Origin: a virus | Lineage: Duplodnaviria; Heunggongvirae; Uroviricota; Caudoviricetes | DNA length: 64,000 bases | IMG/VR virus record: IMGVR_UViG_3300042301_002383 | Span: 3,322 to 67,321 of that record | Strand: one strand, 5' to 3' | Part shown: positions 1 through 64,000 of the stretch, one piece after another | How positions within the stretch are numbered: position 1 is the stretch's first letter | Layout: the number at the start of each line of letters is the position of its first letter | The notes under the pieces: generated by a model | The model's input: the letters and a program-made list of their open reading frames with translations, nothing else | The model's database searches: none | What the model was told of the DNA's origin: nothing | Position numbers and translations under genes: made by a program

Positions 1-20
1 AACCAATAGACCTACACACT

Positions 21-341
21 ATGGACACTTTGTTCACTTCCCAAATCGAAAAAACTCTAAATTCCAATGTGGAGTTTGAGTTCTCCTTGGACTTCCAAGG
101 TCAAGTTGAATACATTGAGTCGGAGAACACCGACCAATTTTTGGAGTACGAACTCGTACTTCTATTCCTTGTTGAAAAGGATTTGATTCCTATCAACGAG
201 AGAACCGAAGGAGTTGTCACCATCGAGAATGGTGTTGTTGAAATTTTCTACAAGACTTGTACCCAAGTCGGTGAGGATTGGAATGATGATGTGTGGGATG
301 AAAAAACTTCCGAACATTCAGTACAAGATTTGTTGGTGTAA
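21..341 (+). CDS. hypothetical acidic early protein
   Basis: 106-aa ORF with ATG at 21; terminator-like hairpin+T-run follows at ~364-392; no recognisable motif. Confidence 0.5.
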   Translation: MDTLFTSQIEKTLNSNVEFEFSLDFQGQVEYIESENTDQFLEYELVLLFLVEKDLIPINERTEGVVTIENGVVEIFYKTCTQVGEDWNDDVWDEKTSEHSVQDLLV

Positions 342-363
342 TAAAACCACCTACTTTAATAAG

Positions 364-392
364 ACCTCCGATTCTGTCGGGGGTTTTTTTTA
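364..392 (+). terminator. rho-independent terminator (weak stem)
   Basis: CTCCGA-ttctg-TCGGGG hairpin followed by a run of 8 T. Confidence 0.45.
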
Positions 393-420
393 TGTCCAAG
401 AATTTTTCTCGACCTGATCG

Positions 421-512
421 TCCGGTAAGTTTACTGGGGTGTTTACCCAGTATTAATTCTCGGCAGGTCCCTGAACCGGTGTTCTTGTATTACCCAGTAA
501 TGTATTTGGATA
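421..512. repeat. intergenic TTACTGGGG/CCCCAGTAA palindrome module (copy in IG 342-590)
   Basis: AAGTTTACTGGGGTGTTTACCCAGTA ... GTATTACCCAGTAATG. Confidence 0.6.
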
Positions 513-529
513 CCAGGGTCAGATTTAAA

Positions 530-570
530 AAATAAATTTGGTGTATAACAATTATTGTTGTATATTTGTA
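530..570 (+). promoter_or_regulatory. Bacteroidetes-type promoter (-33 TTTGG, -7 TATATTTG)
   Basis: AAAAATAAATTTGG, then 19 nt, then TATATTTG, ending 23 nt before ATG 591; same architecture repeats before at least 7 other plus-strand genes. Confidence 0.6.
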
Positions 571-590
571 GACACTAAAAAATAAAATGT

Positions 591-860
591 ATGACACAAG
601 AAGAAATTGAAATTGTAAAGAAAACTATCTATTCAGTTGTTGAAGGACACGTTGATAGTGAAATTAATTATGAGTGGGTTGGTAGTGATTTTACCGAAAG
701 GATAATGGATAACCTACCGATTGATAAAAAAATGTCTTTCGTTAGGATTGTCCAAAATAGTGGTAGTGGTATTCAATTTGATAACGAATTGTATGTGAAG
801 TTCCTTAATCATATTACCGAATTTCTTTATAGTGGTTTGGAGTTTGAAACCAAAGAATAA
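591..860 (+). CDS. hypothetical protein
   Basis: 89-aa ORF bracketed by promoter (530-570) and terminator (877-903). Confidence 0.55.
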   Translation: MTQEEIEIVKKTIYSVVEGHVDSEINYEWVGSDFTERIMDNLPIDKKMSFVRIVQNSGSGIQFDNELYVKFLNHITEFLYSGLEFETKE

Positions 861-876
861 AATTTTTTAGATTTTA

Positions 877-903
877 ACCCTCACAGAAATGTGGGGGTTT
901 TTT
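877..903 (+). terminator. rho-independent terminator
   Basis: CCCTCACA-gaaa-TGTGGGGG hairpin + TTTTTT. Confidence 0.65.
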
Positions 904-904
904 A

Positions 905-1030
905 TGTCCACAGATTTCCCGTCCCTGATCATCCCATAAAATTACTGGGGTGTATCCGTATATATCTGTAAACGTATTCGATTCCCCAGTAATATTGGGA
1001 GCTCTGATCACAGGTGGATCCTCACCAAAA
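905..1030. repeat. intergenic module: conserved spacer GTCCACAGATTTCCCGTCCCTGATCATCCCATAA + TTACTGGGG ... CCCCAGTAAT palindrome + TGATCACAGGTGGATCC
   Basis: spacer sequence nearly identical at 2880-2915; diverged at 395-425. Confidence 0.6.
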
Positions 1031-1049
1031 AAATTAATTAGTTTTTTTT

Positions 1050-1092
1050 AAAAATAAATTTGGATTATACTCCAGATTAATTTATCTTTGTC
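1050..1092 (+). promoter_or_regulatory. Bacteroidetes-type promoter (-33 TTTGG, -7 TATCTTTG)
   Basis: AAAAATAAATTTGG ... TATCTTTG upstream of ATG 1129. Confidence 0.6.
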
Positions 1093-1128
1093 ATACAATC
1101 ATTTATTAAACCATAAAAAATTAAACAG

Positions 1129-1989
1129 ATGGAAATCGTAGAAAACAATCGGGTTAGTCAGTTCTTGGATAGAACTGGTTTAAATTGGAAAGTCCGTACC
1201 GAAGGACTTCAAACTTCGTCAGGAATTATTATCCCTGATAAAATTGGTATCGTTCGTGAGGATGATAGTACAATCTTGGGTATTCACTCTAATGGTTATG
1301 TACCATATCAGAATGACCAAATGATGGAACTATTGTTCAAAGTGTCCCAACAAACTGGACTTGATGTTCATAGGGGTGGTTTGTTCGGTGGTGGACGAAA
1401 AGTATTCGTTCAGTTAAAATCTAATGACTTAACTTTGGGGACGGATAGAATCGAGGGTTATGTTACTGGGATTAATTCTTTCGATGGTTCGACTTCATTA
1501 TCGTTCGGTCCTAGTTCGAAAACTATCAGTTGTCAAAACACATTCTTCGGTGTGTACAAAGATTTAGATTCAAAGGTACGTCATACAAAGAATATGGAAT
1601 TAAAGATAGAAGATATCTGTCGACAAATTGAGGGTGTAGTACAAGAAGAAAAGAATGTGTTCGGTTCTATCGTTAAAATGAGTGAAACTCGTTTCGATGA
1701 TATTATCAAGGATAGAGTAATCAAATCGTTATTCAATATCGAAAAGAATGTTGATATTAAGGATGTTGATTCATTATCTACCGTGACACAAAATAAATTA
1801 AGTAGATTCTATGTTGACCTTAATGGTGAAATTCAAGAAAAGGGTGATAACATTTGGGGTTTATTTAGTGGTGTAACAAAATACACAACTCATAGTATGG
1901 GTAAGGGTGACAATTCTGAAAATAAGATGTTCGGAACTTACGGAAATCGTGAGAGACAAATCTTCAAGGAACTTGTACATTTGGTGTAA
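1129..1989 (+). CDS. DUF932-like phage/plasmid protein (tentative)
   Basis: 286-aa ORF; segment GINSFDGSTSLSFG resembles the NSHDGSS core of the DUF932/TIGR03299 family, from memory only. Confidence 0.55.
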   Translation: MEIVENNRVSQFLDRTGLNWKVRTEGLQTSSGIIIPDKIGIVREDDSTILGIHSNGYVPYQNDQMMELLFKVSQQTGLDVHRGGLFGGGRKVFVQLKSNDLTLGTDRIEGYVTGINSFDGSTSLSFGPSSKTISCQNTFFGVYKDLDSKVRHTKNMELKIEDICRQIEGVVQEEKNVFGSIVKMSETRFDDIIKDRVIKSLFNIEKNVDIKDVDSLSTVTQNKLSRFYVDLNGEIQEKGDNIWGLFSGVTKYTTHSMGKGDNSENKMFGTYGNRERQIFKELVHLV

Positions 1990-2016
1990 GACATAGGTTA
2001 AAGATTATTTGTTAAA

Positions 2017-2046
2017 CCCTCGGACTTTTAGTTCGGGGGTTTTTTG
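2017..2046 (+). terminator. rho-independent terminator
   Basis: CCCTCGGAC-tttta-GTTCGGGGG (wobble pairs) + TTTTTT. Confidence 0.55.
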
Positions 2047-2084
2047 TTTGATGACCCCGTCACACTGTGGACCGGGTCGGAACT

Positions 2085-2310
2085 TTACTGGGATGTATTA
2101 CCTGTGCACTGTATCTGCACAGCACCGGTGATCAAGTTTACTGGGGTGTCCCAGTAATGTTCACCTGCGCACAGCGCCAATGTTCCTCTTGTACCCGAAG
2201 TACCACAAGTTCCTCAAAAGATGTACCACAAGTACCCGAAGTACCACATGTTCCGACAGAGTGATAAGTTTACTGGGTTATTTGTATTACCCCAGTAATG
2301 TTCCCCCTGT
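2085..2310. repeat. intergenic module with three TTACTGGG units (2087, 2136 perfect hairpin GTTTACTGGGGTGTCCCAGTAATG, 2268) flanking the 9-bp array
   Basis: seen directly. Confidence 0.6.
2192..2256 (+). repeat. tandem 9-bp array (GTACCnnAA, about 7 units)
   Basis: GTACCCGAA GTACCACAA GTTCCTCAA ... GTACCACAA GTACCCGAA GTACCACAT GTTCCGACA seen directly; gives the periodic VPQVPEVPHVP translations of spurious ORFs 2067..2264 and 2180..2362. Confidence 0.6.
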
Positions 2311-2347
2311 GATCACAGGTGAAAAAAAATTCTTAAAAAAAAGTAAA

Positions 2348-2387
2348 ATAATATTTGGATAATAAAGTTTTATGATGTATATTTGTG
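2348..2387 (+). promoter_or_regulatory. Bacteroidetes-type promoter
   Basis: TTTGG at ~2355 and TATATTTG at ~2378-2385, 24 nt before ATG 2409. Confidence 0.6.
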
Positions 2388-2408
2388 TTCACTAAAAATA
2401 TAAATGAT

Positions 2409-2831
2409 ATGAGTATGTTACAAAACATCGGAACCTATAAGGAGTTCTTGAAAAAACAAAAAGAAGAAAGAGAAACTTTCTCGGAAATTGTATCAACTAA
2501 AATCGTAGATGGTTTGACTGACTACATTAAAGATTTTGGTTGGGTTCGTAAAGGTAAAAGTGGTGGACTTCAAGGAGATAAAATCAAAGGAGTTAAGTTC
2601 ACTAAAAACTTCAATGGTAAAGATGTTACTATCGAGTATCGTAACAATTTACGAATTGACAATGACGGGTTACATTACTCGGGTGGTTATAATGAGTTCG
2701 TACATAGTAAGGAACTTGGAAATTCGTTAGAGGTAATTAGAATGAATCACTTCTATTGGAATGGGGAAACTGAAAGTGGTTGTAACTTGGATAGGGTACT
2801 TCAACGAATGGATGATTTCTATTCTAAATAG
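2409..2831 (+). CDS. hypothetical protein
   Basis: ORF-track ORF 2385..2831 starts on GTG inside the -7 box; first ATG (MSMLQNIG...) at 2409 fits the 22-24 nt promoter-to-ATG spacing seen elsewhere. Confidence 0.55.
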   Translation: MSMLQNIGTYKEFLKKQKEERETFSEIVSTKIVDGLTDYIKDFGWVRKGKSGGLQGDKIKGVKFTKNFNGKDVTIEYRNNLRIDNDGLHYSGGYNEFVHSKELGNSLEVIRMNHFYWNGETESGCNLDRVLQRMDDFYSK

Positions 2832-2853
2832 AAAACACACACCGAATTAAAGG

Positions 2854-2882
2854 GTGGGACGAAAGTCTCACCTTTTTTTATG
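2854..2882 (+). terminator. rho-independent terminator
   Basis: GGTGGGAC-gaaa-GTCTCACC + TTTTTTT. Confidence 0.65.
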
Positions 2883-3020
2883 TCCACAGATTTCTCGTCC
2901 CTGATCATCCCATAAGTTTACTGGGTTATGTTGTATTACCCCAGTAATCATTAGCCAGTTTTGCGCGCGCTGATCAGGAAATTTGCGCTGGTTAACAATT
3001 CAACCCAGTAATGTTTAGGA
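2880..3020. repeat. intergenic module (spacer + AAGTTTACTGGGTTATGTTGTATTACCCCAGTAAT + GCGCGCGCTGATCAGG + ACCCAGTAATGTTTAGG)
   Basis: seen directly. Confidence 0.6.
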
Positions 3021-3039
3021 ATGATAGTGCAGGAAAAAA

Positions 3040-3098
3040 TTCTTAAATGTGCACAGTAAAAAGTCTTAAATGTGCGCAGTAAAAAATTCTTAAAAATA
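3040..3098 (+). repeat. 2.5 direct repeats of a 24-bp unit (TCTTAAATGTGCRCAGTAAAAA) abutting the -33 element
   Basis: seen directly; candidate operator or UP element. Confidence 0.55.
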
Positions 3099-3133
3099 AA
3101 TTTGTATAATGAAATAAAAGTTATATCTTTGTC
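3094..3133 (+). promoter_or_regulatory. Bacteroidetes-type promoter
   Basis: AAAAATAAATTTG ... TATCTTTG before ATG 3154. Confidence 0.6.
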
Positions 3134-3153
3134 ATACACTAAAACAAAAAGAT

Positions 3154-3351
3154 ATGGAGTACAAAGTATTAACAAGTTCATCCCCCGAAGGATTGACCGA
3201 AAAAGTAAACAAGTACATTAACGAAGGGTTTATTCCCGTCGGTTCTCATCAAGTTGTAACCCAACGAGAAGTAAATCGTTATAGTGGTTCACAACACATG
3301 GACACACTTATTACACAAGAGTATTCTCAAACTTTAATTAAACAAGATTAA
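3154..3351 (+). CDS. hypothetical small protein
   Basis: 65-aa ORF directly after promoter. Confidence 0.5.
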   Translation: MEYKVLTSSSPEGLTEKVNKYINEGFIPVGSHQVVTQREVNRYSGSQHMDTLITQEYSQTLIKQD

Positions 3352-3352
3352 T

Positions 3353-3550
3353 ATGACAAGGTACGAAGTTTTATCCCCCGACGGGTTTACGATTGAATTC
3401 GATAGACCTTACTACACTTCAAAGGAAAAAGCATTTGAGGCTTTTGACAAATGGAAGGAACGATATAAAGTTCAAGGGTATTATAGTTCAAATAATGGAA
3501 GAATACCTTTGGAAGATTTGGAAGATTATATGTATATTCGTGAAATTTAA
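3353..3550 (+). CDS. hypothetical small protein
   Basis: 65-aa ORF, stop/start coupled (TAATATG) to previous gene. Confidence 0.5.
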   Translation: MTRYEVLSPDGFTIEFDRPYYTSKEKAFEAFDKWKERYKVQGYYSSNNGRIPLEDLEDYMYIREI

Positions 3551-3556
3551 AATTTA

Positions 3557-3658
3557 TGGAAATGAATATTTTATATTATTTATCATTGGGATTTGGGGTT
3601 ATAGTAACCTTCCTGATAATGATTGTATTACTTATTTTATCAATTAAAAAATCAATAG
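3557..3658 (+). CDS. possible 33-aa hydrophobic peptide (MEMNILYYLSLGFGVIVTFLIMIVLLILQLKNQ)
   Basis: hand-translated; single predicted TM helix; below the ORF-track cutoff; coordinates approximate. Confidence 0.25.
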
Positions 3659-3661
3659 AAA

Positions 3662-3934
3662 ATGGCACAGACCCAAACGACATTTAACTTTCATTTAGAC
3701 ACAAAGGTAACGACATGGTATCGTACCGAATTTGAAATTGAAGCTGAAACATTGGAAGAGGCTCATAAGTTAGCAATTGCTTTTCGTGAGAGAGGTGATA
3801 ACACGGAATTGCCGTGGGAACATATTGACGAAACTCTTGAAGGTTTAATACCCGAAGAAAATGGTGGAGAACCTACGGAGGAGTTGTATGACGAGAATGG
3901 TAATATAATTTGGGATAACACTAAATCAATTTAA
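3662..3934 (+). CDS. hypothetical acidic protein
   Basis: 90-aa ORF. Confidence 0.55.
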   Translation: MAQTQTTFNFHLDTKVTTWYRTEFEIEAETLEEAHKLAIAFRERGDNTELPWEHIDETLEGLIPEENGGEPTEELYDENGNIIWDNTKSI

Positions 3935-3935
3935 A

Positions 3936-4250
3936 ATGGAAAATTCAGAAATCATTAATCGTATTACGGACATCTTAAAAGTTAATGGATGTTTTAGTAT
4001 TGGAGAATTAGAAGGTGAGAATAGTATTCTTGTTGGTACATTGGGTAACTATGTAGGACTTGGGGAATATTTTACCGAAGATTATGTAGAAGTAAATGTG
4101 TACGAACCTCGTTCAAGTAGTTCGGACGCTATCGACACCTATGAAGAAAGTTATTGGGAGTTGAATGAGAATGTGTTGGGAGATGTATTACTTTTATGTG
4201 AGCAGTGGGAAGCTGAGTGTATTAGAACAGAAAAGAGAATATCGAATTAA
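3936..4250 (+). CDS. hypothetical acidic protein
   Basis: 104-aa ORF, 1-nt spacing from previous gene; terminator follows. Confidence 0.55.
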   Translation: MENSEIINRITDILKVNGCFSIGELEGENSILVGTLGNYVGLGEYFTEDYVEVNVYEPRSSSSDAIDTYEESYWELNENVLGDVLLLCEQWEAECIRTEKRISN

Positions 4251-4280
4251 TAGTTTTTAGTGTGTGGTTAGTGAATAAGA

Positions 4281-4308
4281 AGGTGGACAGAAATGTTCAC
4301 CTTTTTTT
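4281..4308 (+). terminator. rho-independent terminator
   Basis: GGTGGACA-gaaa-TGTTCACC + TTTTTTT. Confidence 0.65.
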
Positions 4309-4329
4309 ATGTATTACCCTCAGCGCAAA

Positions 4330-4450
4330 CACAGCCCGGACCAGCGCTGAAGTTTACTGGGGTGTCCCAGTAATTATTGGAGATATGATCTGCAGCGTGA
4401 TCTGCTGTTGTATTACCCCAGTAAACATGAGCATTGTTGCGCGCATGCGC
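4330..4450. repeat. intergenic module (CAGCGCTG + GAAGTTTACTGGGGTGTCCCAGTAAT + GTATTACCCCAGTAAACATG + GCGCGCATGCGC)
   Basis: seen directly. Confidence 0.6.
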
Positions 4451-4469
4451 TAACTCAAAAAAATATTTA

Positions 4470-4511
4470 AAAATAAATTTGGATTATAAAAGTATTAGTT
4501 GTATATTTGTG
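4470..4511 (+). promoter_or_regulatory. Bacteroidetes-type promoter
   Basis: AAAAATAAATTTGG ... TATATTTG before ATG 4532. Confidence 0.6.
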
Positions 4512-4531
4512 TACACTAAAAAAACAACACT

Positions 4532-4735
4532 ATGGTAAAAGTTTATTTCGAATTGGATAACGGCAAATATGCTGAACTGGTAGCAATCTTCGATGATGAA
4601 GAAACCTACGATGCGTGTCTACCCGCATTGGAAAAATTGTGTAAAAAAAACAATTTTGATTTGGTAACAGAATCGGTGGACGAAGAAACAATTACTCACT
4701 ACACTAAAAAATCAACAAATGATTTACACTACTAA
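4532..4735 (+). CDS. hypothetical small protein
   Basis: 67-aa ORF. Confidence 0.5.
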   Translation: MVKVYFELDNGKYAELVAIFDDEETYDACLPALEKLCKKNNFDLVTESVDEETITHYTKKSTNDLHY

Positions 4736-5477
4736 AGCTCAAGCAAAAAGATTAACTGGGATATCTTATTTAGGTTCCGTTAATATGACGACCAAACATC
4801 AGAAGGCATTCAAGTACGATGAACTAACATATAGTTTGTACTTAGCACCTGCAAAAATGAGTGGCTACGAGGTTTGTCCTATGAGAACGAAAGAATGTAC
4901 AAAGTTATGTTTGAACGAATCAGGGATGAACACGATGAACATGGAGGACGATAAAATTAATCGTTCACGAATTGCAAAAACTAAATTGTTTTTTGAACAC
5001 AGGGAATTTTTTGTCAATTGGTTGTTTGATGAAATTAAATCAACAGAATTGAAAGCTAAAAAACTGGGGTATAAATTTTCGGTTCGTTTGAATAACACAT
5101 CAGATATAACACCTGAATCATTTTATATTCATGTAAATGATAAACCCGTTAATATTTTACAATACTTTCAACACATTCAATTCTACGATTATACAAAGGT
5201 TCCTAAAAGAACTGAACTACTTAAAAAATATAAGAACTACGATTTAACTTTTTCTTATAGCGGTCACAATTTAAATGAGTGTCATACAATGTTAAATAAT
5301 AACATAAGGGTGGCGGTTGTTTTTAATAAAGTACCTAAAACATTTTGGGATAGGAAAGTAATCGACGGGGATCTTTACGATATGAGGTATAAAGATAAAA
5401 AGAATGTAATCGTTGGACTCAAATATAAACGAGTTCGAAATAAGTTAACAAAGAATAAATTTGTTATTGAACTTTAA
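4719..5477 (+). CDS. hypothetical protein
   Basis: 252-aa ORF overlapping previous gene by 17 nt; Cys-containing, basic C-terminus. Confidence 0.55.
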   Translation: MIYTTKAQAKRLTGISYLGSVNMTTKHQKAFKYDELTYSLYLAPAKMSGYEVCPMRTKECTKLCLNESGMNTMNMEDDKINRSRIAKTKLFFEHREFFVNWLFDEIKSTELKAKKLGYKFSVRLNNTSDITPESFYIHVNDKPVNILQYFQHIQFYDYTKVPKRTELLKKYKNYDLTFSYSGHNLNECHTMLNNNIRVAVVFNKVPKTFWDRKVIDGDLYDMRYKDKKNVIVGLKYKRVRNKLTKNKFVIEL

Positions 5478-5484
5478 TAAATGT

Positions 5485-5511
5485 CCTCACCGAAAGGTGG
5501 GGATTTTTTTT
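5485..5511 (+). terminator. rho-independent terminator
   Basis: CCTCACC-gaaa-GGTGGGG + TTTTTTTT. Confidence 0.65.
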
Positions 5512-5519
5512 GCACATTC

Positions 5520-5650
5520 TTCCGACGCAGCGCGCAACAGCGCTGAAGTTTACTGGGGTAATCCCAGTAATGTTTAGCCAGTTTTGCAGATCATGCGCCG
5601 ATCAGATCCGTATTACACCCCAGTAATGTTTAGGATTATGCATGTCGCCG
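5520..5650. repeat. intergenic module (CAGCGCTG + GAAGTTTACTGGGGTAATCCCAGTAATGTTTAG + GTATTACACCCCAGTAATGTTTAGG)
   Basis: seen directly. Confidence 0.6.
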
Positions 5651-5675
5651 GCAAATATTTTTAAAAAAAGTTTAA

Positions 5676-5714
5676 AATAAATTTGGTGGGTAATAAAAAA
5701 GTATTATCTTTGTA
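5676..5714 (+). promoter_or_regulatory. Bacteroidetes-type promoter
   Basis: TTTAAAATAAATTTGG ... TATCTTTG before ATG 5745. Confidence 0.6.
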
Positions 5715-5744
5715 CTATAATATTAATCACAAAAAAAATCTATT

Positions 5745-6197
5745 ATGGGAACTCGTTCAACTTACCGCATCATTGAGGAATACTCAACAGGTAAAAAAGT
5801 AAAAAAAGTAAAACAGAATGAAATCTGTTTAATCTATCGTCAGTACGACGGATACCCAACAGGTCATCCACTTGAAACCGCTGAATGGTTATCAACAGGG
5901 AAAGTCGTTAATGGGTATGGTGCTAATGAAAAGAAATTAGTATTCAACGGGGCTGGTTGTTTAGCGGCTCAACTCATTTGGAAATTAAAAGCTGGTGAAA
6001 CAGGAAACACCTATGTACAATCTTTGTCAAGTCGTGGAAATTCTTGGGAAGATTATCTTTATGACATTATTGTCAAAGAAGATTATTCGATTGAGTTTGT
6101 TTGTTATGAGAACGATACAACTAAAACTGAATTGTTTCGTGGTACTCCAAGCGCATTTGTTAAAAAATATAAAAAAGAAGAAGTTGAGAAAGCATAA
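5745..6197 (+). CDS. hypothetical protein
   Basis: 150-aa ORF. Confidence 0.55.
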   Translation: MGTRSTYRIIEEYSTGKKVKKVKQNEICLIYRQYDGYPTGHPLETAEWLSTGKVVNGYGANEKKLVFNGAGCLAAQLIWKLKAGETGNTYVQSLSSRGNSWEDYLYDIIVKEDYSIEFVCYENDTTKTELFRGTPSAFVKKYKKEEVEKA

Positions 6198-6231
6198 AGT
6201 TAGATTCAATCTCGGAAAGGGAGAGAATTAT

Positions 6232-6555
6232 ATGAAATGGAAAATAGAATATAACAACGGCTGGGTGAAATATTTTCATCCAGCTGAAGTTCAGTTAATA
6301 CTAACTGATTGCGTTCTGAAAAACAACAGGACAGCAGCGCAGAAGATATTTACTGGGGAAACCACCAAAGTCGTTTGTGCTTATGTTCTTTGTGAGGGAA
6401 TTGAAATCCTTACAGAAGATTTTATTCCTGAAACAACTGCACATTTAAAATACAATCCAAGAGTATTACCCTTTTGGAATTTAAACGGACAGAATGCTGA
6501 CGGAAGCGAGTACAAAGAATTGTTTACGATTGATAGTAAACTTTTCATAAAATAA
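6232..6555 (+). CDS. hypothetical protein
   Basis: in-frame ATG (MKWKIEYNNGW...) inside track ORF 5995..6555, whose 5' part overlaps 5745..6197 out of frame; purine-rich stretch just upstream. Confidence 0.5.
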   Translation: MKWKIEYNNGWVKYFHPAEVQLILTDCVLKNNRTAAQKIFTGETTKVVCAYVLCEGIEILTEDFIPETTAHLKYNPRVLPFWNLNGQNADGSEYKELFTIDSKLFIK

Positions 6556-6589
6556 TTTGGTAAAATAAAATTAAAGTTATATCTTTGTA
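6550..6589 (+). promoter_or_regulatory. Bacteroidetes-type promoter
   Basis: AATAATTTGG ... TATCTTTG before ATG 6618. Confidence 0.55.
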
Positions 6590-6617
6590 TTATTAATTCA
6601 CACTTAAATTTAAAATC

Positions 6618-7100
6618 ATGGGATTAGACATGTATCTGTACAAAAAAACTTATGTACAAAATTGGGAACACAACCCACCTGAACAACATCACCAAATCGA
6701 AATCAAACGAGGGGGTGTATTACGAACCGACATCAAACCAAATCGTATTTGTTACATTACCGAACAGGTAGCATATTGGAGAAAGTTCAATGCGCTTCAC
6801 GGATGGTTTATTAATAATTGTGGTGGTGGGGTTGATGAGTGTCAAGACATTTCTGTTGATGAAGAAAAATTGAAGGAGTTGTTGGAAACTCTAAAAGAAG
6901 TTAGTTCTAATTTCACTAAAGCTGATGAGCTTCTTCCACCAACACAGGGTTTCTTCTTTGGTAGTGATGAGGTTGATGAGTATTACAAAGAAGAAGTAAA
7001 CTCAACTATCAAAATCATTGAGGACTTGTTAGAGGAAAACGAACAATCTAAAGAATATGGATTGTACTCTGGTGAGTTTGAATACAGAGCTTCTTGGTAA
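6618..7100 (+). CDS. hypothetical protein
   Basis: 160-aa ORF, acidic C-terminus. Confidence 0.55.
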   Translation: MGLDMYLYKKTYVQNWEHNPPEQHHQIEIKRGGVLRTDIKPNRICYITEQVAYWRKFNALHGWFINNCGGGVDECQDISVDEEKLKELLETLKEVSSNFTKADELLPPTQGFFFGSDEVDEYYKEEVNSTIKIIEDLLEENEQSKEYGLYSGEFEYRASW

Positions 7101-7117
7101 AATAAAATAACGGGGAT

Positions 7118-7155
7118 ATTATTTGGAATAATAGTATCCCTGTTATATCTTTGTC
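7118..7155 (+). promoter_or_regulatory. Bacteroidetes-type promoter
   Basis: ATTTGG at ~7122, TATCTTTG at ~7146-7153. Confidence 0.55.
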
Positions 7156-7174
7156 AAATATAAATCATACTACT

Positions 7175-7825
7175 ATGCCAAATTGGTGCTACAATCACCT
7201 TACTATAAAAGGTGAAAAAGAAAACTTGGACAGAATTAAATTTCATCTTGAAGATATTGAAAAGAAGGATGATTCGTCCCCTGGTGTTTTTATGGCTCTC
7301 GTCGGTCGTGACCACGCTATTGAGTTAAATGAATACGAACACGGAGGATGGTACGACGCCAACATTAATTACTGGGGCTGTAAGTGGGATGTGTCATACA
7401 ATGAGTCGGGTGTCGAGTATAGTGACGATTCAATAACAATGTCACTCCAAACAGCTTGGTCACCACCAATAAAGTTCATTCAACACTTGGGTAGGTTATT
7501 CAATGTGGAGTGTGAGTTATATTATGAAGAACCAGGTTGTGACTTCTGTGGTAAATCCTACTTCAATAATGAGGATGGATTAACGGAGGAGGATTATTCA
7601 TATGATGAAGGTAGATTTGTTTTCGACAAGGATAATTTCTTTGAGAGCTGTGATGGTGACATTGACTATCTGTTCGAGTGTGATGAAGAAGTAACATTCG
7701 AGTCGGTGAAGGAGAGGTTTCCATTTATTACTGGGGAAGAAGACCTTGAGACATTAGAAGAAATTTTTAACGAAGTAAAAGAAAATTATGGAGAAGAAGC
7801 TGAAAGTAACAACGAGCAAATTTAA
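7175..7825 (+). CDS. highly acidic Cys-containing protein (DNA-mimic / anti-defence candidate)
   Basis: track ORF 7151..7825 starts on TTG inside the -7 box; first ATG (MPNWCYNHL...) at 7175; long D/E-rich C-terminal half. Confidence 0.55.
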   Translation: MPNWCYNHLTIKGEKENLDRIKFHLEDIEKKDDSSPGVFMALVGRDHAIELNEYEHGGWYDANINYWGCKWDVSYNESGVEYSDDSITMSLQTAWSPPIKFIQHLGRLFNVECELYYEEPGCDFCGKSYFNNEDGLTEEDYSYDEGRFVFDKDNFFESCDGDIDYLFECDEEVTFESVKERFPFITGEEDLETLEEIFNEVKENYGEEAESNNEQI

Positions 7826-8045
7826 AAATCCACTTACATTTAATGAGTGGGTAGAGAAGTATAAGGTGTCAAGCCAATATGTAGAACCAACTAAATACTT
7901 TCAAGGTAATGCTGGTTCCCCAAGAATTACTATGGACACCAAGATGGAATTCGATTCGAGTTTCCACAGACGGGATGGTAACAAATTTACTGGGATTTTA
8001 AACAAATTAAAAACAAAAATAAAATGGGTAGAGAAAATCGTTTAA
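7788..8045 (+). CDS. hypothetical protein
   Basis: 85-aa ORF overlapping previous gene by 38 nt. Confidence 0.4.
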   Translation: MEKKLKVTTSKFKNPLTFNEWVEKYKVSSQYVEPTKYFQGNAGSPRITMDTKMEFDSSFHRRDGNKFTGILNKLKTKIKWVEKIV

Positions 8046-8506
8046 CAGGGGGAGTATTCACTGAGATTGTGGGTACCCGAGATAGAATCAGTTCGTATGA
8101 TCGTTTCCTTAATGTGGACATCGATTTAAGTATTCCTCACACCGATGAGCTGGTGAAGTACTGTAATCAGTATAAGAACAGCATCCGTATGATGAAGACC
8201 AACTTCGAGATGTTAGCCAAGTTAGAAGAAATCATTATGCAACTCCGTTCTAAGGAATCAGTGGCTGATGAAATCAAACTGTCTTTGGTTCGTGAGTACA
8301 TCTACGCTCGAGCTCTATTCTATAGAGAGGGTAAAGGTACTAAGGACATTCGAGTTATCGTCGGGAAGACAGATGTGCACGGGACGGACATAGATTTACT
8401 GGGTAACAGTGTGGAGTTTATGGACTTAGCAAAGGAGAAGTTGTTAAAGGCTATGGACCTTGAGATTGATGAGAATGTTAAAGTTCTAAAAAATATTCTA
8501 GCATAA
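8024..8506 (+). CDS. hypothetical protein
   Basis: 160-aa ORF. Confidence 0.55.
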   Translation: MGRENRLTGGVFTEIVGTRDRISSYDRFLNVDIDLSIPHTDELVKYCNQYKNSIRMMKTNFEMLAKLEEIIMQLRSKESVADEIKLSLVREYIYARALFYREGKGTKDIRVIVGKTDVHGTDIDLLGNSVEFMDLAKEKLLKAMDLEIDENVKVLKNILA

Positions 8507-8562
8507 TTTGGAATATTCGAACATAAGTATTAATTTCGTATTACACTTAAACTATTAATCAT

Positions 8563-8886
8563 ATGAATTACTCTCAAGAGTTATCAAAGCTCCGTGATAT
8601 CATTCACCGAGATATCGTCCACAGAACCGTTAGGCTTAATCAAGGGGATGATTTTGAATTAGAATTAACCAGCCCGTTTTCGGTGTGGTTTACCCAAAAC
8701 TTCGACGATGACTACCAAGTCAAAGTTGCTGTTATAGGAATATGTGGTACCACAGGTGAGTTAATCACTCGAGGTATTACAGAGGATGGTTATGGTGACC
8801 TATACTATAACGATCTTACAATGGAACAGTTAGTATTCCTCCACAGACAAATCGAAACAGAATCATACACAATAAAAGTAATTTAA
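8563..8886 (+). CDS. hypothetical protein
   Basis: 107-aa ORF. Confidence 0.55.
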   Translation: MNYSQELSKLRDIIHRDIVHRTVRLNQGDDFELELTSPFSVWFTQNFDDDYQVKVAVIGICGTTGELITRGITEDGYGDLYYNDLTMEQLVFLHRQIETESYTIKVI

Positions 8887-8887
8887 A

Positions 8888-9454
8888 ATGGAAAAGATTT
8901 ATTTAGGATCAGAAGTTATGGTATCGGACCCTTATTACAGTGTCCCTACCTGGTGTCAGCATAAGTTGACAAATGTATTACCTGGTGAGTACTCCTCCAC
9001 AGCATTCAAATCGGATGACACAGGTGGTTGGGGTATGAGATGCGCAGCACTCGTTGCTGTCCATAAAGATTATGTTGAGGATGAATTAGCTTGGAGGACC
9101 GTTACATCATCAACAATTGGTGTTGACTCGGGTCAATGTGGGATATTCGATGTGGAGTCCTACAGGAATGATACCATTGCTGATGAGATAACAGCTCCTG
9201 AGTTGGGCTTTATGTTACCGTGTGATAGTGAGGGAGATAAGTGGTATGAGAAGATGTGCAGATTAACCTCAGCAGATCAACAGTGGGGATCATACAATAC
9301 TGGGGTGGTATCATCTTCAGGTTGTGGAGATGGTTCCTATCGACTTTTAGTAGCAAAACATAAGGGAAAGATAGTAGGAATCGCAATCGATTACCTAATG
9401 TTTAACCTGAAATCCATTCACTTCAATATGATTAAAACTGAAGAATTTGTTTAA
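8888..9454 (+). CDS. hypothetical Cys-rich protein
   Basis: 188-aa ORF, 1-nt spacing from previous gene. Confidence 0.55.
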   Translation: MEKIYLGSEVMVSDPYYSVPTWCQHKLTNVLPGEYSSTAFKSDDTGGWGMRCAALVAVHKDYVEDELAWRTVTSSTIGVDSGQCGIFDVESYRNDTIADEITAPELGFMLPCDSEGDKWYEKMCRLTSADQQWGSYNTGVVSSSGCGDGSYRLLVAKHKGKIVGIAIDYLMFNLKSIHFNMIKTEEFV

Positions 9455-9512
9455 GGGCTTGTTATTAGTCCTTAAACACCGTACCTTTGCGGAATTAACA
9501 AATAAAAAACAG

Positions 9513-9701
9513 ATGAAAAAGATTCACAGTAGAATTCAGCTCTCACCCAATGGTAAGTATTGGGAACGATGGGAGTCGACCGACAGAATCAATTGGAAGA
9601 TTACTCACGGACGAATGTCCTTAGAGGAGGCTCTTAAGAAACAGCAAGCCGTACTCATCCAAAATCACAGAAATCTTCTATCCGACATCCTCAGGAGGTA
9701 G
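9513..9701 (+). CDS. small AP2-like DNA-binding protein (tentative)
   Basis: internal ATG (MKKIHSRIQLSPNGKYWERWES...RMSLEEALKK) of track ORF 9447..9701; the NGK-W...LEEA pattern resembles AP2/integrase-type DNA-binding domains. Confidence 0.4.
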   Translation: MKKIHSRIQLSPNGKYWERWESTDRINWKITHGRMSLEEALKKQQAVLIQNHRNLLSDILRR

Positions 9702-9704
9702 AAG

Positions 9705-9960
9705 GTGGTACAAGTTTACTGGGGAATAAACAACAGCATATGAAAAAGTTCTTAAAAGAATTAGATTGGGTGTGGGATTACTACTTTGCAATATTCCTCT
9801 ACAACGGGAATAAGGTTTATAGGTACCATGAGTATATGACCAAGAAGTGGGGAGAACGGTATACCAACAGTGGGACCTGATCAAGGACTCGGAACATTAC
9901 TGGGGTGATTCACCTCAGGACGGGCAAAGATGGTACATGTTTACTGGGGTAAAATAGTTT
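9705..9960. repeat. three direct TTTACTGGGG copies (~9712, ~9897, ~9941) around a small ORF and between two AP2-like genes
   Basis: seen directly. Confidence 0.5.
9740..9883 (+). CDS. possible 47-aa protein (MKKFLKELDWVWDYYFAIFLYNGNKVY...)
   Basis: hand-translated, below ORF-track cutoff; flanked by TTTACTGGGG repeat copies; coordinates approximate. Confidence 0.3.
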
Positions 9961-10027
9961 GTGTAATATTTTTTTATTTGAATTTATTTTGTTATATTTT
10001 TATATAAACATTTAAATTTAAACACAA

Positions 10028-10213
10028 ATGAAAAAAACAACATCCCGTCGCACCACAGTTACTACATATGTTCCTGTGTCTGACAACATCTATCATGATG
10101 GTTCATCTTACCGTGTACGTGTAAGTGTTAATGGTACTAAGTACTCTAAGAATTTCTCTAGCAAGAGAAAGGCAGTACAGTTCCGTAACGAATTATTCTC
10201 TAAACAAGGATAA
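10028..10213 (+). CDS. small basic AP2/Arm-like DNA-binding protein (tentative)
   Basis: 61 aa; SSYRVRVSVNGTKYSKNFSSKRKAVQF resembles AP2 / integrase Arm-type beta-sheet DNA-binding domains. Confidence 0.5.
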   Translation: MKKTTSRRTTVTTYVPVSDNIYHDGSSYRVRVSVNGTKYSKNFSSKRKAVQFRNELFSKQG

Positions 10214-10237
10214 TTCCACACTTAGACTTGCATTAAG

Positions 10238-10270
10238 AGGTTCCACCACAATGGAACCTTTTTTTTTTAT
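10238..10270 (+). terminator. rho-independent terminator / attenuator
   Basis: AGGTTCCA-ccacaa-TGGAACCT hairpin + TTTTTTTTTT, between 10028..10213 and the next gene. Confidence 0.65.
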
Positions 10271-10280
10271 ATTTATTTGT

Positions 10281-11171
10281 ATGGGAAAATTTGTAAACAA
10301 ACTAGACTACGAGAGATTCGTGAAGAGTCTGAAGGGACCTTTGAAGTCATTAAATGGTGAAATATATTATGTTGCATCGGATACTCTTAGTAGTTTTGGA
10401 TGTTTCTTGAATATTGTAATACGTGAGACTCAGGTCCAACCTGATATAATATTTAAGTTGATGACCGAGCTTGCTGAGAAGTTCAAGCCTATGTATGACG
10501 AGTACATGGATCAATATGGTAGTGGGATGGGTGGAACCATGGTGAGGATCAAGGACCTATTACTTACTGGGGGATTAGATGAATTCATTGGAATTAATTT
10601 AAATAGTTCTATGGACAGTGTATTACCCGTGGAAAAACTTCAATGGGTTAAAGAAGTTCGTCAAGTAAAAACTATAATGACTTTTCTTGAAGACCCCGTG
10701 GGATTTAGATCAGTAATGGAACTTGACGACACCACCTTGGAAAGGGTTAATAGGAGTCTGAAGCAACTACAGTCTCAGAAGAACGTTCCACATAACCTTC
10801 AGGTTCATCTTGACTTCATTGAAGAGGGAACCTTTGATTTAGATATTTCCAATGGAACCAATATTTCAAACAACTTTATTAAAAATATTTACTATAAACT
10901 CCCCGAGAATATTAAACTTAAGTTTGTATGTGTTCCAGGGAACCACAACAAGATTACTGGGATGCTCGACTTCGATTGGAAATCAATCTATGTAGAATTT
11001 CCTTTATCACCTGAAGTAGGTAGAATCGTGAGAGATACCATTAGTTCAGTTTTATCAGATAAGATTAAAGAAATTCTTAAATCAAACGATTTAACCCCCG
11101 TTAACTTTTCGAGTAACTCAACCCATTATGATAAAGCCTATTTCAACTTTAGTTTTAAATGGGTAGGGTAG
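10281..11171 (+). CDS. hypothetical protein
   Basis: track ORF 10125..11171 overlaps previous gene and runs through the terminator; first ATG after the T-run (MGKFVNKLDYERF...) at 10281. An ATG at 10251 inside the hairpin is the alternative. Confidence 0.5.
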   Translation: MGKFVNKLDYERFVKSLKGPLKSLNGEIYYVASDTLSSFGCFLNIVIRETQVQPDIIFKLMTELAEKFKPMYDEYMDQYGSGMGGTMVRIKDLLLTGGLDEFIGINLNSSMDSVLPVEKLQWVKEVRQVKTIMTFLEDPVGFRSVMELDDTTLERVNRSLKQLQSQKNVPHNLQVHLDFIEEGTFDLDISNGTNISNNFIKNIYYKLPENIKLKFVCVPGNHNKITGMLDFDWKSIYVEFPLSPEVGRIVRDTISSVLSDKIKEILKSNDLTPVNFSSNSTHYDKAYFNFSFKWVG

Positions 11172-11230
11172 ACTATATTACGGGGTTCCTACGGAACCCC
11201 TTCATCCCGTACTTATTGTACTATACTAAG

Positions 11231-11261
11231 AACCCTTCGGAAAATCCCTAAGGGTTTTTTT
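11231..11261 (+). terminator. rho-independent terminator
   Basis: ACCCTT-cggaaaatccct-AAGGGT + TTTTTTT; preceded by perfect hairpin GGGGTTCC-tac-GGAACCCC at ~11181-11200. Confidence 0.55.
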
Positions 11262-11369
11262 AATTCCCATAGGATTATTCTAAGATTATCCTGAAGGGGA
11301 CCGAAGGTCCCCGTATAATAATCTGTAAAGTAAATCCCTTACAATATGTAAAGTGCCAAACAAAATGTA

Positions 11370-11450
11370 TCACCCCAGTAATATTAAAGTTGTTTGGCAA
11401 ACTATTTCCCATAGGTGGGTCACCCCAGTAATGTTTGTATTACGGTTCAG
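11370..11450. repeat. two inverted-orientation CACCCCAGTAATRTT copies inside the non-coding hairpin region
   Basis: TATCACCCCAGTAATATTAAAG ... GGTCACCCCAGTAATGTTTG. Confidence 0.5.
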
Positions 11451-12042
11451 GGATTATAGACGTATCACATTAGGACCGTATAAAAGTATTATGAGTATAC
11501 TCGGGGACCTTCGGTCCCCTTCATCCTGTATTACGAGTATTCTATTATACGGGGACACTTCGTGTCCCCTTCAGGGGGAACCTTAGGGACCGATGTATGA
11601 CACATTAATATAATATATAAAGGGTTATACTAAGACACTTGTATGACAGGGATGAAGGGAGGACTCGAAGAGTCCGACCGTAATATATAATGATATTAGG
11701 GGTATATTCTGGTAGAAAAAATAAAATGGTCTGTGATTCGCTCACGGGTCAATCCCCAGGGATATTCCTAGTAAGTGGGAAAAAGTGTTATTTTGTGGAT
11801 AAAATATACCAGAACCCAAAAATGGGATAAAAAAAGATAGTTTTAGATATATTAATTGATCACGATAACCGAACGGTAAAAAACACCGAAAAATATACGG
11901 ATATTACCGTTATAAACAGGAAAAAATTCGGGGTAAAATAAAACCCCTATGGAGGGGTTCTTAGGGGTAATTTTATAGGGGGTAATTGTACGGTCGTGAC
12001 TCCTGTCGGAGACCACGACCTTCAGAGACCTTCATGAATAAT

Positions 12043-12597
12043 CTACTTATTAACTTCTTTATCTAATACTATTCTTATTTCATCTCTTGTTTTATCCTTT
12101 AGGTAACTGTTAATCTTCCTATGTAAAAACTTATGTTCTTTCCTTGTAACCTCCATTAGATTATTAATACTATCATTATAATGATTATGATCTATGTGGT
12201 GAATTTCATTTCCTTTTGTTATCTTTCCAAAATAACTCTCAAATATCTTCCTATGATTCTGTCTTAATGATTCTTCACTATTACCTTTAACTCTTCCTTT
12301 CATTGTGGACCACATTAGATTATCCTTATGATTATTAGTTGTGTCACCATCAACATTTATTACTATAAGTTTACCTTCAAGGTGAGTTGGTTTTGGTAGG
12401 AAGTGTTCTGCTACCAATCTATGTTTATAATCTCTTATCCATTTCCCCTCATATCTAAATTTAAATCTTTCCCTTATCTTTGAACCTGATTTAGTTTTAT
12501 AGGGAATCATGTAGATATTCTCATTTATATTGAAAACATTTCCATATTCATCTATGGTATAATTTGAGAGATATACTCCTCTACATGTTACATTCAT
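12043..12597 (-). CDS. HNH homing endonuclease
   Basis: 184 aa; HNH motif GNEIHHIDHNHYNDSINNLMEVTRKEHKFLH with N-terminal NUMOD-like region; free-standing, not inside another ORF. Confidence 0.8.
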   Translation of the reverse strand: MNVTCRGVYLSNYTIDEYGNVFNINENIYMIPYKTKSGSKIRERFKFRYEGKWIRDYKHRLVAEHFLPKPTHLEGKLIVINVDGDTTNNHKDNLMWSTMKGRVKGNSEESLRQNHRKIFESYFGKITKGNEIHHIDHNHYNDSINNLMEVTRKEHKFLHRKINSYLKDKTRDEIRIVLDKEVNK

Positions 12598-12637
12598 AAC
12601 ACATAATATAAAATATTACCCCCGAAATGTAAAGATA

Positions 12638-12856
12638 TTAAAAGAATGAATCTGGGTACCAATCGTCCAATTGATGTTTATTATCTGTAACTTGTATGTG
12701 GTTTCTAATCATATCTTCTGTTATATCACCCTCATTCATTACCCTTAATGGTTTACCATTGAATATAGGTGAGATTACCTTATGGTATATTATTTCTCCT
12801 TCTGAGTCAAGGATAGTTTCTATCCTTACTTTATAGTTCCCTATTATTTTCTCCAT
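12638..12856 (-). CDS. hypothetical protein
   Basis: 72-aa ORF. Confidence 0.5.
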   Translation of the reverse strand: MEKIIGNYKVRIETILDSEGEIIYHKVISPIFNGKPLRVMNEGDITEDMIRNHIQVTDNKHQLDDWYPDSFF

Positions 12857-12866
12857 ATGTATATTG

Positions 12867-13127
12867 TTATTTTAGTATTCTATCTATGAAGTTCTTGATT
12901 GGATTCTTTTTTCTATTGATTTCCCCCGCTAATTGGACAATGTAGTCCTGATAGAGTTGTTCATCAAAGACATTCACCACCATGGACCGATTTAGTTCCA
13001 TTAAGTCCCTGATTGTTAAATCATATACATCTCTCTTCATTATCACCGTATCATTGTAGAACTTATAGGTGATTGTCACAGGTGTGGTCTTATGGATATC
13101 ATCCATGTAGGGTTTCTTTCTTCTCAT
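12867..13127 (-). CDS. hypothetical protein
   Basis: 86-aa ORF; minus-strand promoter (TTTGGAATATAC ... TATATTTG) about 20 nt upstream at ~13130-13170. Confidence 0.55.
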   Translation of the reverse strand: MRRKKPYMDDIHKTTPVTITYKFYNDTVIMKRDVYDLTIRDLMELNRSMVVNVFDEQLYQDYIVQLAGEINRKKNPIKNFIDRILK

Positions 13128-13129
13128 AC

Positions 13130-13170
13130 CACAAATATACGAAATGTTTTTGTATATTCCAAATATATGG
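13130..13170 (-). promoter_or_regulatory. minus-strand promoter (extended -33 GGAATAT(A/T)C + -7 TATATTTG)
   Basis: minus reads ..CATATATTTGGAATATACAAAAACATTTCGTATATTTGTGGTATG. Confidence 0.55.
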
Positions 13171-13173
13171 GCA

Positions 13174-13199
13174 TAAAAAAAGGGACCGTTAAGTCCCTT
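13174..13199 (-). terminator. rho-independent terminator (minus strand)
   Basis: minus reads AAGGGAC-ttaacg-GTCCCTT + TTTTTTT after stop of 13209..13583. Confidence 0.65.
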
Positions 13200-13208
13200 G
13201 TAATTTGT

Positions 13209-13583
13209 TTAGTTAAAATCAAACGGTTCGTTTTTCTGAATATCATATGACATAAAGGTTGGTAGGTTATTAAAATAACCCTCTTTTGCCATCTGAGTCA
13301 CAAAATTTATTGCTTGTTCGTCAGATATATCCTCCTCGTCGTAATTATAATCTAATTCAACACCAACCACTTTACCATCATCCATTTTAATAATCACGTC
13401 AACGCCATCTACGTTATCATCTTTTATTCCAACCGAAATCTTATATTCACTTATACTGGCAAATGCTAAGCTGCCAATTTCCAGTTCCATATTCCCTGAT
13501 TCATTATTGTTTGGTTCCTCTTGTTCATATAGTTTCTTTATATGTTTTCTATCGGATTCTGTAATTGTGAATTTCTGTCTCAT
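13209..13583 (-). CDS. hypothetical acidic protein
   Basis: 124-aa ORF. Confidence 0.55.
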   Translation of the reverse strand: MRQKFTITESDRKHIKKLYEQEEPNNNESGNMELEIGSLAFASISEYKISVGIKDDNVDGVDVIIKMDDGKVVGVELDYNYDEEDISDEQAINFVTQMAKEGYFNNLPTFMSYDIQKNEPFDFN

Positions 13584-13660
13584 TTTTATATTATTTATTT
13601 ATAAATATCTCTTAGTTGGGTAAATGTTATTTCTGTCCTCCGGAATCCCCGTTCGCAGAT

Positions 13661-15418
13661 TTATTGGGGTACGTAATCCCTGTCGATTGTATGGTCGGTT
13701 CTGTAATAAACGTATGTATTTTGACTTGTGAATCCAACCTCTTCGTGACTCCACTCTAATACTCTTGTTAAAAACTCCTCCTCACCCCCGTGTCTTTCAA
13801 CTATCTCATCCATTTCTATGTTCCCTGAGAACCATTGTTGTGCATTGACCTTATTCTTCTTTAGGATATCTTCCATATCATATACGGTATCAACACCATA
13901 TACCTCACTTAAGAAATCAGGAATATTGGATTCATCCTCCTCTTCGTGTTTTTTGTTAACATAATCATAGTACTCCTCCTCTATATCCAATACTTGAAGG
14001 AAATCCCACCCGTCAACAATACCACTTAATACTTCAATAACTTCGTGACCACCATAAATCTCAATAAAGTCATCTCTCATTATATCTGATGATCTTTCAA
14101 CCGCCTCGTCAAATGTTATAACCACATAGTCCTCCACAATATACCTTGAATTATCGAATCTTCTGTTCCTTACATTGATTCTTTCATCATCAATCACATC
14201 AATATTATTACGGTCAACATTTAATGCTGCCATTAATGCATTAATCTTACCCTCATTATTTATACCCGTACTCTTTAATTTATACTTATCCATGTAAGGT
14301 GTCGGTAATCCATCCACATTCTCATAATCATATGTGTCATCATCCTTACCCACGTTTTCTATTCCAGTACTCTCTGTAATAATATTATAAAATACGTTTT
14401 GTAGATTGGTTGGATATACCTTATCAAACATTACACCACCGTCTTTATTAACCCTTAATATACACCTCGCAATTGAAGTGTACGGATGTTCATTCCCCTT
14501 AGTGTCCTTATACGGTTTATTATATATAAGATAGGCAACCTTGGAGTTCTTATCAAATACATTCGATAACAACTTCTTATTCCATTGTGTACCCGGTTCA
14601 CCACCAGTGTATATGTTCTGACATGAATCGTAGAACTGAGATACCGACATCCTTAACTTATCGTCAGGTTTGTCCGTGATGTATAGATATAATGGGTACT
14701 GACCAATCTTATTAATGTTTTGTTGGTAATTTATAATCGGTTCCCTTAACCCAACGTAGTGTTTATCCCTGGTTATCTTATCCACATCCAAATAACCAAA
14801 TGTCTTTGGGAATACCTTTTTAATTGCAGCAATAAATCCCGGTAGACCCGTCGTGTTGTTTGACCATTTGATTTTATCCGCATTAATTGAATAATCCCAT
14901 CCTTTACCATCCTCAGGGTTACCCTGCAATGTGGAATCATTATTTAATCTGCTATCAGGTAATCTAAACGCCTTTGAATAAAACCAAGTATACTTTACCA
15001 ATGTACCAACACTTGAAGTATCTTCACTCATATACGGTAATCGTTTCTCCAAACTTGGAATCGATGCCCTCATAATAACTTTAAGAGGACCATCAACAAA
15101 TGAATAACCTGTCGGATTGTTATTATACTCCTTCCATATCTCGGACTTTCTTAGTTGTTCCACCAACTTATCGGTAACCGATCTAATCAATAGATTTGAA
15201 GCAAAGTCCACAACCTCATCATTCTTTATCTCCATATTCACATTTGGAATCTTGTCGGTGTGTTTTGGAACTTCCCTGTTTAAGTAATCACCTTTATATC
15301 TTTTCTGTATAATATCCTTCATGTAGTCAGGTATATCATCGGCAAGTACTTCCTGAAGATTTTTTGATTCATCAATTAATGACTTGTATTGATGTTCGGA
15401 TATTAATATTCTCATCAT
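13661..15418 (-). CDS. large hypothetical protein, member of N-terminal I-x-I-S-E-x-Q-Y motif group
   Basis: 585 aa; N-terminus MMRILISEHQYKSLIDES shares motif with 21674(+), 24848(-), 27280(-). Confidence 0.65.
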   Translation of the reverse strand: MMRILISEHQYKSLIDESKNLQEVLADDIPDYMKDIIQKRYKGDYLNREVPKHTDKIPNVNMEIKNDEVVDFASNLLIRSVTDKLVEQLRKSEIWKEYNNNPTGYSFVDGPLKVIMRASIPSLEKRLPYMSEDTSSVGTLVKYTWFYSKAFRLPDSRLNNDSTLQGNPEDGKGWDYSINADKIKWSNNTTGLPGFIAAIKKVFPKTFGYLDVDKITRDKHYVGLREPIINYQQNINKIGQYPLYLYITDKPDDKLRMSVSQFYDSCQNIYTGGEPGTQWNKKLLSNVFDKNSKVAYLIYNKPYKDTKGNEHPYTSIARCILRVNKDGGVMFDKVYPTNLQNVFYNIITESTGIENVGKDDDTYDYENVDGLPTPYMDKYKLKSTGINNEGKINALMAALNVDRNNIDVIDDERINVRNRRFDNSRYIVEDYVVITFDEAVERSSDIMRDDFIEIYGGHEVIEVLSGIVDGWDFLQVLDIEEEYYDYVNKKHEEEDESNIPDFLSEVYGVDTVYDMEDILKKNKVNAQQWFSGNIEMDEIVERHGGEEEFLTRVLEWSHEEVGFTSQNTYVYYRTDHTIDRDYVPQ

Positions 15419-15437
15419 AAATAAATATTAAACCATA

Positions 15438-15650
15438 TTAAATAATTTTACTATCAGGATATGCCAATAGTAGAAATCTTTTGTTGTATACACAATCCCA
15501 CGCTCTTCCATCCAAAGTGGATACCGCGGCGTAGTGTGCAGATTTAAGGGCTTCACTCGCGTGCATCTTGGCGAACTCAATCATCAACACTTCCGTTGTG
15601 ACACTTTCATTTTCAGATGTCATTTTTTCAATAAATTCTTTTGCCGTCAT
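15438..15650 (-). CDS. hypothetical protein
   Basis: internal ATG (MTAKEFIEK...) of track ORF 15438..15737, chosen to avoid 77-nt overlap with 15661..15969. Confidence 0.4.
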   Translation of the reverse strand: MTAKEFIEKMTSENESVTTEVLMIEFAKMHASEALKSAHYAAVSTLDGRAWDCVYNKRFLLLAYPDSKII

Positions 15651-15660
15651 GTTTTTGTGG

Positions 15661-15969
15661 TTAAAGGAAACTCTGTAGTATATAAGATAACTTGTACCCT
15701 GCGAAGGCACCAAGTGCCGATGGAATTGGGAATACAATAAGTTTACCCAAGTCAGTTACATATTTTGGTCGATTCACAATCCTTCCCATAAAGAAATAGT
15801 ATGTGAGGTAACCAAGAATGACCATTAAATCCGTTTTGGTACTAATGAATACCACAATGGTTGCACCAAGAAATCCAAAGATAAAGTTATCTCTTGTACC
15901 TTCCCACACCTCTTTGGGTGTTGCTTCATTCCATTCCTTAATTATTTTCTGAAATTGTCTCTTTGCCAT
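15661..15969 (-). CDS. small membrane protein
   Basis: 102 aa with two hydrophobic helices. Confidence 0.5.
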   Translation of the reverse strand: MAKRQFQKIIKEWNEATPKEVWEGTRDNFIFGFLGATIVVFISTKTDLMVILGYLTYYFFMGRIVNRPKYVTDLGKLIVFPIPSALGAFAGYKLSYILQSFL

Positions 15970-16003
15970 AATGAATATATTATATTAATAATAATTGACA
16001 AAG

Positions 16004-16723
16004 TCAATCCCAATATCCATGAGACTTCTTAAAAAATTCAGGATTGTTTCGGTTGAAGTAAGATTTCAACATTATACGGAACATCCATAACACACCCTTG
16101 TTCTTGAAGCGTCTGGATGATGTATATGCACCTTTAATCTTATGTACTTTAAATTCCTTTGGGTTAACCTTCTGAGATATAGAATAATCCTCGGCGAATA
16201 GTTCCTCAGGATTATATCCTCCCACTGACCAGTATGTGTCTGTATTCCATAGTTGAAATCCTCCTACTGCGAACGGAGTTCCAATCATTGTGGATAGGGT
16301 TTGGAATAGGTCGAACATTCTGAATACCCATCTGTATGGATAATCTGTATAGAATGGTACCGTGACCAAGTCCTTCTTATACCTTACACATTCAACTAAC
16401 GTATTCGGATTGGTTAGAAATACATCCGAGTCCAAGAATAACATATAAGGTGTTGTTACCAATTTGGATCCGTTTAATCTTCCGACACTTGGGTAACCAC
16501 CCTCAATTACATCAATCTTTAATGTATGTTTAAAATCTTTCTTTAACTTTATAATATACAATAACGATTTCATGTTATCCGAAACATCCGCAATAATAAC
16601 CCTTACCCCCCTTATATTATTTTGATTCGATAAATATTTTATGCAGGTGTATAGTGTTACCCCCTCGTTCTTGGATGGAATGACAATTGTAAGTTGATTA
16701 CTTAATGACCTTGTATTCTCCAT
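16004..16723 (-). CDS. family-2 glycosyltransferase-like protein
   Basis: track start 16765 is GTG; first ATG gives MENTRSLSNQLTIVIPSKNEG...; LFLDSDVF DxD-type motif. Confidence 0.6.
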   Translation of the reverse strand: MENTRSLSNQLTIVIPSKNEGVTLYTCIKYLSNQNNIRGVRVIIADVSDNMKSLLYIIKLKKDFKHTLKIDVIEGGYPSVGRLNGSKLVTTPYMLFLDSDVFLTNPNTLVECVRYKKDLVTVPFYTDYPYRWVFRMFDLFQTLSTMIGTPFAVGGFQLWNTDTYWSVGGYNPEELFAEDYSISQKVNPKEFKVHKIKGAYTSSRRFKNKGVLWMFRIMLKSYFNRNNPEFFKKSHGYWD

Positions 16724-17381
16724 CGTTGTATATGATATAACTATTATTCTCAATCCAATCCCCACAGTTTAGATATCTAACACCATTGATGCTCTTGTCA
16801 TCAGGATGATGAATATGACCACACATTACGGTGTTACAGTTATGTTTGATACCTTGTCTCACAATTTCCTCCTCGAAACTGGTCATGAACTTCACCGCCT
16901 CCTTTACCTTATCCTTTAGATACTTGGATAATGATCTCTTATAACCCCACGATTTAAGGGTTCTGTCGATGGATATGGCTATATCATAACCAATTGAACC
17001 AAGAACACCAAGCCATTTAAGTTTTACCACACCGTCATATAAATCACCATGGGTGATGTATGTGTTCTTGAAGATATATTCATTATGAATCTCTATGTTC
17101 CCGAAGTGAAGGTCAAGGTAGTCCCTCATGAACTCGTCATGATTACCCGGTATGTAGATAACCTTGGTCCCGTTCTTTGAATAGGACATTATCTTCCTTA
17201 TAACATTGGTGTGTGATTGTGGCCAACGGAACTTCCTCTTTAATAACCATCCGTCTATGATATCCCCCACAAGGAATAGATACTCGGGTTGGAATTGTTT
17301 AAGGACCTCTAAGACCTGTGTTGCATTTGAACCCTTGGAACCAAGGTGAACATCTGAAATGAATAATGCTTCTATCTTCAT
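16698..17381 (-). CDS. calcineurin-like metallophosphoesterase (LpxH-like)
   Basis: 227 aa; phosphoesterase motifs DVHLG, GDIIDGW, GNHDE, GHIHH. Confidence 0.75.
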   Translation of the reverse strand: MKIEALFISDVHLGSKGSNATQVLEVLKQFQPEYLFLVGDIIDGWLLKRKFRWPQSHTNVIRKIMSYSKNGTKVIYIPGNHDEFMRDYLDLHFGNIEIHNEYIFKNTYITHGDLYDGVVKLKWLGVLGSIGYDIAISIDRTLKSWGYKRSLSKYLKDKVKEAVKFMTSFEEEIVRQGIKHNCNTVMCGHIHHPDDKSINGVRYLNCGDWIENNSYIIYNDGEYKVIK

Positions 17382-17426
17382 TCACATAAATAGTACTCCG
17401 AAACTGGGACTGACATTATGGAATTA

Positions 17427-17915
17427 TTATTTAACAACACTTAAAAACACCGTATAAACTAACCTTCCATTGTTTATATTGTCCCCGAATGATTCCTTTA
17501 TTCTGTGCAACGTGGTTGATGGGTATATGGTTAATCTATTATATACATTCTCCACGTAGTCGATTTCCTCATTCTTATCATTATAGAAGATGGTCCCCGA
17601 GTTTGGTGGTGGGTTTGGTGTTAGGTATAGTACACCCGCGTAATCGAATATACCATCCGTATGTACAGTATTCGACATATCTTCATTCAAAGTATAATGA
17701 AAGAAACATCTTAAATTTGAACCAACGAACTTCGGGTCCAATTCATTAAGTTTGTTTTGTATCAATTCATTTAACTCTAAGTCAACCATATTGGTATATA
17801 AACATCTAAATCCTTTCCAACCAGGTGAGTTGGGTTGTGCTTTGGTGTAGTCCAATTCTAAACCTTCTTCCCTGATTCTATCAGGGTCTTCCAAAAAATT
17901 GTCAATTATTATCAT
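17427..17915 (-). CDS. hypothetical protein, possible small 2OG-Fe(II)/PhyH-like oxygenase
   Basis: 162 aa; N-terminus MIIIDNFLEDPDRIREEG and H-x-D (VHTDG) plus downstream His (TLHRIKE); fold assignment from memory, weak. Confidence 0.5.
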   Translation of the reverse strand: MIIIDNFLEDPDRIREEGLELDYTKAQPNSPGWKGFRCLYTNMVDLELNELIQNKLNELDPKFVGSNLRCFFHYTLNEDMSNTVHTDGIFDYAGVLYLTPNPPPNSGTIFYNDKNEEIDYVENVYNRLTIYPSTTLHRIKESFGDNINNGRLVYTVFLSVVK

Positions 17916-17928
17916 ATATTTTATTTAT

Positions 17929-17995
17929 AACTTCCGACTTTGTCACGTTTTTACTTCCGAGTTTGGACGTGTTTTACTTCCGACTTTGGCATTTA
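17929..17995. repeat. three tandem 23-bp direct repeats (ACTTCCGAsTTTGkmAyGT) in the 77-bp gap upstream of 17427..17915
   Basis: seen directly: ACTTCCGACTTTGTCACGTTTT / ACTTCCGAGTTTGGACGTGTTTT / ACTTCCGACTTTGGCATTT. Confidence 0.6.
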
Positions 17996-18214
17996 AATCC
18001 TTCTTCTTTCTATTTCGTTGTGGAATATATTAACCCATTCATCATGAGTTCTTCCCTCATATGGATTTGGAATCCTCATATTACCATCCCCATCCATACA
18101 CCTAATGATACTCACAATATGGTCGATGGATATGGTATGAATTGGATGTGTTAACCCATTGGCCGTTCTCCATCGAATTGTTTGTTCGGATTGAAAAAAT
18201 TTAAATGGTATCAT
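17993..18214 (-). CDS. FKFF-N-terminal family protein 1
   Basis: 73 aa, starts MIPFKFFQSEQ. Confidence 0.5.
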   Translation of the reverse strand: MIPFKFFQSEQTIRWRTANGLTHPIHTISIDHIVSIIRCMDGDGNMRIPNPYEGRTHDEWVNIFHNEIERRRI

Positions 18215-18650
18215 TTCTAAATGTTAAAGTTATGTCAGCGTTGGTGTGGAATAGTTCACCTACCATATCTTCTTCCCATTTACATTGTTCATAAATAATA
18301 TGATTAATTTCCGCTTCAACATCAATACTCATCCAAGCACCCGCTGCAAGTTCTTGTATATATCTTCTTATTGTTACACTATTTGTATGAACCGCGACCT
18401 CATCAATCTTCCTTCTAATATCATAATCACTATAAGAATTATATTTGTCCCTGTATAATTTGGTCATAACAATAATCAATATATTTTTAACCCTATCATT
18501 TTCCATTAGATTATTATCTACAATATATTTCCACGTGATGTCCAATACACCAATCAATAATGGAACATTTGTTGCATCATCTAATAAACCGGTTAGTTGC
18601 CAATTTATTCTTGTTTCGTTAGCTCTAAAAAATTTGAAATCTTTTATCAT
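18201..18650 (-). CDS. FKFF-N-terminal family protein 2
   Basis: 149 aa, starts MIKDFKFFRANE. Confidence 0.55.
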   Translation of the reverse strand: MIKDFKFFRANETRINWQLTGLLDDATNVPLLIGVLDITWKYIVDNNLMENDRVKNILIIVMTKLYRDKYNSYSDYDIRRKIDEVAVHTNSVTIRRYIQELAAGAWMSIDVEAEINHIIYEQCKWEEDMVGELFHTNADITLTFRNDTI

Positions 18651-18826
18651 ATTTTTATTTTAAAGAAATTAACTATTCTATCTGTGAAAGGTACTTTATT
18701 CTTCTTTAACATCTCTTGATATTCCACCACTTCAATCGCCTCACTCATTAAGATTGGGGTTCCTCTTCTTACCTTATCAGACAATTCTTCAAGACGTTTG
18801 TCTGTGAGTGTTTTTCTAAATTTCAT
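18647..18826 (-). CDS. possible 59-aa protein (MKFRKTLTDKRLEELSDK...NFFKIKI)
   Basis: hand-translated ORF filling the 186-bp gap; its stop overlaps the next start as ATGA; coordinates approximate. Confidence 0.35.
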   Translation of the reverse strand: MKFRKTLTDKRLEELSDKVRRGTPILMSEAIEVVEYQEMLKKNKVPFTDRIVNFFKIKI

Positions 18827-18836
18827 ATTATTTGTT

Positions 18837-19331
18837 TTATATTATATCAGGAAAATTATACATTGGATGTTCGGGATATATTGTATCTCCTTCTATTGTA
18901 TTTCCCTCTTCAATATGTCTGAACAACATAACTTTATATGGTTCACCGTCAAGCATACCTAATCTTTCTTCCGTTACATCAAAGAATATTAATTCATCTG
19001 TGTTATAGAACTCAGGATATGTTTCATCTATTGGTGGGTCGGGATTAACATTACCATAATTCATTTCTATTCTACCACGCCATCTTAAAAACCCTCTATT
19101 CCACAAACTACGTCTTATTCTATCGTGATATGGATTTGCTTCAACATTACTACGAGCATTTTCCCACCCTTGAATATAACATTCCATTTCTTGTAATGTT
19201 GAACCTCTTAAATCTTGTGGTAACAAATTCCAATGGCGATGTGATAAATTGAATGGTGGATTTTGTTGTGTTGGTAATGTATACTCATCACTATATGTGT
19301 ATCCGTTGAGTAGTTTAAATGGTTTTATCAT
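18837..19331 (-). CDS. FKFF-like (variant FKLL) family protein
   Basis: 164 aa, starts MIKPFKLLNGYTY. Confidence 0.5.
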   Translation of the reverse strand: MIKPFKLLNGYTYSDEYTLPTQQNPPFNLSHRHWNLLPQDLRGSTLQEMECYIQGWENARSNVEANPYHDRIRRSLWNRGFLRWRGRIEMNYGNVNPDPPIDETYPEFYNTDELIFFDVTEERLGMLDGEPYKVMLFRHIEEGNTIEGDTIYPEHPMYNFPDII

Positions 19332-19332
19332 A

Positions 19333-19596
19333 CTATTCTGGTTTACCGTCTTCTTCCCATTCTTTAATATCTTTCAAAATCTTATCTGTTAATTCCTTTG
19401 TTTTGTCATCAAGTATTCTCATTAATTCGATATCTCTAGGGTTTGATTCATTCCATGCCGACTCTTCTCTTGCACCTGAATCGTGAATCATATTATTTAA
19501 CACAAACCAACATGACATCTTAATTCTTGTTTCTAATGAAGTTTCTTTTAACAATTCATTTATTGTATTAGATAAAATCTTTCTTGCTTTTGTCAT
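19333..19596 (-). CDS. hypothetical protein
   Basis: 87-aa ORF. Confidence 0.5.
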   Translation of the reverse strand: MTKARKILSNTINELLKETSLETRIKMSCWFVLNNMIHDSGAREESAWNESNPRDIELMRILDDKTKELTDKILKDIKEWEEDGKPE

Positions 19597-19597
19597 A

Positions 19598-19822
19598 TTA
19601 TATTCGATTTAATTGTCTACCTGCGGCAGATGGTGTGTTTAAATAATCTTTATAACTCATTGCAATAGTGAATTCTGTTTCTTGCACCCAATATTCAAAA
19701 TGGTTTGGAAGCATTCTTGTTACACTACAATAGTATCCACGCAAAATAAACGAAGAACCTATTTGTAATCGACATCTATCTTTATATTTGTTCCGTTGAA
19801 AGAACTTGAACTTACTTACCAT
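19598..19822 (-). CDS. FKFF-N-terminal family protein 3
   Basis: 74 aa, starts MVSKFKFFQRNK; motif encoded TTC AAG TTC TTT, unlike TTT AAA TTT TTT in others, so conservation is at protein level. Confidence 0.5.
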   Translation of the reverse strand: MVSKFKFFQRNKYKDRCRLQIGSSFILRGYYCSVTRMLPNHFEYWVQETEFTIAMSYKDYLNTPSAAGRQLNRI

Positions 19823-20298
19823 ACATTTAATACTTTTGCAATCATTAAACCAAAAATAAATGTTACGGTGACAGCAATAAAAAATATACCTATCGCTTCG
19901 CTATGTGTTTCGATAACTGCATTAATCTTTATCTTTTGAAGGAACATCTTAATCTTCATCCACCACTTTGGATTAACGGTTGTTACTCTTGTTGCTTGAT
20001 ACAATTTAATTTGATTATCAGTTCCTCCACCGTTTATTCTTCTTGTAACTTCCTCTTGATTTAATGTTGGTCTAAATGTTTCAAAACGTCCTAACTGTCT
20101 ATCATAATAGTACCTTTCCATCTCATTATTATTAAATGGATTACGAAGTCTATTATATAATTCACTTTGTGCAGTGTGATATAAACGTCTTCTGGTATAA
20201 TAACCTTCAGGTGTGTCGGCATTGAATGAAGCAGTTGCTCGCACATCACCATCCATTATATCTAATGTCCCCTTTTGAAAAAATTTGAAGTCCTGCAT
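19816..20298 (-). CDS. FKFF-N-terminal family protein 4 (C-terminal TM helix)
   Basis: 160 aa, starts MQDFKFFQKG; EEVTRRINGGG matches EELTRRINGG in 59281(+); C-terminal hydrophobic helix. Confidence 0.55.
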   Translation of the reverse strand: MQDFKFFQKGTLDIMDGDVRATASFNADTPEGYYTRRRLYHTAQSELYNRLRNPFNNNEMERYYYDRQLGRFETFRPTLNQEEVTRRINGGGTDNQIKLYQATRVTTVNPKWWMKIKMFLQKIKINAVIETHSEAIGIFFIAVTVTFIFGLMIAKVLNVW

Positions 20299-20690
20299 TA
20301 CTTAATATTTGAAGTATAGAATGTATTTGTAGATATTGTTCCTGTTGTTGTAAACGCTCCACCAATACCTCCCGTAGTTGTTACCGTTCCGGTTGTATTT
20401 GATGTTGTTAAACTAAACCCTGTTGTTGCGGTATTGATTGTTCCACTAAATGGAATTGTGTAAGTACCAGTACCCGGTGTTGTTGTTATAGTATAATCAG
20501 GTATAGTATAGGTGGATGTTGCGTATTGAACTAACCCTGGATTAACTATCCAAGCTGGGTTGGTGGTTGTTGTGCCCCAATTTATTATTCCAGTTCCTGG
20601 CGTTGGTGGATAAGTTCTAAAAATATCCTCCCATTGTTCTGTTAATGTATTTTGTTTATACCCTCTGAAAAATTTGAATTCGCGTACCAT
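20298..20690 (-). CDS. FKFF-N-terminal family protein 5 (Thr/Gly-rich, fibre-like)
   Basis: 130 aa, starts MVREFKFFRGYK; C-terminal two-thirds low-complexity T/G/P-rich. Confidence 0.55.
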   Translation of the reverse strand: MVREFKFFRGYKQNTLTEQWEDIFRTYPPTPGTGIINWGTTTTNPAWIVNPGLVQYATSTYTIPDYTITTTPGTGTYTIPFSGTINTATTGFSLTTSNTTGTVTTTGGIGGAFTTTGTISTNTFYTSNIK

Positions 20691-20712
20691 AATTTCTTTT
20701 ACTATATATATT

Positions 20713-21159
20713 TTACATTTGGAATACTTCGTATTCTTTCATTCCATTTTCTTTTCTTTTATCTTCAATAACATCTTGGAAGTCTTCTAAGAATTCTTCA
20801 ACGTCATCAATACCATAGATTACAAAGTAACTAGTAAATTGGTCTGAACTTCTAACCATAATACTACCTACACCAAGAATTCTCATCCAAAACGGTCTTT
20901 CCATCATTACGGATTTAATTCTATGGAAATATATTTCTCTTGTTGTTACGGAAAACACACCACGACTTTCTACAATACGGTCGTCATAGATATCGTAGGT
21001 CCAACATGCATAATCTAAAATCTTATAGATTGGTATTAAAACTACAAGTGCAATCCAGTAAAATTCTGTTGACATTGCTGCGGATAGTGCAAATCCACCA
21101 ATGAATACCCAAAGAATGTTTATTAGTTGGGATGGTTTAACTGTGAAATCGGGAGTCAT
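20713..21159 (-). CDS. membrane-anchored bacterial PH-domain (bPH_2/DUF304-like) protein
   Basis: 148 aa; two N-terminal TM helices followed by a YdbT-like PH-domain pattern. Confidence 0.55.
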   Translation of the reverse strand: MTPDFTVKPSQLINILWVFIGGFALSAAMSTEFYWIALVVLIPIYKILDYACWTYDIYDDRIVESRGVFSVTTREIYFHRIKSVMMERPFWMRILGVGSIMVRSSDQFTSYFVIYGIDDVEEFLEDFQDVIEDKRKENGMKEYEVFQM

Positions 21160-21160
21160 G

Positions 21161-21601
21161 TTATTTAATTTTAGTGATTTTTACGTTTTTTATGGTGGTT
21201 TGTTTATCATCCTCACCAATTAAGATATCGATTCTATTTTTATATCTTTTGTTCATTACATCTTTAACGGTATAAACTCCGTTATATTTTCCAGCCATTT
21301 TAATTCTAACCTTGGTACCAAATGGCCACTTTTTCTTTAAATCTCTCGAAACGGCAATGATTCTGTGTCTTTCGGGGTTGTCCTTATCTATTTTGAACCC
21401 TGAGGCTGTCAAATGTGGGGTTGAATCTGTTTCCCCTTCCGTTGGTGAGTAGGTTGTAAGGGTAACTGTCTCATAACTAATTGGTTTTCTTACTTCTATG
21501 TATGAATTCGGTACATTCCCGATGTTGATTGACAGTGGGAATAATGACAATAAAATGGTTATTAGTAATGACAATAATATGGTTAATATTGATGTATTCA
21601 T
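21161..21601 (-). CDS. 3D-domain (MltA-like) cell-wall protein with N-terminal anchor
   Basis: 146 aa; hydrophobic N-terminus, then TTYSPTEGETDSTPHLTASG...RIIAVSRD...NRIDILIG typical of 3D domains. Confidence 0.65.
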   Translation of the reverse strand: MNTSILTILLSLLITILLSLFPLSINIGNVPNSYIEVRKPISYETVTLTTYSPTEGETDSTPHLTASGFKIDKDNPERHRIIAVSRDLKKKWPFGTKVRIKMAGKYNGVYTVKDVMNKRYKNRIDILIGEDDKQTTIKNVKITKIK

Positions 21602-21603
21602 AT

Positions 21604-21640
21604 CACAAATATACGAATAGTATTTTGAATATCCAAAAAT
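21604..21640 (-). promoter_or_regulatory. minus-strand promoter (TTTTTGGATATTC ... cgTATATTTG)
   Basis: minus reads TTTTTGGATATTCAAAATACTATTCGTATATTTGTGATATG (ATG = 21601). Confidence 0.55.
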
Positions 21641-21673
21641 ATTATTATTATTTTTAGAAAGTATTTATATACT

Positions 21674-22819
21674 ATGAGGATATCGATTACGGAAGCACAA
21701 TATGAGAAACTAATCCAAGCAAATGAGGTTGTTGGGGTTCCAGAAGGAATTTACGATACTGCAAAATCCATATACAGAAAGTATATTGATAGTTTAGTTG
21801 AAGAAGTGGGTCTACAATTCGGTAATATGAAATTGGGTGGATCTACCGATGTTGGTTTTTCAATTATGGGTGATTATCATGTTGGTGATTTATCTTTTAA
21901 TAGTGTTGATTTTATGGTTACATTTGATTTTGACAAATATAGAAATGTTGAAATTGAACAAATGAGTATTGGTGTTGGTGATAAATTAACAAACGATTAC
22001 AAACTAACATACAAAAAAACTGGTGGTCGTCTTGCTATGGGTGCAACATATCAAGTACCTGAAGATACATCTGAAGAAGATTTAATTAATAGTATTTTAA
22101 AATTTCAAACTAAAACAATATCGGCCATTGCTCACGAGTTGAAACATGCATATGATTTTGATAAGAAACCAACAAGGAATGCGGGTGAAAAAGTTAAGTA
22201 TCATTCTATCGAGAGTCTTATGGTTAGTGTTCGTCCGTTGATGAAATTTAAAAGTATGTTATATTATTCACACGTTGTTGAGGAGAGTGTTAGAAACAGT
22301 GAAATATATACACTAATGAGACTAAAAGGAATCACTAAAAAACAATTTAAAAGTTTCTTAACTAAAACAACTACATACGATTTCTTAAAATATATGATGG
22401 ATTATGATTATGAAAAATTCATTAAGGAGATGTACAATAGTATTCAGGGTATCGAATCTTTTTTAAGTTATGTTAAAATTGATTATGATAATATGACTGA
22501 TGAAGAAAAAGTAAACGCCGCACTGAAAAAGTTTTATGAAATAGTTTCAAGAAGACGTAAAGATTTTCTTAACGATGTGATGATGGATTCACAATCAGAT
22601 TTAATGTTGTTGTTAGCATCTGCACTTGGTATTGCTGATAATATTGTCAAGATGGGTGACAATGAGGCGAAAATTAAAGCAATGAAAAAAATCAACAAAC
22701 ACATTAATAGTTATAATGATTATATTGATTTTTATCAAAAAGAATTATCAGATATTAAAATTTCAACAACAAACACACTTAAAAAACTAGGTAAGTTATA
22801 TAGTTTAGCAGAAGACTAA
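21674..22819 (+). CDS. putative HExxH zinc metallopeptidase with I-x-I-T-E-x-Q-Y N-terminus
   Basis: 381 aa on the opposite strand inside the minus block; AHELKHAYD (HExxH); N-terminus MRISITEAQYEKLI. Confidence 0.6.
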   Translation: MRISITEAQYEKLIQANEVVGVPEGIYDTAKSIYRKYIDSLVEEVGLQFGNMKLGGSTDVGFSIMGDYHVGDLSFNSVDFMVTFDFDKYRNVEIEQMSIGVGDKLTNDYKLTYKKTGGRLAMGATYQVPEDTSEEDLINSILKFQTKTISAIAHELKHAYDFDKKPTRNAGEKVKYHSIESLMVSVRPLMKFKSMLYYSHVVEESVRNSEIYTLMRLKGITKKQFKSFLTKTTTYDFLKYMMDYDYEKFIKEMYNSIQGIESFLSYVKIDYDNMTDEEKVNAALKKFYEIVSRRRKDFLNDVMMDSQSDLMLLLASALGIADNIVKMGDNEAKIKAMKKINKHINSYNDYIDFYQKELSDIKISTTNTLKKLGKLYSLAED

Positions 22820-23145
22820 GGCTCAAATCTCAAAAACCTTATTGTTAGTAAATCGGATGTAATGTCGAATCCCCAACCATCTTCATATTGTGTATTGGCA
22901 TCATGAAATCTTCCGTTTGGTCCTGTTATTGATAATACGGGAACAATAAATCTATTGGGGAATCTATATAAGAATTCGTGTATACCGTCACTTTGAGTTT
23001 CAACAATATCGTATGTGTAATTAGTTAATGGTAATAGACTTGTCCATGACCAAGAAGCACTATCATCGTCCAACGCTTCGATTAAATGTTCTTCAACCTC
23101 ATCTTCATCTTCGTTACCAGAAAAAAATTTAAATGATTTTACCAT
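22816..23145 (-). CDS. FKFF-N-terminal family protein 6 (acidic)
   Basis: 109 aa, starts MVKSFKFFSGNEDEDE. Confidence 0.5.
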   Translation of the reverse strand: MVKSFKFFSGNEDEDEVEEHLIEALDDDSASWSWTSLLPLTNYTYDIVETQSDGIHEFLYRFPNRFIVPVLSITGPNGRFHDANTQYEDGWGFDITSDLLTIRFLRFEP

Positions 23146-23151
23146 ATTATT

Positions 23152-23829
23152 TTATAATCTATAAACAATAGTATCTGAAAAATCTTTTTCGTTTTTTGTT
23201 TCAACTTCTTTTTCAAATCTATGTATGTGTTCTTTCATATCGTCATCGATATCAATATCAATAACCTCACCTCCATTATTAACAAACTTATCAATTTCTT
23301 TTACAATAATATTAATTAAGTCTTCGTTATAATCACTGTACCATTCACCCTCAACCCATCTTTCTTCTAATAAACTATGCATGTATCTTTCAAATCTAAA
23401 GCAATCCGATTGTGATATTTTCCAACATCTTTGTGCTACGATTCTGATTGGTGTGTGAGTCTTGGTTCCTTTTCTTCCTGAACTAATTTCTCTTTGTAGT
23501 TGCTTCATTCTATCCTCAACATCAAATGCAATTCCTATTTTTTTATCAGGAAAAACCCATTTAAAATTTTCAGGTCTTTTGTTATCATGTTTATCAACAT
23601 ACGTTGCAACATATAGAAATGTTAGAATATCATTTCTAAAAAATTCACTGTCTCTTGGTGTTGGGATGCATCCCTTTTCAAAATCTCTTTTTTCTGATAC
23701 TCCACTATAGTGGTCTTTTTTGTGTCTGTAAAATTTTTTATTTATTTCTTTTTCTAACTCTTCTAAGTTTTCTTCTTTGATGATAAATTGTTTAGTTAAA
23801 TCTAATTCATTAGTTTCATTTTGATTCAT
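23152..23829 (-). CDS. hypothetical protein
   Basis: 225-aa ORF. Confidence 0.55.
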   Translation of the reverse strand: MNQNETNELDLTKQFIIKEENLEELEKEINKKFYRHKKDHYSGVSEKRDFEKGCIPTPRDSEFFRNDILTFLYVATYVDKHDNKRPENFKWVFPDKKIGIAFDVEDRMKQLQREISSGRKGTKTHTPIRIVAQRCWKISQSDCFRFERYMHSLLEERWVEGEWYSDYNEDLINIIVKEIDKFVNNGGEVIDIDIDDDMKEHIHRFEKEVETKNEKDFSDTIVYRL

Positions 23830-23888
23830 AAAAATATATAATGTTTAATTGTTAAAATATAAACAATAATTTTTAATTATCAAATAGA

Positions 23889-24071
23889 TTAACTACCAAT
23901 TAAATAAATTTCTTTTATAGATTTACCTTTTAACTCTGTACGGTAAAGATAACATTCGGATTCAGATGATCTTAAATTTTTCATCTTTTTCTCCGCTTGT
24001 TCCAAAGTTTCACACTCAATAATTTCTTCACCAACTTCGATGTGGTACTTTATTTTAATTTTGATTTCCAT
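23889..24071 (-). CDS. hypothetical small protein
   Basis: 60-aa ORF. Confidence 0.4.
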   Translation of the reverse strand: MEIKIKIKYHIEVGEEIIECETLEQAEKKMKNLRSSESECYLYRTELKGKSIKEIYLIGS

Positions 24072-24074
24072 TTT

Positions 24075-24299
24075 TTATAATGTTTGTTTTATTAATTTCT
24101 CCCATTTAGAATAGTCTATTTGGATGTCAATTGGTTCCTCATCGTAATTGTCCCAAGATGTTAAATGCCAATGGTTACAATCTGAACAATGGTAGTAGCG
24201 CACCTCTTTTCTCCATCGTTTACTTTGTTTAAAACGAATGTAGTTTAAGACAGTCTTTACTTCCTTTTTTCCAAATTTTACTTTTTGACACTGTTCCAT
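24075..24299 (-). CDS. small Cys/His-containing protein (possible zinc ribbon)
   Basis: 74 aa; YYHCSDCNHWHL. Confidence 0.45.
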   Translation of the reverse strand: MEQCQKVKFGKKEVKTVLNYIRFKQSKRWRKEVRYYHCSDCNHWHLTSWDNYDEEPIDIQIDYSKWEKLIKQTL

Positions 24300-24304
24300 T
24301 TAAA

Positions 24305-24778
24305 TTACTTTGAGATATGCTCTTCGTATTGTTCCCTCAACCATTGGAGGTAAATACATTTTTCATATTGTTCATCCTCAACATAATACTCAAGAAGATA
24401 ATTAACGTTATTGATAAATGTTTCATCAAATTCCAATTGTTCAACATTAACATAGTGTTCGTAGACCTCGTCAATATTCTCATGATAAGTTTTACCTGGT
24501 CTTCTAGGAATTGAAAAGAAACTTTGGATTCCATTTTTTATCATGAATTCAGTAATGTTCATTACCTCCTCAAATAAACCAAACGTTCTTGTTCCACGAG
24601 TACTGTTAATTTCAAACATCTCAGTTTTAAATTTACTTTTCCTCATAAAATTATCTAAATCTTTTTTTCTATCGTCACTCAACCCTTCTTTCATATCTTT
24701 TAACATAGCCCTAAACTTCTTCATGAACTTTTTAGGGTCGTTAAAATCCTCATCACTAAATTCGAAATTTTTGTTCAT
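24305..24778 (-). CDS. hypothetical protein
   Basis: 157-aa ORF; promoter-like TATATTTG about 27 nt upstream on minus strand. Confidence 0.55.
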   Translation of the reverse strand: MNKNFEFSDEDFNDPKKFMKKFRAMLKDMKEGLSDDRKKDLDNFMRKSKFKTEMFEINSTRGTRTFGLFEEVMNITEFMIKNGIQSFFSIPRRPGKTYHENIDEVYEHYVNVEQLEFDETFINNVNYLLEYYVEDEQYEKCIYLQWLREQYEEHISK

Positions 24779-24828
24779 CTTTTATTATTTGTTTACATGC
24801 AAATATACAATTATATTTTGTATATACC

Positions 24829-24859
24829 AAAAAAAAAACCCTGAAATTTATTCAGGGTT
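24829..24859 (-). terminator. rho-independent terminator (palindromic, could act in both directions)
   Basis: AACCCTGAA-ttta-TTCAGGGTT perfect 9-bp stem; minus strand then reads TTTTTTTTTT. Confidence 0.7.
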
Positions 24860-25372
24860 GTTGTCTATTGGTGTGATGTTAATTGTTTCTGGCGGATATT
24901 CTTTTTCAAAATATGACATTCTTTCGGACACTTTCCCATATTCAACAAATGGTTCAATAATGTCATTATACATGTCATGTAGGTTATCTAAATCTGTTTG
25001 TAAATTATCCATATCACTTACTAAGTGGTCAAACTTGTTAAATTCATCACTATAACGTCCATCATTGTTATATTCTTGTTGTTCATATGAATCTCTAATA
25101 TCATAATATTTGTTAAATTTAGTTCTATAAACTTCATGTAGTTTGGAACAATCTTGAACAATTTTAGAGTACTTAACAGGTTCTTCAAGAACATTACCAA
25201 TATTAATTGATTTTAAATAGGTAAGTAATTTACCCATTGCTTTTTTGCCCTCAATAACATCTTTCGTTATAGACTCAAGATGAGATGGTAGTTCACTCAA
25301 AGCGTAAAATACGGTTTGTTCAACCAATTTATTGAACTGTACTTCTGTTAAAATAACCTTTTTCATATCCAT
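24848..25372 (-). CDS. hypothetical protein with V-I-L-T-E-V-Q-F N-terminus
   Basis: 174 aa; MDMKKVILTEVQFNKLVEQ. Confidence 0.55.
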   Translation of the reverse strand: MDMKKVILTEVQFNKLVEQTVFYALSELPSHLESITKDVIEGKKAMGKLLTYLKSINIGNVLEEPVKYSKIVQDCSKLHEVYRTKFNKYYDIRDSYEQQEYNNDGRYSDEFNKFDHLVSDMDNLQTDLDNLHDMYNDIIEPFVEYGKVSERMSYFEKEYPPETINITPIDNNPE

Positions 25373-25377
25373 AAATA

Positions 25378-25599
25378 TTACTCATTAGGTAAATCTTCAA
25401 TAGATTCAATAACCAATCTGTCCGATGGGTATTGTGCAGTCAATTCAAAATGGGTTTCATATGAACCATACTCACCGATTACCTTAACTTTCTTATGAAA
25501 TCTAGTTGCACATACTGAGTCGGGATGTACGGTGTCAGCATCGATTGTTACTTCCCTTAGTTCACTACCAACAATTAAAAAACAATTATATCTTTTCAT
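25378..25599 (-). CDS. hypothetical protein
   Basis: internal ATG (MKRYNCFLIVG...) of track ORF 25378..25707, which otherwise overlaps the next gene. Confidence 0.4.
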   Translation of the reverse strand: MKRYNCFLIVGSELREVTIDADTVHPDSVCATRFHKKVKVIGEYGSYETHFELTAQYPSDRLVIESIEDLPNE

Positions 25600-25600
25600 A

Positions 25601-25774
25601 TTAATCTTTTGAATTTCCGTGAATATAAAACATAGCACCGAACAAAAACGTTGAACAATATCGATAAAAATCAACTGGTTGGTCGAATTTATATTCTTGG
25701 GTAACATATGCCCCTAAAATAAACGCTGATAATATCGAAAGTAACCTTGATAAACCTTTTGGGAAATTTTTCAT
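25601..25774 (-). CDS. small membrane protein
   Basis: internal ATG (MKNFPKGLSRLLSILSAFILGAY...) of track ORF 25601..25804. Confidence 0.35.
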   Translation of the reverse strand: MKNFPKGLSRLLSILSAFILGAYVTQEYKFDQPVDFYRYCSTFLFGAMFYIHGNSKD

Positions 25775-25778
25775 AAGA

Positions 25779-26291
25779 TTAGATTTTAATATAACTAATC
25801 CCACCTTGGGTCCCCTTCAAAGAGTTACTATATCTTTGTTCTGCGTTTTCTCTTTTAACTAACTTACCATTCTTATGATAGATAGCCCACTTCCATTCTT
25901 TGGTTGGTTTATATCCAGGTCCTTTCCAATGTGGATGTGCACCTTTTTCGTACTTCTCTAACTTATCGATTACCGCTTCTAACACATAATCATCCGACAC
26001 CTCCAAGTATCTCATACCAGGATATATCTTATCTCTTTTTGGACAATTATACATTACAGCATAACTACAATCTAAAGATATATCTAAGTCTTCATTACTT
26101 CTTGCACTAATCAATATTGCAAGTTGATCACCGGTTGTGTCGATTACCTTTTTAGTTTCCCTTGGGAGGTACTCAATTAATTTACTAATGTTTCCACGGT
26201 ATTCTCTAACCGCCTCTTGTCTTGTTTCGAATATCTTATCAGGTATTCTACCATCTAAGAGTTCTACTTTGTATTGTTTGTTTACTATCAT
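25779..26291 (-). CDS. hypothetical protein
   Basis: 170-aa ORF. Confidence 0.55.
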   Translation of the reverse strand: MIVNKQYKVELLDGRIPDKIFETRQEAVREYRGNISKLIEYLPRETKKVIDTTGDQLAILISARSNEDLDISLDCSYAVMYNCPKRDKIYPGMRYLEVSDDYVLEAVIDKLEKYEKGAHPHWKGPGYKPTKEWKWAIYHKNGKLVKRENAEQRYSNSLKGTQGGISYIKI

Positions 26292-26845
26292 GATTTATAA
26301 AGTCTATTGTGATTGTACAATGCGACAGGATTTTCCTCCGCAATAATTCCGTATTCTTTCATCACATTTTCATATATGACGTTTTTATCTTCATTAATGT
26401 ACTTACCAATAATGTTAACAAACCCATAGTTTGACTCATCAACTTCACCTTGTTGAGTTCCTGGTAATCCACAGTACAATGCCTCCCCAACCTCGCTGAT
26501 GAACATCCCAGAATAGAACCCAAGTAGTCCAAAGACATCAACAAACTTATCAGCATTACACCAAATAAAGACACTGTTGTCCTTTTCTTTTAAAAGTGGT
26601 ACCATTGATTGGTCGATGATATAACCTCCGTATTTTGCACCACAATTATCAAATTGACCTATTGAGAATAGACCACCTGGACTGCCATGACCCATCATCA
26701 TTACACGGTCGTGTTCTTTAATTAAGTTCATAACATCCATCTTACTACAACCACCTTTGACAACGGTTTTATTTGGAATGTTTTTATAAACTATATCAAG
26801 AAACGTAGTCGACTCATCCGCCGGATGTATTATTAAAGTTTTCAT
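26288..26845 (-). CDS. hypothetical protein
   Basis: 185-aa ORF. Confidence 0.55.
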   Translation of the reverse strand: MKTLIIHPADESTTFLDIVYKNIPNKTVVKGGCSKMDVMNLIKEHDRVMMMGHGSPGGLFSIGQFDNCGAKYGGYIIDQSMVPLLKEKDNSVFIWCNADKFVDVFGLLGFYSGMFISEVGEALYCGLPGTQQGEVDESNYGFVNIIGKYINEDKNVIYENVMKEYGIIAEENPVALYNHNRLYKS

Positions 26846-27222
26846 TATTCTATTTTTGATTTGATTTCTTGGAATACTCCATCAGCCACCTCTCTATATT
26901 CATCATACTGTTGGTACCTATCTTGAAATGTTTCCAATGAGTGGATAATAGTTGTATGGTCTCTATTTAAAATTTTACCGATGTGTTTTAAAGTGTGACC
27001 AAACTCTCTTTTCATAACCGCAACGAAAATAAATCTAGCATCGATTACTTCTCTATCTCTAACTCTTGATAATATTTGGGAAGCGGTGACACAGCAGTTC
27101 TTAGCAACTATATCGAGTATTTCGTCTTTTGTTATTCTATCTCTTTTAAACCTTTTTAATTTTTTATATTCATCGGTATTTTTCATACCGGGGTAAACAT
27201 AGGGACTGATGTTCTCTATCAT
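26845..27222 (-). CDS. DnaA domain IV-like (DnaA C-terminal HTH) protein
   Basis: 125 aa; VIDARFIFVAVMKREFGHTLKHIGKILNRDHTTIIHSLETFQDR matches the DnaA C-terminal DNA-binding signature (...IAMYL.REL...SL..IG..FG.RDHTTV.HA); no AAA+ domain. Confidence 0.7.
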   Translation of the reverse strand: MIENISPYVYPGMKNTDEYKKLKRFKRDRITKDEILDIVAKNCCVTASQILSRVRDREVIDARFIFVAVMKREFGHTLKHIGKILNRDHTTIIHSLETFQDRYQQYDEYREVADGVFQEIKSKIE

Positions 27223-27239
27223 GTTTTATTGTTTTAGAG

Positions 27240-27276
27240 TACAAATATATATGGTTTTTTAGAATATTCCAAAAAT
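27240..27276 (-). promoter_or_regulatory. minus-strand promoter (TTTTGGAATATTC ... TATATTTG)
   Basis: minus reads TTTTTGGAATATTCTAAAAAACCATATATATTTGTACTCTAAAACAATAAAACATG (ATG = 27222). Confidence 0.6.
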
Positions 27277-27279
27277 ATT

Positions 27280-27516
27280 TTAGAAATTCCCAAATAAAAA
27301 TTGGTAAACCACCTCGGGTATTTGGGTACAGATTGATTGTGCACCCTGATTGTCAGTACATTCAATATGTGGTAAATTCTTAATATAACCCCTCATATAT
27401 TTTGGAGCTCTGTTTAATCTACCAACAATATAGTCTCTTGGGTATAGTTTATCAGCTTCATAAAATCCTTCTGATATAACTCTTTGGTACTGAGACTCAC
27501 TTACAATTACTTTCAT
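27280..27516 (-). CDS. hypothetical protein with V-I-V-S-E-S-Q-Y N-terminus
   Basis: 78 aa; MKVIVSESQYQRVISEG. Confidence 0.5.
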   Translation of the reverse strand: MKVIVSESQYQRVISEGFYEADKLYPRDYIVGRLNRAPKYMRGYIKNLPHIECTDNQGAQSICTQIPEVVYQFLFGNF

Positions 27517-27527
27517 ACCTATAAATA

Positions 27528-28655
27528 TTACCCTCTTGGCGTTTCTGCACTTGGACCTCCGTTTCTAATATAATAACTTTCTCTATTATGTTCGATAGTT
27601 TCTGGAATTGAGTTGATTTCACCTGAATTCCACATCATTCTATCTATTATTGTATCTGATTGAGGGTCCGCAGCATTTTCGCTGTCTTCGTATTCCCTTT
27701 CTTCGGATCTTTCCTCTAACATCTCTTCCGTAGGGTCATTTTCTCTTCTAATGGCTGCACCGATTCTATTACTTAATCGTCTTTCAACTGGTTGCTCAAC
27801 TGGTGTTGGTTCGTATAGTCCACCACTCTTAAATAACCCACTATGTTTTAAAAGAATATCCTCTTTAGTTCTTTGGTCATCGTCTAACAGATATCTATTT
27901 GTTTTGGCATTTTTAGCCATCGATGTTTCACCAATTACTTTTCTTAACTCATCGTTTAATTCAGTTTGTAATGAATCAACACGAGTATCTTTTTGATTCC
28001 AAAATGAAAACTCTTGGTCGTTTTTATCTAATGAATAAAAACTTGCAACTTTATAACCTGTCTTTTTATTAATACAATAAATTAAAACACCTTTAGAACT
28101 ATACTTAATAAAGTATTCAGGATTGTTTGATTGAGTTGTACACCATTTAGTGTTAGAACCATATTTTTTAGATGCCAAATATGTTAATGGTCTAACTAAT
28201 AACCATTCATCATCTTCATAAACTTTAATGATTTGGTTCTCCATGTCCTTAGTTTCTACCTTCATGTCGGCAACACTAACGGAATTAACAACATCTTCAA
28301 AATTCTTATATCTACTTAAATCATTTTGTTCAATAAGATTTCTCTCATTGTAATCGCAAAATTTCTTAAAGTTTATTAAATCTTGAACATTAAAAAAACC
28401 ATCAACAAATTTATACAACAACATTAATTGGATTTCACTAAATTGATTTAGTTTTTCCACGCTAATGAATGTAAATTCAGTAGTTAATGTATCCTTAATT
28501 TCTTTAATATGTTCTTTTATATTTGGTGTACCTTTCATTAGTTTAAGTAACAAATCGGTATACTTAGATTTTCCTTCTGGACTAAACAATTCAAGTACAG
28601 TAACCAAATTTAAACTGTTGTCAGGATTGGTTTTTAATTCCTTAATTTTCGACAT
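27528..28655 (-). CDS. hypothetical protein
   Basis: 375 aa; acidic C-terminal third. Confidence 0.55.
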   Translation of the reverse strand: MSKIKELKTNPDNSLNLVTVLELFSPEGKSKYTDLLLKLMKGTPNIKEHIKEIKDTLTTEFTFISVEKLNQFSEIQLMLLYKFVDGFFNVQDLINFKKFCDYNERNLIEQNDLSRYKNFEDVVNSVSVADMKVETKDMENQIIKVYEDDEWLLVRPLTYLASKKYGSNTKWCTTQSNNPEYFIKYSSKGVLIYCINKKTGYKVASFYSLDKNDQEFSFWNQKDTRVDSLQTELNDELRKVIGETSMAKNAKTNRYLLDDDQRTKEDILLKHSGLFKSGGLYEPTPVEQPVERRLSNRIGAAIRRENDPTEEMLEERSEEREYEDSENAADPQSDTIIDRMMWNSGEINSIPETIEHNRESYYIRNGGPSAETPRG

Positions 28656-28668
28656 TTTTTTTTATTTT

Positions 28669-28953
28669 TTAATTTATATAAATAAATTCTGATTTTTTAT
28701 ATTTTTTTTTCAATTGGTAATCATATTCCCAATTTTCAATAATTTGTTCCGCTAATTCTTTTTGTTGAAACGGATAATCACCTGATACCCACACTTTAAA
28801 GGGTAATGTACCCATACTCGTCCTAAACCAAACTTTTTGCTGTGGTTGATACATTTTGGTACCATTTATAACATAAGTTTCAATTCGATACTTTGGTTTT
28901 GCTTCTAATGTCACCACTCCCAATAACATTAAAAATATAGTTAACTTTTTCAT
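28669..28953 (-). CDS. small secreted protein
   Basis: 94 aa with N-terminal signal peptide (MKKLTIFLMLLGVVTLEA). Confidence 0.5.
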   Translation of the reverse strand: MKKLTIFLMLLGVVTLEAKPKYRIETYVINGTKMYQPQQKVWFRTSMGTLPFKVWVSGDYPFQQKELAEQIIENWEYDYQLKKKYKKSEFIYIN

Positions 28954-28954
28954 A

Positions 28955-29611
28955 CTAATAAAATTTTCTTAACACCTCAATAACGTCCCAAGCATCTTCA
29001 AGTGCATTGTGGGTAACGATACCGTTAACCCCTGCACGTTCTTTACATTGTGTTAAGTTTGGTAATGACTTATCATTCTTCCAATCAACCACTAAAATTG
29101 ATGGGTCCAATACTCTTTGACGGGTACGAATTAACTTTTGCCACCAAGGAAGTTCTTGTAAGAATAACTTATCGAATGTTCCAAAGTTTTTACCTGCAAC
29201 ATTCAATGTAATTGCTTTAGTCTTGCTATCAATAACAGGTGTTAATTTTCCATTCACATGAGTTGATGGTGAATCTAAATGTGAAAATCCGTTACACCAA
29301 AGAAACTTATAGAACTCTTTAATGATATCATCTTTCTCATGGAAACTATAATCAGAATGTGTATTCATTATATTTCTCTCGAAATCAGTACCTTCAAGAT
29401 AATCACCAATCATTTCAATGATTTCTTTATTCATTGTGAGTGCTCGAGGTGAACCCGTGATTTCATTTTGAAGAATGATTGCGTTGAACTTAGGACATTC
29501 TTCGTATGGTAATTTCTTTTCAGTATCTTCAATGATTGCACCGATAGATAATGTTTTGTGTTTCTCGTGGTCAAGACCACTGGTTTCAATATCAATGCTG
29601 ACGTACACCAT
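28955..29611 (-). CDS. DEDDh 3'-5' exonuclease (DnaQ/RNase T-like)
   Basis: 218 aa; Exo I VSIDIETSGLD and Exo III H-x4-D (THNALEDAWD). Confidence 0.75.
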   Translation of the reverse strand: MVYVSIDIETSGLDHEKHKTLSIGAIIEDTEKKLPYEECPKFNAIILQNEITGSPRALTMNKEIIEMIGDYLEGTDFERNIMNTHSDYSFHEKDDIIKEFYKFLWCNGFSHLDSPSTHVNGKLTPVIDSKTKAITLNVAGKNFGTFDKLFLQELPWWQKLIRTRQRVLDPSILVVDWKNDKSLPNLTQCKERAGVNGIVTHNALEDAWDVIEVLRKFY

Positions 29612-29618
29612 AATTTTT

Positions 29619-29888
29619 TTATTTAATGTTAATTAAATTATTTATCTCAGACTCAATTTTAAACATCAAAGCAGCTTCTAACCCTTTATCTTTCCAATTA
29701 GTTTCGAAATAGAATCTTGCCATATTAAATTTCAACTTAATCTGGTGAAGTTCGAACCCCGGTATTAAAATTAATTCTTCCATTACTTTATCCAAGTAAT
29801 CGGTTACATCTGTAATATCAAATTCCAATCCATACCAACCTTTGGGTATGTACGGTTTATACTTTTCGTTGAATTCATTTGCTGTCAT
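29619..29888 (-). CDS. hypothetical protein
   Basis: 89-aa ORF. Confidence 0.5.
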   Translation of the reverse strand: MTANEFNEKYKPYIPKGWYGLEFDITDVTDYLDKVMEELILIPGFELHQIKLKFNMARFYFETNWKDKGLEAALMFKIESEINNLINIK

Positions 29889-30130
29889 TAGTATTTGTTT
29901 TTATCTGATTTACCTAAATGTGCACGACCTTTAATTGTTCCATTAAAGTTATCCTCTTCAATATTTCTATCAATAATCAATGATGTACTATTAAGACTTA
30001 TCATTTCTTGAAGTGCCTTCTTTGCAATTAATCCACCATACTTTCTTTTGTGTTTGGTGTTGTCTGCACCTAACAACGGTGCCTCAAATTCAACCTCAAC
30101 TTCCAAACTAATTGTATATTTGAATAACAT
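29888..30130 (-). CDS. hypothetical protein
   Basis: 80-aa ORF. Confidence 0.45.
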   Translation of the reverse strand: MLFKYTISLEVEVEFEAPLLGADNTKHKRKYGGLIAKKALQEMISLNSTSLIIDRNIEEDNFNGTIKGRAHLGKSDKNKY

Positions 30131-30140
30131 AATAATTGTT

Positions 30141-30617
30141 TTATAATCCTAAAACTTTTAGTTGATCGATAGTGTGCTTTGCACTTACATGATGAATACC
30201 GATACCTCCAGCATCTCTCCATCCTTGAATGTTATCCAATCTATCGTCAATTAATATTGAGGTTGGTGTTGCAAAATCTTTCTTGTGTTTTGCACTTCTA
30301 AGAATTAAATGTGTACCAGGTAATTCCCTCTCAACCCAATCGTGTTTTGCAACTATTGAGTCGTTTTGTCTTGATGGTGCTGATAGTATTTCTGGTGTAT
30401 ATTTTTCAATGTACTTCCATAATCTTTTACCATCTCCCGTCCATTCTAACTTAATCCAAAAATCGTAACCAGCTTTGTTGATGGGGTCCCAAAAATCTGT
30501 ATCATTTCTATGTACACCAGCAATTAAGTCTTCACCAGTTAATTCTTTGTAACCTTTGTCAAAGTCAACCAGGACTCCGTCCATGTCACAATATATCTTG
30601 TACTCTGTGTTTTTCAT
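30141..30617 (-). CDS. HAD-family 5'(3')-deoxyribonucleotidase-like protein
   Basis: start moved to ATG 30617 (MKNTEYKIYCDMDGVLVDF...) because the minus-strand promoter (TATCTTTG) lies between 30617 and the track start 30662; DMDGVL motif I. Confidence 0.6.
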   Translation of the reverse strand: MKNTEYKIYCDMDGVLVDFDKGYKELTGEDLIAGVHRNDTDFWDPINKAGYDFWIKLEWTGDGKRLWKYIEKYTPEILSAPSRQNDSIVAKHDWVERELPGTHLILRSAKHKKDFATPTSILIDDRLDNIQGWRDAGGIGIHHVSAKHTIDQLKVLGL

Positions 30618-30619
30618 AT

Positions 30620-30660
30620 AACAAAGATATATAAAATTTTTGAATATTCCAAAAAATAGC
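30620..30660 (-). promoter_or_regulatory. minus-strand promoter (TTTTTGGAATATTCAAAAA ... TATCTTTG)
   Basis: minus reads GCTATTTTTTGGAATATTCAAAAATTTTATATATCTTTGTTATATG. Confidence 0.6.
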
Positions 30661-30662
30661 AT

Positions 30663-30690
30663 AAAAAACCCTCACATTTTTTGTGAGGGT
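30663..30690 (-). terminator. rho-independent terminator (minus strand)
   Basis: CCCTCACA-tttttt-TGTGAGGG perfect 8-bp stem; minus strand then TTTTTTAT. Confidence 0.7.
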
Positions 30691-30699
30691 TAGAATATA

Positions 30700-30924
30700 T
30701 TAATCTTTAGCCACAATCTGACCAGTTCTTGCGTTGACTAAAAATAAGTTACCTTTTGCATCTTTAGCGGGATAAACGTCGATGTCACCACCGTCCATTT
30801 GCTCATCCACCTCTTCTTCGTGAGCAATACTATCGGGATTCATATCCTCTGTTTCTTGCTCGTTAACTATATTTGAAACAATTCTTTCAATATCGGATTG
30901 TTTTAATTTAATAACTTTTGACAT
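30700..30924 (-). CDS. hypothetical acidic protein
   Basis: 74-aa ORF. Confidence 0.45.
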   Translation of the reverse strand: MSKVIKLKQSDIERIVSNIVNEQETEDMNPDSIAHEEEVDEQMDGGDIDVYPAKDAKGNLFLVNARTGQIVAKD

Positions 30925-30977
30925 AATTCTATTTTATATATAAATACTCGTTATTAGGTTTTCTTTTTATAAATACA

Positions 30978-31517
30978 TTATAAAGATAGGAAAGTTGGGA
31001 GTTCTAGGTCCTTTTCTGAGACTCTTATGAAGTAATCACTTACCCCCCAATCTATGTTCAAGGTTGGGTCATTATAAATAATCCCACCTTCACTTTCCTT
31101 ATTATATGGATTATCAACCTTATATTGAAATATTGCATTATCACTTAACGCTGAGAATCCGTGAGCACATCCCCTTGGTATGAACACTTGTTTGTTTAGT
31201 GTCTGACCTAATTCCACCTCGACAACCTTACCGTAGCTTGGGGAATCCTTTCTAATATCAACAATAACGTCCAATACACGTCCACTGGTACATGTAACAA
31301 GTTTAGCCTGTTCATACTTACCTGTTTGGAAATGAAGTCCTCTAATGGTCCCTAAATGAGAATATGACATATTATCCTGAACGAACTCCACATCATAACC
31401 CACGTTACTATTGAAAACTTCTTTGTTATATGGTACCGCGAAGTATCCCCTACTATCTACAAACGTATCGTAATTTATTATATAACAACCACCAATGTCT
31501 GTTTTGGTAAATTTCAT
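30978..31517 (-). CDS. rmlC: dTDP-4-dehydrorhamnose 3,5-epimerase (RmlC-type cupin)
   Basis: 179 aa; RGYFAV..., VQDNMSYSHLGTIRGLHFQ, KLVTCTSGRVLDVIVDIRKDSPSYGK, IPRGCAHGF align with RmlC/RfbC. Confidence 0.8.
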   Translation of the reverse strand: MKFTKTDIGGCYIINYDTFVDSRGYFAVPYNKEVFNSNVGYDVEFVQDNMSYSHLGTIRGLHFQTGKYEQAKLVTCTSGRVLDVIVDIRKDSPSYGKVVEVELGQTLNKQVFIPRGCAHGFSALSDNAIFQYKVDNPYNKESEGGIIYNDPTLNIDWGVSDYFIRVSEKDLELPTFLSL

Positions 31518-32461
31518 TATTGTATATTCTTAAACATTTGAGGCACTTGACCATATACTGGTAACTTACCATCCCATTTATTAATGTACTCTAATTGTAA
31601 TAACAATGGTGTCAATGTTACTTGTTTCATTCTATTTGATTCAGCCTCAGCTTTTGCTGATGTTAACATTGCTTGGGCGTTACCTTCCGCAGTTGCCACT
31701 TTAATTTTAGCTTGAGCCTCTGCAGTTTTAACCTCATTCTCAGCTCTCAATGCTGCCTGAACCGCGTTGTTCTTAGCCTCAATAGACTTCTTAAACGTCT
31801 CAGGATAAATCAAATTAGATGTGAACTGATTGATAATAAATCCCTCTTTCAATAGTTGTCCATCTAACAATCTACGAACCTCCACCTCAAACACTGCTCT
31901 ATTTGAAATCAACTCATCCGCTGTGTATTTGTTAGTTGCCAATCTGAACGCATCGTACACCGCAGTCTTTAAGAAACCTTCTTCGATGTCCTCCAATGGT
32001 CTACGATACTTACTAAAAATCGAAGGTACTTTATCTCTTTGAACCGAGTAATTCATAATAGGTGACACACTAAACTCAGATCCATCTTTACTATTTACCA
32101 CGAATGAATTTTCTCCTTTATATTCTTTGTGTTGGATGAATGTTGGGAACTCATAAATGGCAGTTGTAAATGGGTTATAGAATACCATACCAGTGACTGC
32201 CACTACATCATCCACACCTTTATTATCTCCATATTGATTTACTTTAACTCCCACATGTCCTGCGTCGATTCTCTCACATGAGAAGAATAAAAAGGTTAAT
32301 GTAAAAAATGTTGCTACCCCAATTAAAATGTTTCTCATAATTTGTTTTTGTTTTATTTTTTGTTCTTGATAAAATTCTGATTCCATTCGGTCTAATTCTT
32401 CATTTGACCTTTGTCTACCATAACTGTCCCATCGGTTATCGTACCTATTAAATGCTTTCAT
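31517..32461 (-). CDS. SPFH/band-7 (prohibitin/HflC-like) membrane protein
   Basis: 314 aa; N-terminal TM helix; coiled-coil A/E/K-rich tail (AEAQAKIKVATAEGNAQAMLTSAKAEAE). Confidence 0.7.
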   Translation of the reverse strand: MKAFNRYDNRWDSYGRQRSNEELDRMESEFYQEQKIKQKQIMRNILIGVATFFTLTFLFFSCERIDAGHVGVKVNQYGDNKGVDDVVAVTGMVFYNPFTTAIYEFPTFIQHKEYKGENSFVVNSKDGSEFSVSPIMNYSVQRDKVPSIFSKYRRPLEDIEEGFLKTAVYDAFRLATNKYTADELISNRAVFEVEVRRLLDGQLLKEGFIINQFTSNLIYPETFKKSIEAKNNAVQAALRAENEVKTAEAQAKIKVATAEGNAQAMLTSAKAEAESNRMKQVTLTPLLLQLEYINKWDGKLPVYGQVPQMFKNIQ

Positions 32462-32474
32462 ATTATTTTTGTTA

Positions 32475-32741
32475 TTAATTTTCTACCATTTCATATGTCA
32501 TTTCAAAAATATCAGGTTTACATGGATAGTACTCACCTTGTACACCTCTAATGATATAATCACCAATTGAAGCAATCATCTCACCTTCCAATGTTGGTAT
32601 CTTAATGCATTGATTACCTTCTGAATCTTTTGAAACAATAAAATGTGACACTTCACTAATTGAGAAGCAATCTAAACATCTAAAATTACCATCGTACTGT
32701 ACCGCAGTTATCACTACGGGTTTCTTTCTAAATCTTGCCAT
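32475..32741 (-). CDS. hypothetical protein
   Basis: 88-aa ORF. Confidence 0.5.
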   Translation of the reverse strand: MARFRKKPVVITAVQYDGNFRCLDCFSISEVSHFIVSKDSEGNQCIKIPTLEGEMIASIGDYIIRGVQGEYYPCKPDIFEMTYEMVEN

Positions 32742-32742
32742 A

Positions 32743-33111
32743 TTATTTCTTATTAATTTTTTTTCTTGTTTTTACAAATGGTTCTTCACTTTTAATTTCA
32801 GAAAATTGTTTAGTGTTTCTTTTCTTTTTAAGAATCTCTTCTTTTGGAATGTAATCTAATTCGGTTTCGCCCAACTTAATTTCATCAAGAGATGATTCAA
32901 AAATGTTTTTAAAGTGGGCAAAATAACCTGGAGCTAAATAAATGAATAGCAACGTTGTTACAATACCGATTAACGCTGAAATTATATTTAATATTGTATT
33001 TGGTTCCGTTAATCCAGGAAACACAATGAATTCAAATACTAATACAATCCCAATAACCATTCCAACAAGATCTAACATGCCAGAATTAAAAAATGTTTTT
33101 ATCTTTTTCAT
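32743..33111 (-). CDS. membrane protein
   Basis: 122 aa, two TM helices. Confidence 0.5.
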   Translation of the reverse strand: MKKIKTFFNSGMLDLVGMVIGIVLVFEFIVFPGLTEPNTILNIISALIGIVTTLLFIYLAPGYFAHFKNIFESSLDEIKLGETELDYIPKEEILKKKRNTKQFSEIKSEEPFVKTRKKINKK

Positions 33112-33124
33112 AACTTATTTTTTT

Positions 33125-33436
33125 TTAATATAAATCTTCAGAATATAATTCCTTAAATGTTGTGTCTGATATAATTTGGTTAGCCTCTCTTGCTATTTTC
33201 ATACCCTCATATCTATCCACAAATCTATTGGTATTTGTAACAAATCCCTGAACCGATTCTCCGGAACAATCTTCACCATTTGTACAAGTCCTTTTACCTA
33301 ATAAAATCACCATAGTACGGATAATATCAGCATGTCTATGTCCTTCTACAACTAAACCTGTTTCAATGTTTATAGGTTTGTATTTGGGAGTTGGTATATC
33401 CTTATACCAAATTGCTGCACAATATATTCTTTCCAT
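33125..33436 (-). CDS. hypothetical protein
   Basis: 103-aa ORF. Confidence 0.5.
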   Translation of the reverse strand: MERIYCAAIWYKDIPTPKYKPINIETGLVVEGHRHADIIRTMVILLGKRTCTNGEDCSGESVQGFVTNTNRFVDRYEGMKIAREANQIISDTTFKELYSEDLY

Positions 33437-33594
33437 AACTTATTTTTTCATTTTCTAAAATTTACCCCATTGGGATTTATCTCGGTTTTGTTCGGCAATT
33501 TTAATACCTAACCAAATCTCGTTAAAGAATTGTTTAACCTTGTTAATTATTAATTTCATAATCTAATATAACTAAAATAATCCGAAATAAAAAA

Positions 33595-34248
33595 TTATCT
33601 ATCAACATTTAACATTTCATCCATATGATGATCATCAACACCTAATTCAGAACCAATTGGTCGTTTCTTCATATCGTTTAATAATCTTTTTAAATCGTAT
33701 GGTGCAAACTCGGGGTTACCATCCATTCCTACATCCATTCTACGTCCATTACCGAACTTTTTATGGTTAGGTAGGTGACAATGACCATGAAGGTGAACAC
33801 GTCCCTTACGAAGTCCATTCCACGATGCAATTGGGTAATGACACATCTCAATTGTTTCTCCTTGGTATGAGAACTGCTCAAACCAATTAACACTTAAAAA
33901 CTTACTTCTAATGTTTTCTCTATTCCTATCAATGTGATGGTCATGGTTACCTAATACCAAATGTATATTCTTACAGATTAATCTATTATAAAATTCTTCA
34001 ATAGTTTCAAACCCACCGAATGACCAGTCACCCAAATGTATCAACACATCATCTTGACCAACAAGTTCATTGATATTATTAACAATTGCAGAATTCATTT
34101 TATCAAGAGTATCAAAATTTCTTGTTTGTGATTCGGGTATTGATCCGTCGGGCATTCTCCAATTGGTCACACCTCTACATATGTTGGTGTGACTATAATG
34201 TGTGTCAGATGTTATCCAAACTTTTATATTGTTATCTATCTTTATCAT
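33595..34248 (-). CDS. calcineurin-like metallophosphoesterase
   Basis: 217 aa; motifs WITSDTHY, GDWSFGG, GNHDHH, GHCH. Confidence 0.75.
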   Translation of the reverse strand: MIKIDNNIKVWITSDTHYSHTNICRGVTNWRMPDGSIPESQTRNFDTLDKMNSAIVNNINELVGQDDVLIHLGDWSFGGFETIEEFYNRLICKNIHLVLGNHDHHIDRNRENIRSKFLSVNWFEQFSYQGETIEMCHYPIASWNGLRKGRVHLHGHCHLPNHKKFGNGRRMDVGMDGNPEFAPYDLKRLLNDMKKRPIGSELGVDDHHMDEMLNVDR

Positions 34249-34249
34249 A

Positions 34250-34750
34250 TTAACAAAAATCTGTTGATGAACTCACACGAAGCCCATCAATTATTTTATC
34301 ATCATATTCTGGTTTATCAAAAAATGAACCCATACCATTTGTTCTTTCTTTTCTACGATACTCTTCGTTAACCACTAATCCATCAGGTTCACCCCAACTA
34401 AGTGCCATGTCAATGAATTCTTCCAAAAACCACTCAGTACCATATTCATCAACAATCCTACCCGAACGAATAAACTCAAGTAACTCCTCTTTATTTGAAT
34501 AATATTTGTTGTCATGAAAATTCCAACAGAACTTCCAACCCGAACTTCTTTTACCCAAATGTATATTCGAATCTTTAATGAACATATCCCAAGGTGAATA
34601 CCATGACCAATCTTTGGTTGGACTAATGTACTTCATATCTCTTTCGAGGTTTTCAACACTCATATCCATTGATGTAACTTGTTGAATTAGAGTCTGTTGT
34701 CTCTTCAACATCTCTTCATTCGACGCAATTCTGTAATAATTTGTTCCCAT
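34250..34750 (-). CDS. hypothetical protein
   Basis: 166-aa ORF, ATGA-coupled to upstream gene. Confidence 0.55.
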   Translation of the reverse strand: MGTNYYRIASNEEMLKRQQTLIQQVTSMDMSVENLERDMKYISPTKDWSWYSPWDMFIKDSNIHLGKRSSGWKFCWNFHDNKYYSNKEELLEFIRSGRIVDEYGTEWFLEEFIDMALSWGEPDGLVVNEEYRRKERTNGMGSFFDKPEYDDKIIDGLRVSSSTDFC

Positions 34751-34806
34751 TGTGTGTTAGTTTATACACAAAAATATAAATTTTTTTTGATATTCCAAAA
34801 TATTGC

Positions 34807-34838
34807 AAAAAAAATCCCTCAAATTTCTTTGAGGGGAT
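34807..34838 (-). terminator. rho-independent terminator (copy 1 of a repeated ~55-nt terminator module)
   Basis: TCCCTCAAA-tttc-TTTGAGGGGA; minus strand followed by TTTTTTTT; near-identical module at 35552-35611. Confidence 0.7.
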
Positions 34839-34874
34839 AACTGAAACTCTACGTAGATTAGTCAATGGAGAATC

Positions 34875-35507
34875 TCAATTTTTTTTAAAATTCATATCGT
34901 ATCTAATACCCAATGCGGGTTCGAACTTGGTAACTCGACTATTTCCGTGCATTACTGAATATTTTACCACATTTCTAAACTTACCATTCGTTTCTAAATG
35001 GAATCGTTCTGTAATGCGAACTTCTTTTGTAAACCCAAAAATAAAATACCAAGATGCACTTGACTTTACATTGATATTATCAGTTAAATCGACTAACGAT
35101 TTTTGTAAATAATAACGTAAAAAACCAGCACCAGCAGAAAAATCAAACCCATATTTTAAAGGTGTTATATAATACATACCCATACCAAATCTTTTATTTG
35201 AATTTAATATGAATCTATCCGTTTCATTATAATACTTATTCTGAAAATCATCTGGATAAATTACTTTATCCCTATATATATCAACTCCAAATCCATCTCC
35301 CTTTGGTTCGTTTCTTCTTTCATAATAAGCATTACCATATGGAGAAACTCCTAAACTAATACTATTCCAACGTTCATATTCTGATGTGTTATCGTTATAC
35401 TCTTTAACATAAGAAACGGTTTTAATTTTTTTTAATTTATACTCTTGTGCGTAAGAAACAAGCGACAATAATATCATCAATAAAACTAATAATTTTTTCA
35501 TAATCAT
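34875..35507 (-). CDS. outer-membrane beta-barrel-like protein with signal peptide
   Basis: 210 aa; signal peptide ...LVSYAQE; alternating aromatic/hydrophobic pattern throughout. Confidence 0.55.
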   Translation of the reverse strand: MIMKKLLVLLMILLSLVSYAQEYKLKKIKTVSYVKEYNDNTSEYERWNSISLGVSPYGNAYYERRNEPKGDGFGVDIYRDKVIYPDDFQNKYYNETDRFILNSNKRFGMGMYYITPLKYGFDFSAGAGFLRYYLQKSLVDLTDNINVKSSASWYFIFGFTKEVRITERFHLETNGKFRNVVKYSVMHGNSRVTKFEPALGIRYDMNFKKN

Positions 35508-35551
35508 TTATATTTTATGCAGAAAGATAAATTTTCGTTTTGATATTGTAA

Positions 35552-35582
35552 AGTACCACAAAAAAAATCCCCCAAATTTCTT
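35552..35582 (-). terminator. rho-independent terminator (copy 2 of repeated module)
   Basis: TCCCCCAAA-tttc-TTTGGGGGA; minus strand followed by TTTTTTTT. Confidence 0.7.
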
Positions 35583-35638
35583 TGGGGGACTAACTGAAAC
35601 CCTACGTAGGTCAGACCTTGGAAATTACCAAGGAGAGG

Positions 35639-36973
35639 TTATTTTCTTTTTATTTCTTTCATGATGGTTGATACTAATTTAGTTATTGTATCTTCATTCA
35701 TTCTTTGTGTGATATCACTTCTATCCACAACACTTCTTGATTCTAATTCTTCGGTAACATCCATTGATAAAATATCTCCCTTAACTTTGTTTAAACATTT
35801 AACCAATGCTTCCACACATTCACTATATTGTAATGGATTACCCGCACATAAAAATGGTTCGGAGGCTTCGGTACATGTAAAATTCTTATCTTTTTGTCTA
35901 TCGTTACCAGAAATTCTCATTTGGTCTTTTAATTTCTTACCAATTAAAGTACTGAAATCAACTGTCCACTCATATTTTGAATTACCATCATTTAATATTC
36001 TTTCAACTCCTCTAATAGAAATACTACTTGAAACCGCAACATCTCTATCTTCAGGACGATATCCTCTTTTTGCCAATTTTAGTAATGGTGTTAACGGATC
36101 ATTTTTATAATTTAAATCCATATTCTCTGTCGGTCTTAGTGCGTCCCAGTTAGCACCATGATTGTATTGGCGAGGCATGTGAGTTGTTAATATATCCACA
36201 GTTGGTGCATCACCATATAATCTATCTTCATTTGCTTGTGCAAAATCTGCAATGTTCAAATAAAAATCATAGTTGTGACCACCAAAATGAATTATATTAT
36301 TAGAGACTGTACTGTGTCTATCGATTGCCGCCTTTTGTCCTTTAAACATTTGGTCAGGCATTTTTAGTGGAGGAAATCCAGATTCAATTAACTTATCATT
36401 TACTTCTTGGTTAATTAAAATTTTACTAACTATTGGATTAAAACTTCTTAATATCTTTTCTCTATCACTCGTTGGTCCAGAATCTTTAGTTTCAAAACTT
36501 AAATTAGTTTTTTGTCTAAGACTAAGTGCTTTAGGTGAAGGTTTAGCTTTACCTGGTTCAAGAGGGTCATGATGAACTTTATTCATTTGAATAATATGTA
36601 CCCTATCTCCCATTTCTTTTTGAGCCCACTCAAAAAATTTAGGATTAGCCGCCCTTAGTTCTTCTTCAGTAATTGGTACTAACCCTGTTGGGATTACCGC
36701 AGTCCTTTCACCTTGTGGGTCCTTTGTTGGACTATAAATCCAAACATCAACCGGTGGCATATCTTTAGGTTGTGTACCAATTGGGGGTTTTTGGAAACGA
36801 TAAGACTTTGTAACAGATCTTTTCTCAAATCTTTGTCTTTCTGCTCTCTCTTCGGGTGTTTCGTCCCAAGGATTCTTTTCCTCTCTACCCGGATTATATT
36901 TTGACATTTCATCCATTTCAAGGGATGATTCGTTTAATTTAGCCAATAAATCTTTCTTTAATATTTCTTTCAT
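35639..36973 (-). CDS. hypothetical protein
   Basis: 444-aa ORF, charged N-terminal third. Confidence 0.6.
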   Translation of the reverse strand: MKEILKKDLLAKLNESSLEMDEMSKYNPGREEKNPWDETPEERAERQRFEKRSVTKSYRFQKPPIGTQPKDMPPVDVWIYSPTKDPQGERTAVIPTGLVPITEEELRAANPKFFEWAQKEMGDRVHIIQMNKVHHDPLEPGKAKPSPKALSLRQKTNLSFETKDSGPTSDREKILRSFNPIVSKILINQEVNDKLIESGFPPLKMPDQMFKGQKAAIDRHSTVSNNIIHFGGHNYDFYLNIADFAQANEDRLYGDAPTVDILTTHMPRQYNHGANWDALRPTENMDLNYKNDPLTPLLKLAKRGYRPEDRDVAVSSSISIRGVERILNDGNSKYEWTVDFSTLIGKKLKDQMRISGNDRQKDKNFTCTEASEPFLCAGNPLQYSECVEALVKCLNKVKGDILSMDVTEELESRSVVDRSDITQRMNEDTITKLVSTIMKEIKRK

Positions 36974-37014
36974 TTGATTGTAGATTTCTTATATGTATAT
37001 AAATACTCGGATTA

Positions 37015-37482
37015 TTACAATTGGAACCACTCTGGAGTATTTCTACCTTTCCATACACAGAATCCTTTTTTGTCCCCAATGTAATAATTGCGATAAGATT
37101 GGATTGTGTCTCCATAAACCTTAAATTCTTCAGGCATTGCAAGTGCGGGTGGTGTAAACTCTAAGTCTTTTATTTTGGGTCTATGATAAGCACACCATTC
37201 AATTATGTCTTGGGTTTTGTGACGTTTTCCATAACGGTAAGTGTATTCCTGACATAGGTTAAATCCTAAATCAACTAACCAAATATAGTTTTGTAAATCT
37301 TCTCTAACCCATTTAGAACATGGGTGATTCTTGTGTGATAGTTTATATGGTGCCTCTCCATTGGTTGCCCAATGTGCTCCACAAAGTAATTGGGCGGTTT
37401 CCAATATCATTTTAACAACGTGTTTATCGTTATGATATTGTGCACATAACTTGGGGTTCCAATCTAAAAAGAAAATGTTCAT
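37015..37482 (-). CDS. hypothetical protein
   Basis: 155 aa; conserved-looking N-terminus FLDWNPKLCAQYHNDKHVVKMILETAQLL, not assignable. Confidence 0.55.
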   Translation of the reverse strand: MNIFFLDWNPKLCAQYHNDKHVVKMILETAQLLCGAHWATNGEAPYKLSHKNHPCSKWVREDLQNYIWLVDLGFNLCQEYTYRYGKRHKTQDIIEWCAYHRPKIKDLEFTPPALAMPEEFKVYGDTIQSYRNYYIGDKKGFCVWKGRNTPEWFQL

Positions 37483-37483
37483 A

Positions 37484-37717
37484 TTATTCGTATGTATCGT
37501 GAAAGAATTTTCTAACCTTTGAACCTAACTCCATATCGTTGGGGTATTCATTAATGAAACGTTTTGGTATTGTGATGTGTTCTCTGTCAGTACCTTTTAA
37601 ATAACATTCGGCACATAATTGTCCAGCACCTTCAATATAACCTGTTCTGTAATCAACGTGAGTGTTAATATCTACCGTGGTTTCTTTACCACACAATATA
37701 CAAATTTCGTTTGGCAT
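37484..37717 (-). CDS. small Cys-rich (zinc-ribbon-like) protein
   Basis: 77 aa; CILCGKE...CAECY. Confidence 0.5.
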   Translation of the reverse strand: MPNEICILCGKETTVDINTHVDYRTGYIEGAGQLCAECYLKGTDREHITIPKRFINEYPNDMELGSKVRKFFHDTYE

Positions 37718-37786
37718 ATAATAGTTTTATATACTAAATATATAAAACTTATTTGATAAATCCAAGAAAATAATGGAATAATCTTA

Positions 37787-39253
37787 TTAACTAACCGTTG
37801 ACGCAATTCGATTAACTTCACCCGCAATTTTATTAATTACAGGTTCATAGTTTGCAGTTGCATATCTATTACCGTCCTTGTTAACAAAGTTTTGAACTAA
37901 GTCATTTGCGGTTTTACCACCAGTTAGGTAATTCTTAGCAATTAAATTGTAATAAGTGTTAATACCACTTTGTACGTCGTTATGTTGAACATTTGCCCCA
38001 CTGTCGGTATTTCCAACGTTGAATGGGTTTCTCGTTCTAATAGGTCTACTCTGTGGGTCTTTATTACCAATTCCACCTTCAGCGGCTAATTGAGCTAATG
38101 CTAATTCGGGTGGGACATACTTTCTAAACTTAACAAAGGCTCCCTTAGCCCCTTCCGCCATCATTTCACCTGTAATATTTAAAAGGTTCGGTTGTCTACT
38201 ATCAATAAATTTTTGAGATATTTGAGCGTATTTCCTATAACCATCATCTGTGTTTAAATCTAAATCGGTAAACGATGCACCACCTCCAGTAAGAACCGCA
38301 GCGTCGATATATTTTTTAAGTTCTTCTGACTTAACACCCCTTTCTTTTAACAACTCAATTAGTTTAGTTAACATTTCGGGGGTTGCTTTAACCATTGTTT
38401 CAGATGGTGCAGAACCTGAAACTCCTTCTTTATTAGATACGTGTAAATGATTGTAGTGGTTACCTCCGGTGTCTGTTTGCCATAATACTGCTTTTTGATT
38501 ACCGCCCTCAGCATTTAATGAATAACCTATTTTAACTAACTCGTTCTTCACTCTTTCACCTAACTCCCTAAATCTTGGGTTACCATTAGATTTGTTTGAT
38601 GCACCACCCGCACCGATACCATCTAATATCGCAATATCAACGGCAGTATTTGTAGCGTGTCTACTCGGTTTTCCATTTATGGTTAGATTTCCATGTCCGG
38701 ATTTTGCAGTTGTTATTGTGACAACCACACCAGCATTGGATGCCGCTGTCTGTAAATCATCTAATAGTGGTTGATTTATTTGATCATTTTGAGTTGCGTC
38801 ATTATCAATTTTTACGTTAGAATAATTAGTATTTCCCAATCTAACGAACGCCTCAGAAATTGGGGTTTTAGTACCACCACTTACTTTTTCATTTATAAAC
38901 TTACCAACTGCATTTGCAGTTTCGGGTCCAAATAAACCATCAACACCATGTCTTGGTAATTCATACCCTAATAACATTAAACCTATTTGCATAGACTCAA
39001 CTTCTTTTTGGAATGACATTCCACCACTTTGTTGTTGACTTAATCCATTTTGTGATGCCTTTTCTAATGATAAAAAGAAATCATTCACATCAGTACTAAC
39101 CAAATCGGCTTTCTTTGGGTCATCAACCTTTTTTTCGTCCTTATTTAACCCAACTGATTTTAATATATTATCTAAAAATCCCTCTTCAATTAAGGTTTTA
39201 CCATAAGTAAGGGTATGAATTCTTTTTAAATCTTCTTGTAACGACTTCTTCAT
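37787..39253 (-). CDS. peptidoglycan hydrolase: PG-binding domain + LAS/M15 peptidase domain
   Basis: 488 aa; PG_binding_1-like LMLLGYELPRHGVDGLFGPETANAV; M15/VanY-type motifs SRHATNTAVD and HYNHLHVS (H-x-H). Confidence 0.65.
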   Translation of the reverse strand: MKKSLQEDLKRIHTLTYGKTLIEEGFLDNILKSVGLNKDEKKVDDPKKADLVSTDVNDFFLSLEKASQNGLSQQQSGGMSFQKEVESMQIGLMLLGYELPRHGVDGLFGPETANAVGKFINEKVSGGTKTPISEAFVRLGNTNYSNVKIDNDATQNDQINQPLLDDLQTAASNAGVVVTITTAKSGHGNLTINGKPSRHATNTAVDIAILDGIGAGGASNKSNGNPRFRELGERVKNELVKIGYSLNAEGGNQKAVLWQTDTGGNHYNHLHVSNKEGVSGSAPSETMVKATPEMLTKLIELLKERGVKSEELKKYIDAAVLTGGGASFTDLDLNTDDGYRKYAQISQKFIDSRQPNLLNITGEMMAEGAKGAFVKFRKYVPPELALAQLAAEGGIGNKDPQSRPIRTRNPFNVGNTDSGANVQHNDVQSGINTYYNLIAKNYLTGGKTANDLVQNFVNKDGNRYATANYEPVINKIAGEVNRIASTVS

Positions 39254-39274
39254 ATCATTATAAATATAACAAAA

Positions 39275-39670
39275 CTATACTTTTATCCATTTTTGTGTTG
39301 AATCTAACTTAAAGGACCCAACATATTTTTTATTCCATTGATTGGGGTTAATCAATGATAAAAATGTACTATCATTTTCTCTCACATATAAGTGATATAT
39401 TTCCCCCATTACTGGTATAAATGAGTATGTGGACTGATAGACTAATTCGTTCCAATTAACCTCATCGATTAACTTTTGGAACTCCTCTTTTAACTCATCG
39501 TACCTTGATTTAAATTGTTTGTTGGCCACACCTGCTTGCATTTGTTTCCAACCACCAACATCCTCTAATTTAATTGCAGGAGCACCCTGATTACTACCAT
39601 AAGTTAATTCTCTTTGGTAGTACCCCTTCTCTTCATCCCATACAACTAAGTCAGGTTTCTTTTTAGCCAT
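39275..39670 (-). CDS. hypothetical protein
   Basis: 131-aa ORF. Confidence 0.5.
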   Translation of the reverse strand: MAKKKPDLVVWDEEKGYYQRELTYGSNQGAPAIKLEDVGGWKQMQAGVANKQFKSRYDELKEEFQKLIDEVNWNELVYQSTYSFIPVMGEIYHLYVRENDSTFLSLINPNQWNKKYVGSFKLDSTQKWIKV

Positions 39671-39837
39671 TACATGATTTGATTTTTATCATCTTCGTGG
39701 TCATCACCCCAATTAAGAAAATCATCACCCTTATAATCCGGATGGTTATTTTTCATGTAATCGATACCAACAACCCATCTCCAAGAAATCAACCCAACAA
39801 TAAAAAATATTATTCCAAAAATCGGTAAGTGTTCCAT
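39670..39837 (-). CDS. small membrane protein
   Basis: internal ATG (MEHLPIFGIIFFIVGLISW...) of track ORF 39670..39882, avoiding 44-nt overlap. Confidence 0.4.
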   Translation of the reverse strand: MEHLPIFGIIFFIVGLISWRWVVGIDYMKNNHPDYKGDDFLNWGDDHEDDKNQIM

Positions 39838-39838
39838 G

Positions 39839-40201
39839 TTATTTATTCTTTTTGTTATGTGCTTTAGGTTTACCATCTTCATCTAACAAAACAAAGATAA
39901 TTTTTTCTATTTTAATTATCGACTGTTTGGTGTTTTTATTTCTAACGTCACAACATAACGTTACTGATGTTGTTCCAAATTTAACCAAGTCCATACCAAA
40001 TTCAATTACATCACCAACCTTTGCAGTTGTTACGAAATCAATCTCAGACATTGCTTTGGTAACAATGTTTGGACTACCCAATTGACAGATTGCAAATATT
40101 GCTGCCTCTTCATCTATCCATTTCAATAGTTGTCCACCAAATAATGTTCCCCTCGGGTTTAAATCACCTGGTTTAATCAACTTTCGTGTCCTGTATATCA
40201 T
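39839..40201 (-). CDS. hotdog-fold acyl-CoA thioesterase (YciA-like)
   Basis: 120 aa; LNPRGTLFGGQLLKWIDEEAAIFA...SEIDFVTTAKVGDVIEF aligns with the YciA/4HBT signature. Confidence 0.7.
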   Translation of the reverse strand: MIYRTRKLIKPGDLNPRGTLFGGQLLKWIDEEAAIFAICQLGSPNIVTKAMSEIDFVTTAKVGDVIEFGMDLVKFGTTSVTLCCDVRNKNTKQSIIKIEKIIFVLLDEDGKPKAHNKKNK

Positions 40202-40793
40202 CAGTTAAAAACTTTAAAATTTTCTCTTTAATACCACTCTGCTTAATTCCCTCCGAATCTAACGGAGTCTCCACAAAATTATCTAATCCCCATTCATGTT
40301 CGTATGGTACACTATAGTCCAAACCAGATTTCCCCATTCTCAAATCATCGATAGATACCCAATGAGTTATTTCGGGATGGTCAACAAGATACTGTTTGAT
40401 TTCAATAGTTCTGGTTTGTTCTAACTCCCAAGATCGGGACCAAATAAAACCAGCAGGATATGCATCAATATACCAAGTACATTGACTTAAGTTTGGGGTG
40501 AGAGCTATAGGTTTCTTTTTGATTCCTTGTGACTCATAATACTCACCCATCTCCTCAACAGTGGCCCATCTTTTCCAATCAGATGAGACAACAATTTCAG
40601 CATCAGTTTTTTCCAATATTTCATTTAACAACTTAATAGCTTTCTTATTAAAATTATCAAATCTCATCTCAACAGGCATCTCTAAAATACCTTGACTCAT
40701 CTTACGTCCAAACTCTTTTTGTTTCTTGTGTCTACCTCCCCATTCGGTGGATAAACATATCACCCCATCGTGATCTAAAAATATTACTTTCAT
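40173..40793 (-). CDS. HAD-superfamily phosphatase (HAD-IIIA / GmhB-like?)
   Basis: 206 aa; N-terminal VIFLDHDGVI (motif I DxDG); subfamily tentative. Confidence 0.5.
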   Translation of the reverse strand: MKVIFLDHDGVICLSTEWGGRHKKQKEFGRKMSQGILEMPVEMRFDNFNKKAIKLLNEILEKTDAEIVVSSDWKRWATVEEMGEYYESQGIKKKPIALTPNLSQCTWYIDAYPAGFIWSRSWELEQTRTIEIKQYLVDHPEITHWVSIDDLRMGKSGLDYSVPYEHEWGLDNFVETPLDSEGIKQSGIKEKILKFLTDDIQDTKVD

Positions 40794-40839
40794 ATAATGT
40801 TATTAACCTATACAAATATACGAAATATTTTTAATTATA

Positions 40840-41265
40840 TTAAGAGTTTTCGTTAATATATTGCAATTGTGGAGACCAAGTACCTTCAGATATTACCGTT
40901 GGTTTACTGTTCCTATCAATCATTACCCACTCCACATTAACAATACCCCAAGGTTCAAATTGTTCTAAAACATCTGACAATGTGAAACATTTACAACTAT
41001 AAATGTCAAATTGAGCCATTGCCGGTTGACCTTGATCCCAAATATGTATTGATGAGTGTGATGTTGCGAGAGTTACAGTTCCCGTTAATCCTTCATTACC
41101 CGGATAATCCACGTAGACACTCGTCGGTCCACCAACCACTTCCATCTTAACTTTATGAACTAAATCAATGAACCATTTATTGAGAACATCCACCTCTTTT
41201 GGTGGGTTTGTAATCCAAATCTTCATTAGAAGATGTTGGTGATACGGTACGAATTCTTCCTGCAT
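40840..41265 (-). CDS. pyruvoyl-dependent decarboxylase, S-adenosylmethionine decarboxylase (SpeH/class 1)-like
   Basis: 141 aa; VTLATSHSSIHIWDQG aligns with the SpeH autoprocessing region VVISESHLTIHTWPE (serine retained); substrate cannot be inferred. Confidence 0.6.
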   Translation of the reverse strand: MQEEFVPYHQHLLMKIWITNPPKEVDVLNKWFIDLVHKVKMEVVGGPTSVYVDYPGNEGLTGTVTLATSHSSIHIWDQGQPAMAQFDIYSCKCFTLSDVLEQFEPWGIVNVEWVMIDRNSKPTVISEGTWSPQLQYINENS

Positions 41266-41323
41266 TAATGTATTTTTTACTACACATATATATCAGGAAA
41301 ATTGTATTTTTCTAAGTTCTATT

Positions 41324-41737
41324 TTATTTAATTAACCAAGATGATGATTGAATTTTATCCCCTAAACCGTCAATCAATTTTATACCTAACCAATCACATA
41401 CTTGTCTCTCAGGGATAGCATCATTAAGTTGGTCCCCACCATTTGCAAACATTAGTTCGTTTGTTGAATCTTCTAAAGAATGAATGATTCCGATTGTTTG
41501 AGAAACAGTTCTATCCGTATCTACAGATAAGAATACCCTGTCAACCATTTTTAGATTTTGAATGATGAACATTCTCTCGTCTTCATCCTGAAACTCTTTA
41601 CTACCCTTTAACTCTCTCTGCTTGTCATTGTTAACAATGACGTAGAGTTTATCACCAAGTTCTTTGGACTTATTGAAATAATCAATGTGTCCTTTATGAA
41701 GAGGGTTAAAGTATCCACTTACAATCACAATTTTCAT
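41324..41737 (-). CDS. cytidylyl-/adenylyl-transferase (TagD / RfaE domain-II-like)
   Basis: 137 aa; (H/T)xGH motif in IVIVSGYFNPLHKGHIDYF plus ANGGDQ. Confidence 0.7.
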   Translation of the reverse strand: MKIVIVSGYFNPLHKGHIDYFNKSKELGDKLYVIVNNDKQRELKGSKEFQDEDERMFIIQNLKMVDRVFLSVDTDRTVSQTIGIIHSLEDSTNELMFANGGDQLNDAIPERQVCDWLGIKLIDGLGDKIQSSSWLIK

Positions 41738-42417
41738 TTATTAAACTTTTTAAAGTTTTTGATAAATTCTTTTTCGTACTTCTTGAGTTCCTTTGTGTCT
41801 AACCCATTATATAAACCAGTTGACATGAAAGCGTTAATTTCATCATCAATAATCTTCTTATCATTAACATAACCCATTTTAATAAGTTTCTTTTTTAACT
41901 TCTCATAATGGGTTGGTTTAATATTGTTAATTAAACTATTAACTATTTTTCTGTATTCCTTATTGGTAAAGTATAAACCATGTGCAATTTCATGATCCAT
42001 AGTTTTCAAATCTTTAGAACTCGCACCAATCAAATACCAATCACATCTTGTTCCATCATTTTTATTTTGTGAATCAATTGCGCAATAAAAATAAATGTCG
42101 TTCATAATTTGATCGTACTCTGTGTCTTTACAGAATATATGATTTGCTCTCTGCATAATATTACTTGGGATATTATAACCAGACCAATCGTCAGGATATG
42201 TGAACGTTCTTTTCTTCCATGCTAATTTATAATGTCTCATGTATTCCATCCATGTGAATGGTTTACCTCTGAACTTCTTATATGGTGATTCGTAGAATTC
42301 TTGATATCTACAAAATAACATGGCTCTATCATAATCATCATCAACAGTTACACAATATATTCTTGGTTTAACTTCTTTAATTACACCTTTAACTAATGGG
42401 TGCTTTATTTTTTTCAT
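41734..42417 (-). CDS. hypothetical protein with HExxH motif
   Basis: 227 aa; MDHEIAHGLY. Confidence 0.5.
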   Translation of the reverse strand: MKKIKHPLVKGVIKEVKPRIYCVTVDDDYDRAMLFCRYQEFYESPYKKFRGKPFTWMEYMRHYKLAWKKRTFTYPDDWSGYNIPSNIMQRANHIFCKDTEYDQIMNDIYFYCAIDSQNKNDGTRCDWYLIGASSKDLKTMDHEIAHGLYFTNKEYRKIVNSLINNIKPTHYEKLKKKLIKMGYVNDKKIIDDEINAFMSTGLYNGLDTKELKKYEKEFIKNFKKFNK

Positions 42418-42622
42418 AAATTTTGTTTTTACTAAACCAAATCATATGTGTTATTAATATTGCCAAATTAACAAACATAGTTGGGTTATTTTGTATTAGA
42501 TATCCGTAGTATAACCACATAACACAAGCGATTGCATTTACCAATCTTAGTTTCCACATTGTTTTAAATGTCATTGACAATAACACAACCGCAGACGATG
42601 CCCAACCCAGTAATTCAATCAT
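42389..42622 (-). CDS. small membrane protein
   Basis: 77 aa, 2-3 TM helices. Confidence 0.45.
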   Translation of the reverse strand: MIELLGWASSAVVLLSMTFKTMWKLRLVNAIACVMWLYYGYLIQNNPTMFVNLAILITHMIWFSKNKIYEKNKAPIS

Positions 42623-42706
42623 CTTTAATTTTATTAATTTGTCTAATCATATCGATTGTTCCAAATACGGATATAACCGCAAGAAACACAAATCCTAAAA
42701 TCACTA

Positions 42707-43321
42707 TCATATACAACTTTTTAATATTTCTAAACATAAGTCCGCCGGTATCTTACTTCTTTCGTAAGCATTGGCTCGACCCTGAGTTCCTGTTCTACTA
42801 CCTCTTGGTGCAGCAACGTGACAAGGATCACCGTTCTTACACATTGGTTTTGGTGTCCACATAATACTGTTCGTCCATATGTCAGTTGGTTTCATTCTTT
42901 CATCACCATATTGACAATAGGTTACCGATTGTTTATTTAACCCTTTAACAACATCCAATTTACGTAGAACTCCTCTTGGATTTTCCATGAACCAAAATGT
43001 TGGTTGGAAGTGATTAATTATTTCTAATGTCTTCTTAACTAACTCAATACCCAACTTCGCAGTTTCTGTTTTAGGTATGTAAGCACCTTTGCCACCAGAC
43101 CAATGATGTCCGATTGCGGCAACACTAAATCCGGTACACGGCGGTGATGCCCAAATTATATCTGGTTGAAACGGAACTTTGGTAACATCAAAATCTAATA
43201 TACTAATTGGGTAATGAATACCTTCAAACTCAATTAAATCGGATGAGAATACCTCCATCCCTAAACTTTCAGCAATCTTTCCAACAGAACGACTACCAGC
43301 AAATAATTCTAACACTTTCAT
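42707..43321 (-). CDS. small C5-cytosine methyltransferase-like protein (no obvious target-recognition domain)
   Basis: 204 aa; motif I LELFAGSRSVG, motif IV ASPPCTGFS, motif VI FMENPRGV. Confidence 0.6.
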   Translation of the reverse strand: MKVLELFAGSRSVGKIAESLGMEVFSSDLIEFEGIHYPISILDFDVTKVPFQPDIIWASPPCTGFSVAAIGHHWSGGKGAYIPKTETAKLGIELVKKTLEIINHFQPTFWFMENPRGVLRKLDVVKGLNKQSVTYCQYGDERMKPTDIWTNSIMWTPKPMCKNGDPCHVAAPRGSRTGTQGRANAYERSKIPADLCLEILKSCI

Positions 43322-43602
43322 TAACGTAAGTGTTTAAATTTGTTCGCAAGGTTGTTGATGAAATTTTCTTCTTCAATTGATAACAAATCTCTACACTTTG
43401 CAAGACGTTCTAAATTCTCCCAAAATATTTGATCATTGATGTTTGGTCGACGAACACCGTTGTTCTTACTTGTGGTTTCTTCTGAAGGTTGAATATGTCC
43501 ATCTTCTTCTAAAATCTCAACTAATCTTTTTAATTCTCTTTGATTACATGAGTCAATAAACTCACTTGGGTCGATGTCAACCTCAGCTGTAAATTCCGGC
43601 AT
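43321..43602 (-). CDS. hypothetical protein
   Basis: 93-aa ORF. Confidence 0.5.
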   Translation of the reverse strand: MPEFTAEVDIDPSEFIDSCNQRELKRLVEILEEDGHIQPSEETTSKNNGVRRPNINDQIFWENLERLAKCRDLLSIEEENFINNLANKFKHLR

Positions 43603-43658
43603 AATATTATGTTTTATTGTTTAATAAAAATATACGAAAAATTTTTGAAATAAAAAAA

Positions 43659-43982
43659 TTAAAGAGCGAAACTCTCACCACAACCACAAGTACGTGATGC
43701 GTTAGGATTTATAAATTGAAAACCCTTTCCGTTTAATCCATCTGAAAATTCTAATTCGGTACCAAAAAGATAAAGTAATGATTTATTGTCTATTAAAATT
43801 TGTACCCCTTTATCTTCCGAAAGTGTGTCCGATGGTTGTTGTTCCGTATCAAATGAAAGATCATATGACAACCCACTACATCCACCTCCTTTAACCGCCA
43901 CTCTTACAAATGGGGTTTGGAATCCACTTTCTTCAATTAGTGACTTTAATTTCTTCGCCGCTGTTTCTGATACTGTTACCAT
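43659..43982 (-). CDS. iscA: A-type Fe-S cluster carrier (IscA/SufA/HesB family)
   Basis: 107 aa; VKGGGCSGLSY and C-terminal CGCGESF. Confidence 0.8.
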   Translation of the reverse strand: MVTVSETAAKKLKSLIEESGFQTPFVRVAVKGGGCSGLSYDLSFDTEQQPSDTLSEDKGVQILIDNKSLLYLFGTELEFSDGLNGKGFQFINPNASRTCGCGESFAL

Positions 43983-44392
43983 TAAATGTGAGTTTCCCCA
44001 AAGATTAGTTGTTCTAATCCTTGTTTTTGTCTATAATCGTTTATTGCTGATTTAATTGCATCTTCCGCCAATACCGAACAATGTATTTTTACCGGTGGTA
44101 AATTTAATTCTTCAACCAAATCCATATTATCAATGGTTACCGCCTCATCTAAACTCTTACCTTTTAACCATTCTGTTGCTACGGAAGAAGATGCAATTGC
44201 TGAACCACAACCAAAGGTTTTGAATTTGGCGTCGGTTATAATATTGTCAACCACTTCAATTTGTAATCTCATTACATCACCACACTCAGGAGCACCGACT
44301 AACCCAGTACCAACGTTTGATTTAGACTTGTCTAATGTTCCTACGTTTTTAGGGTTTGAGTAGTGGTCCAAGACCTTATCTGAATATGCCAT
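43982..44392 (-). CDS. iscU: Fe-S cluster assembly scaffold IscU/NifU
   Basis: 136 aa; HYSNPKNVG, GAPECGDVM, FKTFGCGSAIASSS, HCSVLAEDAIKSAINDY; stop/start overlap with iscA (TAATG). Confidence 0.85.
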   Translation of the reverse strand: MAYSDKVLDHYSNPKNVGTLDKSKSNVGTGLVGAPECGDVMRLQIEVVDNIITDAKFKTFGCGSAIASSSVATEWLKGKSLDEAVTIDNMDLVEELNLPPVKIHCSVLAEDAIKSAINDYRQKQGLEQLIFGETHI

Positions 44393-44415
44393 AGTATTTG
44401 TTTATATGATAAATA

Positions 44416-44661
44416 TCAGTTAATTAGTTCATCAGTATTGATGTTATGGTCATCTAATATTTCGTGTATCTTTTCATACACCAATTCCAAAGCGTCATAT
44501 TTGTCAATTTCTTTACCCTCCATTGACCATTCTAAACCTTTTTTAGTGTTATGCACAATGTCCCATAAAGCCATTGCCATATCTAAAGATTTAACGGCTC
44601 TTTTGTGTGCCATAACATCATCCGGATCACTCAAATCGTATTCTAACGTTGCTTTCGCCAT
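44416..44661 (-). CDS. hypothetical protein
   Basis: 81-aa ORF. Confidence 0.5.
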   Translation of the reverse strand: MAKATLEYDLSDPDDVMAHKRAVKSLDMAMALWDIVHNTKKGLEWSMEGKEIDKYDALELVYEKIHEILDDHNINTDELIN

Positions 44662-44795
44662 AAGTCACTTAGTTTTTTAGTTGGTCGTTTAGTTCTATAT
44701 CCACCATCTTCCATTTCTTCTAAAAGTGGCGCTCTCCAAATCTCATATGCAATCCATACACCTGAAACAATTAATAATAATGCAAAATACTTCAT
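44643..44795 (-). CDS. possible 50-aa membrane peptide (MKYFALLLIVSGVWIAYEIW...)
   Basis: hand-translated, below ORF cutoff; approximate coordinates. Confidence 0.25.
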   Translation of the reverse strand: MKYFALLLIVSGVWIAYEIWRAPLLEEMEDGGYRTKRPTKKLSDLWRKQR

Positions 44796-44805
44796 ATGTT
44801 AATTT

Positions 44806-45129
44806 TTATATTGTGAAATATTGTGTCTTCCAAAACTGCCACCATTTCTTTTTTTGAACTGGTTTACATTCCGAAAATGGATTGTTCCCAAATGAAACTG
44901 AGTTGGAGTATTTTGATGTCAATACATTTAAAAATACTTCATGATATTTTTTTGGTATTTCGTCAAAATCCGCACTTATGTTAACATTTAAATACTTTGG
45001 TCCATCTTCAGTATAAACTGTAAATTGTTCATTCATACTAATCATAGTACTAGCCTTAATATTCAAGTACTTTGTTCCACCTAAATTTAGGTCACCGCTA
45101 ATATGTTTTTTAAAATCCTCGTCCGACAT
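44806..45129 (-). CDS. hypothetical protein
   Basis: 107-aa ORF. Confidence 0.5.
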   Translation of the reverse strand: MSDEDFKKHISGDLNLGGTKYLNIKASTMISMNEQFTVYTEDGPKYLNVNISADFDEIPKKYHEVFLNVLTSKYSNSVSFGNNPFSECKPVQKKKWWQFWKTQYFTI

Positions 45130-45130
45130 T

Positions 45131-45433
45131 TTACTCTGTTTGTGTGGTTAATATTAATTCAAATTCTTCTGCTCCATTTTTATTTTTCTCTTTAAACATT
45201 TCGAAGGCAACTTCATAACGACCTAATTGAACCGCAGTAACAAATAGTTCCGATTTTAAACTATCTCTTTCATCAATTAACATTTGTTTTTCAATGTCAC
45301 CACCTTGTATGAAATCATTACCTTCCTTACATTTCTGCAACTCATCTTGTTGTTGAAAATAAAAGAACGTCATAATTACCAAACCCAACAAGGACATTGC
45401 GATTCCTCCTCTAAATTTTGTTTCTCTTGTCAT
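45131..45433 (-). CDS. hypothetical membrane-anchored protein
   Basis: 100 aa; one TM helix. Confidence 0.5.
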   Translation of the reverse strand: MTRETKFRGGIAMSLLGLVIMTFFYFQQQDELQKCKEGNDFIQGGDIEKQMLIDERDSLKSELFVTAVQLGRYEVAFEMFKEKNKNGAEEFELILTTQTE

Positions 45434-45434
45434 C

Positions 45435-45734
45435 TTAGTCTAAGTTTTTAATATCCGATAATGTTTTTTCAACTTCTTGTTCCGATAGGTACCCAAGTAC
45501 ATCGTCTGTAATTGGAGTACTATATGTAATATGACCATCTTTACCGAAGACTGCTAATTCATACAACCCATCTTTTCCACCGTAGGTGTGTGGTCCTTGT
45601 ACAATACTAGCCCCATATCCATTTGAGAATTGAACTATACACTGTTGTCCCATTCCCGCTGGGTGTGGTTGGAAGTTCAGTTCTTCGAACACTACTGTGT
45701 TGAGATTGTTTGTTGGTCTTTCTTTTGTTTTCAT
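45435..45734 (-). CDS. hypothetical protein
   Basis: 99-aa ORF. Confidence 0.5.
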   Translation of the reverse strand: MKTKERPTNNLNTVVFEELNFQPHPAGMGQQCIVQFSNGYGASIVQGPHTYGGKDGLYELAVFGKDGHITYSTPITDDVLGYLSEQEVEKTLSDIKNLD

Positions 45735-45789
45735 CTTTTAATTTTTTTACGAATGCTCGTGTTAAATAAAAATTCATAGTTAAAATATT

Positions 45790-45954
45790 TCTTCAGCAAT
45801 ACCTAAGACTTCTGCTAGTCCAAATAATACTGCCGCAATTTTTACATCACCTTGGAAGAGGAAAAAACAAGCACCAAATCTGATGCCTGATTTTACAATA
45901 CTTATCCAAAAATGACTATTTGATTTTGATTCTTTCGGTTCCATATATCTAATA
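45790..45954 (-). CDS. possible 54-aa protein (MEPKESKSNSHFWISIVKSG...)
   Basis: hand-translated; fills the gap between 45734 and 45958; approximate coordinates. Confidence 0.3.
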
Positions 45955-45957
45955 TAG

Positions 45958-46932
45958 TTAATTTTTATGAGATTTCAAAACTTTTTGTGATTCAATATAA
46001 TTGTCAATAAAGTTTATTCGTTGACCAATCCAATACATCACATTGACTGTCATAGAGTTACCAATTGCACCTTTAACACTTGAATACGATGGTTTCTTAC
46101 CAGCAACTTCAAAGTCTAAATAACCGTCTGGAAATCCTTGGAGTCTCTCCAATTCTCTTTCTGTGAAGGTTCTAATACTATCATTATCAATCCAATAGTT
46201 AGATGTGGATACTTTACCAAATCCATCAACTAATGTTTGTGCATATGATTTGGTTACTGTACCTGCGAGTTTAATTTCTCCAAGAATATTTCTGGCGTAC
46301 TCATCCCTCTTGATTCTATTCTTTTCTTTAACGCTTTCAAAACATCCTTCTTCAAATAATACGGAGAATGGGACTTTCCAATTGTTTCCACGATATCCAA
46401 CAATGAAGATTCTTTTGCGTCGTTGGGGAACTCCGAAGTATTGGCTGTCGAAAACCCGATAAGCGATTGAGTATTCTTCTCCTTGGACAACTCCTTGTTT
46501 GTCGAGGTTTTCGACTTGGAAGTTAGTACCGGTGAAAGAGGAGATGATTTCACACAACGCTCTTCTGTGTTTTTTCTTAAAAACGCCTTCGACATTTTCC
46601 CAAACGAACCATCTTGGTCGTTTGTCTTTAAGAATTTCTCCATACTTAAGGGAGAGTTGACCACGGATATCATCCATTCCTTCGTTGAGTCCTGCATCGG
46701 AAAAAGATTGACAAGGCGTTCCTCCGACCAATACGTCGAAGTTGATGTTTTTGTAGACTGCATAGTCGTTTAGTTTAGTTAAATCTGAAAATAAGGGAAC
46801 GTTGGGGTAGTGATGTGATAAGACTTTTTGTGGGAAAGAGGCGAAGTCACATAAACCTTCACACTCCCAACCTAATGGTGACCAAGCCACGGTTGCGGCC
46901 TCGATTCCACTACATACTGAGAAATATTTCAT
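45958..46932 (-). CDS. DNA (cytosine-5)-methyltransferase (Dcm-like)
   Basis: 324 aa; motif I FSVCSGIEA, motif IV GGTPCQSFSDAG, motif VI FVWENVEG. Confidence 0.8.
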   Translation of the reverse strand: MKYFSVCSGIEAATVAWSPLGWECEGLCDFASFPQKVLSHHYPNVPLFSDLTKLNDYAVYKNINFDVLVGGTPCQSFSDAGLNEGMDDIRGQLSLKYGEILKDKRPRWFVWENVEGVFKKKHRRALCEIISSFTGTNFQVENLDKQGVVQGEEYSIAYRVFDSQYFGVPQRRKRIFIVGYRGNNWKVPFSVLFEEGCFESVKEKNRIKRDEYARNILGEIKLAGTVTKSYAQTLVDGFGKVSTSNYWIDNDSIRTFTERELERLQGFPDGYLDFEVAGKKPSYSSVKGAIGNSMTVNVMYWIGQRINFIDNYIESQKVLKSHKN

Positions 46933-47015
46933 AACTGTTTTGTTTAATGATGAAACAAAGTTATGTATATTTTATGAAATACAAAAAAAAATTTAGAATA
47001 TTTTTTAAATTATTC

Positions 47016-48428
47016 TTAAGATATTGAAAATGAATTAGTTAGGAAGTCATATTTTTCCTTTTTCCATTCAAGATATGTGTATTTTTTAAACCTTTGGGTT
47101 AGTACGGTAATCGCATCGTTGAACATTTCCAAAGTCGGGGTGTTAGCCTTACCATATGATTGTACCAAACCGCCTTTACGATATTGTAGATTAATTCTTT
47201 TTCGTTTACACTGTAAACCAACATAAATGTATATTGATCCGTGGGGAAACTGCTTAGACATACAGTTTTTCATATTAAACCCTTCAATTCTAAAGTCCTC
47301 TTCAGTTACTAAAACTTTCGGTTTAAAAGATTCCCCACCAACTATGATGTCCTCCTCGATTTCATCTATAAATTCTTTTGGTAAATCATATCTAACTTTG
47401 TAACCTCGAGCAAAATGAAATTTAATTCCCGACCACATTTCTAATAAATTATCAAAGTCGTTATCATTCTTGGCTTTAAATTTTAATTCCACATTTCTAA
47501 CCTCAAGTAACTCTCTAATTGATAATAACTTATTAACTAAATAAACTAAAGAATCTGTTTTTAAAGAATCACTCTCCCATTTATTGATTACACTAACCAT
47601 ACAGTTTTTTTCTGTATCGTTTTTTAATACGTGTAATTTTTTATTTGGTGCATAATCAAAACAATGCTTCTCCCACTTTATCTTCTTTAGATAATCTATA
47701 TAGTTGTCACCAAATAATTTACAGATGTAGTTTAGAGAATCTAACTTAACACTCTTATTAGTATTTTGTTTATTCAATTCACCAATAAGATATTTCGATT
47801 TTATCCCATAATGGTCTAACACTGATGGTAAAAATTTATAATCGTTTTTCTCCAACCATTTCTTTTTAGGATAGTCGTGTTGGATGTCATAATAGACGCT
47901 GTTATGTCCCTTAATACCCTTCATTTCTAAATGATAGTCTACTATCATATCATATAAATAATTGACCTCACATTCACCTTTATTGATTTTATTAACAATG
48001 TAATCTGATTTTAATTTATCTTTAATCAAACTATATATTAAATCTATAATTTTACCTGTCGCCCTTGCATATTTCACACCCCAAAACCCCACTCTCTTTT
48101 CCCCTCTCTCAAAACCATTTTCAGTTAAATCCAATAACAAACTAAAATTATTCTTTTTTTGTTTGGTGGTGGTTCTAAACATTTTCATATCTGTTAAACC
48201 ATCATTTATGATTTTGTAGGTTATAAAGATATCCCCCGTTTTTTTATTTATAACTAATTCATGTTCAAATAGAACTCTTTTATTTTTACCATATCTCTGG
48301 TAATCAAAATCAAATGCAGATTTATAAACAATATCGTCATCATTATTGTATAATTTTAAATCACATGTTGATAATGATTTAATTTTCTTGTCTCTCTTTT
48401 CTTGATTGTGTGTAAATAATAAATCCAT
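47016..48428 (-). CDS. large hypothetical protein (paralogue A)
   Basis: 470 aa; shares ...(L/V)LD.(F/Y)GIKSK...FGDNY and a C-terminal M.N/HC..S...G..N segment with 48465..50360. Confidence 0.6.
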   Translation of the reverse strand: MDLLFTHNQEKRDKKIKSLSTCDLKLYNNDDDIVYKSAFDFDYQRYGKNKRVLFEHELVINKKTGDIFITYKIINDGLTDMKMFRTTTKQKKNNFSLLLDLTENGFERGEKRVGFWGVKYARATGKIIDLIYSLIKDKLKSDYIVNKINKGECEVNYLYDMIVDYHLEMKGIKGHNSVYYDIQHDYPKKKWLEKNDYKFLPSVLDHYGIKSKYLIGELNKQNTNKSVKLDSLNYICKLFGDNYIDYLKKIKWEKHCFDYAPNKKLHVLKNDTEKNCMVSVINKWESDSLKTDSLVYLVNKLLSIRELLEVRNVELKFKAKNDNDFDNLLEMWSGIKFHFARGYKVRYDLPKEFIDEIEEDIIVGGESFKPKVLVTEEDFRIEGFNMKNCMSKQFPHGSIYIYVGLQCKRKRINLQYRKGGLVQSYGKANTPTLEMFNDAITVLTQRFKKYTYLEWKKEKYDFLTNSFSIS

Positions 48429-48464
48429 ATATAAAATATATATGGATTTATTTGAATTGTGTAG

Positions 48465-50360
48465 TTAAAATGGAAGTGGTCTTCTCACCTCTTCTTGAAT
48501 CAATTCATCGATTCTTCTTGGTTCCCTATGTTCAGACATCACCTCAATACCATTTATTTTAATTGGTACCTTTTTCTTATCTAATGAATGTAGAATACCC
48601 ATCCTCGCATAGATTTTAGTTTTTTCCTTTAACTTATTAACCGCCATTTCAATATCTGCGGGTGGTTGGTTATTACAAAAATGTCTAGCTTGGATTAGAT
48701 TACCTGTTTGACAATCAAATTCACAGGTAACTCTATCTTGTTTATTTTCAGTTCTTATGGAAATAATTATTGATTTTTCTTTATCAGAATACGACGCAAC
48801 ACAATGGTGCATGAACCTACCTTCTTCATCATAATCCACTTCACGTTTCAATATGTATGGATAGAATGTAATGTCCCCAAATTCATCATCACCTAAATTT
48901 ATTTTTAAATCAATAGGTAATTCAATATCTGATATCATTTTATTTGAAAATTGATATTCAACTTCCCAACCCTTTTTAATCAATTTCATCATCTTAGATA
49001 CCTCATGATGTTCATCGTTAAACTCATTAATGTGTTTTGATTTTAAATGTAAATCAGGTATATACTCACGTAATTTCCCAATCATTCTAAAATGATCGTG
49101 TAAATCACCAATAAATCTCTCATTAATAATTGTTTCCTTTTCACTAGTTAATCTTACATATCCTTTATTTTCTATTTTTAAACTATTAATAATTTTCACA
49201 ATATTTTCTTTTTCAATATTGGTTATTAGAAATTTTTCTTTTTTAAATTCTTTCTCAAAGTTAAATTTAGAAACTCCAAAATTATTTGAATTCTCATATC
49301 TTGAATTCATAAAATGAATAGGGTCGATACTACCAATATATTTTGAATAGTTGTCACCAAAATAATAACATAATCTAGCCAATGACTGTATATCAATTTT
49401 ACTATTTTCATGCATTATTTTAATTGTGATTTTAGACTTAATCCCGAACATATCTAAAATGGACGCTATAAGTTTTCTATCGTTTTTCTTTAGAAACTTT
49501 TCCGTTGGGTAAAATATCTTAATCCAATAACTGTAATCGTTACAAATTTTAATCTTTTTTAATTCAACAAAACGTTCTAACATTAATTGTGCAAACCATA
49601 TTCCGTTGAATGTTATATTTTGTTGATTTAAATTAAAAACATCATTTAAAACTGACACAAATTTTTTATTATCGAACGTTTGATTGTGTTCATCCAAAAG
49701 AACCGAATTCTTATCCAATGGTTTACGCATCTCAATAATTCCACCATCCCTAAATGATTGTTCTAAATAATTGAAGTTGTTGGTCCTAAAAGTTTTGGTG
49801 GTTTTTTTACCAACCTTAGTCATATTAAGTGTTGTGAAATTACCCGTAACCAGGTTAAAGGTAACCGAAGTAACACTCATTGATTTTTTAAAATAGATAC
49901 TATTAAATTGTCTATGTTTATGTTGACGATAGATTTTAATTGTAACTTTATCACCATGTCGTCTGATGGAACGTTCGATTGCATTTACTGTAATCTCACT
50001 AAATGGATTACCGTAATGTCTTTTGATATGTCTATCGTTTCTTGTTTCAAAATTGTAGATTGCATAATTCATACTGACTCTTTCACCAATATCAGAATCA
50101 CCATAAAAATATCTTGTCTTTCTTTTATCTATCTGTTTATGAAAGTCAACCATTCGACCAACTTTAGGTCTTCTTAATTCCCCAAGACGAATAGTAAGTT
50201 TCTTTGTTGGGGTGGTTACTTGAGTTAAATCCTCCTCAAAGTCAAAAAAATCTAAATCATCGTTAAAATTGGTGACTTCTTTCTTGTCCCCAATTTTACA
50301 ATAATCCTTAAAAAGGGTAATGGTGGCATAGTTGAATTTTTGGGTTATTACGTCTTCCAT
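48465..50360 (-). CDS. large hypothetical protein (paralogue B)
   Basis: 631 aa; LASILDMFGIKSKITIKIMHENSKIDIQSLARLCYYFGDNY vs LPSVLDHYGIKSKYLIGELNKQNTNKSVKLDSLNYICKLFGDNY in paralogue A; C-terminal FMHHCVASYSDKEKSII...CEFDCQTGNLIQARHF. Confidence 0.6.
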   Translation of the reverse strand: MEDVITQKFNYATITLFKDYCKIGDKKEVTNFNDDLDFFDFEEDLTQVTTPTKKLTIRLGELRRPKVGRMVDFHKQIDKRKTRYFYGDSDIGERVSMNYAIYNFETRNDRHIKRHYGNPFSEITVNAIERSIRRHGDKVTIKIYRQHKHRQFNSIYFKKSMSVTSVTFNLVTGNFTTLNMTKVGKKTTKTFRTNNFNYLEQSFRDGGIIEMRKPLDKNSVLLDEHNQTFDNKKFVSVLNDVFNLNQQNITFNGIWFAQLMLERFVELKKIKICNDYSYWIKIFYPTEKFLKKNDRKLIASILDMFGIKSKITIKIMHENSKIDIQSLARLCYYFGDNYSKYIGSIDPIHFMNSRYENSNNFGVSKFNFEKEFKKEKFLITNIEKENIVKIINSLKIENKGYVRLTSEKETIINERFIGDLHDHFRMIGKLREYIPDLHLKSKHINEFNDEHHEVSKMMKLIKKGWEVEYQFSNKMISDIELPIDLKINLGDDEFGDITFYPYILKREVDYDEEGRFMHHCVASYSDKEKSIIISIRTENKQDRVTCEFDCQTGNLIQARHFCNNQPPADIEMAVNKLKEKTKIYARMGILHSLDKKKVPIKINGIEVMSEHREPRRIDELIQEEVRRPLPF

Positions 50361-50430
50361 CGCTTAATAGTTTATAGGACAAATATACAAAAAATATTTA
50401 AGAAATACTTATTAATATAAAATATATATT

Positions 50431-50559
50431 ATGGCAAAAGCGAAAGGAAGTTCTTCAGCAATGAAGGTGTCATTTGGTAAAAAGACCACGGGTAAAGCTC
50501 GTAAATCTTACGGTCCTAAGGACCAAAAACCGAAGAAATATAGGGGTCAAGGTCGTTAA
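50431..50559 (+). CDS. possible 42-aa very basic protein (MAKAKGSSSAMKVSFGKKTTGKARKSYGPKDQKPKKYRGQGR)
   Basis: hand-translated plus-strand ORF; its TAA overlaps the converging stop of the NlpC/P60 gene, with a perfect hairpin GGTCGTT-aatcta-AACGACC over both stops; approximate. Confidence 0.3.
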   Translation: MAKAKGSSSAMKVSFGKKTTGKARKSYGPKDQKPKKYRGQGR

Positions 50560-51095
50560 TCTAAACGACCAGCACCTTTATATGAACTAAGATAACGGGG
50601 TTCGGATAAGCTACTTATCTTGACCCCTTCCTTCTTATTTGCCGCATGTACAAAGGTATCCTTACCTAAATACACCCCACAATGCCATCCACTTGGACTT
50701 TGTGTACTCCTAAAGAATACAATATCTCCGACCGCTAAACTATCTTTTTTAATTCTAGTTGTTTGTTTCCATTGTTCCGCACAAGTGTTATTTAGTTTCT
50801 TACCATATACATCCCAATAAAGTTTTTTAGCAAATTGGGAACAATCAATACCGTTTTTTGTGTTTCCACCTAATTGATATTTGGCTCCATACCAATCCAT
50901 AACAAATGTTGATAATGGAGTTAGTTGTTTATCGTTTAACCTTATTAACAATGGTTTATTGTCGACCAAAACATACATATAATCACCGTCCGCCGATAAT
51001 TTGTTTTGATTTGCGTGGTCTATAATTTGGTTTTGAGCTAAACAGGTTATATTCGTTATGAATATTAATATAAGTAAAATTTTAATCTTTTTCAT
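50556..51095 (-). CDS. NlpC/P60 (C40) cell-wall peptidase with signal peptide
   Basis: 179 aa; signal peptide; catalytic Cys GIDCSQFA, GDIVFF, His in GWHCGVYLG. Confidence 0.75.
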   Translation of the reverse strand: MKKIKILLILIFITNITCLAQNQIIDHANQNKLSADGDYMYVLVDNKPLLIRLNDKQLTPLSTFVMDWYGAKYQLGGNTKNGIDCSQFAKKLYWDVYGKKLNNTCAEQWKQTTRIKKDSLAVGDIVFFRSTQSPSGWHCGVYLGKDTFVHAANKKEGVKISSLSEPRYLSSYKGAGRLD

Positions 51096-51330
51096 TTTTT
51101 ATTATGTTAATTGTTATTCCTGCAGAACCTGCACTTACTTTGTATGTGTTATGTCGATTATCATTTATCCACCCATACTTCTTAAATCTGAATATTGTAA
51201 CCAACTTACCTTCAAAAACGGCATAAATTGCATTATCCGCATAATCAATTGATGGGTGTATAATGTGTCCTAATTTCCAGGACTCTATAAATTCTTCTTC
51301 TAATTCGTCAGGGGTAATATGAATAAACAT
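51082..51330 (-). CDS. hypothetical protein
   Basis: 82-aa ORF. Confidence 0.45.
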   Translation of the reverse strand: MFIHITPDELEEEFIESWKLGHIIHPSIDYADNAIYAVFEGKLVTIFRFKKYGWINDNRHNTYKVSAGSAGITINIIKNEKD

Positions 51331-51331
51331 A

Positions 51332-52495
51332 CTAGTTCGATAGTTTTGCCTTTATAGATGGATGTGATTCATACCCATCGATTATGAATTGATGGGGTTG
51401 TAAATTGTTTATAAACCCATCAAATGTATCTTTATGGTGTTCAAAGTGTGCCAACACTAAGGGACTAAAATTTAATGTTGGTAAATTTTTAAATGGTTCT
51501 CTACCGATTTGTTCTTTAGCTTGTTCGATGTGATTCGAATACAGATGAACATCACCTAAGTTACCAATTAATTCATCGGGTATCATATTAACTTCCATAG
51601 CTAGAATTTCTAATAACAAACCATATGATGCAATATTAAATGGTAACCCTAAGAATGTATCTACACTTCGTTGATTCCACATTAGAGATATTGCTCGTTT
51701 AGGTATATTATATGATTCTAACTCTTCGCTCAAACCACCACCAAATGGTACAATATCATCTACCATTGATTTAAATCTTTCCTCACCAACTTTCTTTTTT
51801 AATAGCTCCCACATCTCTTCTCCTGTTAACTTTCTAGTGTACACTTGAAATCCATAATGACAAGGTGGTAAGACCATTTCATCCAATTGACCAACATTCC
51901 AAGCGTTTACAAGTAATCGTCTACTATCTGGATTTGTTTTCAACTCATCAATTAAGTTTTGAATTTGATCAATCCATTTATCACCTTCAACGTATGTATC
52001 ATGTCCGGTTAATGGGTCTTTTATTGTTGTCTTAATTAATGTTTTAGTGTGCCACTCTCTCCATTGTGCACCGTAGATTGGTCCTAACTCACCAAAAATA
52101 TTACAAAATCTTTCATCCGTTTTAATTAAACGAATAAAATTTTCTTTATCCCATGGTTCTCCGTTATTAGACCATAATGAATTTCCTACCCAAGCAGCAT
52201 AACTATTCTCATATCTTTTATAAGCATCACCATCCCAAATGTGACAATCATTATCAACAAGGTATTTGATGTTAGTGTCACCACGGAGGAACCATAACAA
52301 TTCAGTTACCATTGTCTTCCATGCCATTTTCTTCGTTGTCAACAATGGAAATCCCTGTGACATTTTATGTCTAATCTGACGACCAAATACCGATATGGTA
52401 CCAGTGCCAGTCCTATCAGTTTTAATAACTCCATTATCTAAAATGTCTTGTAATAATTCTTGATATTTTGAATCCAATCTATTCATACTTACCAT
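51332..52495 (-). CDS. thyA: thymidylate synthase ThyA homologue with two large insertions
   Basis: 387 aa (ThyA is usually ~264-320); DRTGTGT, ELLWFL.GDTN, catalytic PCH, DVFLGLPFNIASY (Asn retained), GDVHLYSNH; about 50-aa insert after DGDAY and about 45-aa insert after PCHYGFQ. Confidence 0.8.
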   Translation of the reverse strand: MVSMNRLDSKYQELLQDILDNGVIKTDRTGTGTISVFGRQIRHKMSQGFPLLTTKKMAWKTMVTELLWFLRGDTNIKYLVDNDCHIWDGDAYKRYENSYAAWVGNSLWSNNGEPWDKENFIRLIKTDERFCNIFGELGPIYGAQWREWHTKTLIKTTIKDPLTGHDTYVEGDKWIDQIQNLIDELKTNPDSRRLLVNAWNVGQLDEMVLPPCHYGFQVYTRKLTGEEMWELLKKKVGEERFKSMVDDIVPFGGGLSEELESYNIPKRAISLMWNQRSVDTFLGLPFNIASYGLLLEILAMEVNMIPDELIGNLGDVHLYSNHIEQAKEQIGREPFKNLPTLNFSPLVLAHFEHHKDTFDGFINNLQPHQFIIDGYESHPSIKAKLSN

Positions 52496-52857
52496 TTTGG
52501 TGTCTCCAATCTTTTTATATTTTCTTGTTCGTCTTGTCTATTGAAATTTTCTTTGTGAGACAAAATTCTATGAAACTCTCTATATGCTTGTGGTTGATAA
52601 TTTTTTAAGTGGTCAATTCCATATTCATATTCAAATATGACATCTTCATATCTTCTTTCTTTAGAATCAAAACCATCCGATTGCATTTTCAAATCCATTT
52701 GTAACTCATTGATTACATTTTGTAACGAATCTTGTTTACATGTTTCAATTGGTGGAGGTATCATATCATGTGGTTGTCTAATAGCAATTATTGTTAACAA
52801 GACAATGATAATCACTCCACCAAATACTCTAATCAAAAAATCTTTTTTATTTTCCAT
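52489..52857 (-). CDS. membrane-anchored hypothetical protein
   Basis: 122 aa, N-terminal TM helix. Confidence 0.5.
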   Translation of the reverse strand: MENKKDFLIRVFGGVIIIVLLTIIAIRQPHDMIPPPIETCKQDSLQNVINELQMDLKMQSDGFDSKERRYEDVIFEYEYGIDHLKNYQPQAYREFHRILSHKENFNRQDEQENIKRLETPKW

Positions 52858-53041
52858 ATCCTTGTTGTATTTGTATTCCCATCATATATGTTAACCACCT
52901 AACAGTTATTCCCCAAGATGGTGATGTTACGCCCGACTCGAGAAATTCAGTTTTATTGTAAAAAAAAACAATTGTTGGTATTAAAAACCAATGATGTCTC
53001 TTTTTATAGATAAAAAAATCTTTATAATATTTCTTTTTCAT
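52847..53041 (-). CDS. small membrane protein
   Basis: 64-aa ORF. Confidence 0.4.
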   Translation of the reverse strand: MKKKYYKDFFIYKKRHHWFLIPTIVFFYNKTEFLESGVTSPSWGITVRWLTYMMGIQIQQGYGK

Positions 53042-53324
53042 TTCTTTTAAAGAATGGTTTAAATTTATCTTTTATTTTTTCGTAATGAACCATTGCGAAC
53101 CATTTCCCAATAATACTTCCAGCAATATAAAATACAACCCCTAAGTAATCTCCTTTGAATAATCCATCTAGTGAGTAGTATGTTGCCCCCAATGAGACAA
53201 GACTTATCCAAAAACTATTAACCAATAAACTTTTAATATTATTCTCATATGTAAATTTTATCTCCATGACTTTGAAGATATTAAACATAATTTGAAACAC
53301 TAAAATTAATAAATAATTACTCAT
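53022..53324 (-). CDS. membrane protein
   Basis: 100 aa, 3 TM helices. Confidence 0.45.
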   Translation of the reverse strand: MSNYLLILVFQIMFNIFKVMEIKFTYENNIKSLLVNSFWISLVSLGATYYSLDGLFKGDYLGVVFYIAGSIIGKWFAMVHYEKIKDKFKPFFKRNEKEIL

Positions 53325-53607
53325 CGTAGTTGCCGGTCGTTCTTCTTAATAATTTATCAACATCATCTTCTCTTTCTTTCATTTCAATTATACGAATGTA
53401 ATAACCATTAGGATTTGCATTAGTGTCTTCTGATTTAACATTTTTATCAAACCATTTACTAAACCATTTACCTTTGTAAGTTAAGACCTGACATCTTTCA
53501 GAAAATTCTTCCGAATCGGTTTTGTCTAATAGACCCTCACTTACTAATTTGTTCAGTACAATGTCTTTAACCTTGTTGTAATTCTCCATTTCTACTGTTA
53601 AGTCCAT
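53317..53607 (-). CDS. hypothetical protein
   Basis: 96-aa ORF. Confidence 0.5.
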   Translation of the reverse strand: MDLTVEMENYNKVKDIVLNKLVSEGLLDKTDSEEFSERCQVLTYKGKWFSKWFDKNVKSEDTNANPNGYYIRIIEMKEREDDVDKLLRRTTGNYDE

Positions 53608-53619
53608 ATTATTTCTTTT

Positions 53620-54192
53620 TTAGATTGCTTCATATTCAATGTCACCGTAGTCATAATACTCATTGTCGTCATTATGTTCCACACCATCTTCTTCACCATC
53701 TTCGATTTTCTTAATTGCGGCACATGCACTTTTTGCCATAACTCTATAGGTCCATGACTGTGTTAATGGTTGCTCAGCTTTAATCTCCCACTCGGTTTCT
53801 TCTACATCCTCTTCGTCATCACAATCATCCAAGTCACTACTTGTAACCTTAGTAACTTTTGGTTCCCTTTTGAATGAATCAATTGATTTCATTAACTCAT
53901 CTCTGAATCTAATCAAATCTTTTAAATCACTAAATGTGAAATTGAAACTTCCATTTGAACTTGATAGTTGAATATCCACATGTGGAGTTTCATCATTACC
54001 AAAATCATAAACCATAAAACCATTTTGTTCCCCCAACTCAATGTTGGATGTTTCGGGATAAATCGAAATCCATGTATCAGGATTTGATTCGACCATTTCT
54101 TTAAATTCTTTCTCCATTGATTCCAATTGAGATAGGCAATCGGAATATTTTTTAGTGAACTCTTTGTCCCACTTTTTGGTGTATTTTGCCAT
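53620..54192 (-). CDS. highly acidic protein
   Basis: 190 aa; D/E-rich runs (DDCDDEEDVEETEWE..., GEEDGVEHNDDNEYYDYGD). Confidence 0.55.
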   Translation of the reverse strand: MAKYTKKWDKEFTKKYSDCLSQLESMEKEFKEMVESNPDTWISIYPETSNIELGEQNGFMVYDFGNDETPHVDIQLSSSNGSFNFTFSDLKDLIRFRDELMKSIDSFKREPKVTKVTSSDLDDCDDEEDVEETEWEIKAEQPLTQSWTYRVMAKSACAAIKKIEDGEEDGVEHNDDNEYYDYGDIEYEAI

Positions 54193-54296
54193 ATTATTTC
54201 TTTTTAGGTTTTCTAAAATAATCTAACACCAGGTTAAATGAACCTAATGATATACTACCCCATCCAAAATACTTCACTAATTCAGGGTCAGCACCT

Positions 54297-54563
54297 TTAA
54301 GACCGTACTTCTGAACTAATATCCCCGTCACTATCATCATTATGTAGATGATTTCTTTTAATCTGATTTGCATCTTCTTTTAATTTAATTAAACATTTAT
54401 ATAACGTATTGGCCTCCATTAAGTTAAACATTCTGTTTTGATTACAGAAGTCCAACGCCTTACCGATTATTGTTAAAGCGGACTCTTTATCTATATCATA
54501 TACAAATTGGTCGAATTCATCTATGTTTTCAAATTCGATTAGACCACCAAATATTTTTTCCAT
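54297..54563 (-). CDS. hypothetical protein
   Basis: 88-aa ORF; -7-like box only ~4 nt upstream, so the start is uncertain. Confidence 0.4.
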   Translation of the reverse strand: MEKIFGGLIEFENIDEFDQFVYDIDKESALTIIGKALDFCNQNRMFNLMEANTLYKCLIKLKEDANQIKRNHLHNDDSDGDISSEVRS

Positions 54564-54610
54564 AAAACAAATATATAAAATTCTTTTGATAATTCCAAAT
54601 AATTATTGTT

Positions 54611-54976
54611 ATGTCAGTACACATCAACAACAAAACATTTCAAGCCGAATACCTATCAAATCCAGAAGACATTAGTCGAGGTATGATGGGTAGAAACTCA
54701 TTGGACGGTTGTATGGTATTCAAGATGGGTAAGGGTCATCATTCATTTTGGATGAAGAATTGCCTCATCCCACTTGACATCGTATTTGTTTTAAATAATC
54801 GTATCAATCGTATCCATCCCAATTGTCCCGTTGAAGATTCCCATAGAATGACTCTACCTCGTTACACCGGTATTGGTGACCACGTGATAGAGTTTCCTGC
54901 AGGAACTACAGAGGGTTGGAAAGTAGGGGATCGTGTTGCAATGTATCTAGGGTCTCCTCAGAATCCTGTTCGATAG
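54611..54976 (+). CDS. DUF192-family protein
   Basis: 121 aa; GMMGRNSLDGCMVFKM...FWMKNCLIPLDIVFV matches the DUF192 (COG1430) core; plus-strand gene inside the minus block. Confidence 0.6.
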   Translation: MSVHINNKTFQAEYLSNPEDISRGMMGRNSLDGCMVFKMGKGHHSFWMKNCLIPLDIVFVLNNRINRIHPNCPVEDSHRMTLPRYTGIGDHVIEFPAGTTEGWKVGDRVAMYLGSPQNPVR

Positions 54977-55619
54977 GACTATCATATTTCACTCTTGGTT
55001 TAACCTTCTCAAATACCCAAAAATAACTATGGTACTTACGAGCATGTTCTTGTTTAGTCCATTTAGTCCCAAAACTATTGATACGAACGTTTGATGTTAG
55101 GATAAATAAATCTCTCGGATAGAACCCTAACTCTTGGGCCATATTCATAACCATAACGTGAGAGAAGTGGTTCTTACCTCCAGATACCGTATCTTGACAT
55201 TTAAAGACTACGTAACCACCTTTATCACAAACTCGGTACAATTCCTTCAATGTGTTATAATAATGGGTTTTTAGGTGGTTATATGACTCATAACCCTCGA
55301 ATCTCTTTGCAATAATAGAACTCCCTTCTTTATTATCACGATATGACTTACCAGCAATAACAAATGGAGGATCAAACATTATACTTTTCATTGAACCGTC
55401 CTCAAATGATAAGTTTTCGGAACTACACTCAACCACTGTATCATTATAAGGATACAAATCTGATTTGTTAGTAGGTTCTGGTAAATCTTTCCAAAAAGCA
55501 CCTTTAGAATAGGTACAATCTAAATCAAATCTTTCAATGTTGTAAAGAAACATGATGCTCTTTATAGCCTCGTAGTTAGAGGTGTAGACACTTTTTACGG
55601 GTTTAAAATCTTTTTCCAT
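54906..55619 (-). CDS. DNA amino-methyltransferase (N6-adenine or N4-cytosine; DPPF motif)
   Basis: 237 aa; motif IV SIMFDPPFVIAG; its 3' end overlaps the converging DUF192 gene by about 70 nt. Confidence 0.7.
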   Translation of the reverse strand: MEKDFKPVKSVYTSNYEAIKSIMFLYNIERFDLDCTYSKGAFWKDLPEPTNKSDLYPYNDTVVECSSENLSFEDGSMKSIMFDPPFVIAGKSYRDNKEGSSIIAKRFEGYESYNHLKTHYYNTLKELYRVCDKGGYVVFKCQDTVSGGKNHFSHVMVMNMAQELGFYPRDLFILTSNVRINSFGTKWTKQEHARKYHSYFWVFEKVKPRVKYDSPIEQDSEETLDTLQHDPLLSNPL

Positions 55620-55707
55620 TTGTTTTTTAATATTTTTTTTGTATACTTTAGTAAAATATAAGAAATAAAAAACAATAAACCAAAATATTTATAAAAAAAG
55701 AAATACT

Positions 55708-55872
55708 ATGGGCTGCGGATGCAAAAAAAACAATTCTAACTCACAACCGGTTCAACCAACGAACATTACATTAACCGAAACAGGAACGCCTGTGGTTACA
55801 CAACCAGCACCGGCACCAACAACTAATCAAACGGAAGTTAATGACATCATTGACCGTTTAAATAATCAATAA
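55708..55872 (+). CDS. 54-aa protein starting MGCGCKK, Thr/Pro/Gln-rich
   Basis: hand-translated ORF with its own terminator (55901-55926); below the ORF-track cutoff. Confidence 0.4.
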   Translation: MGCGCKKNNSNSQPVQPTNITLTETGTPVVTQPAPAPTTNQTEVNDIIDRLNNQ

Positions 55873-55900
55873 TATCGTATATATTAACGATTAAATGAAG

Positions 55901-55926
55901 TATCGTCTTAATTGACGATATTTTTT
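55901..55926 (+). terminator. rho-independent terminator
   Basis: TATCGTC-ttaat-tGACGATA + TTTTTT. Confidence 0.6.
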
Positions 55927-55962
55927 AATCATTTAAGTATATACTAATATATATAAAACAAT

Positions 55963-56160
55963 ATGAAAGCAGATACAAAATTAACTAGTGTTAACATTTT
56001 AGATGATGTTTACAAAAGGTTTAAAATTAAATCGATTGAAGGTTCAATGAATCTACAAAAATTAGTAAATCGTTCTTTAGATTTATATTCTAAAGATGAA
56101 AACTTTAGAAATTTAATAAACAACCACAATGGTTTAGCAACAACAGGGTCTAAATTTTAA
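55963..56160 (+). CDS. small ribbon-helix-helix-like regulator (tentative)
   Basis: 65 aa; predicted beta-strand (TSVNILDD) followed by two short helices; sits directly upstream of the glycosyltransferase operon. Confidence 0.45.
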   Translation: MKADTKLTSVNILDDVYKRFKIKSIEGSMNLQKLVNRSLDLYSKDENFRNLINNHNGLATTGSKF

Positions 56161-56161
56161 T

Positions 56162-57511
56162 ATGAAGAAAAAAATACTTTTATTATCAGATGATTTAAGA
56201 ATGACAAGTGGTATTGCCACTATGTCCAAAGAATTCGTTTTAGGAACCATTCACAAATATGATTGGATTCAATTAGGTGCGGCAATTAAACATCCAGAAC
56301 TTGGTAAGATAGTTGACATCAATGATGATGTTAGAAAAAGAACCGGTATTAAAGATGCCAATTTAAAAATTATACCATATAATGGTTATGGTGATATTGG
56401 TATATTAAGAAAATTAATCGCTGAAGAGAAACCAGATGCAATTTTACATTTCACGGACCCGCACTATTGGCAATGGTTATATGATAACGAACATGAGATT
56501 AGACAACAAGTCCCAATTTTATTTTATCATATTTGGGATAACTTACCTGACCCATATTACAATAGAGATTACTATGAATGTTGTGATTGGTTAGGTTGTA
56601 TCTCTAAACAAACCTATGGTATCGTTCATCGTGTTGGTAAAACCACAAGGGAAGTTACACATAAACCATTGGAAGATTGGCAAATTAGTTACGTTCCTCA
56701 TGGAATCAATCCTGATGTGTTTAAACCAGTTAAGAAAGTGGATGAAGAATTATCTAAACTTATTCATGGTGATAAGAAATATGATTTCATTCTATTCTAT
56801 AACAATAGAAACATTAGAAGAAAACAACCATCTGATGTGATTTATTCATTTAAATTATTCTGTGACAGTTTACCTAAAAAAGAATCTGATAAATGTTTGT
56901 TATTGATGCACACCAATCCCGTGGATGAGAATGGTACAGATTTAAATGCAGTAATTAATGAGTTATGTCCTAACTACGATGTTAAATTTACCAACGCTAA
57001 ATTAGAACAAGACAAATTAAATGATTTATATAACATTGTTGATTGTACAATCAACATTGCAAATAATGAGGGGTTTGGATTAACGACCGCAGAATCATTA
57101 ATGGCAGGTACACCAATTATTGTTAGCGTGACAGGAGGTCTACAAGATCAATGTGGATTTAATTTTAGTGCTGATGATTATATTGAGGTTGGGACGTTGC
57201 ACAAATCTAAAGGGACACCACATGGTGATTGGGTTATACCTGTTTGGGCCGCAGCAACTAATTTAAATGGATCGGTACCAACACCTTATATCTTTGATGA
57301 TAGGGTTAATGACGATGATGTTGCAGATGCAATTATGACAGTATATAAATGGGGACGTAAAGAAAGAAAAGAAAGAGGAAAGAAAGGTAGAGAATTTATG
57401 AAGAAGAACTTATCTTCTAAAGTAATGTCAGATACTTTTATTGAGGGAATAGAAAAAACATTAAATAACTTTAAACCGAGAAAAAGATTCGATTTATATA
57501 AGATAGTATAA
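56162..57511 (+). CDS. GT4-family (GT-B) glycosyltransferase
   Basis: 449 aa; C-terminal NEGFGLTTAESLMAGTPIIVSVTGG (E-x7-E region). Confidence 0.8.
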   Translation: MKKKILLLSDDLRMTSGIATMSKEFVLGTIHKYDWIQLGAAIKHPELGKIVDINDDVRKRTGIKDANLKIIPYNGYGDIGILRKLIAEEKPDAILHFTDPHYWQWLYDNEHEIRQQVPILFYHIWDNLPDPYYNRDYYECCDWLGCISKQTYGIVHRVGKTTREVTHKPLEDWQISYVPHGINPDVFKPVKKVDEELSKLIHGDKKYDFILFYNNRNIRRKQPSDVIYSFKLFCDSLPKKESDKCLLLMHTNPVDENGTDLNAVINELCPNYDVKFTNAKLEQDKLNDLYNIVDCTINIANNEGFGLTTAESLMAGTPIIVSVTGGLQDQCGFNFSADDYIEVGTLHKSKGTPHGDWVIPVWAAATNLNGSVPTPYIFDDRVNDDDVADAIMTVYKWGRKERKERGKKGREFMKKNLSSKVMSDTFIEGIEKTLNNFKPRKRFDLYKIV

Positions 57512-57512
57512 T

Positions 57513-58763
57513 ATGAGCAAACCAAGTTTATTATTTAGAGGGCCGGTAAAAACAAGAAGTGGGTACGGCGCACACTCAAGAGATTTATTACAAGCACTGT
57601 ATGAAATGAATCTATTCGATATTAATGTTGATAGTTGTATGTGGGGATCAACTCCATTAACGGCATTAGAAGAAGAAAATACATTTCACAAATGGATTGA
57701 AAGCGTAATTGTAACAAGAATAGAACATAGACCAGACATCTATGTTCAAGTTACAGTACCAAATGAATTTCAAACATTAGGTAAATTCAACGTAGGGATA
57801 ACTGCTGGAATTGAAACTACCGTTGCACCTAAAGAATGGATTGATGGGTGCAATAAAATGGATTTAATTGTTACAACATCCACATTTTCGAAAGATGTAT
57901 TGTTATCTACCGTTTACAATGAAACGGAAAACAACACGGGTAAATTAATTAAACAACATAAGATTGAAAAACCAATTAAGGTTTTGTTTGAAGGTGTTGA
58001 TTTGTCAATTTACAATAACGAGTACAAAGGTTTAGATATTGATATTAAAGAGGAGTTCGCATTTCTTTTCGTTGGTCATTGGTTAAAAGGTAATCTTGGT
58101 CAAGATAGAAAAGACATCGGTATGTTAATTAAATGTTTTAGTAAATCATTTGAGGACGTTGAAAATCCACCGGCTTTAGTTCTTAAAACATCTTCAGCAA
58201 CATTTTCAGTTAAGGAAAGAGAATCTTTCAGAAAACGTATTAGTGATTTAGTTAAAGACATTAAAAATCCACCTCCAATTTATTTGTTGTTTGGTGAATT
58301 AACTAACGATGAAATGAATCAATTATATAATCATCCAAAGATTAAAGCAATGATATCATTAACTAAAGGTGAAGGGTTTGGTAGACCTCTATTAGAATTC
58401 ACTATGTCAGGTAAACCTGTGATAGCATCTAATTGGTCAGGTCATAAAGATTTCTTACCTATGGATAAGGCAATCATGGTCGGTGGGTCATTAACTGAAG
58501 TTGATAATAGTGCGGTTGATACGTTTATTATTAAAGGTTCTAAGTGGTTTACCGCAAATTATAATGAGGCTTCGGAGGTGATGAAATTAGTGCATGAAGA
58601 TTATAATAAATTCTTAGAAAAATCAGAAACTTTAAGGATTGAAAATAAAGAAAAGTTTTCGTTAGATAAAATGAGAGAAACATTTAAAGATATGTTTCAA
58701 TTATTCCAAACTAAACCACAGGAACAAAAATTAGTTCTACCTAAATTAACAAAAACTAAATAA
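57513..58763 (+). CDS. GT-B fold glycosyltransferase (GT4-like)
   Basis: 416 aa; GEGFGRPLLEFTMSGKPVIAS; 1-nt spacing from previous gene. Confidence 0.7.
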   Translation: MSKPSLLFRGPVKTRSGYGAHSRDLLQALYEMNLFDINVDSCMWGSTPLTALEEENTFHKWIESVIVTRIEHRPDIYVQVTVPNEFQTLGKFNVGITAGIETTVAPKEWIDGCNKMDLIVTTSTFSKDVLLSTVYNETENNTGKLIKQHKIEKPIKVLFEGVDLSIYNNEYKGLDIDIKEEFAFLFVGHWLKGNLGQDRKDIGMLIKCFSKSFEDVENPPALVLKTSSATFSVKERESFRKRISDLVKDIKNPPPIYLLFGELTNDEMNQLYNHPKIKAMISLTKGEGFGRPLLEFTMSGKPVIASNWSGHKDFLPMDKAIMVGGSLTEVDNSAVDTFIIKGSKWFTANYNEASEVMKLVHEDYNKFLEKSETLRIENKEKFSLDKMRETFKDMFQLFQTKPQEQKLVLPKLTKTK

Positions 58764-58764
58764 T

Positions 58765-59040
58765 ATGGCAAGAGGTAGAAAAAAAATAAAGGATGAATTA
58801 TTACAATCTGTTATTGATAAATTAACAATCGACGACACACCAAAAATTGAAACATACATGCCATGTGAATGGGTGATTCAATTTGATAATGATGAACCAC
58901 AATTATTTACAACCGCAGATGAAACTGTAGAATCACCAGAAGTTATTATTAGAATACAAAATACTAACGAAGGTTATATTAAGTTTACAGACCCAACATC
59001 GGGTAAAACATTTAAATTATTTGCAAGACCAAAAAAATAG
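58765..59040 (+). CDS. hypothetical protein, tandem paralogue of 59043..59288
   Basis: 91 aa; C-terminal GKTFKLFARPKK vs NKVFKLFAREIQ, and VIQFDNDEPQLFT vs FCFQFGDEEPIVFAT. Confidence 0.5.
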   Translation: MARGRKKIKDELLQSVIDKLTIDDTPKIETYMPCEWVIQFDNDEPQLFTTADETVESPEVIIRIQNTNEGYIKFTDPTSGKTFKLFARPKK

Positions 59041-59042
59041 TA

Positions 59043-59288
59043 ATGAACTTTAAATTTTTTCAAAAGGAGGAATTAAAACATAATAATTTTATTGTGTTAG
59101 AACCTACAAGATTTAATCCACAAAATGTTGAGTTTTGTTTTCAATTTGGTGATGAGGAACCAATTGTATTTGCAACTGGTCCTAATGAATGTAGTATTCA
59201 TTTAAGTCCAACAACCAACACCAACATGACGTTCAATGATAATAATAAAGTTTTTAAATTATTCGCAAGAGAAATACAAAATGGTTAA
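59043..59288 (+). CDS. FKFF-N-terminal family protein 7
   Basis: 81 aa; starts MNFKFFQKEELK. Confidence 0.5.
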   Translation: MNFKFFQKEELKHNNFIVLEPTRFNPQNVEFCFQFGDEEPIVFATGPNECSIHLSPTTNTNMTFNDNNKVFKLFAREIQNG

Positions 59289-59523
59289 AAATTTTAAATT
59301 TTTTCATGGGGTAATTAGGAGTAGTTTAACTGCGACATGGACTCATCAAGAGGGAGAGTTGTTTGGTATCGACGCAGAAGAAGAATTAACAAGATTGATG
59401 TCTAATGAAATTGCTAGAGAAATTGACAATAACATTATTGAGGAATTAACAAGAAGAATTAATGGTGGGAATCCATCGATATTTGGGGGTCCGATTATCG
59501 GTTTTAACAATAATGTAGCATGA
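59281..59523 (+). CDS. FKFF-N-terminal family protein 8
   Basis: ATG at ~59281 (MVKNFKFFHGVIRS...) inside track ORF 59236..59523, overlapping the previous stop (ATGGTTAA); EELTRRINGG matches 19816..20298. Confidence 0.5.
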   Translation: MVKNFKFFHGVIRSSLTATWTHQEGELFGIDAEEELTRLMSNEIAREIDNNIIEELTRRINGGNPSIFGGPIIGFNNNVA

Positions 59524-59610
59524 GATGTGAAAGACATAATTGGGACACGGAAGATAGGGAGTGGTGTTGGAAATGTGAAGAATTAACATTAAAAGAAAAT
59601 AAACAAAAAT

Positions 59611-60234
59611 ATGAAGATAAGTTTCGCCATAACAGTTTGCAACGAGTTGGAGGAAATCAAGAGATTAGTTCCGTTCTTATTGAAACACAAAAGGTCTCAG
59701 GACGAGATTGTGATTCTATATGATGACAAGAATGGTAACAAAGAAATATTAGATTTCTTATTACCATACAATAAATTACCTAACGTTCAAACATGGAGAG
59801 GTTTTGATTGGAATAACAATTTCGCAGATTGGAAAAATACTTTAAACGAATATTGTGCTGGTGATTACATTTACCAAATTGATGCTGATGAAATGATTAG
59901 TGAATATATGGTTAAAAATTTGCACGATATATTAGGAATGAATCCTGATGTGGATTTAATATTTGTCCCAAGAATAAACACTGTTGAGGGTTTAACCGAT
60001 AATCATATTAGAAAATGGGGGTGGCATGTAAACGATAAGGGGTGGGTTAACTTTCCGGATGCTCAGGGAAGAATTTACAAAAAGGGAATGACTTGGTATG
60101 GTCGTGTACATGAAAGAATAATTGGCGGTCAAAAATTCGCATCGTTACCAACAGATGACGATGATTATTTTATTCAACACCATAAAACAATAGAACGTCA
60201 AGAAAAACAAAATAATTTTTATCAATCAATTTAA
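59611..60234 (+). CDS. GT2-like glycosyltransferase
   Basis: 207 aa; ISFAITVCNE N-terminus and IYQIDADE (DxD). Confidence 0.6.
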   Translation: MKISFAITVCNELEEIKRLVPFLLKHKRSQDEIVILYDDKNGNKEILDFLLPYNKLPNVQTWRGFDWNNNFADWKNTLNEYCAGDYIYQIDADEMISEYMVKNLHDILGMNPDVDLIFVPRINTVEGLTDNHIRKWGWHVNDKGWVNFPDAQGRIYKKGMTWYGRVHERIIGGQKFASLPTDDDDYFIQHHKTIERQEKQNNFYQSI

Positions 60235-60242
60235 GATATTAT

Positions 60243-60824
60243 ATGAGTAAAATAGAATTTATTATACCAACATACAATAGACCACACCATTTGATGTGTC
60301 TTCTTAATTCACTTTGTGCACAAAGAAGTGACAAGTGGTGTGCACATGTTATTGCCGATTGTCCTCCTGAAGGTTCATTGGATAAAGTTATGGATTATTT
60401 TAAGGATAATGAAAAGATAAAATTTACAATTTTACCTGAACGTTATAATGATTGGGGTCACACCCCTAGAAATTATGGTGTAGAACATTCAACGGAAGAT
60501 TGGATTGTTATGACAGGTGAAGATAATTACTATGTTCCAGTATTCGTTGATACTTTTTTATCTGTTGTTAGTGAAAAAGTGGGATTTGTATTTTGTAATA
60601 TGGTTCATAATTGGAAAAATTTTGAGTATATTGGTATAGATTGTGAACCTTCGTGGGGTAAAATCGATATTGGAAATTTTATGATTAAAAGAAAATTTGC
60701 TAAACAAATGAGATTAAATCCGTCAATTGAACAAGCAGATGGGGTTTATGTTGAAGAATTTAAGGTAAAATTTCCTTATATACAAATAATTAAAATACAT
60801 AAAGTATTATATATACACAATTAA
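60243..60824 (+). CDS. GT2 glycosyltransferase
   Basis: 193 aa; IEFIIPTYNRPHHL, MTGEDNYY. Confidence 0.65.
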   Translation: MSKIEFIIPTYNRPHHLMCLLNSLCAQRSDKWCAHVIADCPPEGSLDKVMDYFKDNEKIKFTILPERYNDWGHTPRNYGVEHSTEDWIVMTGEDNYYVPVFVDTFLSVVSEKVGFVFCNMVHNWKNFEYIGIDCEPSWGKIDIGNFMIKRKFAKQMRLNPSIEQADGVYVEEFKVKFPYIQIIKIHKVLYIHN

Positions 60825-60825
60825 T

Positions 60826-61443
60826 ATGCACGCTACAGCAGAACAAAACGCAAGAAGATTTTTTAACACTTATGTTAATAATAAAAACGGTAATTTTTTA
60901 GAAATAGGATCATATCTAAGTAGTTTTAACATACGGTCATTAGCACCGAATGGTTCTAACTATGTGGGTGTTGATTTAGGTGCCGGCCCCGGTGTTGATA
61001 TTGTTTTAACTGACCCATATGTTTTGCCATTTGGTGATAATTCATTTGACTTTGTTGTTAGTTCATCTTGTTTTGAACATAGTGAATTTTTTTGGTTAAC
61101 ATATATGGAAGTTATGAGAGTATTGAAACCTTCTGGACTGTTTTATTTAAACGCTCCATCAAATGGTGATTTTCATAGATTTCCAGTCGATTGTTGGAGA
61201 TTCTTTCCTGATAGTGGTAATGCATTATCTAATTGGTCAAGACGTAATGGAATGAATACTGCAGTACTTGAACAATATACAAGTGGTGGGGGTACCGACA
61301 TATGGTGCGATTACGTGTCAATATTTATAAAAGATATAGATATGATTAACAATTACCCAAATAGAATAATAACAAATTTTAATGATTATACAAATGGTTC
61401 GGTATTTCCACACGAAACATTATTAAATAAGAAATTATGGTAG
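60826..61443 (+). CDS. class I SAM-dependent methyltransferase
   Basis: 205 aa; FLEIGSY...VGVDLGAGPGVD glycine-rich motif I; FDFVVSSSCFEH. Confidence 0.6.
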   Translation: MHATAEQNARRFFNTYVNNKNGNFLEIGSYLSSFNIRSLAPNGSNYVGVDLGAGPGVDIVLTDPYVLPFGDNSFDFVVSSSCFEHSEFFWLTYMEVMRVLKPSGLFYLNAPSNGDFHRFPVDCWRFFPDSGNALSNWSRRNGMNTAVLEQYTSGGGTDIWCDYVSIFIKDIDMINNYPNRIITNFNDYTNGSVFPHETLLNKKLW

Positions 61444-61985
61444 ATAGATTATATACAATGCGTGATGAAACATACGCAAAAGGTTTGGAGGATTTAATTC
61501 AATATGTTAAACAACATGGAGATACTAAAAAAATGACTATGATTGAGATTGGTTCATATGCTGGAGAATCTACACAAATGTTCTCTAATGAATTTGAGAC
61601 AGTTATTTCAATTGACCCCTACATTAATGATTATGACCCAAATGATATAACTTGTAGTTATATGAAATTAGAAAAAGTTTATGATACATTTAAAGAGGTA
61701 GTTGACCGAAATAATAATATCAAACATATCAGAATGACGTCTGATGATGCAATAGAATCATTAATAGGTATGTCGGTTGATTTTATTTATATTGATGGAT
61801 TACATACCTATGAACAAATAAAAAAAGATATAACGAATTATCTTCCTTTACTTAAACCTAACTGTTTAATTGGTGGTCATGATTACCACGTAAACTGGGG
61901 TGGTGTAGTAAAAGGTGTTAATGAATTGTTAGGTGAACCAGACACAACGTTCTCTGACACTAGTTGGATTAAACTTATAAAATAA
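61437..61985 (+). CDS. class I SAM-dependent O-methyltransferase (Methyltransf_24 / TylF-MycF-like sugar O-MTase)
   Basis: 182 aa; MIEIGSYAGEST ... IYIDGLHTYEQIKKDI ... GGHDY. Confidence 0.65.
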   Translation: MVDRLYTMRDETYAKGLEDLIQYVKQHGDTKKMTMIEIGSYAGESTQMFSNEFETVISIDPYINDYDPNDITCSYMKLEKVYDTFKEVVDRNNNIKHIRMTSDDAIESLIGMSVDFIYIDGLHTYEQIKKDITNYLPLLKPNCLIGGHDYHVNWGGVVKGVNELLGEPDTTFSDTSWIKLIK

Positions 61986-61986
61986 T

Positions 61987-62529
61987 ATGTTTTTAAATAT
62001 AATAACTCCCTGTAGTCGACCTAAAAATCTACTAGAAATTTCTAAAAGTATAAACATACCGAGAGAAAACTATCGATGGATTGTTGTTTTTGATATGGAT
62101 GCATTACCACCATCCGAATTAATACCTTTAAATTGTGAAACACATCTACATCGTAACAAATTAAGTATTGCGGGGCATTCACAAAGAAATTATGCCTTAA
62201 GTTTAATAAATGATGGACACATCTATTCTAATGATGATGATACAATTATACACCCAAATTTATGGGATAATATAAAAGACTTGGATGATGATTTCATATC
62301 ATTTGAACAAGAGGATAAAAATCATAATTTAAGATTAAAGGGAAATGTAATAAGATTATATAATATCGATAGTCATAATTTTATAGTTAAAAGGTCAATA
62401 ATAGGTGAGACTTCTTTTATAGTAGGTGATTATAATGCCGATGGTTATTTTGCTGAAGAATGTTATTCTAAATCATCATCAACCATTTTTATACCCAAAG
62501 TTCTCTCAACATATAATTCATTAAGATGA
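61987..62529 (+). CDS. hypothetical protein (possible glycosyltransferase-like)
   Basis: 180 aa; IITPCSRPKNL N-terminus and NDDD acidic motif; weak. Confidence 0.45.
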   Translation: MFLNIITPCSRPKNLLEISKSINIPRENYRWIVVFDMDALPPSELIPLNCETHLHRNKLSIAGHSQRNYALSLINDGHIYSNDDDTIIHPNLWDNIKDLDDDFISFEQEDKNHNLRLKGNVIRLYNIDSHNFIVKRSIIGETSFIVGDYNADGYFAEECYSKSSSTIFIPKVLSTYNSLR

Positions 62530-63632
62530 ACATAACATTTGTAATGGCAGTGTATAATAAGCTAGAGTTAACAAAAGAATGTTATCGTTACTTACGCGAC
62601 TTATATCCCGAAGCCCCATTAGTAATTAGTAGCGGTGGTTCAAGTGATGGTACAAAGGAATGGTTGGAATCATTAGAAGATGATGACTACCTATCTTATC
62701 TTCACGATGATGATAGATTAACATTCTCTGACACATACAATGCTGGTATTAAATTAGTCGATACTGAAAAATTAGTATTGATACATAACGATATGGTTAT
62801 TGGTGAAGGATTCTTAGAGGCAATCGAAAGATTATTAACACCTAATATGTTGTTATCATATACAACAATTGAACCCCCAATATTCAAAGGTCATAAAAGA
62901 CCGGGTAAAGTATTGCTAGAATTAGGTTCGTCATTTTTAAATTTTGATAACTATCACTTCAACAACTACGTTAAACAATGGAAGGATAGTGATAACCTAT
63001 ATGATGGTGCAGTATTCTTCATGAGTGGATATAAAAAAATGTTTGAAGATGTTGGTGGATTTGACGGGTTTAGTTTTGTTCCGTGTTTCTGTGAGGATGA
63101 TGATTTCTTAATTCGTGCGAAACTAAAAGGGTATGAATTAAAAACTTGTGATTCAGCAATAACTTATCATTTTGTTTCGCAGACATCCAGATTTAGTGAT
63201 GAAATGAAGACCGATAGATTTAGAATAGAAATTTGTTCAAACAGAAACTTTGTAAGAAAGTGGGGTATATCAATTGCTTCATTCAACGAATTAAGATATT
63301 GGGAAGATAAAGATTTTAAATATAAAACGTTTTCAATGGGTTTAACAACTCGTAACAAATCAAGATTGGGTGAAGTGGAACCATACTTCGATAAAATCGA
63401 TTTAGGGGAGATTCCTGAGGACTACATAGAGAATGAACAAAAGAATACACGTTATGATTTAAGGTCGAAATTTACCCTACAGGACACCGTTGATGTGATG
63501 GTATACGAGATGAATCCATTCACGGATGAAGACATGTATATATTGAATAAAATAAGATTATCGTTACCATATTATGAGCCGGACGAATACGAGGTTGGAA
63601 ATATGAAGATAGTTATTAAAAAAATTATTTAA
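62526..63632 (+). CDS. GT2 glycosyltransferase with C-terminal extension
   Basis: 368 aa; ITFVMAVYNK, LIHNDMVI. Confidence 0.7.
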   Translation: MNITFVMAVYNKLELTKECYRYLRDLYPEAPLVISSGGSSDGTKEWLESLEDDDYLSYLHDDDRLTFSDTYNAGIKLVDTEKLVLIHNDMVIGEGFLEAIERLLTPNMLLSYTTIEPPIFKGHKRPGKVLLELGSSFLNFDNYHFNNYVKQWKDSDNLYDGAVFFMSGYKKMFEDVGGFDGFSFVPCFCEDDDFLIRAKLKGYELKTCDSAITYHFVSQTSRFSDEMKTDRFRIEICSNRNFVRKWGISIASFNELRYWEDKDFKYKTFSMGLTTRNKSRLGEVEPYFDKIDLGEIPEDYIENEQKNTRYDLRSKFTLQDTVDVMVYEMNPFTDEDMYILNKIRLSLPYYEPDEYEVGNMKIVIKKII

Positions 63633-64000
63633 TGAATGTACTTGTAACTGGAGGTGCTGGATTTGTCGGTACCAATTTAATTAAAAGGTTATTAAAAGAT
63701 GGTCACGATGTAACATCCTTAGATAACTACTTAAGTGGTTTTAGTTCTAACCACCAAGATGGAGCAAATTACATATATGGTGATGTTAGAAATTTAACAA
63801 TACTAGATAATCTGAAATACGATATTGTATTTCATTTAGCGGCAATTGCAAGAATACAACCATCATTTAAACATCCGGTTGAGTATTTTGAAACAAATAC
63901 AAATGGTACATTGAATATGGTACAATATTGTATTAAGAACGATATACCATTAGTTTATGCAGGAAGTAGTTCACACCATAGCGGTAAGTTTAAAAATCCA
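63632..64000 (+). CDS. NAD-dependent sugar epimerase/dehydratase (SDR), 3'-truncated by window edge
   Basis: VLVTGGAGFVGTNL Rossmann motif; ATG at ~63632 overlapping the previous stop; runs past the window end. Confidence 0.75.
   Translation, partial: MNVLVTGGAGFVGTNLIKRLLKDGHDVTSLDNYLSGFSSNHQDGANYIYGDVRNLTILDNLKYDIVFHLAAIARIQPSFKHPVEYFETNTNGTLNMVQYCIKNDIPLVYAGSSSHHSGKFKNP

Follow-up and report, generated by a model that had tools for sequence, protein, structure and literature searches.

A predicted IscU scaffold and A-type Fe-S carrier encoded as an overlapping gene pair in a jumbo-class tailed phage

Why would a phage carry genes for assembling Fe-S clusters, and which enzymes would those clusters serve? 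The question is raised by two overlapping genes within a 64,000-nucleotide stretch of the IMG/VR virus record IMGVR_UViG_3300042301_002383 (positions 3,322 to 67,321 of that record; hereafter "the window"), which a first-pass annotation had read as iscU and iscA and had taken to imply a client Fe-S enzyme. The features discussed below are listed in Table 1.

Table 1. Features of the iscU-carrier locus, in window coordinates
Feature	Position	Strand	Basis
iscU, Fe-S cluster assembly scaffold (predicted), 136 aa	43982..44392	minus	TIGR01999 and NifU_N profile matches
A-type Fe-S carrier (predicted; IscA/ErpA superfamily, Bacteroidota type), 107 aa	43659..43982	minus	TIGR00049 and Fe-S_biosyn
TAATG stop/start overlap, iscU to carrier	43980..43984	minus	direct sequence reading
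81-aa ORF directly 5' of iscU; module membership only putative	44416..44661	minus	no Pfam match
93-aa acidic ORF directly 3' of the carrier gene; module membership only putative	43321..43602	minus	no Pfam match
Predicted Bacteroidota-type promoter (TTTG-N-TAnnTTTG)	46956..46985	minus	consensus match; nearest same-strand match 5' of the pair

The product of the first gene scored 213.9 bits against the NCBIfam equivalog model "Fe-S cluster assembly scaffold IscU" (TIGR01999; curated cutoff, 192.4) and 170.3 bits against the Pfam family NifU_N (PF01592; E = 2.4e-50; cutoff, 22), and it matched phrog_8429, the "NifU-like" auxiliary-metabolic-gene family (1.3e-40). The nearest solved structures were those of Haemophilus influenzae IscU (1Q48; 3.3e-60) and Escherichia coli IscU (2L4X and 3LVL); alignments to these proteins spanned the full length (1e-56 to 1e-60) and brought the three cluster-ligand cysteines, the conserved Asp and His, and the LPPVK motif into register. 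More specifically, C37 and D39 lie in GAPECGD, C62 lies in GCGS, and H104 and C105 follow LPPVK (residues 98 to 102), the recognition motif of the chaperone HscA. The first-pass annotation had seen a clear IscU scaffold with three conserved cysteines, which these data bear out (C37, C62, and C105), and it had described the motif as "LPPVK-like," which understated the case, given that LPPVK is exact and precedes H104-C105. By its profile matches and alignments, this gene encodes a canonical IscU with intact ligand residues, and its product is predicted to assemble clusters.

The product of the second gene scored 118.9 bits against the NCBIfam subfamily model for A-type carriers (TIGR00049; cutoff, 58.8) and 64.8 bits against Pfam Fe-S_biosyn (PF01521; 1e-17; cutoff, 26.3), and it matched phrog_17776 (2.2e-32). 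The E values of both genes lie well past anything that chance would give. Its structural matches in the PDB were HI1723, which is ErpA-like (7e-25), and E. coli IscA (1R94; 4e-24), and full-length alignment with the E. coli and H. influenzae carriers (1R94 and 2APN) found all three cysteines in place: C35 in GGGCSG, and C99 and C101 in CGCGESF (C-X63-C-G-C). The protein is equidistant from ErpA-type (HI1723) and IscA-type proteins. Its top-scoring equivalog model was that for ErpA (NF010147), at 108 bits against a cutoff of 117; the scores for IscA were 95.7 and 95 bits against cutoffs of 150.6 and 181 (TIGR02011 and NF007049, respectively), and the cutoff for SufA was likewise not reached. 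Bacteroidota carriers behave in the same way, scoring best against the ErpA model (~103 bits for the host proteins) yet below its cutoff. Because the protein scores below the cutoffs of the IscA, ErpA, and SufA equivalogs, "A-type carrier" is the accurate name for it, and it represents the single carrier of the Bacteroidota type. Thus, of the earlier call of "IscA" with CGCGESF, the A-type carrier stands and the IscA equivalog does not; the name IscA would be justified only by position in the donor operon described below.

The two genes share base 43982, which belongs both to the iscU stop codon and to the carrier start codon in the minus-strand sequence TAATG (43984-43980), confirming the linkage noted in the first pass. 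Likewise, no gene intervenes between the members of the pair in 50 of 78 related viral loci, where the junction is an overlap (-1 or -4) or a gap of at most ~14 nt. Of the two ORFs that border the pair, the one 5' of iscU has homologues in 27 related loci and the one 3' of the carrier gene in 22.

The window has a GC content of 33%, is 91% coding, and comprises 121 tightly packed, mostly small ORFs. These include the phage-typical families GP88, DUF932, T5orf172, HNH, and PcfJ, together with three DNA methylases, Pyr_excise, and a thymidylate-synthase-like gene. The window holds no structural genes of its own, and a tRNA scan of it found none; a weak match to the Pfam family "Gp23" was rejected as a capsid gene, as it comes from an ORF of ~80 aa. 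A contig that is 100% identical to window positions 60439 to 64000 (L171) extends past the right end, and beyond the window it encodes a virion structural protein (phrog_8510, 1.6e-18) and a collagen-like tail fiber of at least 902 aa (phrog_366, 4.6e-18; phrog_5073, 8.6e-17). Related IMG/VR contigs reach 287, 298, and 335 kb. Since the contig identical to the right end of the window runs on into tail-fiber genes, the source element is, as judged from its sequence, a tailed phage, and since related contigs attain 287 to 335 kb, it is placed in the jumbo class (roughly the 290-kb class). The iscU-carrier pair has viral genes on both sides within this viral genome, the arrangement by which auxiliary metabolic genes are recognized, and local GC content and gene signals at the pair agree with those of the rest of the window.

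No close relative was found among 50,697 deposited phage records. Megablast of positions 43000 to 45200 against the phage collection gave no match, nor did tblastn of the 631-aa PcfJ-like protein against deposited phages, and an attempt to extend this strain past L171 with an exact 39-mer found no match in IMG/VR or the JGI metagenome collection. The tblastn matches of IscU and the carrier in phage records were mostly to bacterial-looking sequences, the exceptions being Phage C48C1 and two huge uncultured phages. IMG sample numbers suggest that the phage lineage is a freshwater one, the contigs being from a time series of the Lake Mendota type.

The pattern TTTG-N-TAnnTTTG occurs 19 times in the window, mostly shortly 5' of genes, versus 4.2 ± 2.3 times in shuffled sequences, and 0 of 100 shuffles reached 19. 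A 5-mer Shine-Dalgarno core was found in none of the 121 genes, the leaders of which are 55 to 62% A at positions -13 to -5. This promoter consensus, the absence of Shine-Dalgarno sequences, and A-rich leaders have been described for Bacteroidetes (PMC6847099). Three independent signals, namely, the nearest cellular IscU (see below), the promoter pattern, and the absence of Shine-Dalgarno sequences with A-rich leaders, therefore indicate that the host probably belongs to Bacteroidota.

The nearest same-strand promoter match 5' of the pair (Table 1) stands 5' of a C5-methylase gene, and the next minus-strand match going downstream lies at 34769-34799. From these consensus matches, the former is the probable start of the transcription unit that includes iscU and the carrier gene, and the pair probably lies within a polycistronic unit of ~12 kb. 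Matches to sigma-70 promoters around the pair were at background level with no excess, and the terminator scan, likewise at background level, placed no terminator flanking the pair.

Where might the pair have come from? When cellular genomes were scanned, with a single genome for each species, 80 loci were retrieved, every one from Bacteroidota, mostly Chitinophagaceae, with IscU identities of 78 to 87%. The closest were Sediminibacterium (87%), Ilyomonas limi (84%), and Parasediminibacterium paludis (81 to 83%), followed after Chitinophagaceae by Sphingobacteriales and Cytophagales (78 to 85%). In all 80 loci, an A-type carrier gene lies downstream of iscU on the same strand and IscS is encoded upstream of iscU; the donor operon is therefore iscS-iscU-carrier, and by this comparison the phage pair corresponds to the last two genes of such a host operon and is of Bacteroidota origin. 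The phage and Bacteroidota IscU share length, ligands, and LPPVK. In contrast, iscS is present in the host operon and absent from the phage, the phage genes overlap whereas those of Bacteroidota hosts are usually tens of bases apart, and the phage carrier is only 55 to 68% identical to host carriers. Viral carriers themselves split into two types, one of 107 aa (that of the window) and one of 109 to 111 aa, at 52 to 64% identity to each other.

In neighbor-joining trees, the split between viral and bacterial sequences had bootstrap values of 59 for IscU and 68 for the carrier, and of 100/100 for the concatenated proteins. On these trees the viral copies form a single clade, which supports one acquisition followed by divergence inside phages, and repeated recent capture from hosts was rejected on the strength of the 100/100 value. 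Neofunctionalization was also rejected: no position separates viral from host proteins for either IscU or the carrier, and there is therefore no sign of changed function.

At least 588 IMG/VR contigs encode a relative, the best 80 at 88 to 99% identity, and thousands of variants, on contigs of up to ~240 kb, are present in the protein database. One related contig (L082) carries a giant-virus bin label. The carrier gene lies downstream of iscU on the same strand in 82 of 88 viral IscU loci, and most of the remainder end shortly past iscU. The first-pass annotation had named degenerate cysteines in related isolates as the observation that would speak against it. We found the ligands to be preserved: C37, D39, C62, LPPVK, H104, and C105 are kept in 88 of 88 viral IscU copies, and in the carrier C35 is kept in 81 of 82 copies and C99 and C101 each in 82 of 82. 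Among viral copies, synonymous sites were close to saturation, and the median dN/dS was 0.052 (IscU) and 0.143 (carrier). As judged by these ratios, the pair is kept under strong purifying selection in the viral lineage.

The first-pass annotation had found neither an IscS gene near the pair nor a client in the window, and both observations held. A tblastn search with Chitinophagaceae IscS across the window and ~115 viral loci gave a best E value of 0.08. Scans of ~115 window ORFs found no Radical_SAM, Fer4, or other Fe-S Pfam families, and CX3CX2C is absent from window ORFs of at least 50 aa; the sole CX2CX2C match, in a 64-aa plus-strand ORF (51058-51252), was judged spurious. A screen of neighboring gene clusters for conserved cysteines returned only a ferredoxin and a small C5-methylase-like protein, the latter with six invariant cysteines.

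The expectation of a client Fe-S protein was borne out in the wider clade. In 31 of 88 viral loci, an FdxA-like ferredoxin of 102 aa, with the pattern CX2CX4CX3CP ... CX2CX2CX3CP, is encoded either between the two genes of the pair or nearby; it matches Fer4_7 (1.4e-9) and scores below the cutoff for FdxA. The window does not encode it, nor do any of the 80 bacterial isc loci, and its insertion between the two genes, which occurs in some phages, was found in 0 of 80 Bacteroidota host loci. Walking along contigs from the right side of the window (L171 to L179 to L199) led to a 349-aa radical-SAM protein, the kind of gene that the first-pass annotation had proposed to look for beyond the window. 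It scored 32 bits against PF04055 (cutoff, 29.5); among NCBIfam models, it came closest to a twitch-domain radical-SAM family, at a score below the cutoff. CX3CX2C is present in 82 of 82 of its homologues, along with six further conserved cysteines.

Relatives of this gene are found on 91 IMG/VR contigs. At least seven contigs carry both the radical-SAM gene and IscU, 34 to 45 kb apart, and three of these (L015, L017, and L022) are syntenic with the window at ~83% nucleotide identity. In another contig (L057), IscU and a radical-SAM homologue of 53% identity are 6.5 kb apart. Synteny predicts that, in the present genome, the gene is located ~17 to 23 kb past the right end of the window. In one locus, a glycosyltransferase is fused to a radical-SAM domain. 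The radical-SAM gene of the clade adjoins tail-fiber genes, together with genes for a 2OG-Fe(II) oxygenase and a protein of ~495 aa that has a cysteine-dense C-terminal tail.

What, then, would the pair do? We favor, and hold to be reasonably probable, the reading that it is a functional auxiliary metabolic module that raises Fe-S supply for phage and host enzymes alike. An ancestor of the phage clade would have copied the last two genes of a host iscS-iscU-carrier operon, and upon infection a phage promoter would drive synthesis of extra IscU and carrier, free of host control. The phage has no gene for the catalytic cysteine desulfurase, IscS, and the host enzyme would load sulfur onto phage IscU; C37, C62, and C105 (with D39 and H104) would be the site of cluster assembly, and the clusters would then be released, possibly with host HscA, if present, acting through the intact LPPVK; and the carrier would hand them to apo-proteins, the recipients presumably being the proteins named next. 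The net effect would be more Fe-S for phage clients (the radical-SAM enzyme and, in many relatives, the FdxA-like ferredoxin) as well as for host Fe-S enzymes, such that the phage would supply the two stoichiometric components and leave catalytic IscS to the host. Against this reading, no client is encoded within the window itself, IscU and the radical-SAM gene are not adjacent but co-occur at distances of tens of kilobases, and the host has its own iscU and carrier genes, so that a benefit of extra copies is assumed.

The main rival, which we judge to be rather unlikely, holds that the extra scaffold and carrier sustain host Fe-S enzymes only, maintaining respiration, central metabolism, and isoprenoid and cofactor synthesis throughout a prolonged infection in lake water that is oxic, sunlit, and poor in iron, with the phage Fe-S proteins being incidental. 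Such host maintenance is the usual published reading of these genes (PMC5332604). It agrees with the want of a client in the window and with viral and host proteins that, having no distinguishing residues, would be expected to share targets; moreover, the module, on at least 588 contigs, is far commoner than either the radical-SAM gene, on 91 contigs, or the ferredoxin, present in 31 of 88 loci, a comparison of counts that contig fragmentation makes unreliable. The position of the ferredoxin directly between iscU and the carrier gene in many relatives runs counter to a purely host-directed role, however, and the conserved radical-SAM gene on the same genomes argues for phage clients.

Competing acceptors share IscS as a hub, and a phage that has no IscS must engage the host enzyme. 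Phage IscU might accordingly act by occupying host IscS, diverting or blocking persulfide sulfur bound for its other acceptors (tRNA thiolation, thiamine, and molybdopterin) and so reprogramming the host rather than supplying clusters; E. coli IscU, crystallized in complex with IscS (3LVL), has a matching N terminus (MAYS.KV.DHY). We consider this very improbable. A pure decoy would need no cluster ligands, LPPVK, or carrier, yet every one of these is invariant and strongly constrained by purifying selection, and 82 of 88 loci have inherited the carrier together with IscU; it is this strict conservation of ligands and partner that makes a decoy unlikely. Far slighter still is the chance that the pair is not a phage feature at all, being either mis-assembled or mis-binned host DNA or a recently captured, functionless passenger. 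The 78 to 87% identity of IscU to Bacteroidota genes, the giant-virus bin label of L082, and the resemblance of several "phage" database records with IscU to bacterial contigs could all be read in that way. However, hundreds of independent assemblies contain the same pair with phage neighbors, the viral copies group in a clade of their own (100/100 support), local GC content and gene signals match those of the rest of the window, the contig identical to its right end carries tail-fiber genes, and dN/dS is 0.05 to 0.14. Because of this recurrence, monophyly, and selection, we treat mis-assembly and a functionless passenger as excluded.

The favored reading, in which the module supplies phage and host enzymes, can be taken one step further, to a proposal that we regard as quite unlikely: the iscU-(ferredoxin)-carrier cassette may be a dedicated supply line for the twitch-like radical-SAM enzyme of the clade, which would modify a virion- or tail-fiber-associated protein posttranslationally. 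If true, this would link an auxiliary gene to virion maturation in a way not described before. The comparisons made here also pin down three points, as far as sequence can. Of the donor operon, the two stoichiometric components were retained and catalytic IscS was left to the host; the data point to a single acquisition with strong constraint across a very diverse clade; and Fe-S client genes travel with the pair, the ferredoxin in the module and the radical-SAM gene on the same genomes. The idea that phages increase the supply of Fe-S clusters to their own enzymes thereby becomes testable with defined gene sets.

How does the pair compare with known systems? The proteobacterial operon also contains iscR, hscB, hscA, and fdx, none of which is encoded by the phage. 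Both protein families are already represented in PHROGs, and, among phage records, only that of Phage C48C1 has a comparable IscU (72% identity), which lacks an adjacent carrier gene. Our literature search found no description of this freshwater, Bacteroidota-derived phage lineage, and Hurwitz 2013 (PMC4053976) makes no mention of these genes. Several other reports describe the gene class. Nishimura et al. 2017 reported 16 marine viral genomes, of which 14 encode a carrier and 6 encode IscU, together with radical-SAM genes; earlier virome reports of such genes are cited there, and the marine viral IscU that they describe groups with gammaproteobacterial homologues (PMC5332604). Likewise, Du et al. 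2022 found iscU and erpA in HMO-2011-type phages (PMC9038755), and Kieft et al. 2021 listed NifU and IscA among the proteins common to sulfur phages (PMC8190135). The published cases and the present one have in common both protein families, tailed phages that have no IscS, co-encoded radical-SAM or other Fe-S genes, and the proposed function, cluster supply during infection. They differ in that the lineage described here has jumbo-size genomes and Fe-S assembly genes of Bacteroidota origin and appears to be freshwater. Nothing is overturned, as the gene class and its proposed role are already in the literature: phage genes for IscU and A-type carriers are published auxiliary metabolic genes, and what is added to the phages known to carry Fe-S assembly genes is a new lineage of jumbo phages, apparently freshwater and probably infecting Bacteroidota.

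In viral relatives of the phage, the junction between iscU and the A-type Fe-S carrier gene is an insertion hot spot, because it is occupied either by the gene of an FdxA-like ferredoxin (102 aa, nine cysteines invariant; L026 and 30 other viral loci) or, in other relatives, by inserts of 1.1 to 5.3 kb with glycosyltransferase, methyltransferase and epimerase genes. Two other genes lie less than 10 kb from iscU in relatives and are absent from the window: one for an APS-kinase-like protein (PF01583, 9e-17), the other for a small heat-shock protein of the Hsp20 type (2.6e-12). The truncated C5-cytosine-methylase-like protein encoded near the module in the window has a copy in 37 related loci, with six invariant cysteines, including those of a CKNGDPCH stretch. 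A run of small metabolic genes appears to be a second cluster of auxiliary metabolic genes; its products are a DUF2452 protein, a 4HBT thioesterase, a protein of the HAD family, and two proteins that resemble S-adenosylmethionine decarboxylase (141 aa) and cytidylyltransferase (137 aa).

Farther along the window, a thymidylate-synthase-family protein covers all 266 positions of its Pfam model; since this match runs end to end, the protein has ~120 extra residues, and it might be a nucleotide-modifying variant (hydroxymethylase-like) rather than plain ThyA. The block beside the tail-fibre genes encodes two GT1 and two GT2 glycosyltransferases, several SAM methyltransferases, a dTDP-sugar epimerase and an NAD-dependent epimerase, which suggests that virion proteins or the host surface are modified with sugar. 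In close relatives, three genes adjoin the tail-fibre genes: one for a divergent radical-SAM protein, one for a 2OG-Fe(II) oxygenase and one for a ~495-aa protein. The C-terminus of this last protein is a dense cysteine tail (ISCPNWTCTNVCWSVCPSCPKYMSCQSNYCFPVC) that a radical-SAM enzyme could cross-link.

A promoter-like element recurs in the window, its frequent form being AAAATAAATTTGG-N19-TATaTTTG. It fits the Bacteroidetes -33/-7 consensus, with 19 matches in the window versus 4.2 expected, and is densest upstream of the small plus-strand genes at 0.5 to 7 kb, which may be an early region.

Locations of features in the window and in related contigs (L numbers, IMG/VR loci; L171 is identical to the right end of the window and continues it; L199 is a relative's contig reached from that side)
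Feature	Location	Strand	Remark
Promoter-like element	537-568, 1059-1090, 2354-2385, 3101-3131, 4478-4509, 5682-5712, 6556-6587, 7122-7153	+	consensus match
Promoter-like element	13132-13163, 21606-21637, 24800-24831, 27242-27273, 30622-30653, 34769-34799, 46956-46985, 54568-54599	-	consensus match
Small metabolic genes	39275-41737	-	downstream of iscU-carrier module
C5-cytosine-methylase-like protein, truncated, 204 aa	42707-43321	-	two genes downstream of carrier
Thymidylate-synthase-family protein, 387 aa	51332-52495	-	Pfam 9.5e-90
Glycosyltransferase/methyltransferase/epimerase block	55963-63632, on into L171 3194-4039	+	directly adjoins tail-fibre genes
Radical-SAM/~495-aa protein neighbourhood	L199 10973-12460, 5069-6118	-	
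Homologues of the two L199 genes	L057 214-1707, 2444-3517		
FdxA-like ferredoxin insert	L026 10422-10730		also L041, L056, L081
APS-kinase-like/Hsp20 genes	L071 8892-9338, L068 7263-7691		clusters of 13 and 16 loci
A-type carrier, uncultured huge phage (636 kb)	LR756504.1 393370-393693		55% identity (phage collection)
A-type carrier, uncultured huge phage (595 kb)	LR756511.1 324450-324782		41% identity (phage collection)

One contig of the window's phage lineage, L082 (IMGVR_UViG_GVMAG-S-3300010160-96_000001), bears a giant-virus (GVMAG) bin name in IMG/VR; since it has the phage type of IscU, ferredoxin and carrier genes, it is probably mis-binned. Fe-S carrier genes are recurrent in very large phages of unrelated kinds, as LR756504.1 and LR756511.1 both encode A-type carriers.

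Follow-up and report, generated by a model that had tools for sequence, protein, structure and literature searches.

The window analysed here, 64 kb of a large genome belonging to a freshwater phage, very likely encodes a canonical thymidylate synthase (ThyA) carrying surface inserts and, in addition, three orphan methyltransferases (MTases) with a likely role in anti-restriction. The gene set is one of ordinary anti-restriction and nucleotide supply, with no sign of an exotic thymine replacement. Relatives of the window phage have genomes of up to ~300-350 kb; the phage genome is AT-rich (33% GC) and its host is probably a bacterium of the Bacteroidota. All ORFs named in the initial annotation were confirmed at their coordinates on the minus strand (Table 1), and the gene identifications hold upon profile matching (PF00303, PF00145, PF01555 and PF06941). 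What the analysis shows directly is the family membership of the proteins, their motifs and fold, synteny, the boundaries of the insertions, selection on the inserted module and the avoidance of palindromes; we infer the enzymatic activities, the anti-restriction role, the role of the module, and that the amino-MTase and the minimal C5 enzyme act on DNA.

Table 1. Features of the 64-kb window, with their positions and the basis of their assignment.
Feature	Position	Strand	Basis
Solitary amino-methyltransferase (amino-MTase), 237 aa, DPPF at aa 83-86	54906..55619	-	PF01555, phrog_24333
Solitary C5 cytosine DNA methyltransferase, 324 aa, strain-specific insertion	45958..46932	-	PF00145, TIGR00675, motifs I, IV, VI, VIII, IX, X
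Minimal C5-methyltransferase-like protein (mini C5 enzyme), 204 aa, strain-specific insertion	42707..43321	-	PF00145, phrog_757
HAD-family 5'(3')-deoxyribonucleotidase, NT5C type, DMDGVL motif	30141..30662	-	PF06941 27.8 bits; phrog_2643 1.7e-28
Small 2OG-Fe(II)-oxygenase-like protein, HTD...H	17427..17915	-	DUF6445 C-terminal end 34.5 bits; phrog_81 1.6e-4; phrog_1644 4e-25
thyA, canonical ThyA-type thymidylate synthase, 387 aa, four lineage-specific insert regions	51332..52495	-	PF00303, TIGR03284, PDB, AF2
ThyA insert 1, aa ~89-128, L. casei / E. faecalis-type small-domain insert	52112..52231	-	Aligns with 3UWL/1LCA insert
ThyA insert 2, aa 149-174, hypervariable; a long beta-hairpin in the model	51974..52051	-	AF2 strands 147-159, 166-176
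ThyA insert 3, aa 221-268, 48-aa three-helix module, PFGGGLSE motif, tip of central beta-hairpin	51692..51835	-	Homologue alignment, AF2
Additional C-terminal segment of ThyA, aa ~344-366, with conserved FEHH; E. coli ThyA is ~13 aa shorter here	51398..51466	-	Alignment
Six TGATCA within intergenic repeat modules (with promoter-like boxes and inverted TTACTGGGG/CCCCAGTAA repeats)	926..2976	.	Hexamer count

A Canonical Thymidylate Synthase

By its sequence, the window ThyA is a canonical thymidylate synthase (TS) and not a dUMP hydroxymethylase. It scores 301 bits against PF00303 and 298.3 bits against the TS equivalog model TIGR03284, nearly threefold the cut-off of 108.35; thymidylate synthases in the PDB match it at E-values of 1e-60 to 1e-68, and its core is 48% identical to E. 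coli ThyA. The AF2 model (pLDDT 84) matches the TS of L. casei and E. faecalis in Foldseek with TM scores of 0.85-0.91. The motifs pointed out in the initial annotation, i.e., the Cys (PCH), the Asn (PFN) and DxHLY, were found as PPCH (aa 210-213), PFN (aa 285-287) and GDVHLY (aa 314-319). The catalytic and binding residues C212, H213, E65, Y141, R28, R192, R193, R276, S277, N287, H317 and Y319 are kept, matching E. coli Cys146, His147, Glu58, Tyr94, the phosphate-binding Arg21/126/127/166, Ser167, the dUMP-specifying Asn177, His207 and Tyr209; I79, W80, L143, D169, L172, G173 and F176 (E. coli numbering), of the folate pocket and the closing elements, are conserved as well, and so is Q165.

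The C-terminus stops at the canonical position, yet the tail is not hydrophobic but reads LSN, which is invariant in the family, and the HMMER alignment has Asp (D90) in the place of E. coli W83. W83 and a hydrophobic C-terminal tail aid active-site closure in the TS enzymes studied, and position 83 is variable among bona fide TS, being other than Trp in human TS and in T4 Td.

ThyA would methylate dUMP to dTMP with methylene-tetrahydrofolate and would raise the dTTP supply for the replicating AT-rich genome. A search of the window (64 kb of a ~300-kb genome) and of the flanks of relatives revealed no DHFR. The 5'(3')-deoxyribonucleotidase reported before is present. The ORF at 17427, initially put forward as a possible small 2OG oxygenase, is weakly 2OG-like by the C-terminal end of DUF6445, by phrog_81 and by its HTD...H pattern, which was read by eye; it gave no match to TET_JBP in the Pfam scan.

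Insert Regions and the 48-aa Module

ThyA exceeds E. coli ThyA by 123 aa, made up by four insert regions and seven N-terminal residues. It had been described as ~100 aa longer than usual owing to two inserts, which this count corrects. The mapping suggested in that description, run against E. coli ThyA and SPO1 gp29 (and also T4 gp42), gave these four inserts and TS residues at the diagnostic positions. The middle of insert 1 (aa ~96-119) is hypervariable in both length and sequence in the family alignment, and insert 2 is missing from some ThyA family members. Insert 3 is near-invariant across 150 homologues, and its codons differ from those of the relatives L005/L007 by 21 synonymous and five non-synonymous changes. 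In the AF2 model, its helices (aa 225-236, 238-251 and 256-261) lie between the strands at aa 213-222 and 267-279, the block having a pLDDT of 81-94. Other phage ThyAs carry this module at a second site, and it also occurs in small separate ORFs; it is the only unusual feature of the window ThyA.

The added length would be surface decoration. As modelled, insert 3 is probably not in contact with the active site, since it is joined at the far end of the hairpin, ten strand residues away from the catalytic Cys. It is conceivable, if rather unlikely, that the module alters the role of the enzyme, by serving as a domain for docking or regulation or as a new ligand site, and makes it more than a housekeeping TS. 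Such a role would be consistent with a constraint on the module equal to that on the catalytic core, with its recurrence at another site and in separate ORFs, and with its confident prediction as a three-helix unit; however, its attachment point is far from the active site, in the relatives L002 and L003 the sequence where the module sits is unrelated, other jumbo-phage TS proteins are long too, and no partner or ligand of the module was identified.

Three Orphan Methyltransferases

The potential for self-methylation claimed in the initial annotation is borne out at the level of predicted proteins: the phage would have at its disposal one complete C5-MTase, one minimal C5-MTase-like protein and one DPPF amino-MTase. 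The 324-aa C5-MTase scores 167 bits against PF00145 and 157 bits against TIGR00675 and carries, in order, FSVCSGIEA (motif I), GGTPCQSFS (IV), WENVEG (VI), QRRKRIF (VIII), RTFTERELERLQGFP (IX) and GNSMTVNV (X); the catalytic motifs of M.HaeIII and M.HhaI align with it. The earlier label "Dcm-like" is correct in that the protein is a C5-MTase, but it was rejected as a Dcm orthologue (33.8 bits on NF007772, where the cut-off is 710). CCWGG is depleted in the window (ratio 0.62).

The mini C5 enzyme matches phrog_757 (3.6e-32) and, weakly, PF00145 (29 bits; cut-off 22). Its clear motifs are limited to I, IV (PPC) and VI (ENP) and its variable region is very short; because its C-terminal half is degenerate, its putative activity is uncertain. 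Both C5-MTases are clean gene-sized insertions that are missing in close relatives: the complete one lies in window positions 45946-47022, where L007 has a spacer of ~76 nt, while the insertion of the mini C5 gene spans 42711-43317. The coexistence of genes pointed out in the initial annotation does not amount to a pathway: two of the three MTases are strain-specific insertions.

The amino-MTase scores 31.6 bits against PF01555 (cut-off 26.7) and matches phrog_24333 at 6e-59. Its DPPF is invariant in 20 homologues, and FDLDCTYSKG, near the N-terminus, is the probable SAM motif. The homologues (70-97% identity) occur on contigs of up to 351 kb and are syntenic in L005-L008; the amino-MTase belongs to the conserved core of the phage lineage. 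DNA is its assumed substrate, because no solved or characterised relative was found and one homologue is named "tRNA G10 N-methylase Trm11" by one source.

We consider it unlikely that the amino-MTase, the mini C5 enzyme or both act on RNA (m2G/m5C type) or on protein, or that the mini enzyme is an inactive remnant. The (D/N)PP(F/Y) motif is not confined to DNA enzymes but occurs also in m2G RNA and HemK-type enzymes, which, with the Trm11 name, the want of a characterised relative and the weak PF00145 match of the mini enzyme (motifs IV-VI only; no PDB match), would favour such substrates. Nevertheless, both proteins exceed the Pfam gathering thresholds of DNA methylase families and belong to PHROGs with the annotation DNA methyltransferase, a member of the mini family is arrayed with two full-length C5 DNA MTases in the phage Deep Blue, and the mini gene is an intact ORF of recent acquisition.

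The three orphan MTases most likely methylate phage DNA, evading host restriction. No restriction-modification system was recognised at the MTase loci: there is no cognate endonuclease gene beside any of the three, their neighbours being conserved phage ORFs that are present also where the MTases are absent, and the C5-MTase insertions consist of the MTase gene alone. The amino-MTase is a fixed gene of the lineage, and the two C5-MTases were gained one by one by the window strain, single gains that would fit arms-race accessory genes. Large phages with several methylases each have been described (PMC7824862).

GATC and TGATCA Sites

The initial annotation saw in the sixfold occurrence of TGATCA in early intergenic modules a hint of a GATC-type target for the amino-MTase. 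The six copies were indeed counted, with Poisson P values of 5e-4 (shuffle rate) and 5e-6 (the window's own rate), for sites that lie in repeat families and are not independent. Window-wide, TGATCA is depleted (13 observed, 30 expected), and among the 4-bp palindromes GATC shows the strongest avoidance (59 observed, 213-219 expected; ratio 0.27, z -10.8), with a ratio of 0.61 in positions 1-12000, of 0.13-0.21 elsewhere and of 0.18 in relatives with the amino-MTase. The target that had been proposed is unsupported because GATC is so avoided and because AGCGCT or TGATCG replaces TGATCA in other copies of the intergenic repeats.

A Dam-like GATC (TGATCA) methylase acting on the TGATCA modules as methylation-sensitive regulatory sites is, for these reasons, a very unlikely identity of the amino-MTase. 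PF01555-type families do include some GATC methylases, the six hexamers occur within 2 kb of promoter-rich intergenic DNA, and the depletion of GATC is weaker there, in 1-12000, than elsewhere. However, the overall avoidance, also seen in relatives with the core MTase, is hard to square with protective GATC methylation, and the amino-MTase gives no match to the Dam (D12) family in a profile search; hhalign against T4 Dam yields a probability of 0.8%, only the DPPF/Y tetrapeptide being common to the two.

Hydroxymethylase Signatures

As hydroxymethylase references, we used SPO1 gp29 (recorded as a dUMP hydroxymethylase), the gp29-like enzymes of a Kuttervirus and of a PaMx11-like phage, and T4 gp42 (a dCMP hydroxymethylase). 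On TIGR03284, the controls score 58.2 (SPO1 gp29), 58.2 (PaMx11-like PA_LZ03), 34.0 (ViI-like S118) and 30.6 bits (T4 gp42). The window ThyA is 18-27% identical to the references (18-23% to the dUMP hydroxymethylases), and BLASTP gives 24 bits (E 0.005) with SPO1 gp29 and 28 bits with T4 gp42. The hydroxymethylase states, in E. coli numbering, are D143, N/T147, N/M165, W/F172 and A/I/N176; the dUMP-type group has Asp143, Asn147, Asn165 and Trp172 and no W80, where the window ThyA has L, H, Q, L and W. A C-terminal domain of ~100 aa, with no counterpart of the window ThyA in the alignment, is a further feature of the three dUMP-type enzymes, while T4 gp42 is a truncated protein that retains W80. 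Positions 147 and 177 are published discriminators between modified and unmodified contigs (PMC8670742).

Flavobacterium phage immuto, the one cultured phage with the window's ThyA type and the source of its closest cultured orthologue, has canonical dA, dC and dT in its DNA according to LC-UV-MS/MS (PMC10516641). In the ~65 ORFs scanned, from 64 kb of a ~300-kb genome, there was no match to dTTPase/dUTPase, dCMP deaminase, dNMP kinase, 5-HMUDK, aGPT-Pplase or TET/JBP.

That this ThyA paralogue acts as a dUMP hydroxymethylase feeding 5-hmdU or hypermodified thymidine, with the NT5C nucleotidase as a dTMPase, is highly improbable: Asn177 is common to both kinds of enzyme, SPO1 gp29 is of similar length (383 aa), the nucleotidase could in principle serve as a dTMPase, and the Asp at W83 and the LSN end are atypical, but ThyA carries the TS residue at all positions diagnostic for TS or hydroxymethylase, passes the equivalog model that these fail, owes its added length to internal inserts instead of a C-terminal domain, has a counterpart in a phage with normal dT, and is accompanied by no further enzyme of a 5-hmdU pathway in the window. 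The statement that sequence alone does not exclude 5-hmdU finds no support, given the diagnostic positions, the remoteness of the hydroxymethylases and the immuto data.

Comparison with Known Systems

The TS of L. casei, E. faecalis and S. aureus (1LCA, 3UWL and 4DQ1) are the top sequence and structure matches of the window ThyA (E 2e-68, TM 0.85-0.91) and agree with it in the catalytic and folate-binding residues and in the position of the small-domain insert. Compared with them, the window ThyA adds the hairpin of aa 149-174, the module of aa 221-268 and the C-terminal segment, and has Asp for W83 and the LSN end. The SPO1 gp29, ViI-like and M6-PaMx11-like enzymes and T4 gp42 have superfamily and fold class in common with ThyA, as well as the Cys nucleophile, Glu58, Tyr94, Arg166, Asp169, His207 and Tyr209. 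Unlike ThyA, they have Asp143 and no His147, and all fail the TS equivalog model; in the dUMP type, the W80 loop is absent and a C-terminal helical domain is found where TS has its closing tail. The ThyA of immuto is 60% identical to that of the window overall and 87.5% in the module, which sits at the equivalent site, and both end in LSN; it differs in inserts 1 and 2 and by an additional insert of ~50 aa at the EQIGR site. The 160-kb genome of immuto has a 7-deazaguanine (DpdA) system, which is not seen in the window.

The DNA methyltransferase of Pseudoalteromonas phage H103 (phrog_24333) is similarly small and 42% identical to the amino-MTase over 88% of the latter; no characterisation of the H103 enzyme was found, and it thus provides no target information. 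The C5 region of the P1/P7 methyltransferase and the enzymes of Bcep22 and Mu-like phages are 32-37% identical to the 324-aa C5-MTase, and the "C-5 methylase I" of Bastille-like Bacillus phages (Deep Blue) is 46% identical to the mini C5 enzyme; at such low identities, target specificity is not transferable from the phage C5 enzymes. Deep Blue has three C5-MTases in tandem, one of them of 221 aa, whereas the MTases of the window are dispersed. The orphan MTase sets of large phages (Deep Blue, P1/P7 and Bcep22) are otherwise like that of the window: solitary, nuclease-less and several per genome.

Thymidylate Synthase or Hydroxymethylase

ThyA and the three methyltransferases named in the initial annotation were all recovered on the minus strand of the window at the coordinates tabulated below, and family scans agree with these assignments. 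We aligned ThyA jointly with E. coli ThyA (reference sequence confirmed identical to PDB 1AOB) and with four hydroxymethylases: SPO1 gp29 (383 aa; labelled dUMP hydroxymethylase in its own record), the gp29-like proteins of the ViI-like Kuttervirus S118 and of a PaMx11-like phage, and T4 gp42. Against crystallised thymidylate synthases, the window ThyA gave E-values of 1e-60 to 2e-68, as compared to 24 bits against SPO1 gp29 and 28 bits against T4 gp42; its core identity in the joint alignment is 48% to E. coli ThyA and 18–27% to the hydroxymethylases.

At positions 80, 143, 147, 165, 172 and 176 (E. coli ThyA numbering), the window ThyA carries W, L, H, Q, L and F, respectively. The hydroxymethylases have Asp at 143, Asn or Thr at 147, Asn or Met at 165, Trp or Phe at 172, and Ala, Ile or Asn at 176. 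W80 is missing from the three dUMP-type enzymes, which also bear a ~100-aa domain at the C-terminus; T4 gp42 is a truncated protein that retains W80, and the window ThyA stops at the canonical C-terminal position. A published comparison of phage contigs with modified and unmodified cytosine (PMC8670742) has positions 147 and 177 as its two top discriminators; the window ThyA has His and Asn there. The profile TIGR03284 (cut-off 108 bits) scored 298 bits for the window ThyA and 312 for the ThyA of Flavobacterium phage immuto; the four hydroxymethylases, run as a control, scored 58, 58, 34 and 31 bits.

The initial annotation had held that sequence could not exclude a 5-hmdU pathway and had proposed an alignment with E. 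coli ThyA, T4 Td and SPO1 gp29 as a check. The joint alignment described above returned the synthase state at the discriminating positions, and residues, TIGR03284 score and C-terminal architecture are all synthase-like. SPO1 gp29 is of like length, which is a coincidence because its extra residues are C-terminal, whereas those of the window ThyA are internal. Moreover, immuto, whose ThyA is 60% identical to the window's overall (87.5% in the conserved insert described below), has canonical dA, dC and dT by LC-UV-MS/MS, with dG alone replaced, by a 7-deazaguanine (PMC10516641). None of the hmdU-pathway partners listed in PMC8989533 was found among the ~65 ORFs scanned in the window. It is thus highly improbable that the window ThyA is a dUMP hydroxymethylase serving a 5-hmdU pathway; by its sequence, it is predicted to be a canonical thymidylate synthase. 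A tblastn search with E. coli FolA detected no DHFR in the window or in the fetched loci of relatives.

Insert Regions of ThyA and a Recurrent 48-Residue Module

The extra length of ThyA does come from inserts, as had been claimed, but not from two of them adding ~100 aa: the protein is 123 aa longer than that of E. coli, by 7 aa at the N-terminus and four insert regions. The best structural matches are the L. casei, E. faecalis and S. aureus enzymes, and the middle part of insert 1 is hypervariable within the family. In insert 3, 21 of the 26 codons differing from those of relatives are synonymous, a pattern also shown by the catalytic core, so that this insert is translated and under purifying selection. 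For the same reason, and being too short and in frame, it was rejected as an untranslated intron.

An AlphaFold model built from a 150-sequence alignment (pLDDT 84, pTM 0.85) placed three helices in insert 3 (residues 225–236, 238–251 and 256–261; block pLDDT 81–94), between strands 213–222 and 267–279. The insert forms the tip of the central beta-hairpin, at a distance of ten strand residues from Cys212 and Arg276/Ser277 at the hairpin base; judged from the model, it is therefore probably not in contact with the active site.

With the 48 module residues (insert 3) alone as the query, a search of 1.84 billion representatives returned only 13 proteins. In the ThyA fragments P0248, P0250 and P0253, the module occurs at another site, where it directly follows the EQIGR helix, close to the C-terminus; metagenomic protein P0254 has it at this EQIGR site and an unrelated insert in the hairpin. 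Two more distant ThyAs (loci L002 and L003) hold unrelated sequence at the hairpin site. P0244 and P0252 are apparently small separate ORFs with the module at their start: P0244 (94 aa; L014:2-905, ENA ERZ28612991 scaffold_125800) opens with the PFGGG module, lacks the surrounding ThyA sequence, and lies directly downstream of a GIY-YIG homing-endonuclease-like ORF, with a 20-nt overlap. Among cultured phages, immuto alone carries the module, and long thymidylate synthases exist in other jumbo phages (e.g., 201phi2-1, 457 aa).

We found no description of the module in the literature, and it is the sole such element in this gene set. Tentatively, the PFGGG(L/M)SE unit might represent a mini-domain that is autonomous and can be transferred. 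As to function, docking or regulation, such as the tethering of ThyA to other phage proteins of nucleotide synthesis or replication, is a guess. The metagenomic ThyA homologues P0254, P0255 and P0257 (443–513 aa) contain partial tandem duplications of N-terminal/small-domain segments, which may reflect either genuine rearrangement or chimeric assembly.

Three Methyltransferases

The 324-aa C5 enzyme has the conserved motifs I, IV, VI, VIII, IX and X, and its closest phage relatives are 32–37% identical. It aligns with M.HaeIII and M.HhaI in the catalytic motifs only; its variable region aligned with neither, and no target is predicted from it. It can be called Dcm-like in being a C5-methyltransferase, but orthology to Dcm is not supported by the family scans and it is not an orthologue of that enzyme. 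In Bacillus Bastille-like phages, the ~220-aa "C-5 methylase I" shares 46% identity with the 204-aa protein; its gene is the third of three tandem C5-methyltransferase genes in phage Deep Blue.

In a translated comparison with the related locus L007, both C5 genes are clean insertions between conserved flanking genes: window 45946–47022, with the 324-aa gene, stands in place of a ~76-nt spacer, and 42711–43317, with the 204-aa gene, is inserted at a single junction. Another strain-specific insertion relative to L007 (53327–54193, minus strand) encodes a very acidic protein of 190 aa and one of 96 aa.

Homologues of the DPPF amino-methyltransferase are 70–97% identical across the lineage. A tblastn search of 50,697 phage records gave only nine hits, all uncharacterised, and a family profile search against PDB sequences found no solved relative. 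Its gene and the plus-strand DUF192 gene converge and share 71 nt at their 3′ ends (54906–54976); the shared stretch lies within the variable C-terminal tail of the methyltransferase. Since there is no nuclease neighbour beside any of the three methyltransferases (METHYLTRANSFERASES), they are orphan enzymes.

GATC Avoidance and Intergenic Modules

A GATC-type target had been suggested for the amino-methyltransferase from the occurrence of TGATCA in early intergenic modules; this was not borne out. No 4-bp palindrome is avoided more strongly in the window than GATC (59 observed, 219 expected; ratio 0.27, z = −10.8), and the enzyme has only DPPF/Y in common with T4 Dam. The ratio is 0.18 in the related loci L005–L008, with the same amino-methyltransferase, and 0.79 in the immuto region; within the window, avoidance is weaker in 1–12000 (0.61) than in the rest (0.13–0.21). 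Such avoidance argues against protection of GATC by methylation; the same pattern could be produced by a methyl-dependent host nuclease. Also avoided in the window and L005–L008 are CTAG (0.36), CATG (0.54; z = −7), CCGG (0.60) and CCWGG (0.62), while GCGC is slightly in excess (24 versus 14), all at counts too low for target assignment.

TGATCA does occur six times in 926–2976, which exceeds the number expected there by chance (P = 5e-4 to 5e-6). All six lie inside repeated intergenic modules with inverted TTACTGGGG/CCCCAGTAA repeats, which hold promoter-like boxes (TTTG ... TAnnTTTG), terminator-like hairpins and, at a fixed position, a variable 6-bp palindrome (TGATCA, AGCGCT). Since these repeat families also have members with AGCGCT or TGATCG at that position, TGATCA is not a conserved feature of the modules.

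Phage Lineage and Other Genes

The sole DNA match among the 50,697 phage records is a 470-nt stretch of thyA in immuto (81%). An identical ThyA occurs on a 27-kb JGI metagenome contig, a 74%-identical one in relatives on contigs of up to 298 kb, and amino-methyltransferase homologues on contigs of up to 351 kb. Relatives and window share the order two GT4 glycosyltransferases, amino-methyltransferase, DUF192, small ORFs, ThyA, NlpC/P60, PcfJ-like protein, 462-aa protein, NifU and IscA; the relatives have a ferredoxin gene between NifU and IscA, which the window lacks. The window therefore belongs to an uncultured and abundant lineage of very large phages. The nearest cultured relative, a GC content of 33% and the TTTG/TAnnTTTG-like boxes, which we take to be Bacteroidota-type promoters, point to a Bacteroidota host.

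In immuto (MW353175 15397–39866), the homologous thyA lies among genes for DpdA, FolE, QueC/D/E/F and formyltransferase (7-deazaguanine), thymidylate kinase and MazG. In the 64-kb window, no such gene was detected. A GTDB genome scan for close relatives gave no evidence of the long-form ThyA as a cellular housekeeping gene: its hits were one ordinary ThyA (31% identical) and two long forms, each on a MAG contig, of which one is 254 kb in length and might be a binned phage.

The 5′(3′)-deoxyribonucleotidase of the initial annotation is present as an NT5C-type gene, and the possible small oxygenase is weakly 2OG-oxygenase-like (17427–17915; HTD...H pattern), without a TET/JBP match in the family scan. 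The window has a large sugar-modification set, with two GT4 glycosyltransferases (one matching "GT4-conflict"), several GT2-like enzymes, two class I SAM methyltransferases (Methyltransf_11/24), an RmlC epimerase and a cytidylyltransferase; its candidate substrates would be the virion, the host envelope or DNA. Both large paralogues are conserved in relatives, the 631-aa one having a PcfJ-like C-terminal domain.

Coordinates of the genes, repeats and ThyA segments (nt of the window, unless given as aa)
Feature	Position	Strand	Remarks
Repeated intergenic modules	1-12000, e.g., 387-438, 898-949, 2874-2925, 2119-2158, 4335-4374, 5531-5570	+	family members
HNH endonuclease	12043-12597	-	
T5orf172/MUG113 protein	23152-23829	-	
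DnaA C-terminal HTH domain protein	26845-27222	-	
NT5C-type deoxyribonucleotidase	30141-30662	-	family scans
denV-like pyrimidine-dimer glycosylase	37015-37482	-	
4HBT thioesterase	39839-40201	-	
HAD_SAK_2 phosphatase	40173-40793	-	
S-adenosylmethionine decarboxylase-like	40840-41265	-	
Minimal C5-methyltransferase-like protein, 204 aa	42707-43321	-	PF00145 29 bits (motifs IV-VI), phrog_757 strong
IscU/NifU (136 aa) and IscA (107 aa)	43659-44392	-	Fe-S cluster assembly; IscU/NifU 170 bits
C5 cytosine DNA methyltransferase, 324 aa	45958-46932	-	PF00145 167 bits, TIGR00675 157 bits
Two adjacent large paralogues, 470 and 631 aa	47016-50360	-	25% identity over 336 aa, E 2e-17
thyA, thymidylate synthase, 387 aa	51332-52495	-	PF00303 301 bits
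ThyA insert 1	aa ~89-128		small-domain insert as in L. casei, E. faecalis, S. aureus TS
ThyA insert 2	aa 149-174		hypervariable; missing from some members; modelled long beta-hairpin
ThyA insert 3	aa 221-268		RKLTGEEMWELLKKKVGEERFKSMVDDIVPFGGGLSEELESYNIPKRA; near-invariant among 150 homologues
ThyA C-terminal segment			conserved FEHH, final LSN invariant; completes family signature
Amino-methyltransferase, DPPF, 237 aa	54906-55619	-	PF01555 31.6 versus 26.7 bits; phrog_24333 6e-59
Sugar-modification genes	56162-63632	+	
Sugar-modification genes	16004-16765, 30978-31517, 41324-41737	-	

Discussion

The main value of this analysis is a correction: this abundant freshwater phage group has a long ThyA whose proper annotation is that of a normal thymidylate synthase, and which offers no basis for predicting 5-hmdU DNA. 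Residues 80, 143, 147, 165, 172 and 176 (E. coli numbering), together with C-terminal architecture and the TIGR03284 score, provide a simple test to tell thymidylate synthases from dUMP/dCMP hydroxymethylases in metagenomes. Of the DNA-modification potential first proposed, ordinary base methylation stands; anything beyond it does not. A core amino-methyltransferase versus a strain-specific C5-methyltransferase and a strain-specific minimal C5-methyltransferase-like protein makes a clear case of methyltransferase turnover in the phage–host arms race, and the recurrent, strongly conserved candidate mini-domain of ThyA is a small, concrete lead for protein-engineering and interaction studies.

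Several methylases per jumbo phage are a known pattern, read as defence against several restriction systems (PMC7824862). The gene set described here, a canonical thymidylate synthase (as predicted) and orphan, probably anti-restriction methyltransferases in a large phage, is of known kinds, and only the three-helix insert of ThyA, conserved and recurrent, is out of the ordinary.

Follow-up and report, generated by a model that had tools for sequence, protein, structure and literature searches.

Large glycosyltransferase (GT) islands have already been reported in aquatic phages, as outlined in PMC12801897 and PMC12619734. The 'cell-wall synthesis' islands of the T4-like cyanomyoviruses P-SSM2, S-SCSM1 and S-SCSM2R resemble the locus presented here in belonging to lytic aquatic myophages and in their many GTs, going by the outline in PMC12801897, and the freshwater 'moraphages' in their four core GT orthogroups, as listed in PMC12619734. 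Nucleotide-sugar epimerases and RmlC also accompany these GT sets, whose function is predicted in both accounts. The gene enumerations in the two reports (PMC12801897, PMC12619734) describe no locus with a conserved core and an exchangeable cassette.

Glycans of the mycobacteriophage capsid and tail tube are summarised in PMC12619734. According to that summary, which cites Freeman et al. 2023, soluble GTs of Che8, Corndog and others, sometimes with methyltransferases, modify structural proteins in the cytoplasm; the operons hold 2–4 GTs and the proven target is the C-termini of capsid and tail-tube subunits, whereas the present locus encodes six GTs with a putative target, the likeness being one of description. 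Chloroviruses glycosylate autonomously (PMC9614988). Their enzymes (PBCV-1 A064R/A061L, NY-2A B736L) are likewise virus-encoded soluble GT-A and GT-B transferases and sugar methyltransferases working without ER or Golgi, and their capsid glycan is methylated and strain-variable with a conserved core; unlike here, the genes are scattered and do not form a single operon, and the viruses infect a eukaryote.

Bacterial O-antigen, capsule and flagellin-glycosylation loci share with the phage locus conserved flanks, a hypervariable middle of lower GC, cassettes exchanged by recombination, and the same enzyme families (DegT, hexapeptide acyltransferase, Glf, SDRs, methyltransferases, GT2/GT4). The phage locus differs in being phage-carried, in having core enzymes outside the curated bacterial families, and in encoding no Wzx/Wzy/Wzm-Wzt, priming phosphoglycosyl transferase, ligase or Maf/PseE-type flagellin transferase. 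BclA of the Bacillus anthracis exosporium provides an analogy: this collagen-like protein, rich in hydroxy amino acids, bears short chains of rhamnose that end in a 2-O-methyl, N-acylated 4-amino-4,6-dideoxyhexose (PMC6222408). Comparably, the GT and methyltransferase locus has a collagen-like fibre gene with GSS/GTS triplets as its neighbour, and sister cassettes encode aminotransferase and acyl chemistry; unlike that of BclA, the glycan of the phage fibre is supposed by analogy, and phage immuto has no such fibre.

The locus lies at the end of the 64,000-nucleotide stretch of viral DNA that was analysed (the window). Its core/cassette architecture and a mini-gene derived from a capsid protein appear not to have been described; the present analysis brought out the pairing of GT4a with GT4b, the gene for a capsid fragment and the swapping of cassettes at the population level.

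Organization and extent of the operon

Between 55,963 and 64,000, 13 solid plus-strand open reading frames (ORFs) overlap or are separated by at most 8 bases, except for 87 bases between g06 and g07 (Table 1). They encode a small RHH-like protein, two GT4s, three small proteins, four GT-A GTs, two methyltransferases and an SDR. The co-orientation noted in a preliminary description is upheld and its count of at least 11 genes raised to 13; the gene list had left out the three small genes g04–g06. As had been claimed, this is a phage-borne glycan operon far bigger than a Gtr-type conversion cassette.

The extent beyond the window was obtained from two public contigs (L050 and L051), both 100% identical to it. 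The preliminary description had called for completing the operon beyond 64000, and it does not continue far: in these contigs the SDR gene g13 is the final plus-strand gene, and the tail-fibre-like genes that follow are convergent. The region from 55,938 to 64,000, and on to the window-equivalent position 64,477, probably forms a single transcription unit with its own phage-type promoter. The candidate promoter, a double TATATA box, is conserved in about 15 relatives despite differing flanks and resembles the T4 late-promoter consensus TATAAATA, the resemblance being a consensus match only. TATAWAAA is found 8–17 nt 5' of the ATG of several other genes, and a promoter role is suggested for the TATATA-N6-TATATAAAA element. 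The terminator-like hairpin upstream, also kept before g01 in relatives, would end the preceding small ORF and insulate the operon.

Table 1. Features of the glycan locus and of related genes elsewhere in the window
Feature	Position	Strand	Basis or remark
Terminator-like hairpin TATCGTC-TTAATT-GACGATA, then TTTTTT	55901..55926	+	Direct reading and scan
Promoter-like double TATATA box, TATATAC-N6-TATATAAAA	55938..55958	+	Ends about 5 bases 5' of the g01 ATG
g01, 65 aa, possible ribbon-helix-helix DNA binder	55963-56160	+	Pfam RHH_10 below cutoff
g02 (GT4a), soluble GT-B glycosyltransferase	56162-57511	+	Pfam Glycos_transf_1; EX7E
g03 (GT4b), second soluble GT-B glycosyltransferase	57513-58763	+	Pfam Glycos_transf_1; EX7E
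g04, 91-aa small protein	58765-59040	+	g05 paralogue without FKFF N-terminus
g05, 81-aa small protein	59043-59288	+	N-terminal M-N-FKFF tag, C-terminal FKLFARE motif
g06, 80-aa 'mini-capsid' protein	59281-59523	+	Pfam Gp23, 24.7 bits; PHROG major head protein, E=7.5e-5
g06b, doubtful 67-aa ORF	59520-59723	+	Overlaps first 113 nt of g07
g07 (GT2a), core GT-A glycosyltransferase, 207 aa	59611-60234	+	Pfam Glycos_transf_2
g08 (GT2b), first cassette gene (type A)	60243-60824	+	Pfam Glycos_transf_2, E=8.5e-12
g09, class I SAM methyltransferase, cassette gene	60826-61443	+	Pfam Methyltransf_11, E=3.7e-11
g10, sugar-O-methyltransferase-type, cassette gene	61437-61985	+	Pfam Methyltransf_24, E=4e-17
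g11, sixth glycosyltransferase, GT-A fold, cassette gene	61987-62529	+	hhalign; no Pfam match
g12 (GT2c), conserved GT-A glycosyltransferase at the 3' end	62526-63632	+	Pfam Glycos_transf_2
g13, extended-SDR nucleotide-sugar epimerase/dehydratase	63632->64000 (ends at 64477 equivalent)	+	Pfam Epimerase
RmlC (dTDP-4-dehydrorhamnose 3,5-epimerase)	30978-31517	-	Pfam 213 bits; NCBIfam equivalog 202.6, cutoff 155.75
Seventh GT (GT2), outside the operon	16004-16765	-	Pfam; adjoins Metallophos gene
Generic Metallophos	16698-17381		Pfam

Conserved core enzymes

About 60 related loci (44 IMG/VR and 17 GTDB-MAG loci, Flavobacterium phage immuto and Microcystis phage Mel-JY01) share one architecture, in which GT4a, GT4b, the small proteins and GT2a follow one another in this order at the 5' end, whereas the conserved gene at the 3' end is GT2c. 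GT4a is the most widely conserved gene, with a family of over 8000 clusters (90% identity) on contigs of up to 351 kb. It has no transmembrane segment, and its EX7E motif (E303...E311) is invariant. Among solved structures, chlorovirus NY-2A B736L is the best relative (profile E=2.5e-14; next match 2.9e-8), the similarity being confined to some 130 residues of the donor-binding domain. The N-terminal (acceptor) domain is conserved only slightly more than the C-terminal one. A weak match to PF20706, 'GT4 in conflict systems', was also obtained (27.7 bits). GT4b, with an equally invariant EX7E motif (E287...E295), matches WbaZ-1 (5.6e-5) and B736L (1.7e-4) in PDB profile searches. It lies immediately 3' of GT4a in most loci, at least one ORF intervening in the split-GT4a lineage (L041–L044) and in L056/L065.

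The acidic motifs of the GT-A enzymes are also invariant. In g07, 49% identical to immuto gp92, the DxDE motif is the same in 28 sequences. The 207-aa protein has the canonical first strand of GT2 at its start, and its Pfam match begins at residue 4; the public gene call retains g06b and shortens g07 to 174 aa, with loss of this match, and no g06b-type ORF is called in L071 or L073. GT2c, found in 18 loci and in immuto with invariant acidic motifs, carries a C-terminal domain of about 140 aa without assigned function. Five GTs of two folds had been recognised. All five hold, and the total becomes six (two GT-B and four GT-A), since g11 is a GT-A paralogue of g08 (hhalign with the g08 family: 95.7% probability, E=1e-8, 170 columns) with invariant GHSQRN and NDDD motifs. 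Together with dN/dS values of 0.05–0.35, which reveal purifying selection on all genes, the invariant motifs bear out that the genes are intact and not pseudogenised.

The epimerase/dehydratase proposed at the operon end, running off the window, was recovered by Pfam Epimerase (92 bits on 123 aa; 281 aa at full length). NCBIfam models for LegB, GalE and dTDP-glucose dehydratase score about 100 bits each, all below cutoff, and g13 is 64% identical to immuto gp100.

Small proteins of the core

Small non-enzymatic proteins occur within the core of every lineage. Here they are FKFF proteins, and in immuto and the marine loci the slot is occupied by a Zn-ribbon protein (F39) plus a partner. g04 and g05 have the motifs EWxIQFDNDEP...FKLFAR in common; g05 is found in most freshwater relatives (dN/dS 0.17), and g04, without Pfam or PHROG match, in some relatives only, being 100% identical in L008. 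g06 combines an FKFF tag and an RRINGG motif with a segment copied from the gp23-type major capsid protein (MCP), namely its strand plus spine helix. It is 38% identical to residues 304–350 of the immuto MCP, and AF2 predicts one long helix (residues 32–62). Its family comprises 118 clusters of 77–140 aa, and each member examined is encoded between GT4b/g05 and GT2a.

The first gene, g01, is present in 37 of the 44 IMG/VR loci and in immuto, always at the start of the operon. Its description as an RHH-like regulator is unproven: RHH_10 scores 16.9 bits against a cutoff of 27 (E=0.0076), two of eight homologues match, a PDB profile search returned nothing significant (E=1.1), and AF2 gives an extended N-terminus and helices at pLDDT 64.

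An exchangeable middle cassette

At least seven sugar-modification cassettes, unrelated to one another, can occupy the middle of the locus, which differs even where the flanks are 90–99% identical at the protein level. The window has type A, with GT2b, two methyltransferases and the GT-A g11. Other cassettes encode DegT aminotransferases, hexapeptide acyltransferases, FabH-like and SDR enzymes, a PhyH dioxygenase, UDP-Galp mutase, a Fringe-like GT, an ACP with an adenylating enzyme, or an MT24-GT2 fusion. GT2b occurs in 13 loci, also within some other cassette types, and g09 only in L004, L016 and L017, at 70–91% amino acid identity. The earlier assignment of one generic and one Methyltransf_24 methyltransferase proved right for g09 and g10; the cassette-B counterpart of g10 also matches the rhamnosyl O-methyltransferase/CmcI family.

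Relative to L016, g09 and g10 are 91 and 86% identical, GT4a only 76%. Relative to L008, dS is 0.19–0.29 for g01 and g04–g06 and 1.05–1.10 for GT4a, GT4b and GT2a, a contrast that points to block exchange. GC3 is 0.16–0.20 in the cassette genes and 0.29–0.30 in the core. On this comparative evidence, a hypervariable 'glycotype' locus of the phage lineage appears to be the best explanation. The preliminary description as a glycan island was correct and had missed the defining feature, the conserved core with a swappable middle.

Distribution and ancestry

The operon is carried by a group of very common freshwater and marine phages. In the cultured immuto and Mel-JY01 it is surrounded by genes for replication, chaperones and lysis rather than by structural ones. 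No relative was found in isolate bacterial genomes, every GTDB match being a MAG contig, and no cluster enzyme exceeds an NCBIfam cutoff. The locus is of phage ancestry: a recent insertion of host DNA is contradicted by phage-like codon usage (r=0.978 between the operon and the remaining window; mean of control blocks 0.959), by a core present in phages of other hosts, and by the failure to find relatives in any isolate bacterial genome.

Candidate acceptors of the glycan

Three roles had been listed without a choice among them. The present data lean towards the chlorovirus-like one, in which a phage protein, probably one of the virion, is glycosylated in the cytoplasm; a probability of roughly 0.45 is given to this reading. 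No cluster protein of the window has a membrane segment, no locus examined has a multi-spanning membrane protein inside the cluster, and no flippase, polymerase, priming transferase, ligase or ABC exporter was found in about 60 loci. The core (g01, GT4a, GT4b, the small proteins, GT2a, GT2c and usually the SDR) would both initiate the glycan, on a conserved acceptor, and complete it, and the middle cassette would set the outer sugars. In the window phage, a methylated oligosaccharide with at most some six residues may result, assembled in the cytoplasm of the infected cell directly on a phage-made protein. Diversifying selection acting on a glycan exposed at the surface would account for the swapping of cassettes.

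A link to the virion is suggested by the capsid fragment fixed in the core, by the fibre-like genes abutting the operon (d272 and d231 match immuto 'structural protein' genes and phrog_8510), and by the chlorovirus relative of GT4a. The acceptor would most likely be exposed on the virion. A candidate is the collagen-like fibre encoded beside the locus, with GSS/GTS triplets and 59–66% Ser+Thr; its ORF lies 4.5 kb downstream of the window locus and directly abuts GT2c in L023, L024 and L025. The capsid, where g06 may dock, is a second candidate. Immuto has no collagen-like ORF, FKFF protein or mini-capsid protein, and thus none of these is a universal acceptor. The position of the cluster in immuto and Mel-JY01, away from structural genes, also counts against a virion target, and the acceptor of B736L is possibly not a capsid protein (PMC9614988).

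Remodelling of the host envelope, retained as the chief rival, is judged rather unlikely. The enzymes would act at the cytoplasmic membrane face on a host intermediate linked to undecaprenyl phosphate (O-antigen, capsule or a Bacteroidota general O-glycan), and the host priming transferase, flippase and ligase would export the altered glycan, changing the cell surface so that, for example, superinfection is blocked or progeny do not adsorb to debris. O-antigen GTs are soluble or peripheral too, bacterial O-unit GTs also being without transmembrane segments, so the lack of membrane proteins is compatible with use of a host lipid carrier, priming enzyme and flippase, which weighs against a phage-protein target. 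The cassettes resemble O-antigen and capsule loci (aminotransferase, acyltransferase, Glf, methyltransferases, SDRs) and have lower GC3 than the core, and this is the usual reading of the islands of P-SSM2, S-SCSM1 and S-SCSM2R in the outline given by PMC12801897. Against it, the loci lack the priming and export functions listed above, the same core GTs serve phages of hosts with very different envelopes and have no close relative in isolate bacterial genomes or curated bacterial families, host flippases and ligases would need to tolerate six new linkages, and the locus contains a capsid-derived gene and adjoins fibre genes.

Another soluble acceptor is quite improbable. It might be host proteins modified during takeover, a nucleotide or small molecule, or an oligosaccharide that is free or secreted, with g04–g06 as carriers or specificity factors rather than virion parts. 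The wholly soluble enzyme set, the conserved small proteins in the core of every lineage and the PF20706 match of GT4a would fit, but no result points to a specific acceptor, and cassette hypervariability among near-identical phages fits selection on an exposed surface more easily.

Phage GTs classically modify DNA, and the window also has genes for two DNA methyltransferases and for a homologue of thymidylate synthase that carries a large insertion. To our knowledge, six GTs with sugar O-methyltransferases and acyl-carrier cassettes go far beyond known DNA glycans, and no match to the T4 alpha- or beta-glucosyltransferase families was found. Decoration of modified phage bases to evade restriction, the DNA option of the preliminary description, is disfavoured to the point of being very improbable, because immuto, in which the core is syntenic and the ThyA-like gene is shared (60% amino acid identity), has no reported glycosylated nucleoside: LC-UV-MS/MS detected only dA, dC, dT and fdPreQ1, which replaces dG (PMC10516641).

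Other genes of the window

The RmlC assignment was verified well above its cutoff. The gene is isolated, 25 kb from the operon and on the other strand, and a tie to the operon glycan is possible. A 'rhamnose-type' glycan is unsupported because RmlC alone was found, with no RmlA, RmlB or RmlD among the ORFs scanned. The nucleotidyltransferase noted at 41324 corresponds to a cytidylyltransferase-like ORF (41324-41737). The GT2 with an LpxH-like phosphoesterase at 16004..17381 resolves into two ORFs, of which the GT2 stands and the second is a generic Metallophos protein with nothing specific to LpxH. An array of FKFF-tagged small ORFs is located near this GT2.

Organization of the operon

Thirteen solid plus-strand ORFs (g01 to g13) and one doubtful ORF (g06b) were called between positions 55,963 and 64,000 of the window. 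Consecutive genes are separated by at most 8 bases or overlap by a few, the sole larger gap being one of 87 bases between g06 and g07. The gene list of the preliminary description was right overall and is corrected in four places: g11, the label of g01, the small genes g04 to g06, and the end of the operon. Genes g04, g05 and g06, absent from that list, lie between those of GT4b (g03) and GT2a (g07). The public gene call of the identical contig L050 retains g06b and shortens g07 to 174 residues, without Pfam match. As the 207-residue g07 starting at 59611 opens with a canonical GT2 first strand, it is the better gene model, and g06b was treated as doubtful.

The operon had been said to run off the window; g13 does pass the window end, but not far. 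Completion beyond 64,000 was achieved with L050 and L051, two of several public contigs that encode the exact g12 protein; they match the window with 100% identity over stretches of 9.1 and 3.6 kb. Full-length g13 has 281 residues and ends at window-equivalent position 64,477, and the genes that directly follow are on the minus strand.

A terminator hairpin precedes g01, and a conserved element close to its ATG, TATATAC-N6-TATATAAAA, is reminiscent of the T4 late-promoter consensus. TATAWAAA boxes upstream of start codons (Table) are candidate phage-specific promoters akin to this consensus; the longer double-box form was found only at g01 and at 37728-37744. A sigma-70 promoter scan was uninformative, as it returned 53 sites with 58.8 expected. 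Just 5' of the operon, and separated from it by the hairpin, a 54-residue ORF (55708-55872, plus strand) starts with MGCGCKK and continues with a Thr/Pro/Gln-rich stretch. Relatives have ORFs of similar size at this position, with C-termini likewise rich in Pro, Thr and Gln.

Coordinates of features in the window and in related loci (L numbers), and gene content of the exchangeable cassettes
Feature	Location	Strand	Description
Downstream fibre-like gene			Convergent with the operon; Gly-rich 547-residue protein
Downstream fibre-like genes			Two Laminin_G_3 proteins; match immuto 'structural protein' genes 219/220 and phrog_8510 'virion structural protein'
Collagen-like ORF	L051:8571-11279 (window-equivalent about 69009-71717)	-	>902 residues; 66 triplets, mostly GSS (29) and GTS (22); 59% Ser+Thr
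Collagen-like ORFs	L023:12118-14790; L024:18047-20719; L025:17772-19808		GSS/GTS; 99-110 triplets; directly convergent with GT2c
FKFF-tagged ORFs	17993-18214; 18201-18650; 18837-19331; 19598-19822; 19816-20298; 20298-20690; 22816-23145	-	
FKFF-tagged g05 and g06	59043-59523	+	
g06b	59520-59723	+	67-residue ORF overlapping the g07 start
TATAWAAA boxes (examples)	10001(+); 13603(-); 17929(-); 20710(-); 28680(-); 30940(-); 37733(-); 55950(+)	as indicated	8-17 nt 5' of start codons
Cassette A	Window, L016/L017; also L004, L025		GT2b, MT11, MT24, GT-A g11
Cassette B	L008, L011-14, L018, L020, L022, L031		MT24 (CmcI-like), DegT aminotransferase, methyltransferase, hexapeptide acyltransferase, PhyH dioxygenase, FabH-like enzyme, SDR, GT2
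Cassette C	L003, L023/L024, L046, L030		Includes UDP-galactopyranose mutase
Cassette D	L005, L035		FAD oxidoreductase and xylose-isomerase-like barrel
Cassette E	L015, L038		GT2_5 enzyme and Fringe-like GT
Further cassette type	L071/L072		MT24 and two GDP-mannose-dehydratase-like SDRs
Further cassette type	L073/L074		Aminotransferase, acyltransferase, acyl carrier protein, adenylating enzyme, SDR, MT24-GT2 fusion

Conserved core and exchangeable cassettes

A Megablast search with the island in 50,697 phage records returned no match, and the only near-DNA match of the window in this collection is the thyA-like gene. The neighbourhood is syntenic in two cultured phages, the Flavobacterium phage immuto and the Microcystis phage Mel-JY01, with two consecutive GT4 genes followed by a GT2, sugar-modifying genes and another GT2. 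Beyond the locus, only about ten window ORFs are matched in the 160-kb immuto genome. Weaker matches were found to an uncultured 484-kb phage, Rhodothermus phage RM378 and S-CBS4. In IMG/VR, 44 loci encode GT4a at 45-83% identity, and the 10 kb 5' of these loci are syntenic with window positions 44-56 kb, with up to 99% protein identity.

Clustering of all plus-strand ORFs of the loci delineated a conserved 5' core, g01-GT4a-GT4b-(g04)-g05-g06-GT2a, and a conserved 3' gene, GT2c, which many loci have with an SDR gene directly after it or in its company. One of several unrelated gene sets lies between these ends (Table). Marine and other MAG loci keep GT4a-GT4b-small proteins-GT2a, yet continue with other cassettes; in these, a Zn-ribbon protein and a partner replace g04 to g06. 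The GT4a family comprises more than 8000 clusters at 90% identity, on contigs of up to 351 kb. This is a glycan locus with a conserved core and variable cassettes, carried by a group of aquatic phages that is very abundant.

Exchange of cassettes and blocks between relatives is directly visible. The closest relative, L008, has flanks, g01 and g04 to g06 at 92-98% nucleotide identity and a different cassette, with GT4a and GT4b at 67-85% nucleotide identity to the window; in the small genes, dS amounts to 0.19-0.29, compared to 1.05-1.10 in GT4a, GT4b and GT2a. The more distant L016 (about 72-75% nucleotide identity) also has cassette A, and its g09 and g10 proteins are 91 and 86% identical to those of the window, above the 76% of GT4a. 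GT4a alleles do not track cassette type, identities to the window being 71-78% for same-cassette loci and 74-79% for cassette-B loci.

Intactness and phage ancestry

The locus is genuine and functional, has a long history in phages, and combines a very wide distribution with a distinctive architecture. Inactive or pseudogenised glycosyltransferases, considered earlier as an objection to a glycan island, are not what is found: the EX7E and acidic motifs are invariant, and in pairwise comparison with two relatives all genes have a dN/dS of 0.05-0.35. Nor does the cluster look like a recent host-like insertion, as its codon use is phage-like and no relative occurs in the isolate genomes scanned. 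In relative synonymous codon usage, the correlation between the island and the rest of the window is r = 0.978, compared to a mean of 0.959 (range 0.883-0.989) for contiguous control blocks of the same size. GC3 is reduced by about one standard deviation (0.22 compared to 0.29 ± 0.06), mainly in the cassette genes. A scan of 185,579 bacterial and archaeal species, with one genome per species, yielded 17 GT4a relatives; each is on a MAG contig whose gene content is phage-like, and isolate genomes had none. The initial observation of a glycan island is confirmed and extended, and its interpretation partly supported.

Enzymes of the cluster

The products of g02 (GT4a) and g03 (GT4b) match Pfam Glycos_transf_1 with 38.1 and 28.2 bits (cutoff 26.4). 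The EX7E motif is invariant in alignments of 12 sequences (E303/E311 in g02, E287/E295 in g03), and both proteins have the attributes of retaining GT4 enzymes of GT-B fold. Among solved structures, GT4a is closest to the chlorovirus NY-2A glycosyltransferase B736L (E = 2.5e-14), which leads by six orders of magnitude in E-value in a match confined to the donor domain; B736L is also the second PDB profile match of GT4b. The difference in conservation between the N- and C-terminal domains of the GT4s was too small to serve as an acceptor hint. GT4a is split into two ORFs of about 190 and 305 residues in Mel-JY01 (L002:11995-13486) and in L041-L044, the split point being the boundary between the two GT-B Rossmann domains. 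Some loci have extra ORFs inserted between GT4a and GT4b.

The proteins g07 (GT2a), g08 (GT2b) and g12 (GT2c) exceed the Pfam cutoff for Glycos_transf_2, and the acidic motifs DxDE, EDN and NDM/EDDD are invariant in 11-28 homologues, as in GT2-type enzymes of GT-A fold. Five glycosyltransferases had been counted; g11 (61987-62529) is a predicted sixth. It is negative in Pfam, and its class assignment is based only on the profile-profile match of its four-member family to the g08 family (95.7% probability, E = 1e-8 over 170 columns); the motifs GHSQRN and NDDD are invariant in this family. The methyltransferases g09 and g10 match Methyltransf_11 and Methyltransf_24, respectively, and g13 is an extended SDR of the Epimerase family (92 bits over the 123 visible residues).

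None of the cluster enzymes reaches a curated NCBIfam cutoff, and PHROGs returned no function for g01, g04, g05 and g11. The ribbon-helix-helix label given previously to g01 is tentative. The RHH_10 match is sub-threshold (16.9 bits for a cutoff of 27) and is reproduced by only two of eight homologues, and the PDB profile search gave nothing significant (CopG, E = 1.1). The topology of the low-confidence AF2 model (pLDDT 64) is compatible with this fold.

Membrane components and predicted product

With a crude predictor (Kyte-Doolittle mean of at least 1.6 over 19 residues), no hydrophobic segment was detected in any cluster protein of the window, and no protein with two or more transmembrane segments was detected inside the cluster in about 60 related loci. 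Multi-transmembrane ORFs 3' of GT2c in L023-L025 proved to be wrong-strand ORFs over a repetitive minus-strand gene. By this measure, the clusters thus lack a priming phosphoglycosyl transferase, a flippase, a polymerase, a ligase and an exporter. The integral membrane set of a Wzx/Wzy or ABC-transporter surface-polysaccharide cluster is thus missing, although host enzymes could substitute for it. A Gtr lysogenic-conversion cassette consists of the small transmembrane flippase GtrA, the bactoprenol glucosyltransferase GtrB and a serotype-specific polytopic glycosyltransferase, and is carried by temperate phages. The present cluster differs by its lack of transmembrane proteins and its gene content, and no integrase was seen among the window ORFs scanned.

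In this phage, the product would be a short hetero-oligosaccharide with O-methyl groups, built by up to six transfers. Assembly would take place in the cytoplasm from nucleotide sugars supplied by the host, some of them altered by g13.

The capsid fragment g06 and the FKFF proteins

The centre of the 80-residue g06 copies a strand and spine-helix segment of gp23-type capsid proteins. It matches Pfam Gp23 with 24.7 bits over positions 167-196 only and the PHROG 'major head protein' with E = 7.5e-5. The identity to residues 304-350 of the immuto major capsid protein (MCP) is 38%, and visibly more for other family members. The family comprises at least 118 clusters, all of 77-140 residues, compared to about 450-550 residues for a full HK97-fold capsid protein; g06 is a capsid-derived fragment and not a capsid protein. 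A 131-kb contig carries the exact g06. All members whose context was examined, down to 47% identity, lie between GT4b/g05 and GT2a. The AF2 model, of low confidence (pLDDT 63-64), consists of a single long helix with disordered ends, as would be expected for a segment folding on a partner. When the immuto MCP was used to search for the capsid protein of the window phage, the family proved very large, and none of the 120 matches listed was tied to the contig of the window.

Nine small ORFs open with M-x(1-3)-FKFF (FKLL in one): g05, g06 and seven minus-strand ORFs between 17,993 and 23,145. Six-frame translation of the window gives 12 FKFF tetrapeptides, eight of them at the N-terminus of an ORF, and the tag is conserved at the peptide level since the codons differ. 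None of the nine has a Pfam match, and neither the complete immuto genome nor the marine relatives contain the tag. The protein of 19816-20298 shares the TRRINGG motif of g06. That of 20298-20690 (minus strand) is extremely Thr-rich, with a module PFSGTINTATTGFSLTTSNTTGT that closely resembles the insertion PLTGTINTTNGFTLTTTNTGT in the g06 homologue of L022 (L022:12848-13201) and is a possible O-glycan acceptor module. The array adjoins an extra GT2 gene at 16004-16765.

Acceptor of the glycan

Several independent, individually weak observations point to a phage-made protein as the target, and glycosylation of the virion or of another phage protein is given a probability of roughly 0.45. These observations are the presence of the capsid-fragment gene g06 in the core, the convergent fibre-like block that adjoins the end of the operon (with a collagen-like ORF directly at GT2c in L023/L024 and L025), the position of B736L as best solved relative of GT4a, and the terminator and T4-late-like promoter element 5' of g01. 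The collagen-like fibre ORFs next to the locus have 66-110 triplets and 59-66% Ser+Thr. Counter-evidence comes from immuto, which lacks the collagen-like ORF, g06 and FKFF proteins, and from the location of the cluster among replication, chaperone and lysis genes in immuto and Mel-JY01.

More tentatively, this may be a phage 'serotype' locus, by which an abundant group of aquatic T4-like phages covers its particles with a methylated or acylated oligosaccharide that differs between strains and is assembled by phage enzymes alone. Attachment would be to Ser/Thr-rich collagen-like fibres, the capsid or both, with the capsid-mimicking g06 and other FKFF proteins as adaptors or carriers, and close relatives would change the coat by swapping cassettes. 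If so, swaps could serve, for example, to escape glycan-recognising defences or grazers; alternatively, the coat could engage the glycan-binding outer-membrane uptake systems of Bacteroidota hosts.

Remodelling of the host surface glycan by the phage enzymes is less likely, despite cassettes that look like O-antigen or capsule loci. Since bacteria normally have soluble O-unit glycosyltransferases, the host could supply the membrane steps that the locus lacks. Comparable cyanomyovirus islands are usually read in this manner, without tests (PMC12801897). Against this stand the use of the same core enzymes by phages of Bacteroidota and of Cyanobacteria, the lack of close bacterial relatives of these enzymes, and the fact that genes for lipid-linked export are never carried in the about 60 loci. 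That the enzymes act on other soluble acceptors is quite improbable.

Glycosylation of DNA, one of the roles proposed earlier, is strongly disfavoured. Immuto has the syntenic core and shares the thymidylate synthase homologue of the window, large insertion included, at 60% identity in protein and 81% in nucleotides. By LC-UV-MS/MS, its DNA has canonical dA, dC and dT and a dG fully replaced by 7-(formylamino)methyl-7-deazaguanine (fdPreQ1), with no glycosylated nucleoside reported (PMC10516641). Six glycosyltransferases, sugar methyltransferases and the acyl-carrier chemistry of sister cassettes also go well beyond known DNA glycans. The immuto DNA chemistry and the absence of Pfam matches to T4 glycosyltransferase families in the cluster also argue, indirectly, against a hypermodification of the T-even kind. 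The thymidylate synthase homologue of the window (51332-52495, minus strand; 387 residues, 81% nucleotide identity to immuto), with an insertion of about 120 residues relative to the Pfam model, was considered as a hydroxymethylase for modified pyrimidines. As immuto has this gene together with canonical dT and dC, the product is probably an ordinary ThyA.

Comparison with known systems

The GSS/GTS fibre has a parallel, by analogy and not homology, in the collagen-like region of B. anthracis BclA, to which rhamnose chains ending in a 2-O-methyl N-acylated amino-dideoxyhexose are attached (PMC6222408). A phage-borne glycan island is not new in itself, since large glycosyltransferase islands are published in aquatic myophages, namely P-SSM2, S-SCSM1 and S-SCSM2R with 13 glycosyltransferases (PMC12801897), and four glycosyltransferase orthogroups are core genes of freshwater, Bacteroidota-associated 'moraphages' (PMC12619734). 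Virion glycosylation by phage enzymes is established in some mycobacteriophages, as cited in PMC12619734. Virion glycosylation by viral enzymes is likewise established in chloroviruses, the acceptor of B736L being unknown (PMC9614988). In the literature searched, three features appear undescribed: a conserved frame (GT4a-GT4b-...-GT2a / GT2c) whose cassettes are exchangeable at population scale, a capsid-fragment gene as a fixed member of the core, and the location of the locus beside Ser/Thr-rich collagen-like fibres. The isolation paper of the Baltic Flavobacterium phages contains nothing on immuto or its glycosyltransferases.

Self-glycosylation of virions is established in chloroviruses, in mimiviruses and in a few mycobacteriophages; to our knowledge, it is not in the abundant tailed phages of lakes and oceans. 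Given the number of GT4a sequence clusters in public metagenomes, the product of the locus is made on a very large scale. The combination of a conserved core and swappable cassettes points to diversifying selection on the glycan, which, as far as we know, phage ecology has so far left unexplained. Variation of the glycan could affect adsorption, host range, stickiness of the particles, or recognition by defences or grazers. As two cultured phages carry the core, the question of the acceptor is directly testable.

Other genes in the window

The dTDP-4-dehydrorhamnose 3,5-epimerase (RmlC) noted at 30978-31517 is genuine, with an NCBIfam equivalog match of 202.6 bits for a cutoff of 155.75. It is the only enzyme of the dTDP-L-rhamnose pathway (RmlABCD) that passes its cutoff. 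RmlA, RmlB and RmlD were not found among the larger ORFs scanned in the visible 64 kb of the genome, and g13 scores far under the NCBIfam cutoffs for RmlD (26 bits) and RmlB (93 bits), so that the rhamnose-type glycan proposed initially is unsupported by the visible genes. A gene for an SPFH/Band-7 protein (31517-32461, minus strand) lies directly 5' of the isolated RmlC gene, with a one-base overlap.

The ORF 16004-16765 does encode a GT2, as described previously; the adjoining 'LpxH-like' phosphoesterase is a separate ORF (16698-17381) for a generic calcineurin-like enzyme, with nothing specific of LpxH. The nucleotidyltransferase assigned at 41324 holds, the product of 41324-41737 being cytidylyltransferase-like. 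No tRNA gene was found in the whole window. Two DNA methyltransferases (N6_N4_Mtase; phrog_116) and a DUF192 protein are encoded 5' of the operon (54906-55619, minus strand; 45958-46932, minus strand; 54611-54976, plus strand), with 89-97% amino acid identity in relatives. Neither PHROG nor Pfam gave a match for about two thirds of the large window ORFs; DUF932, GP88, PcfJ-like and T5orf172 domains are present.
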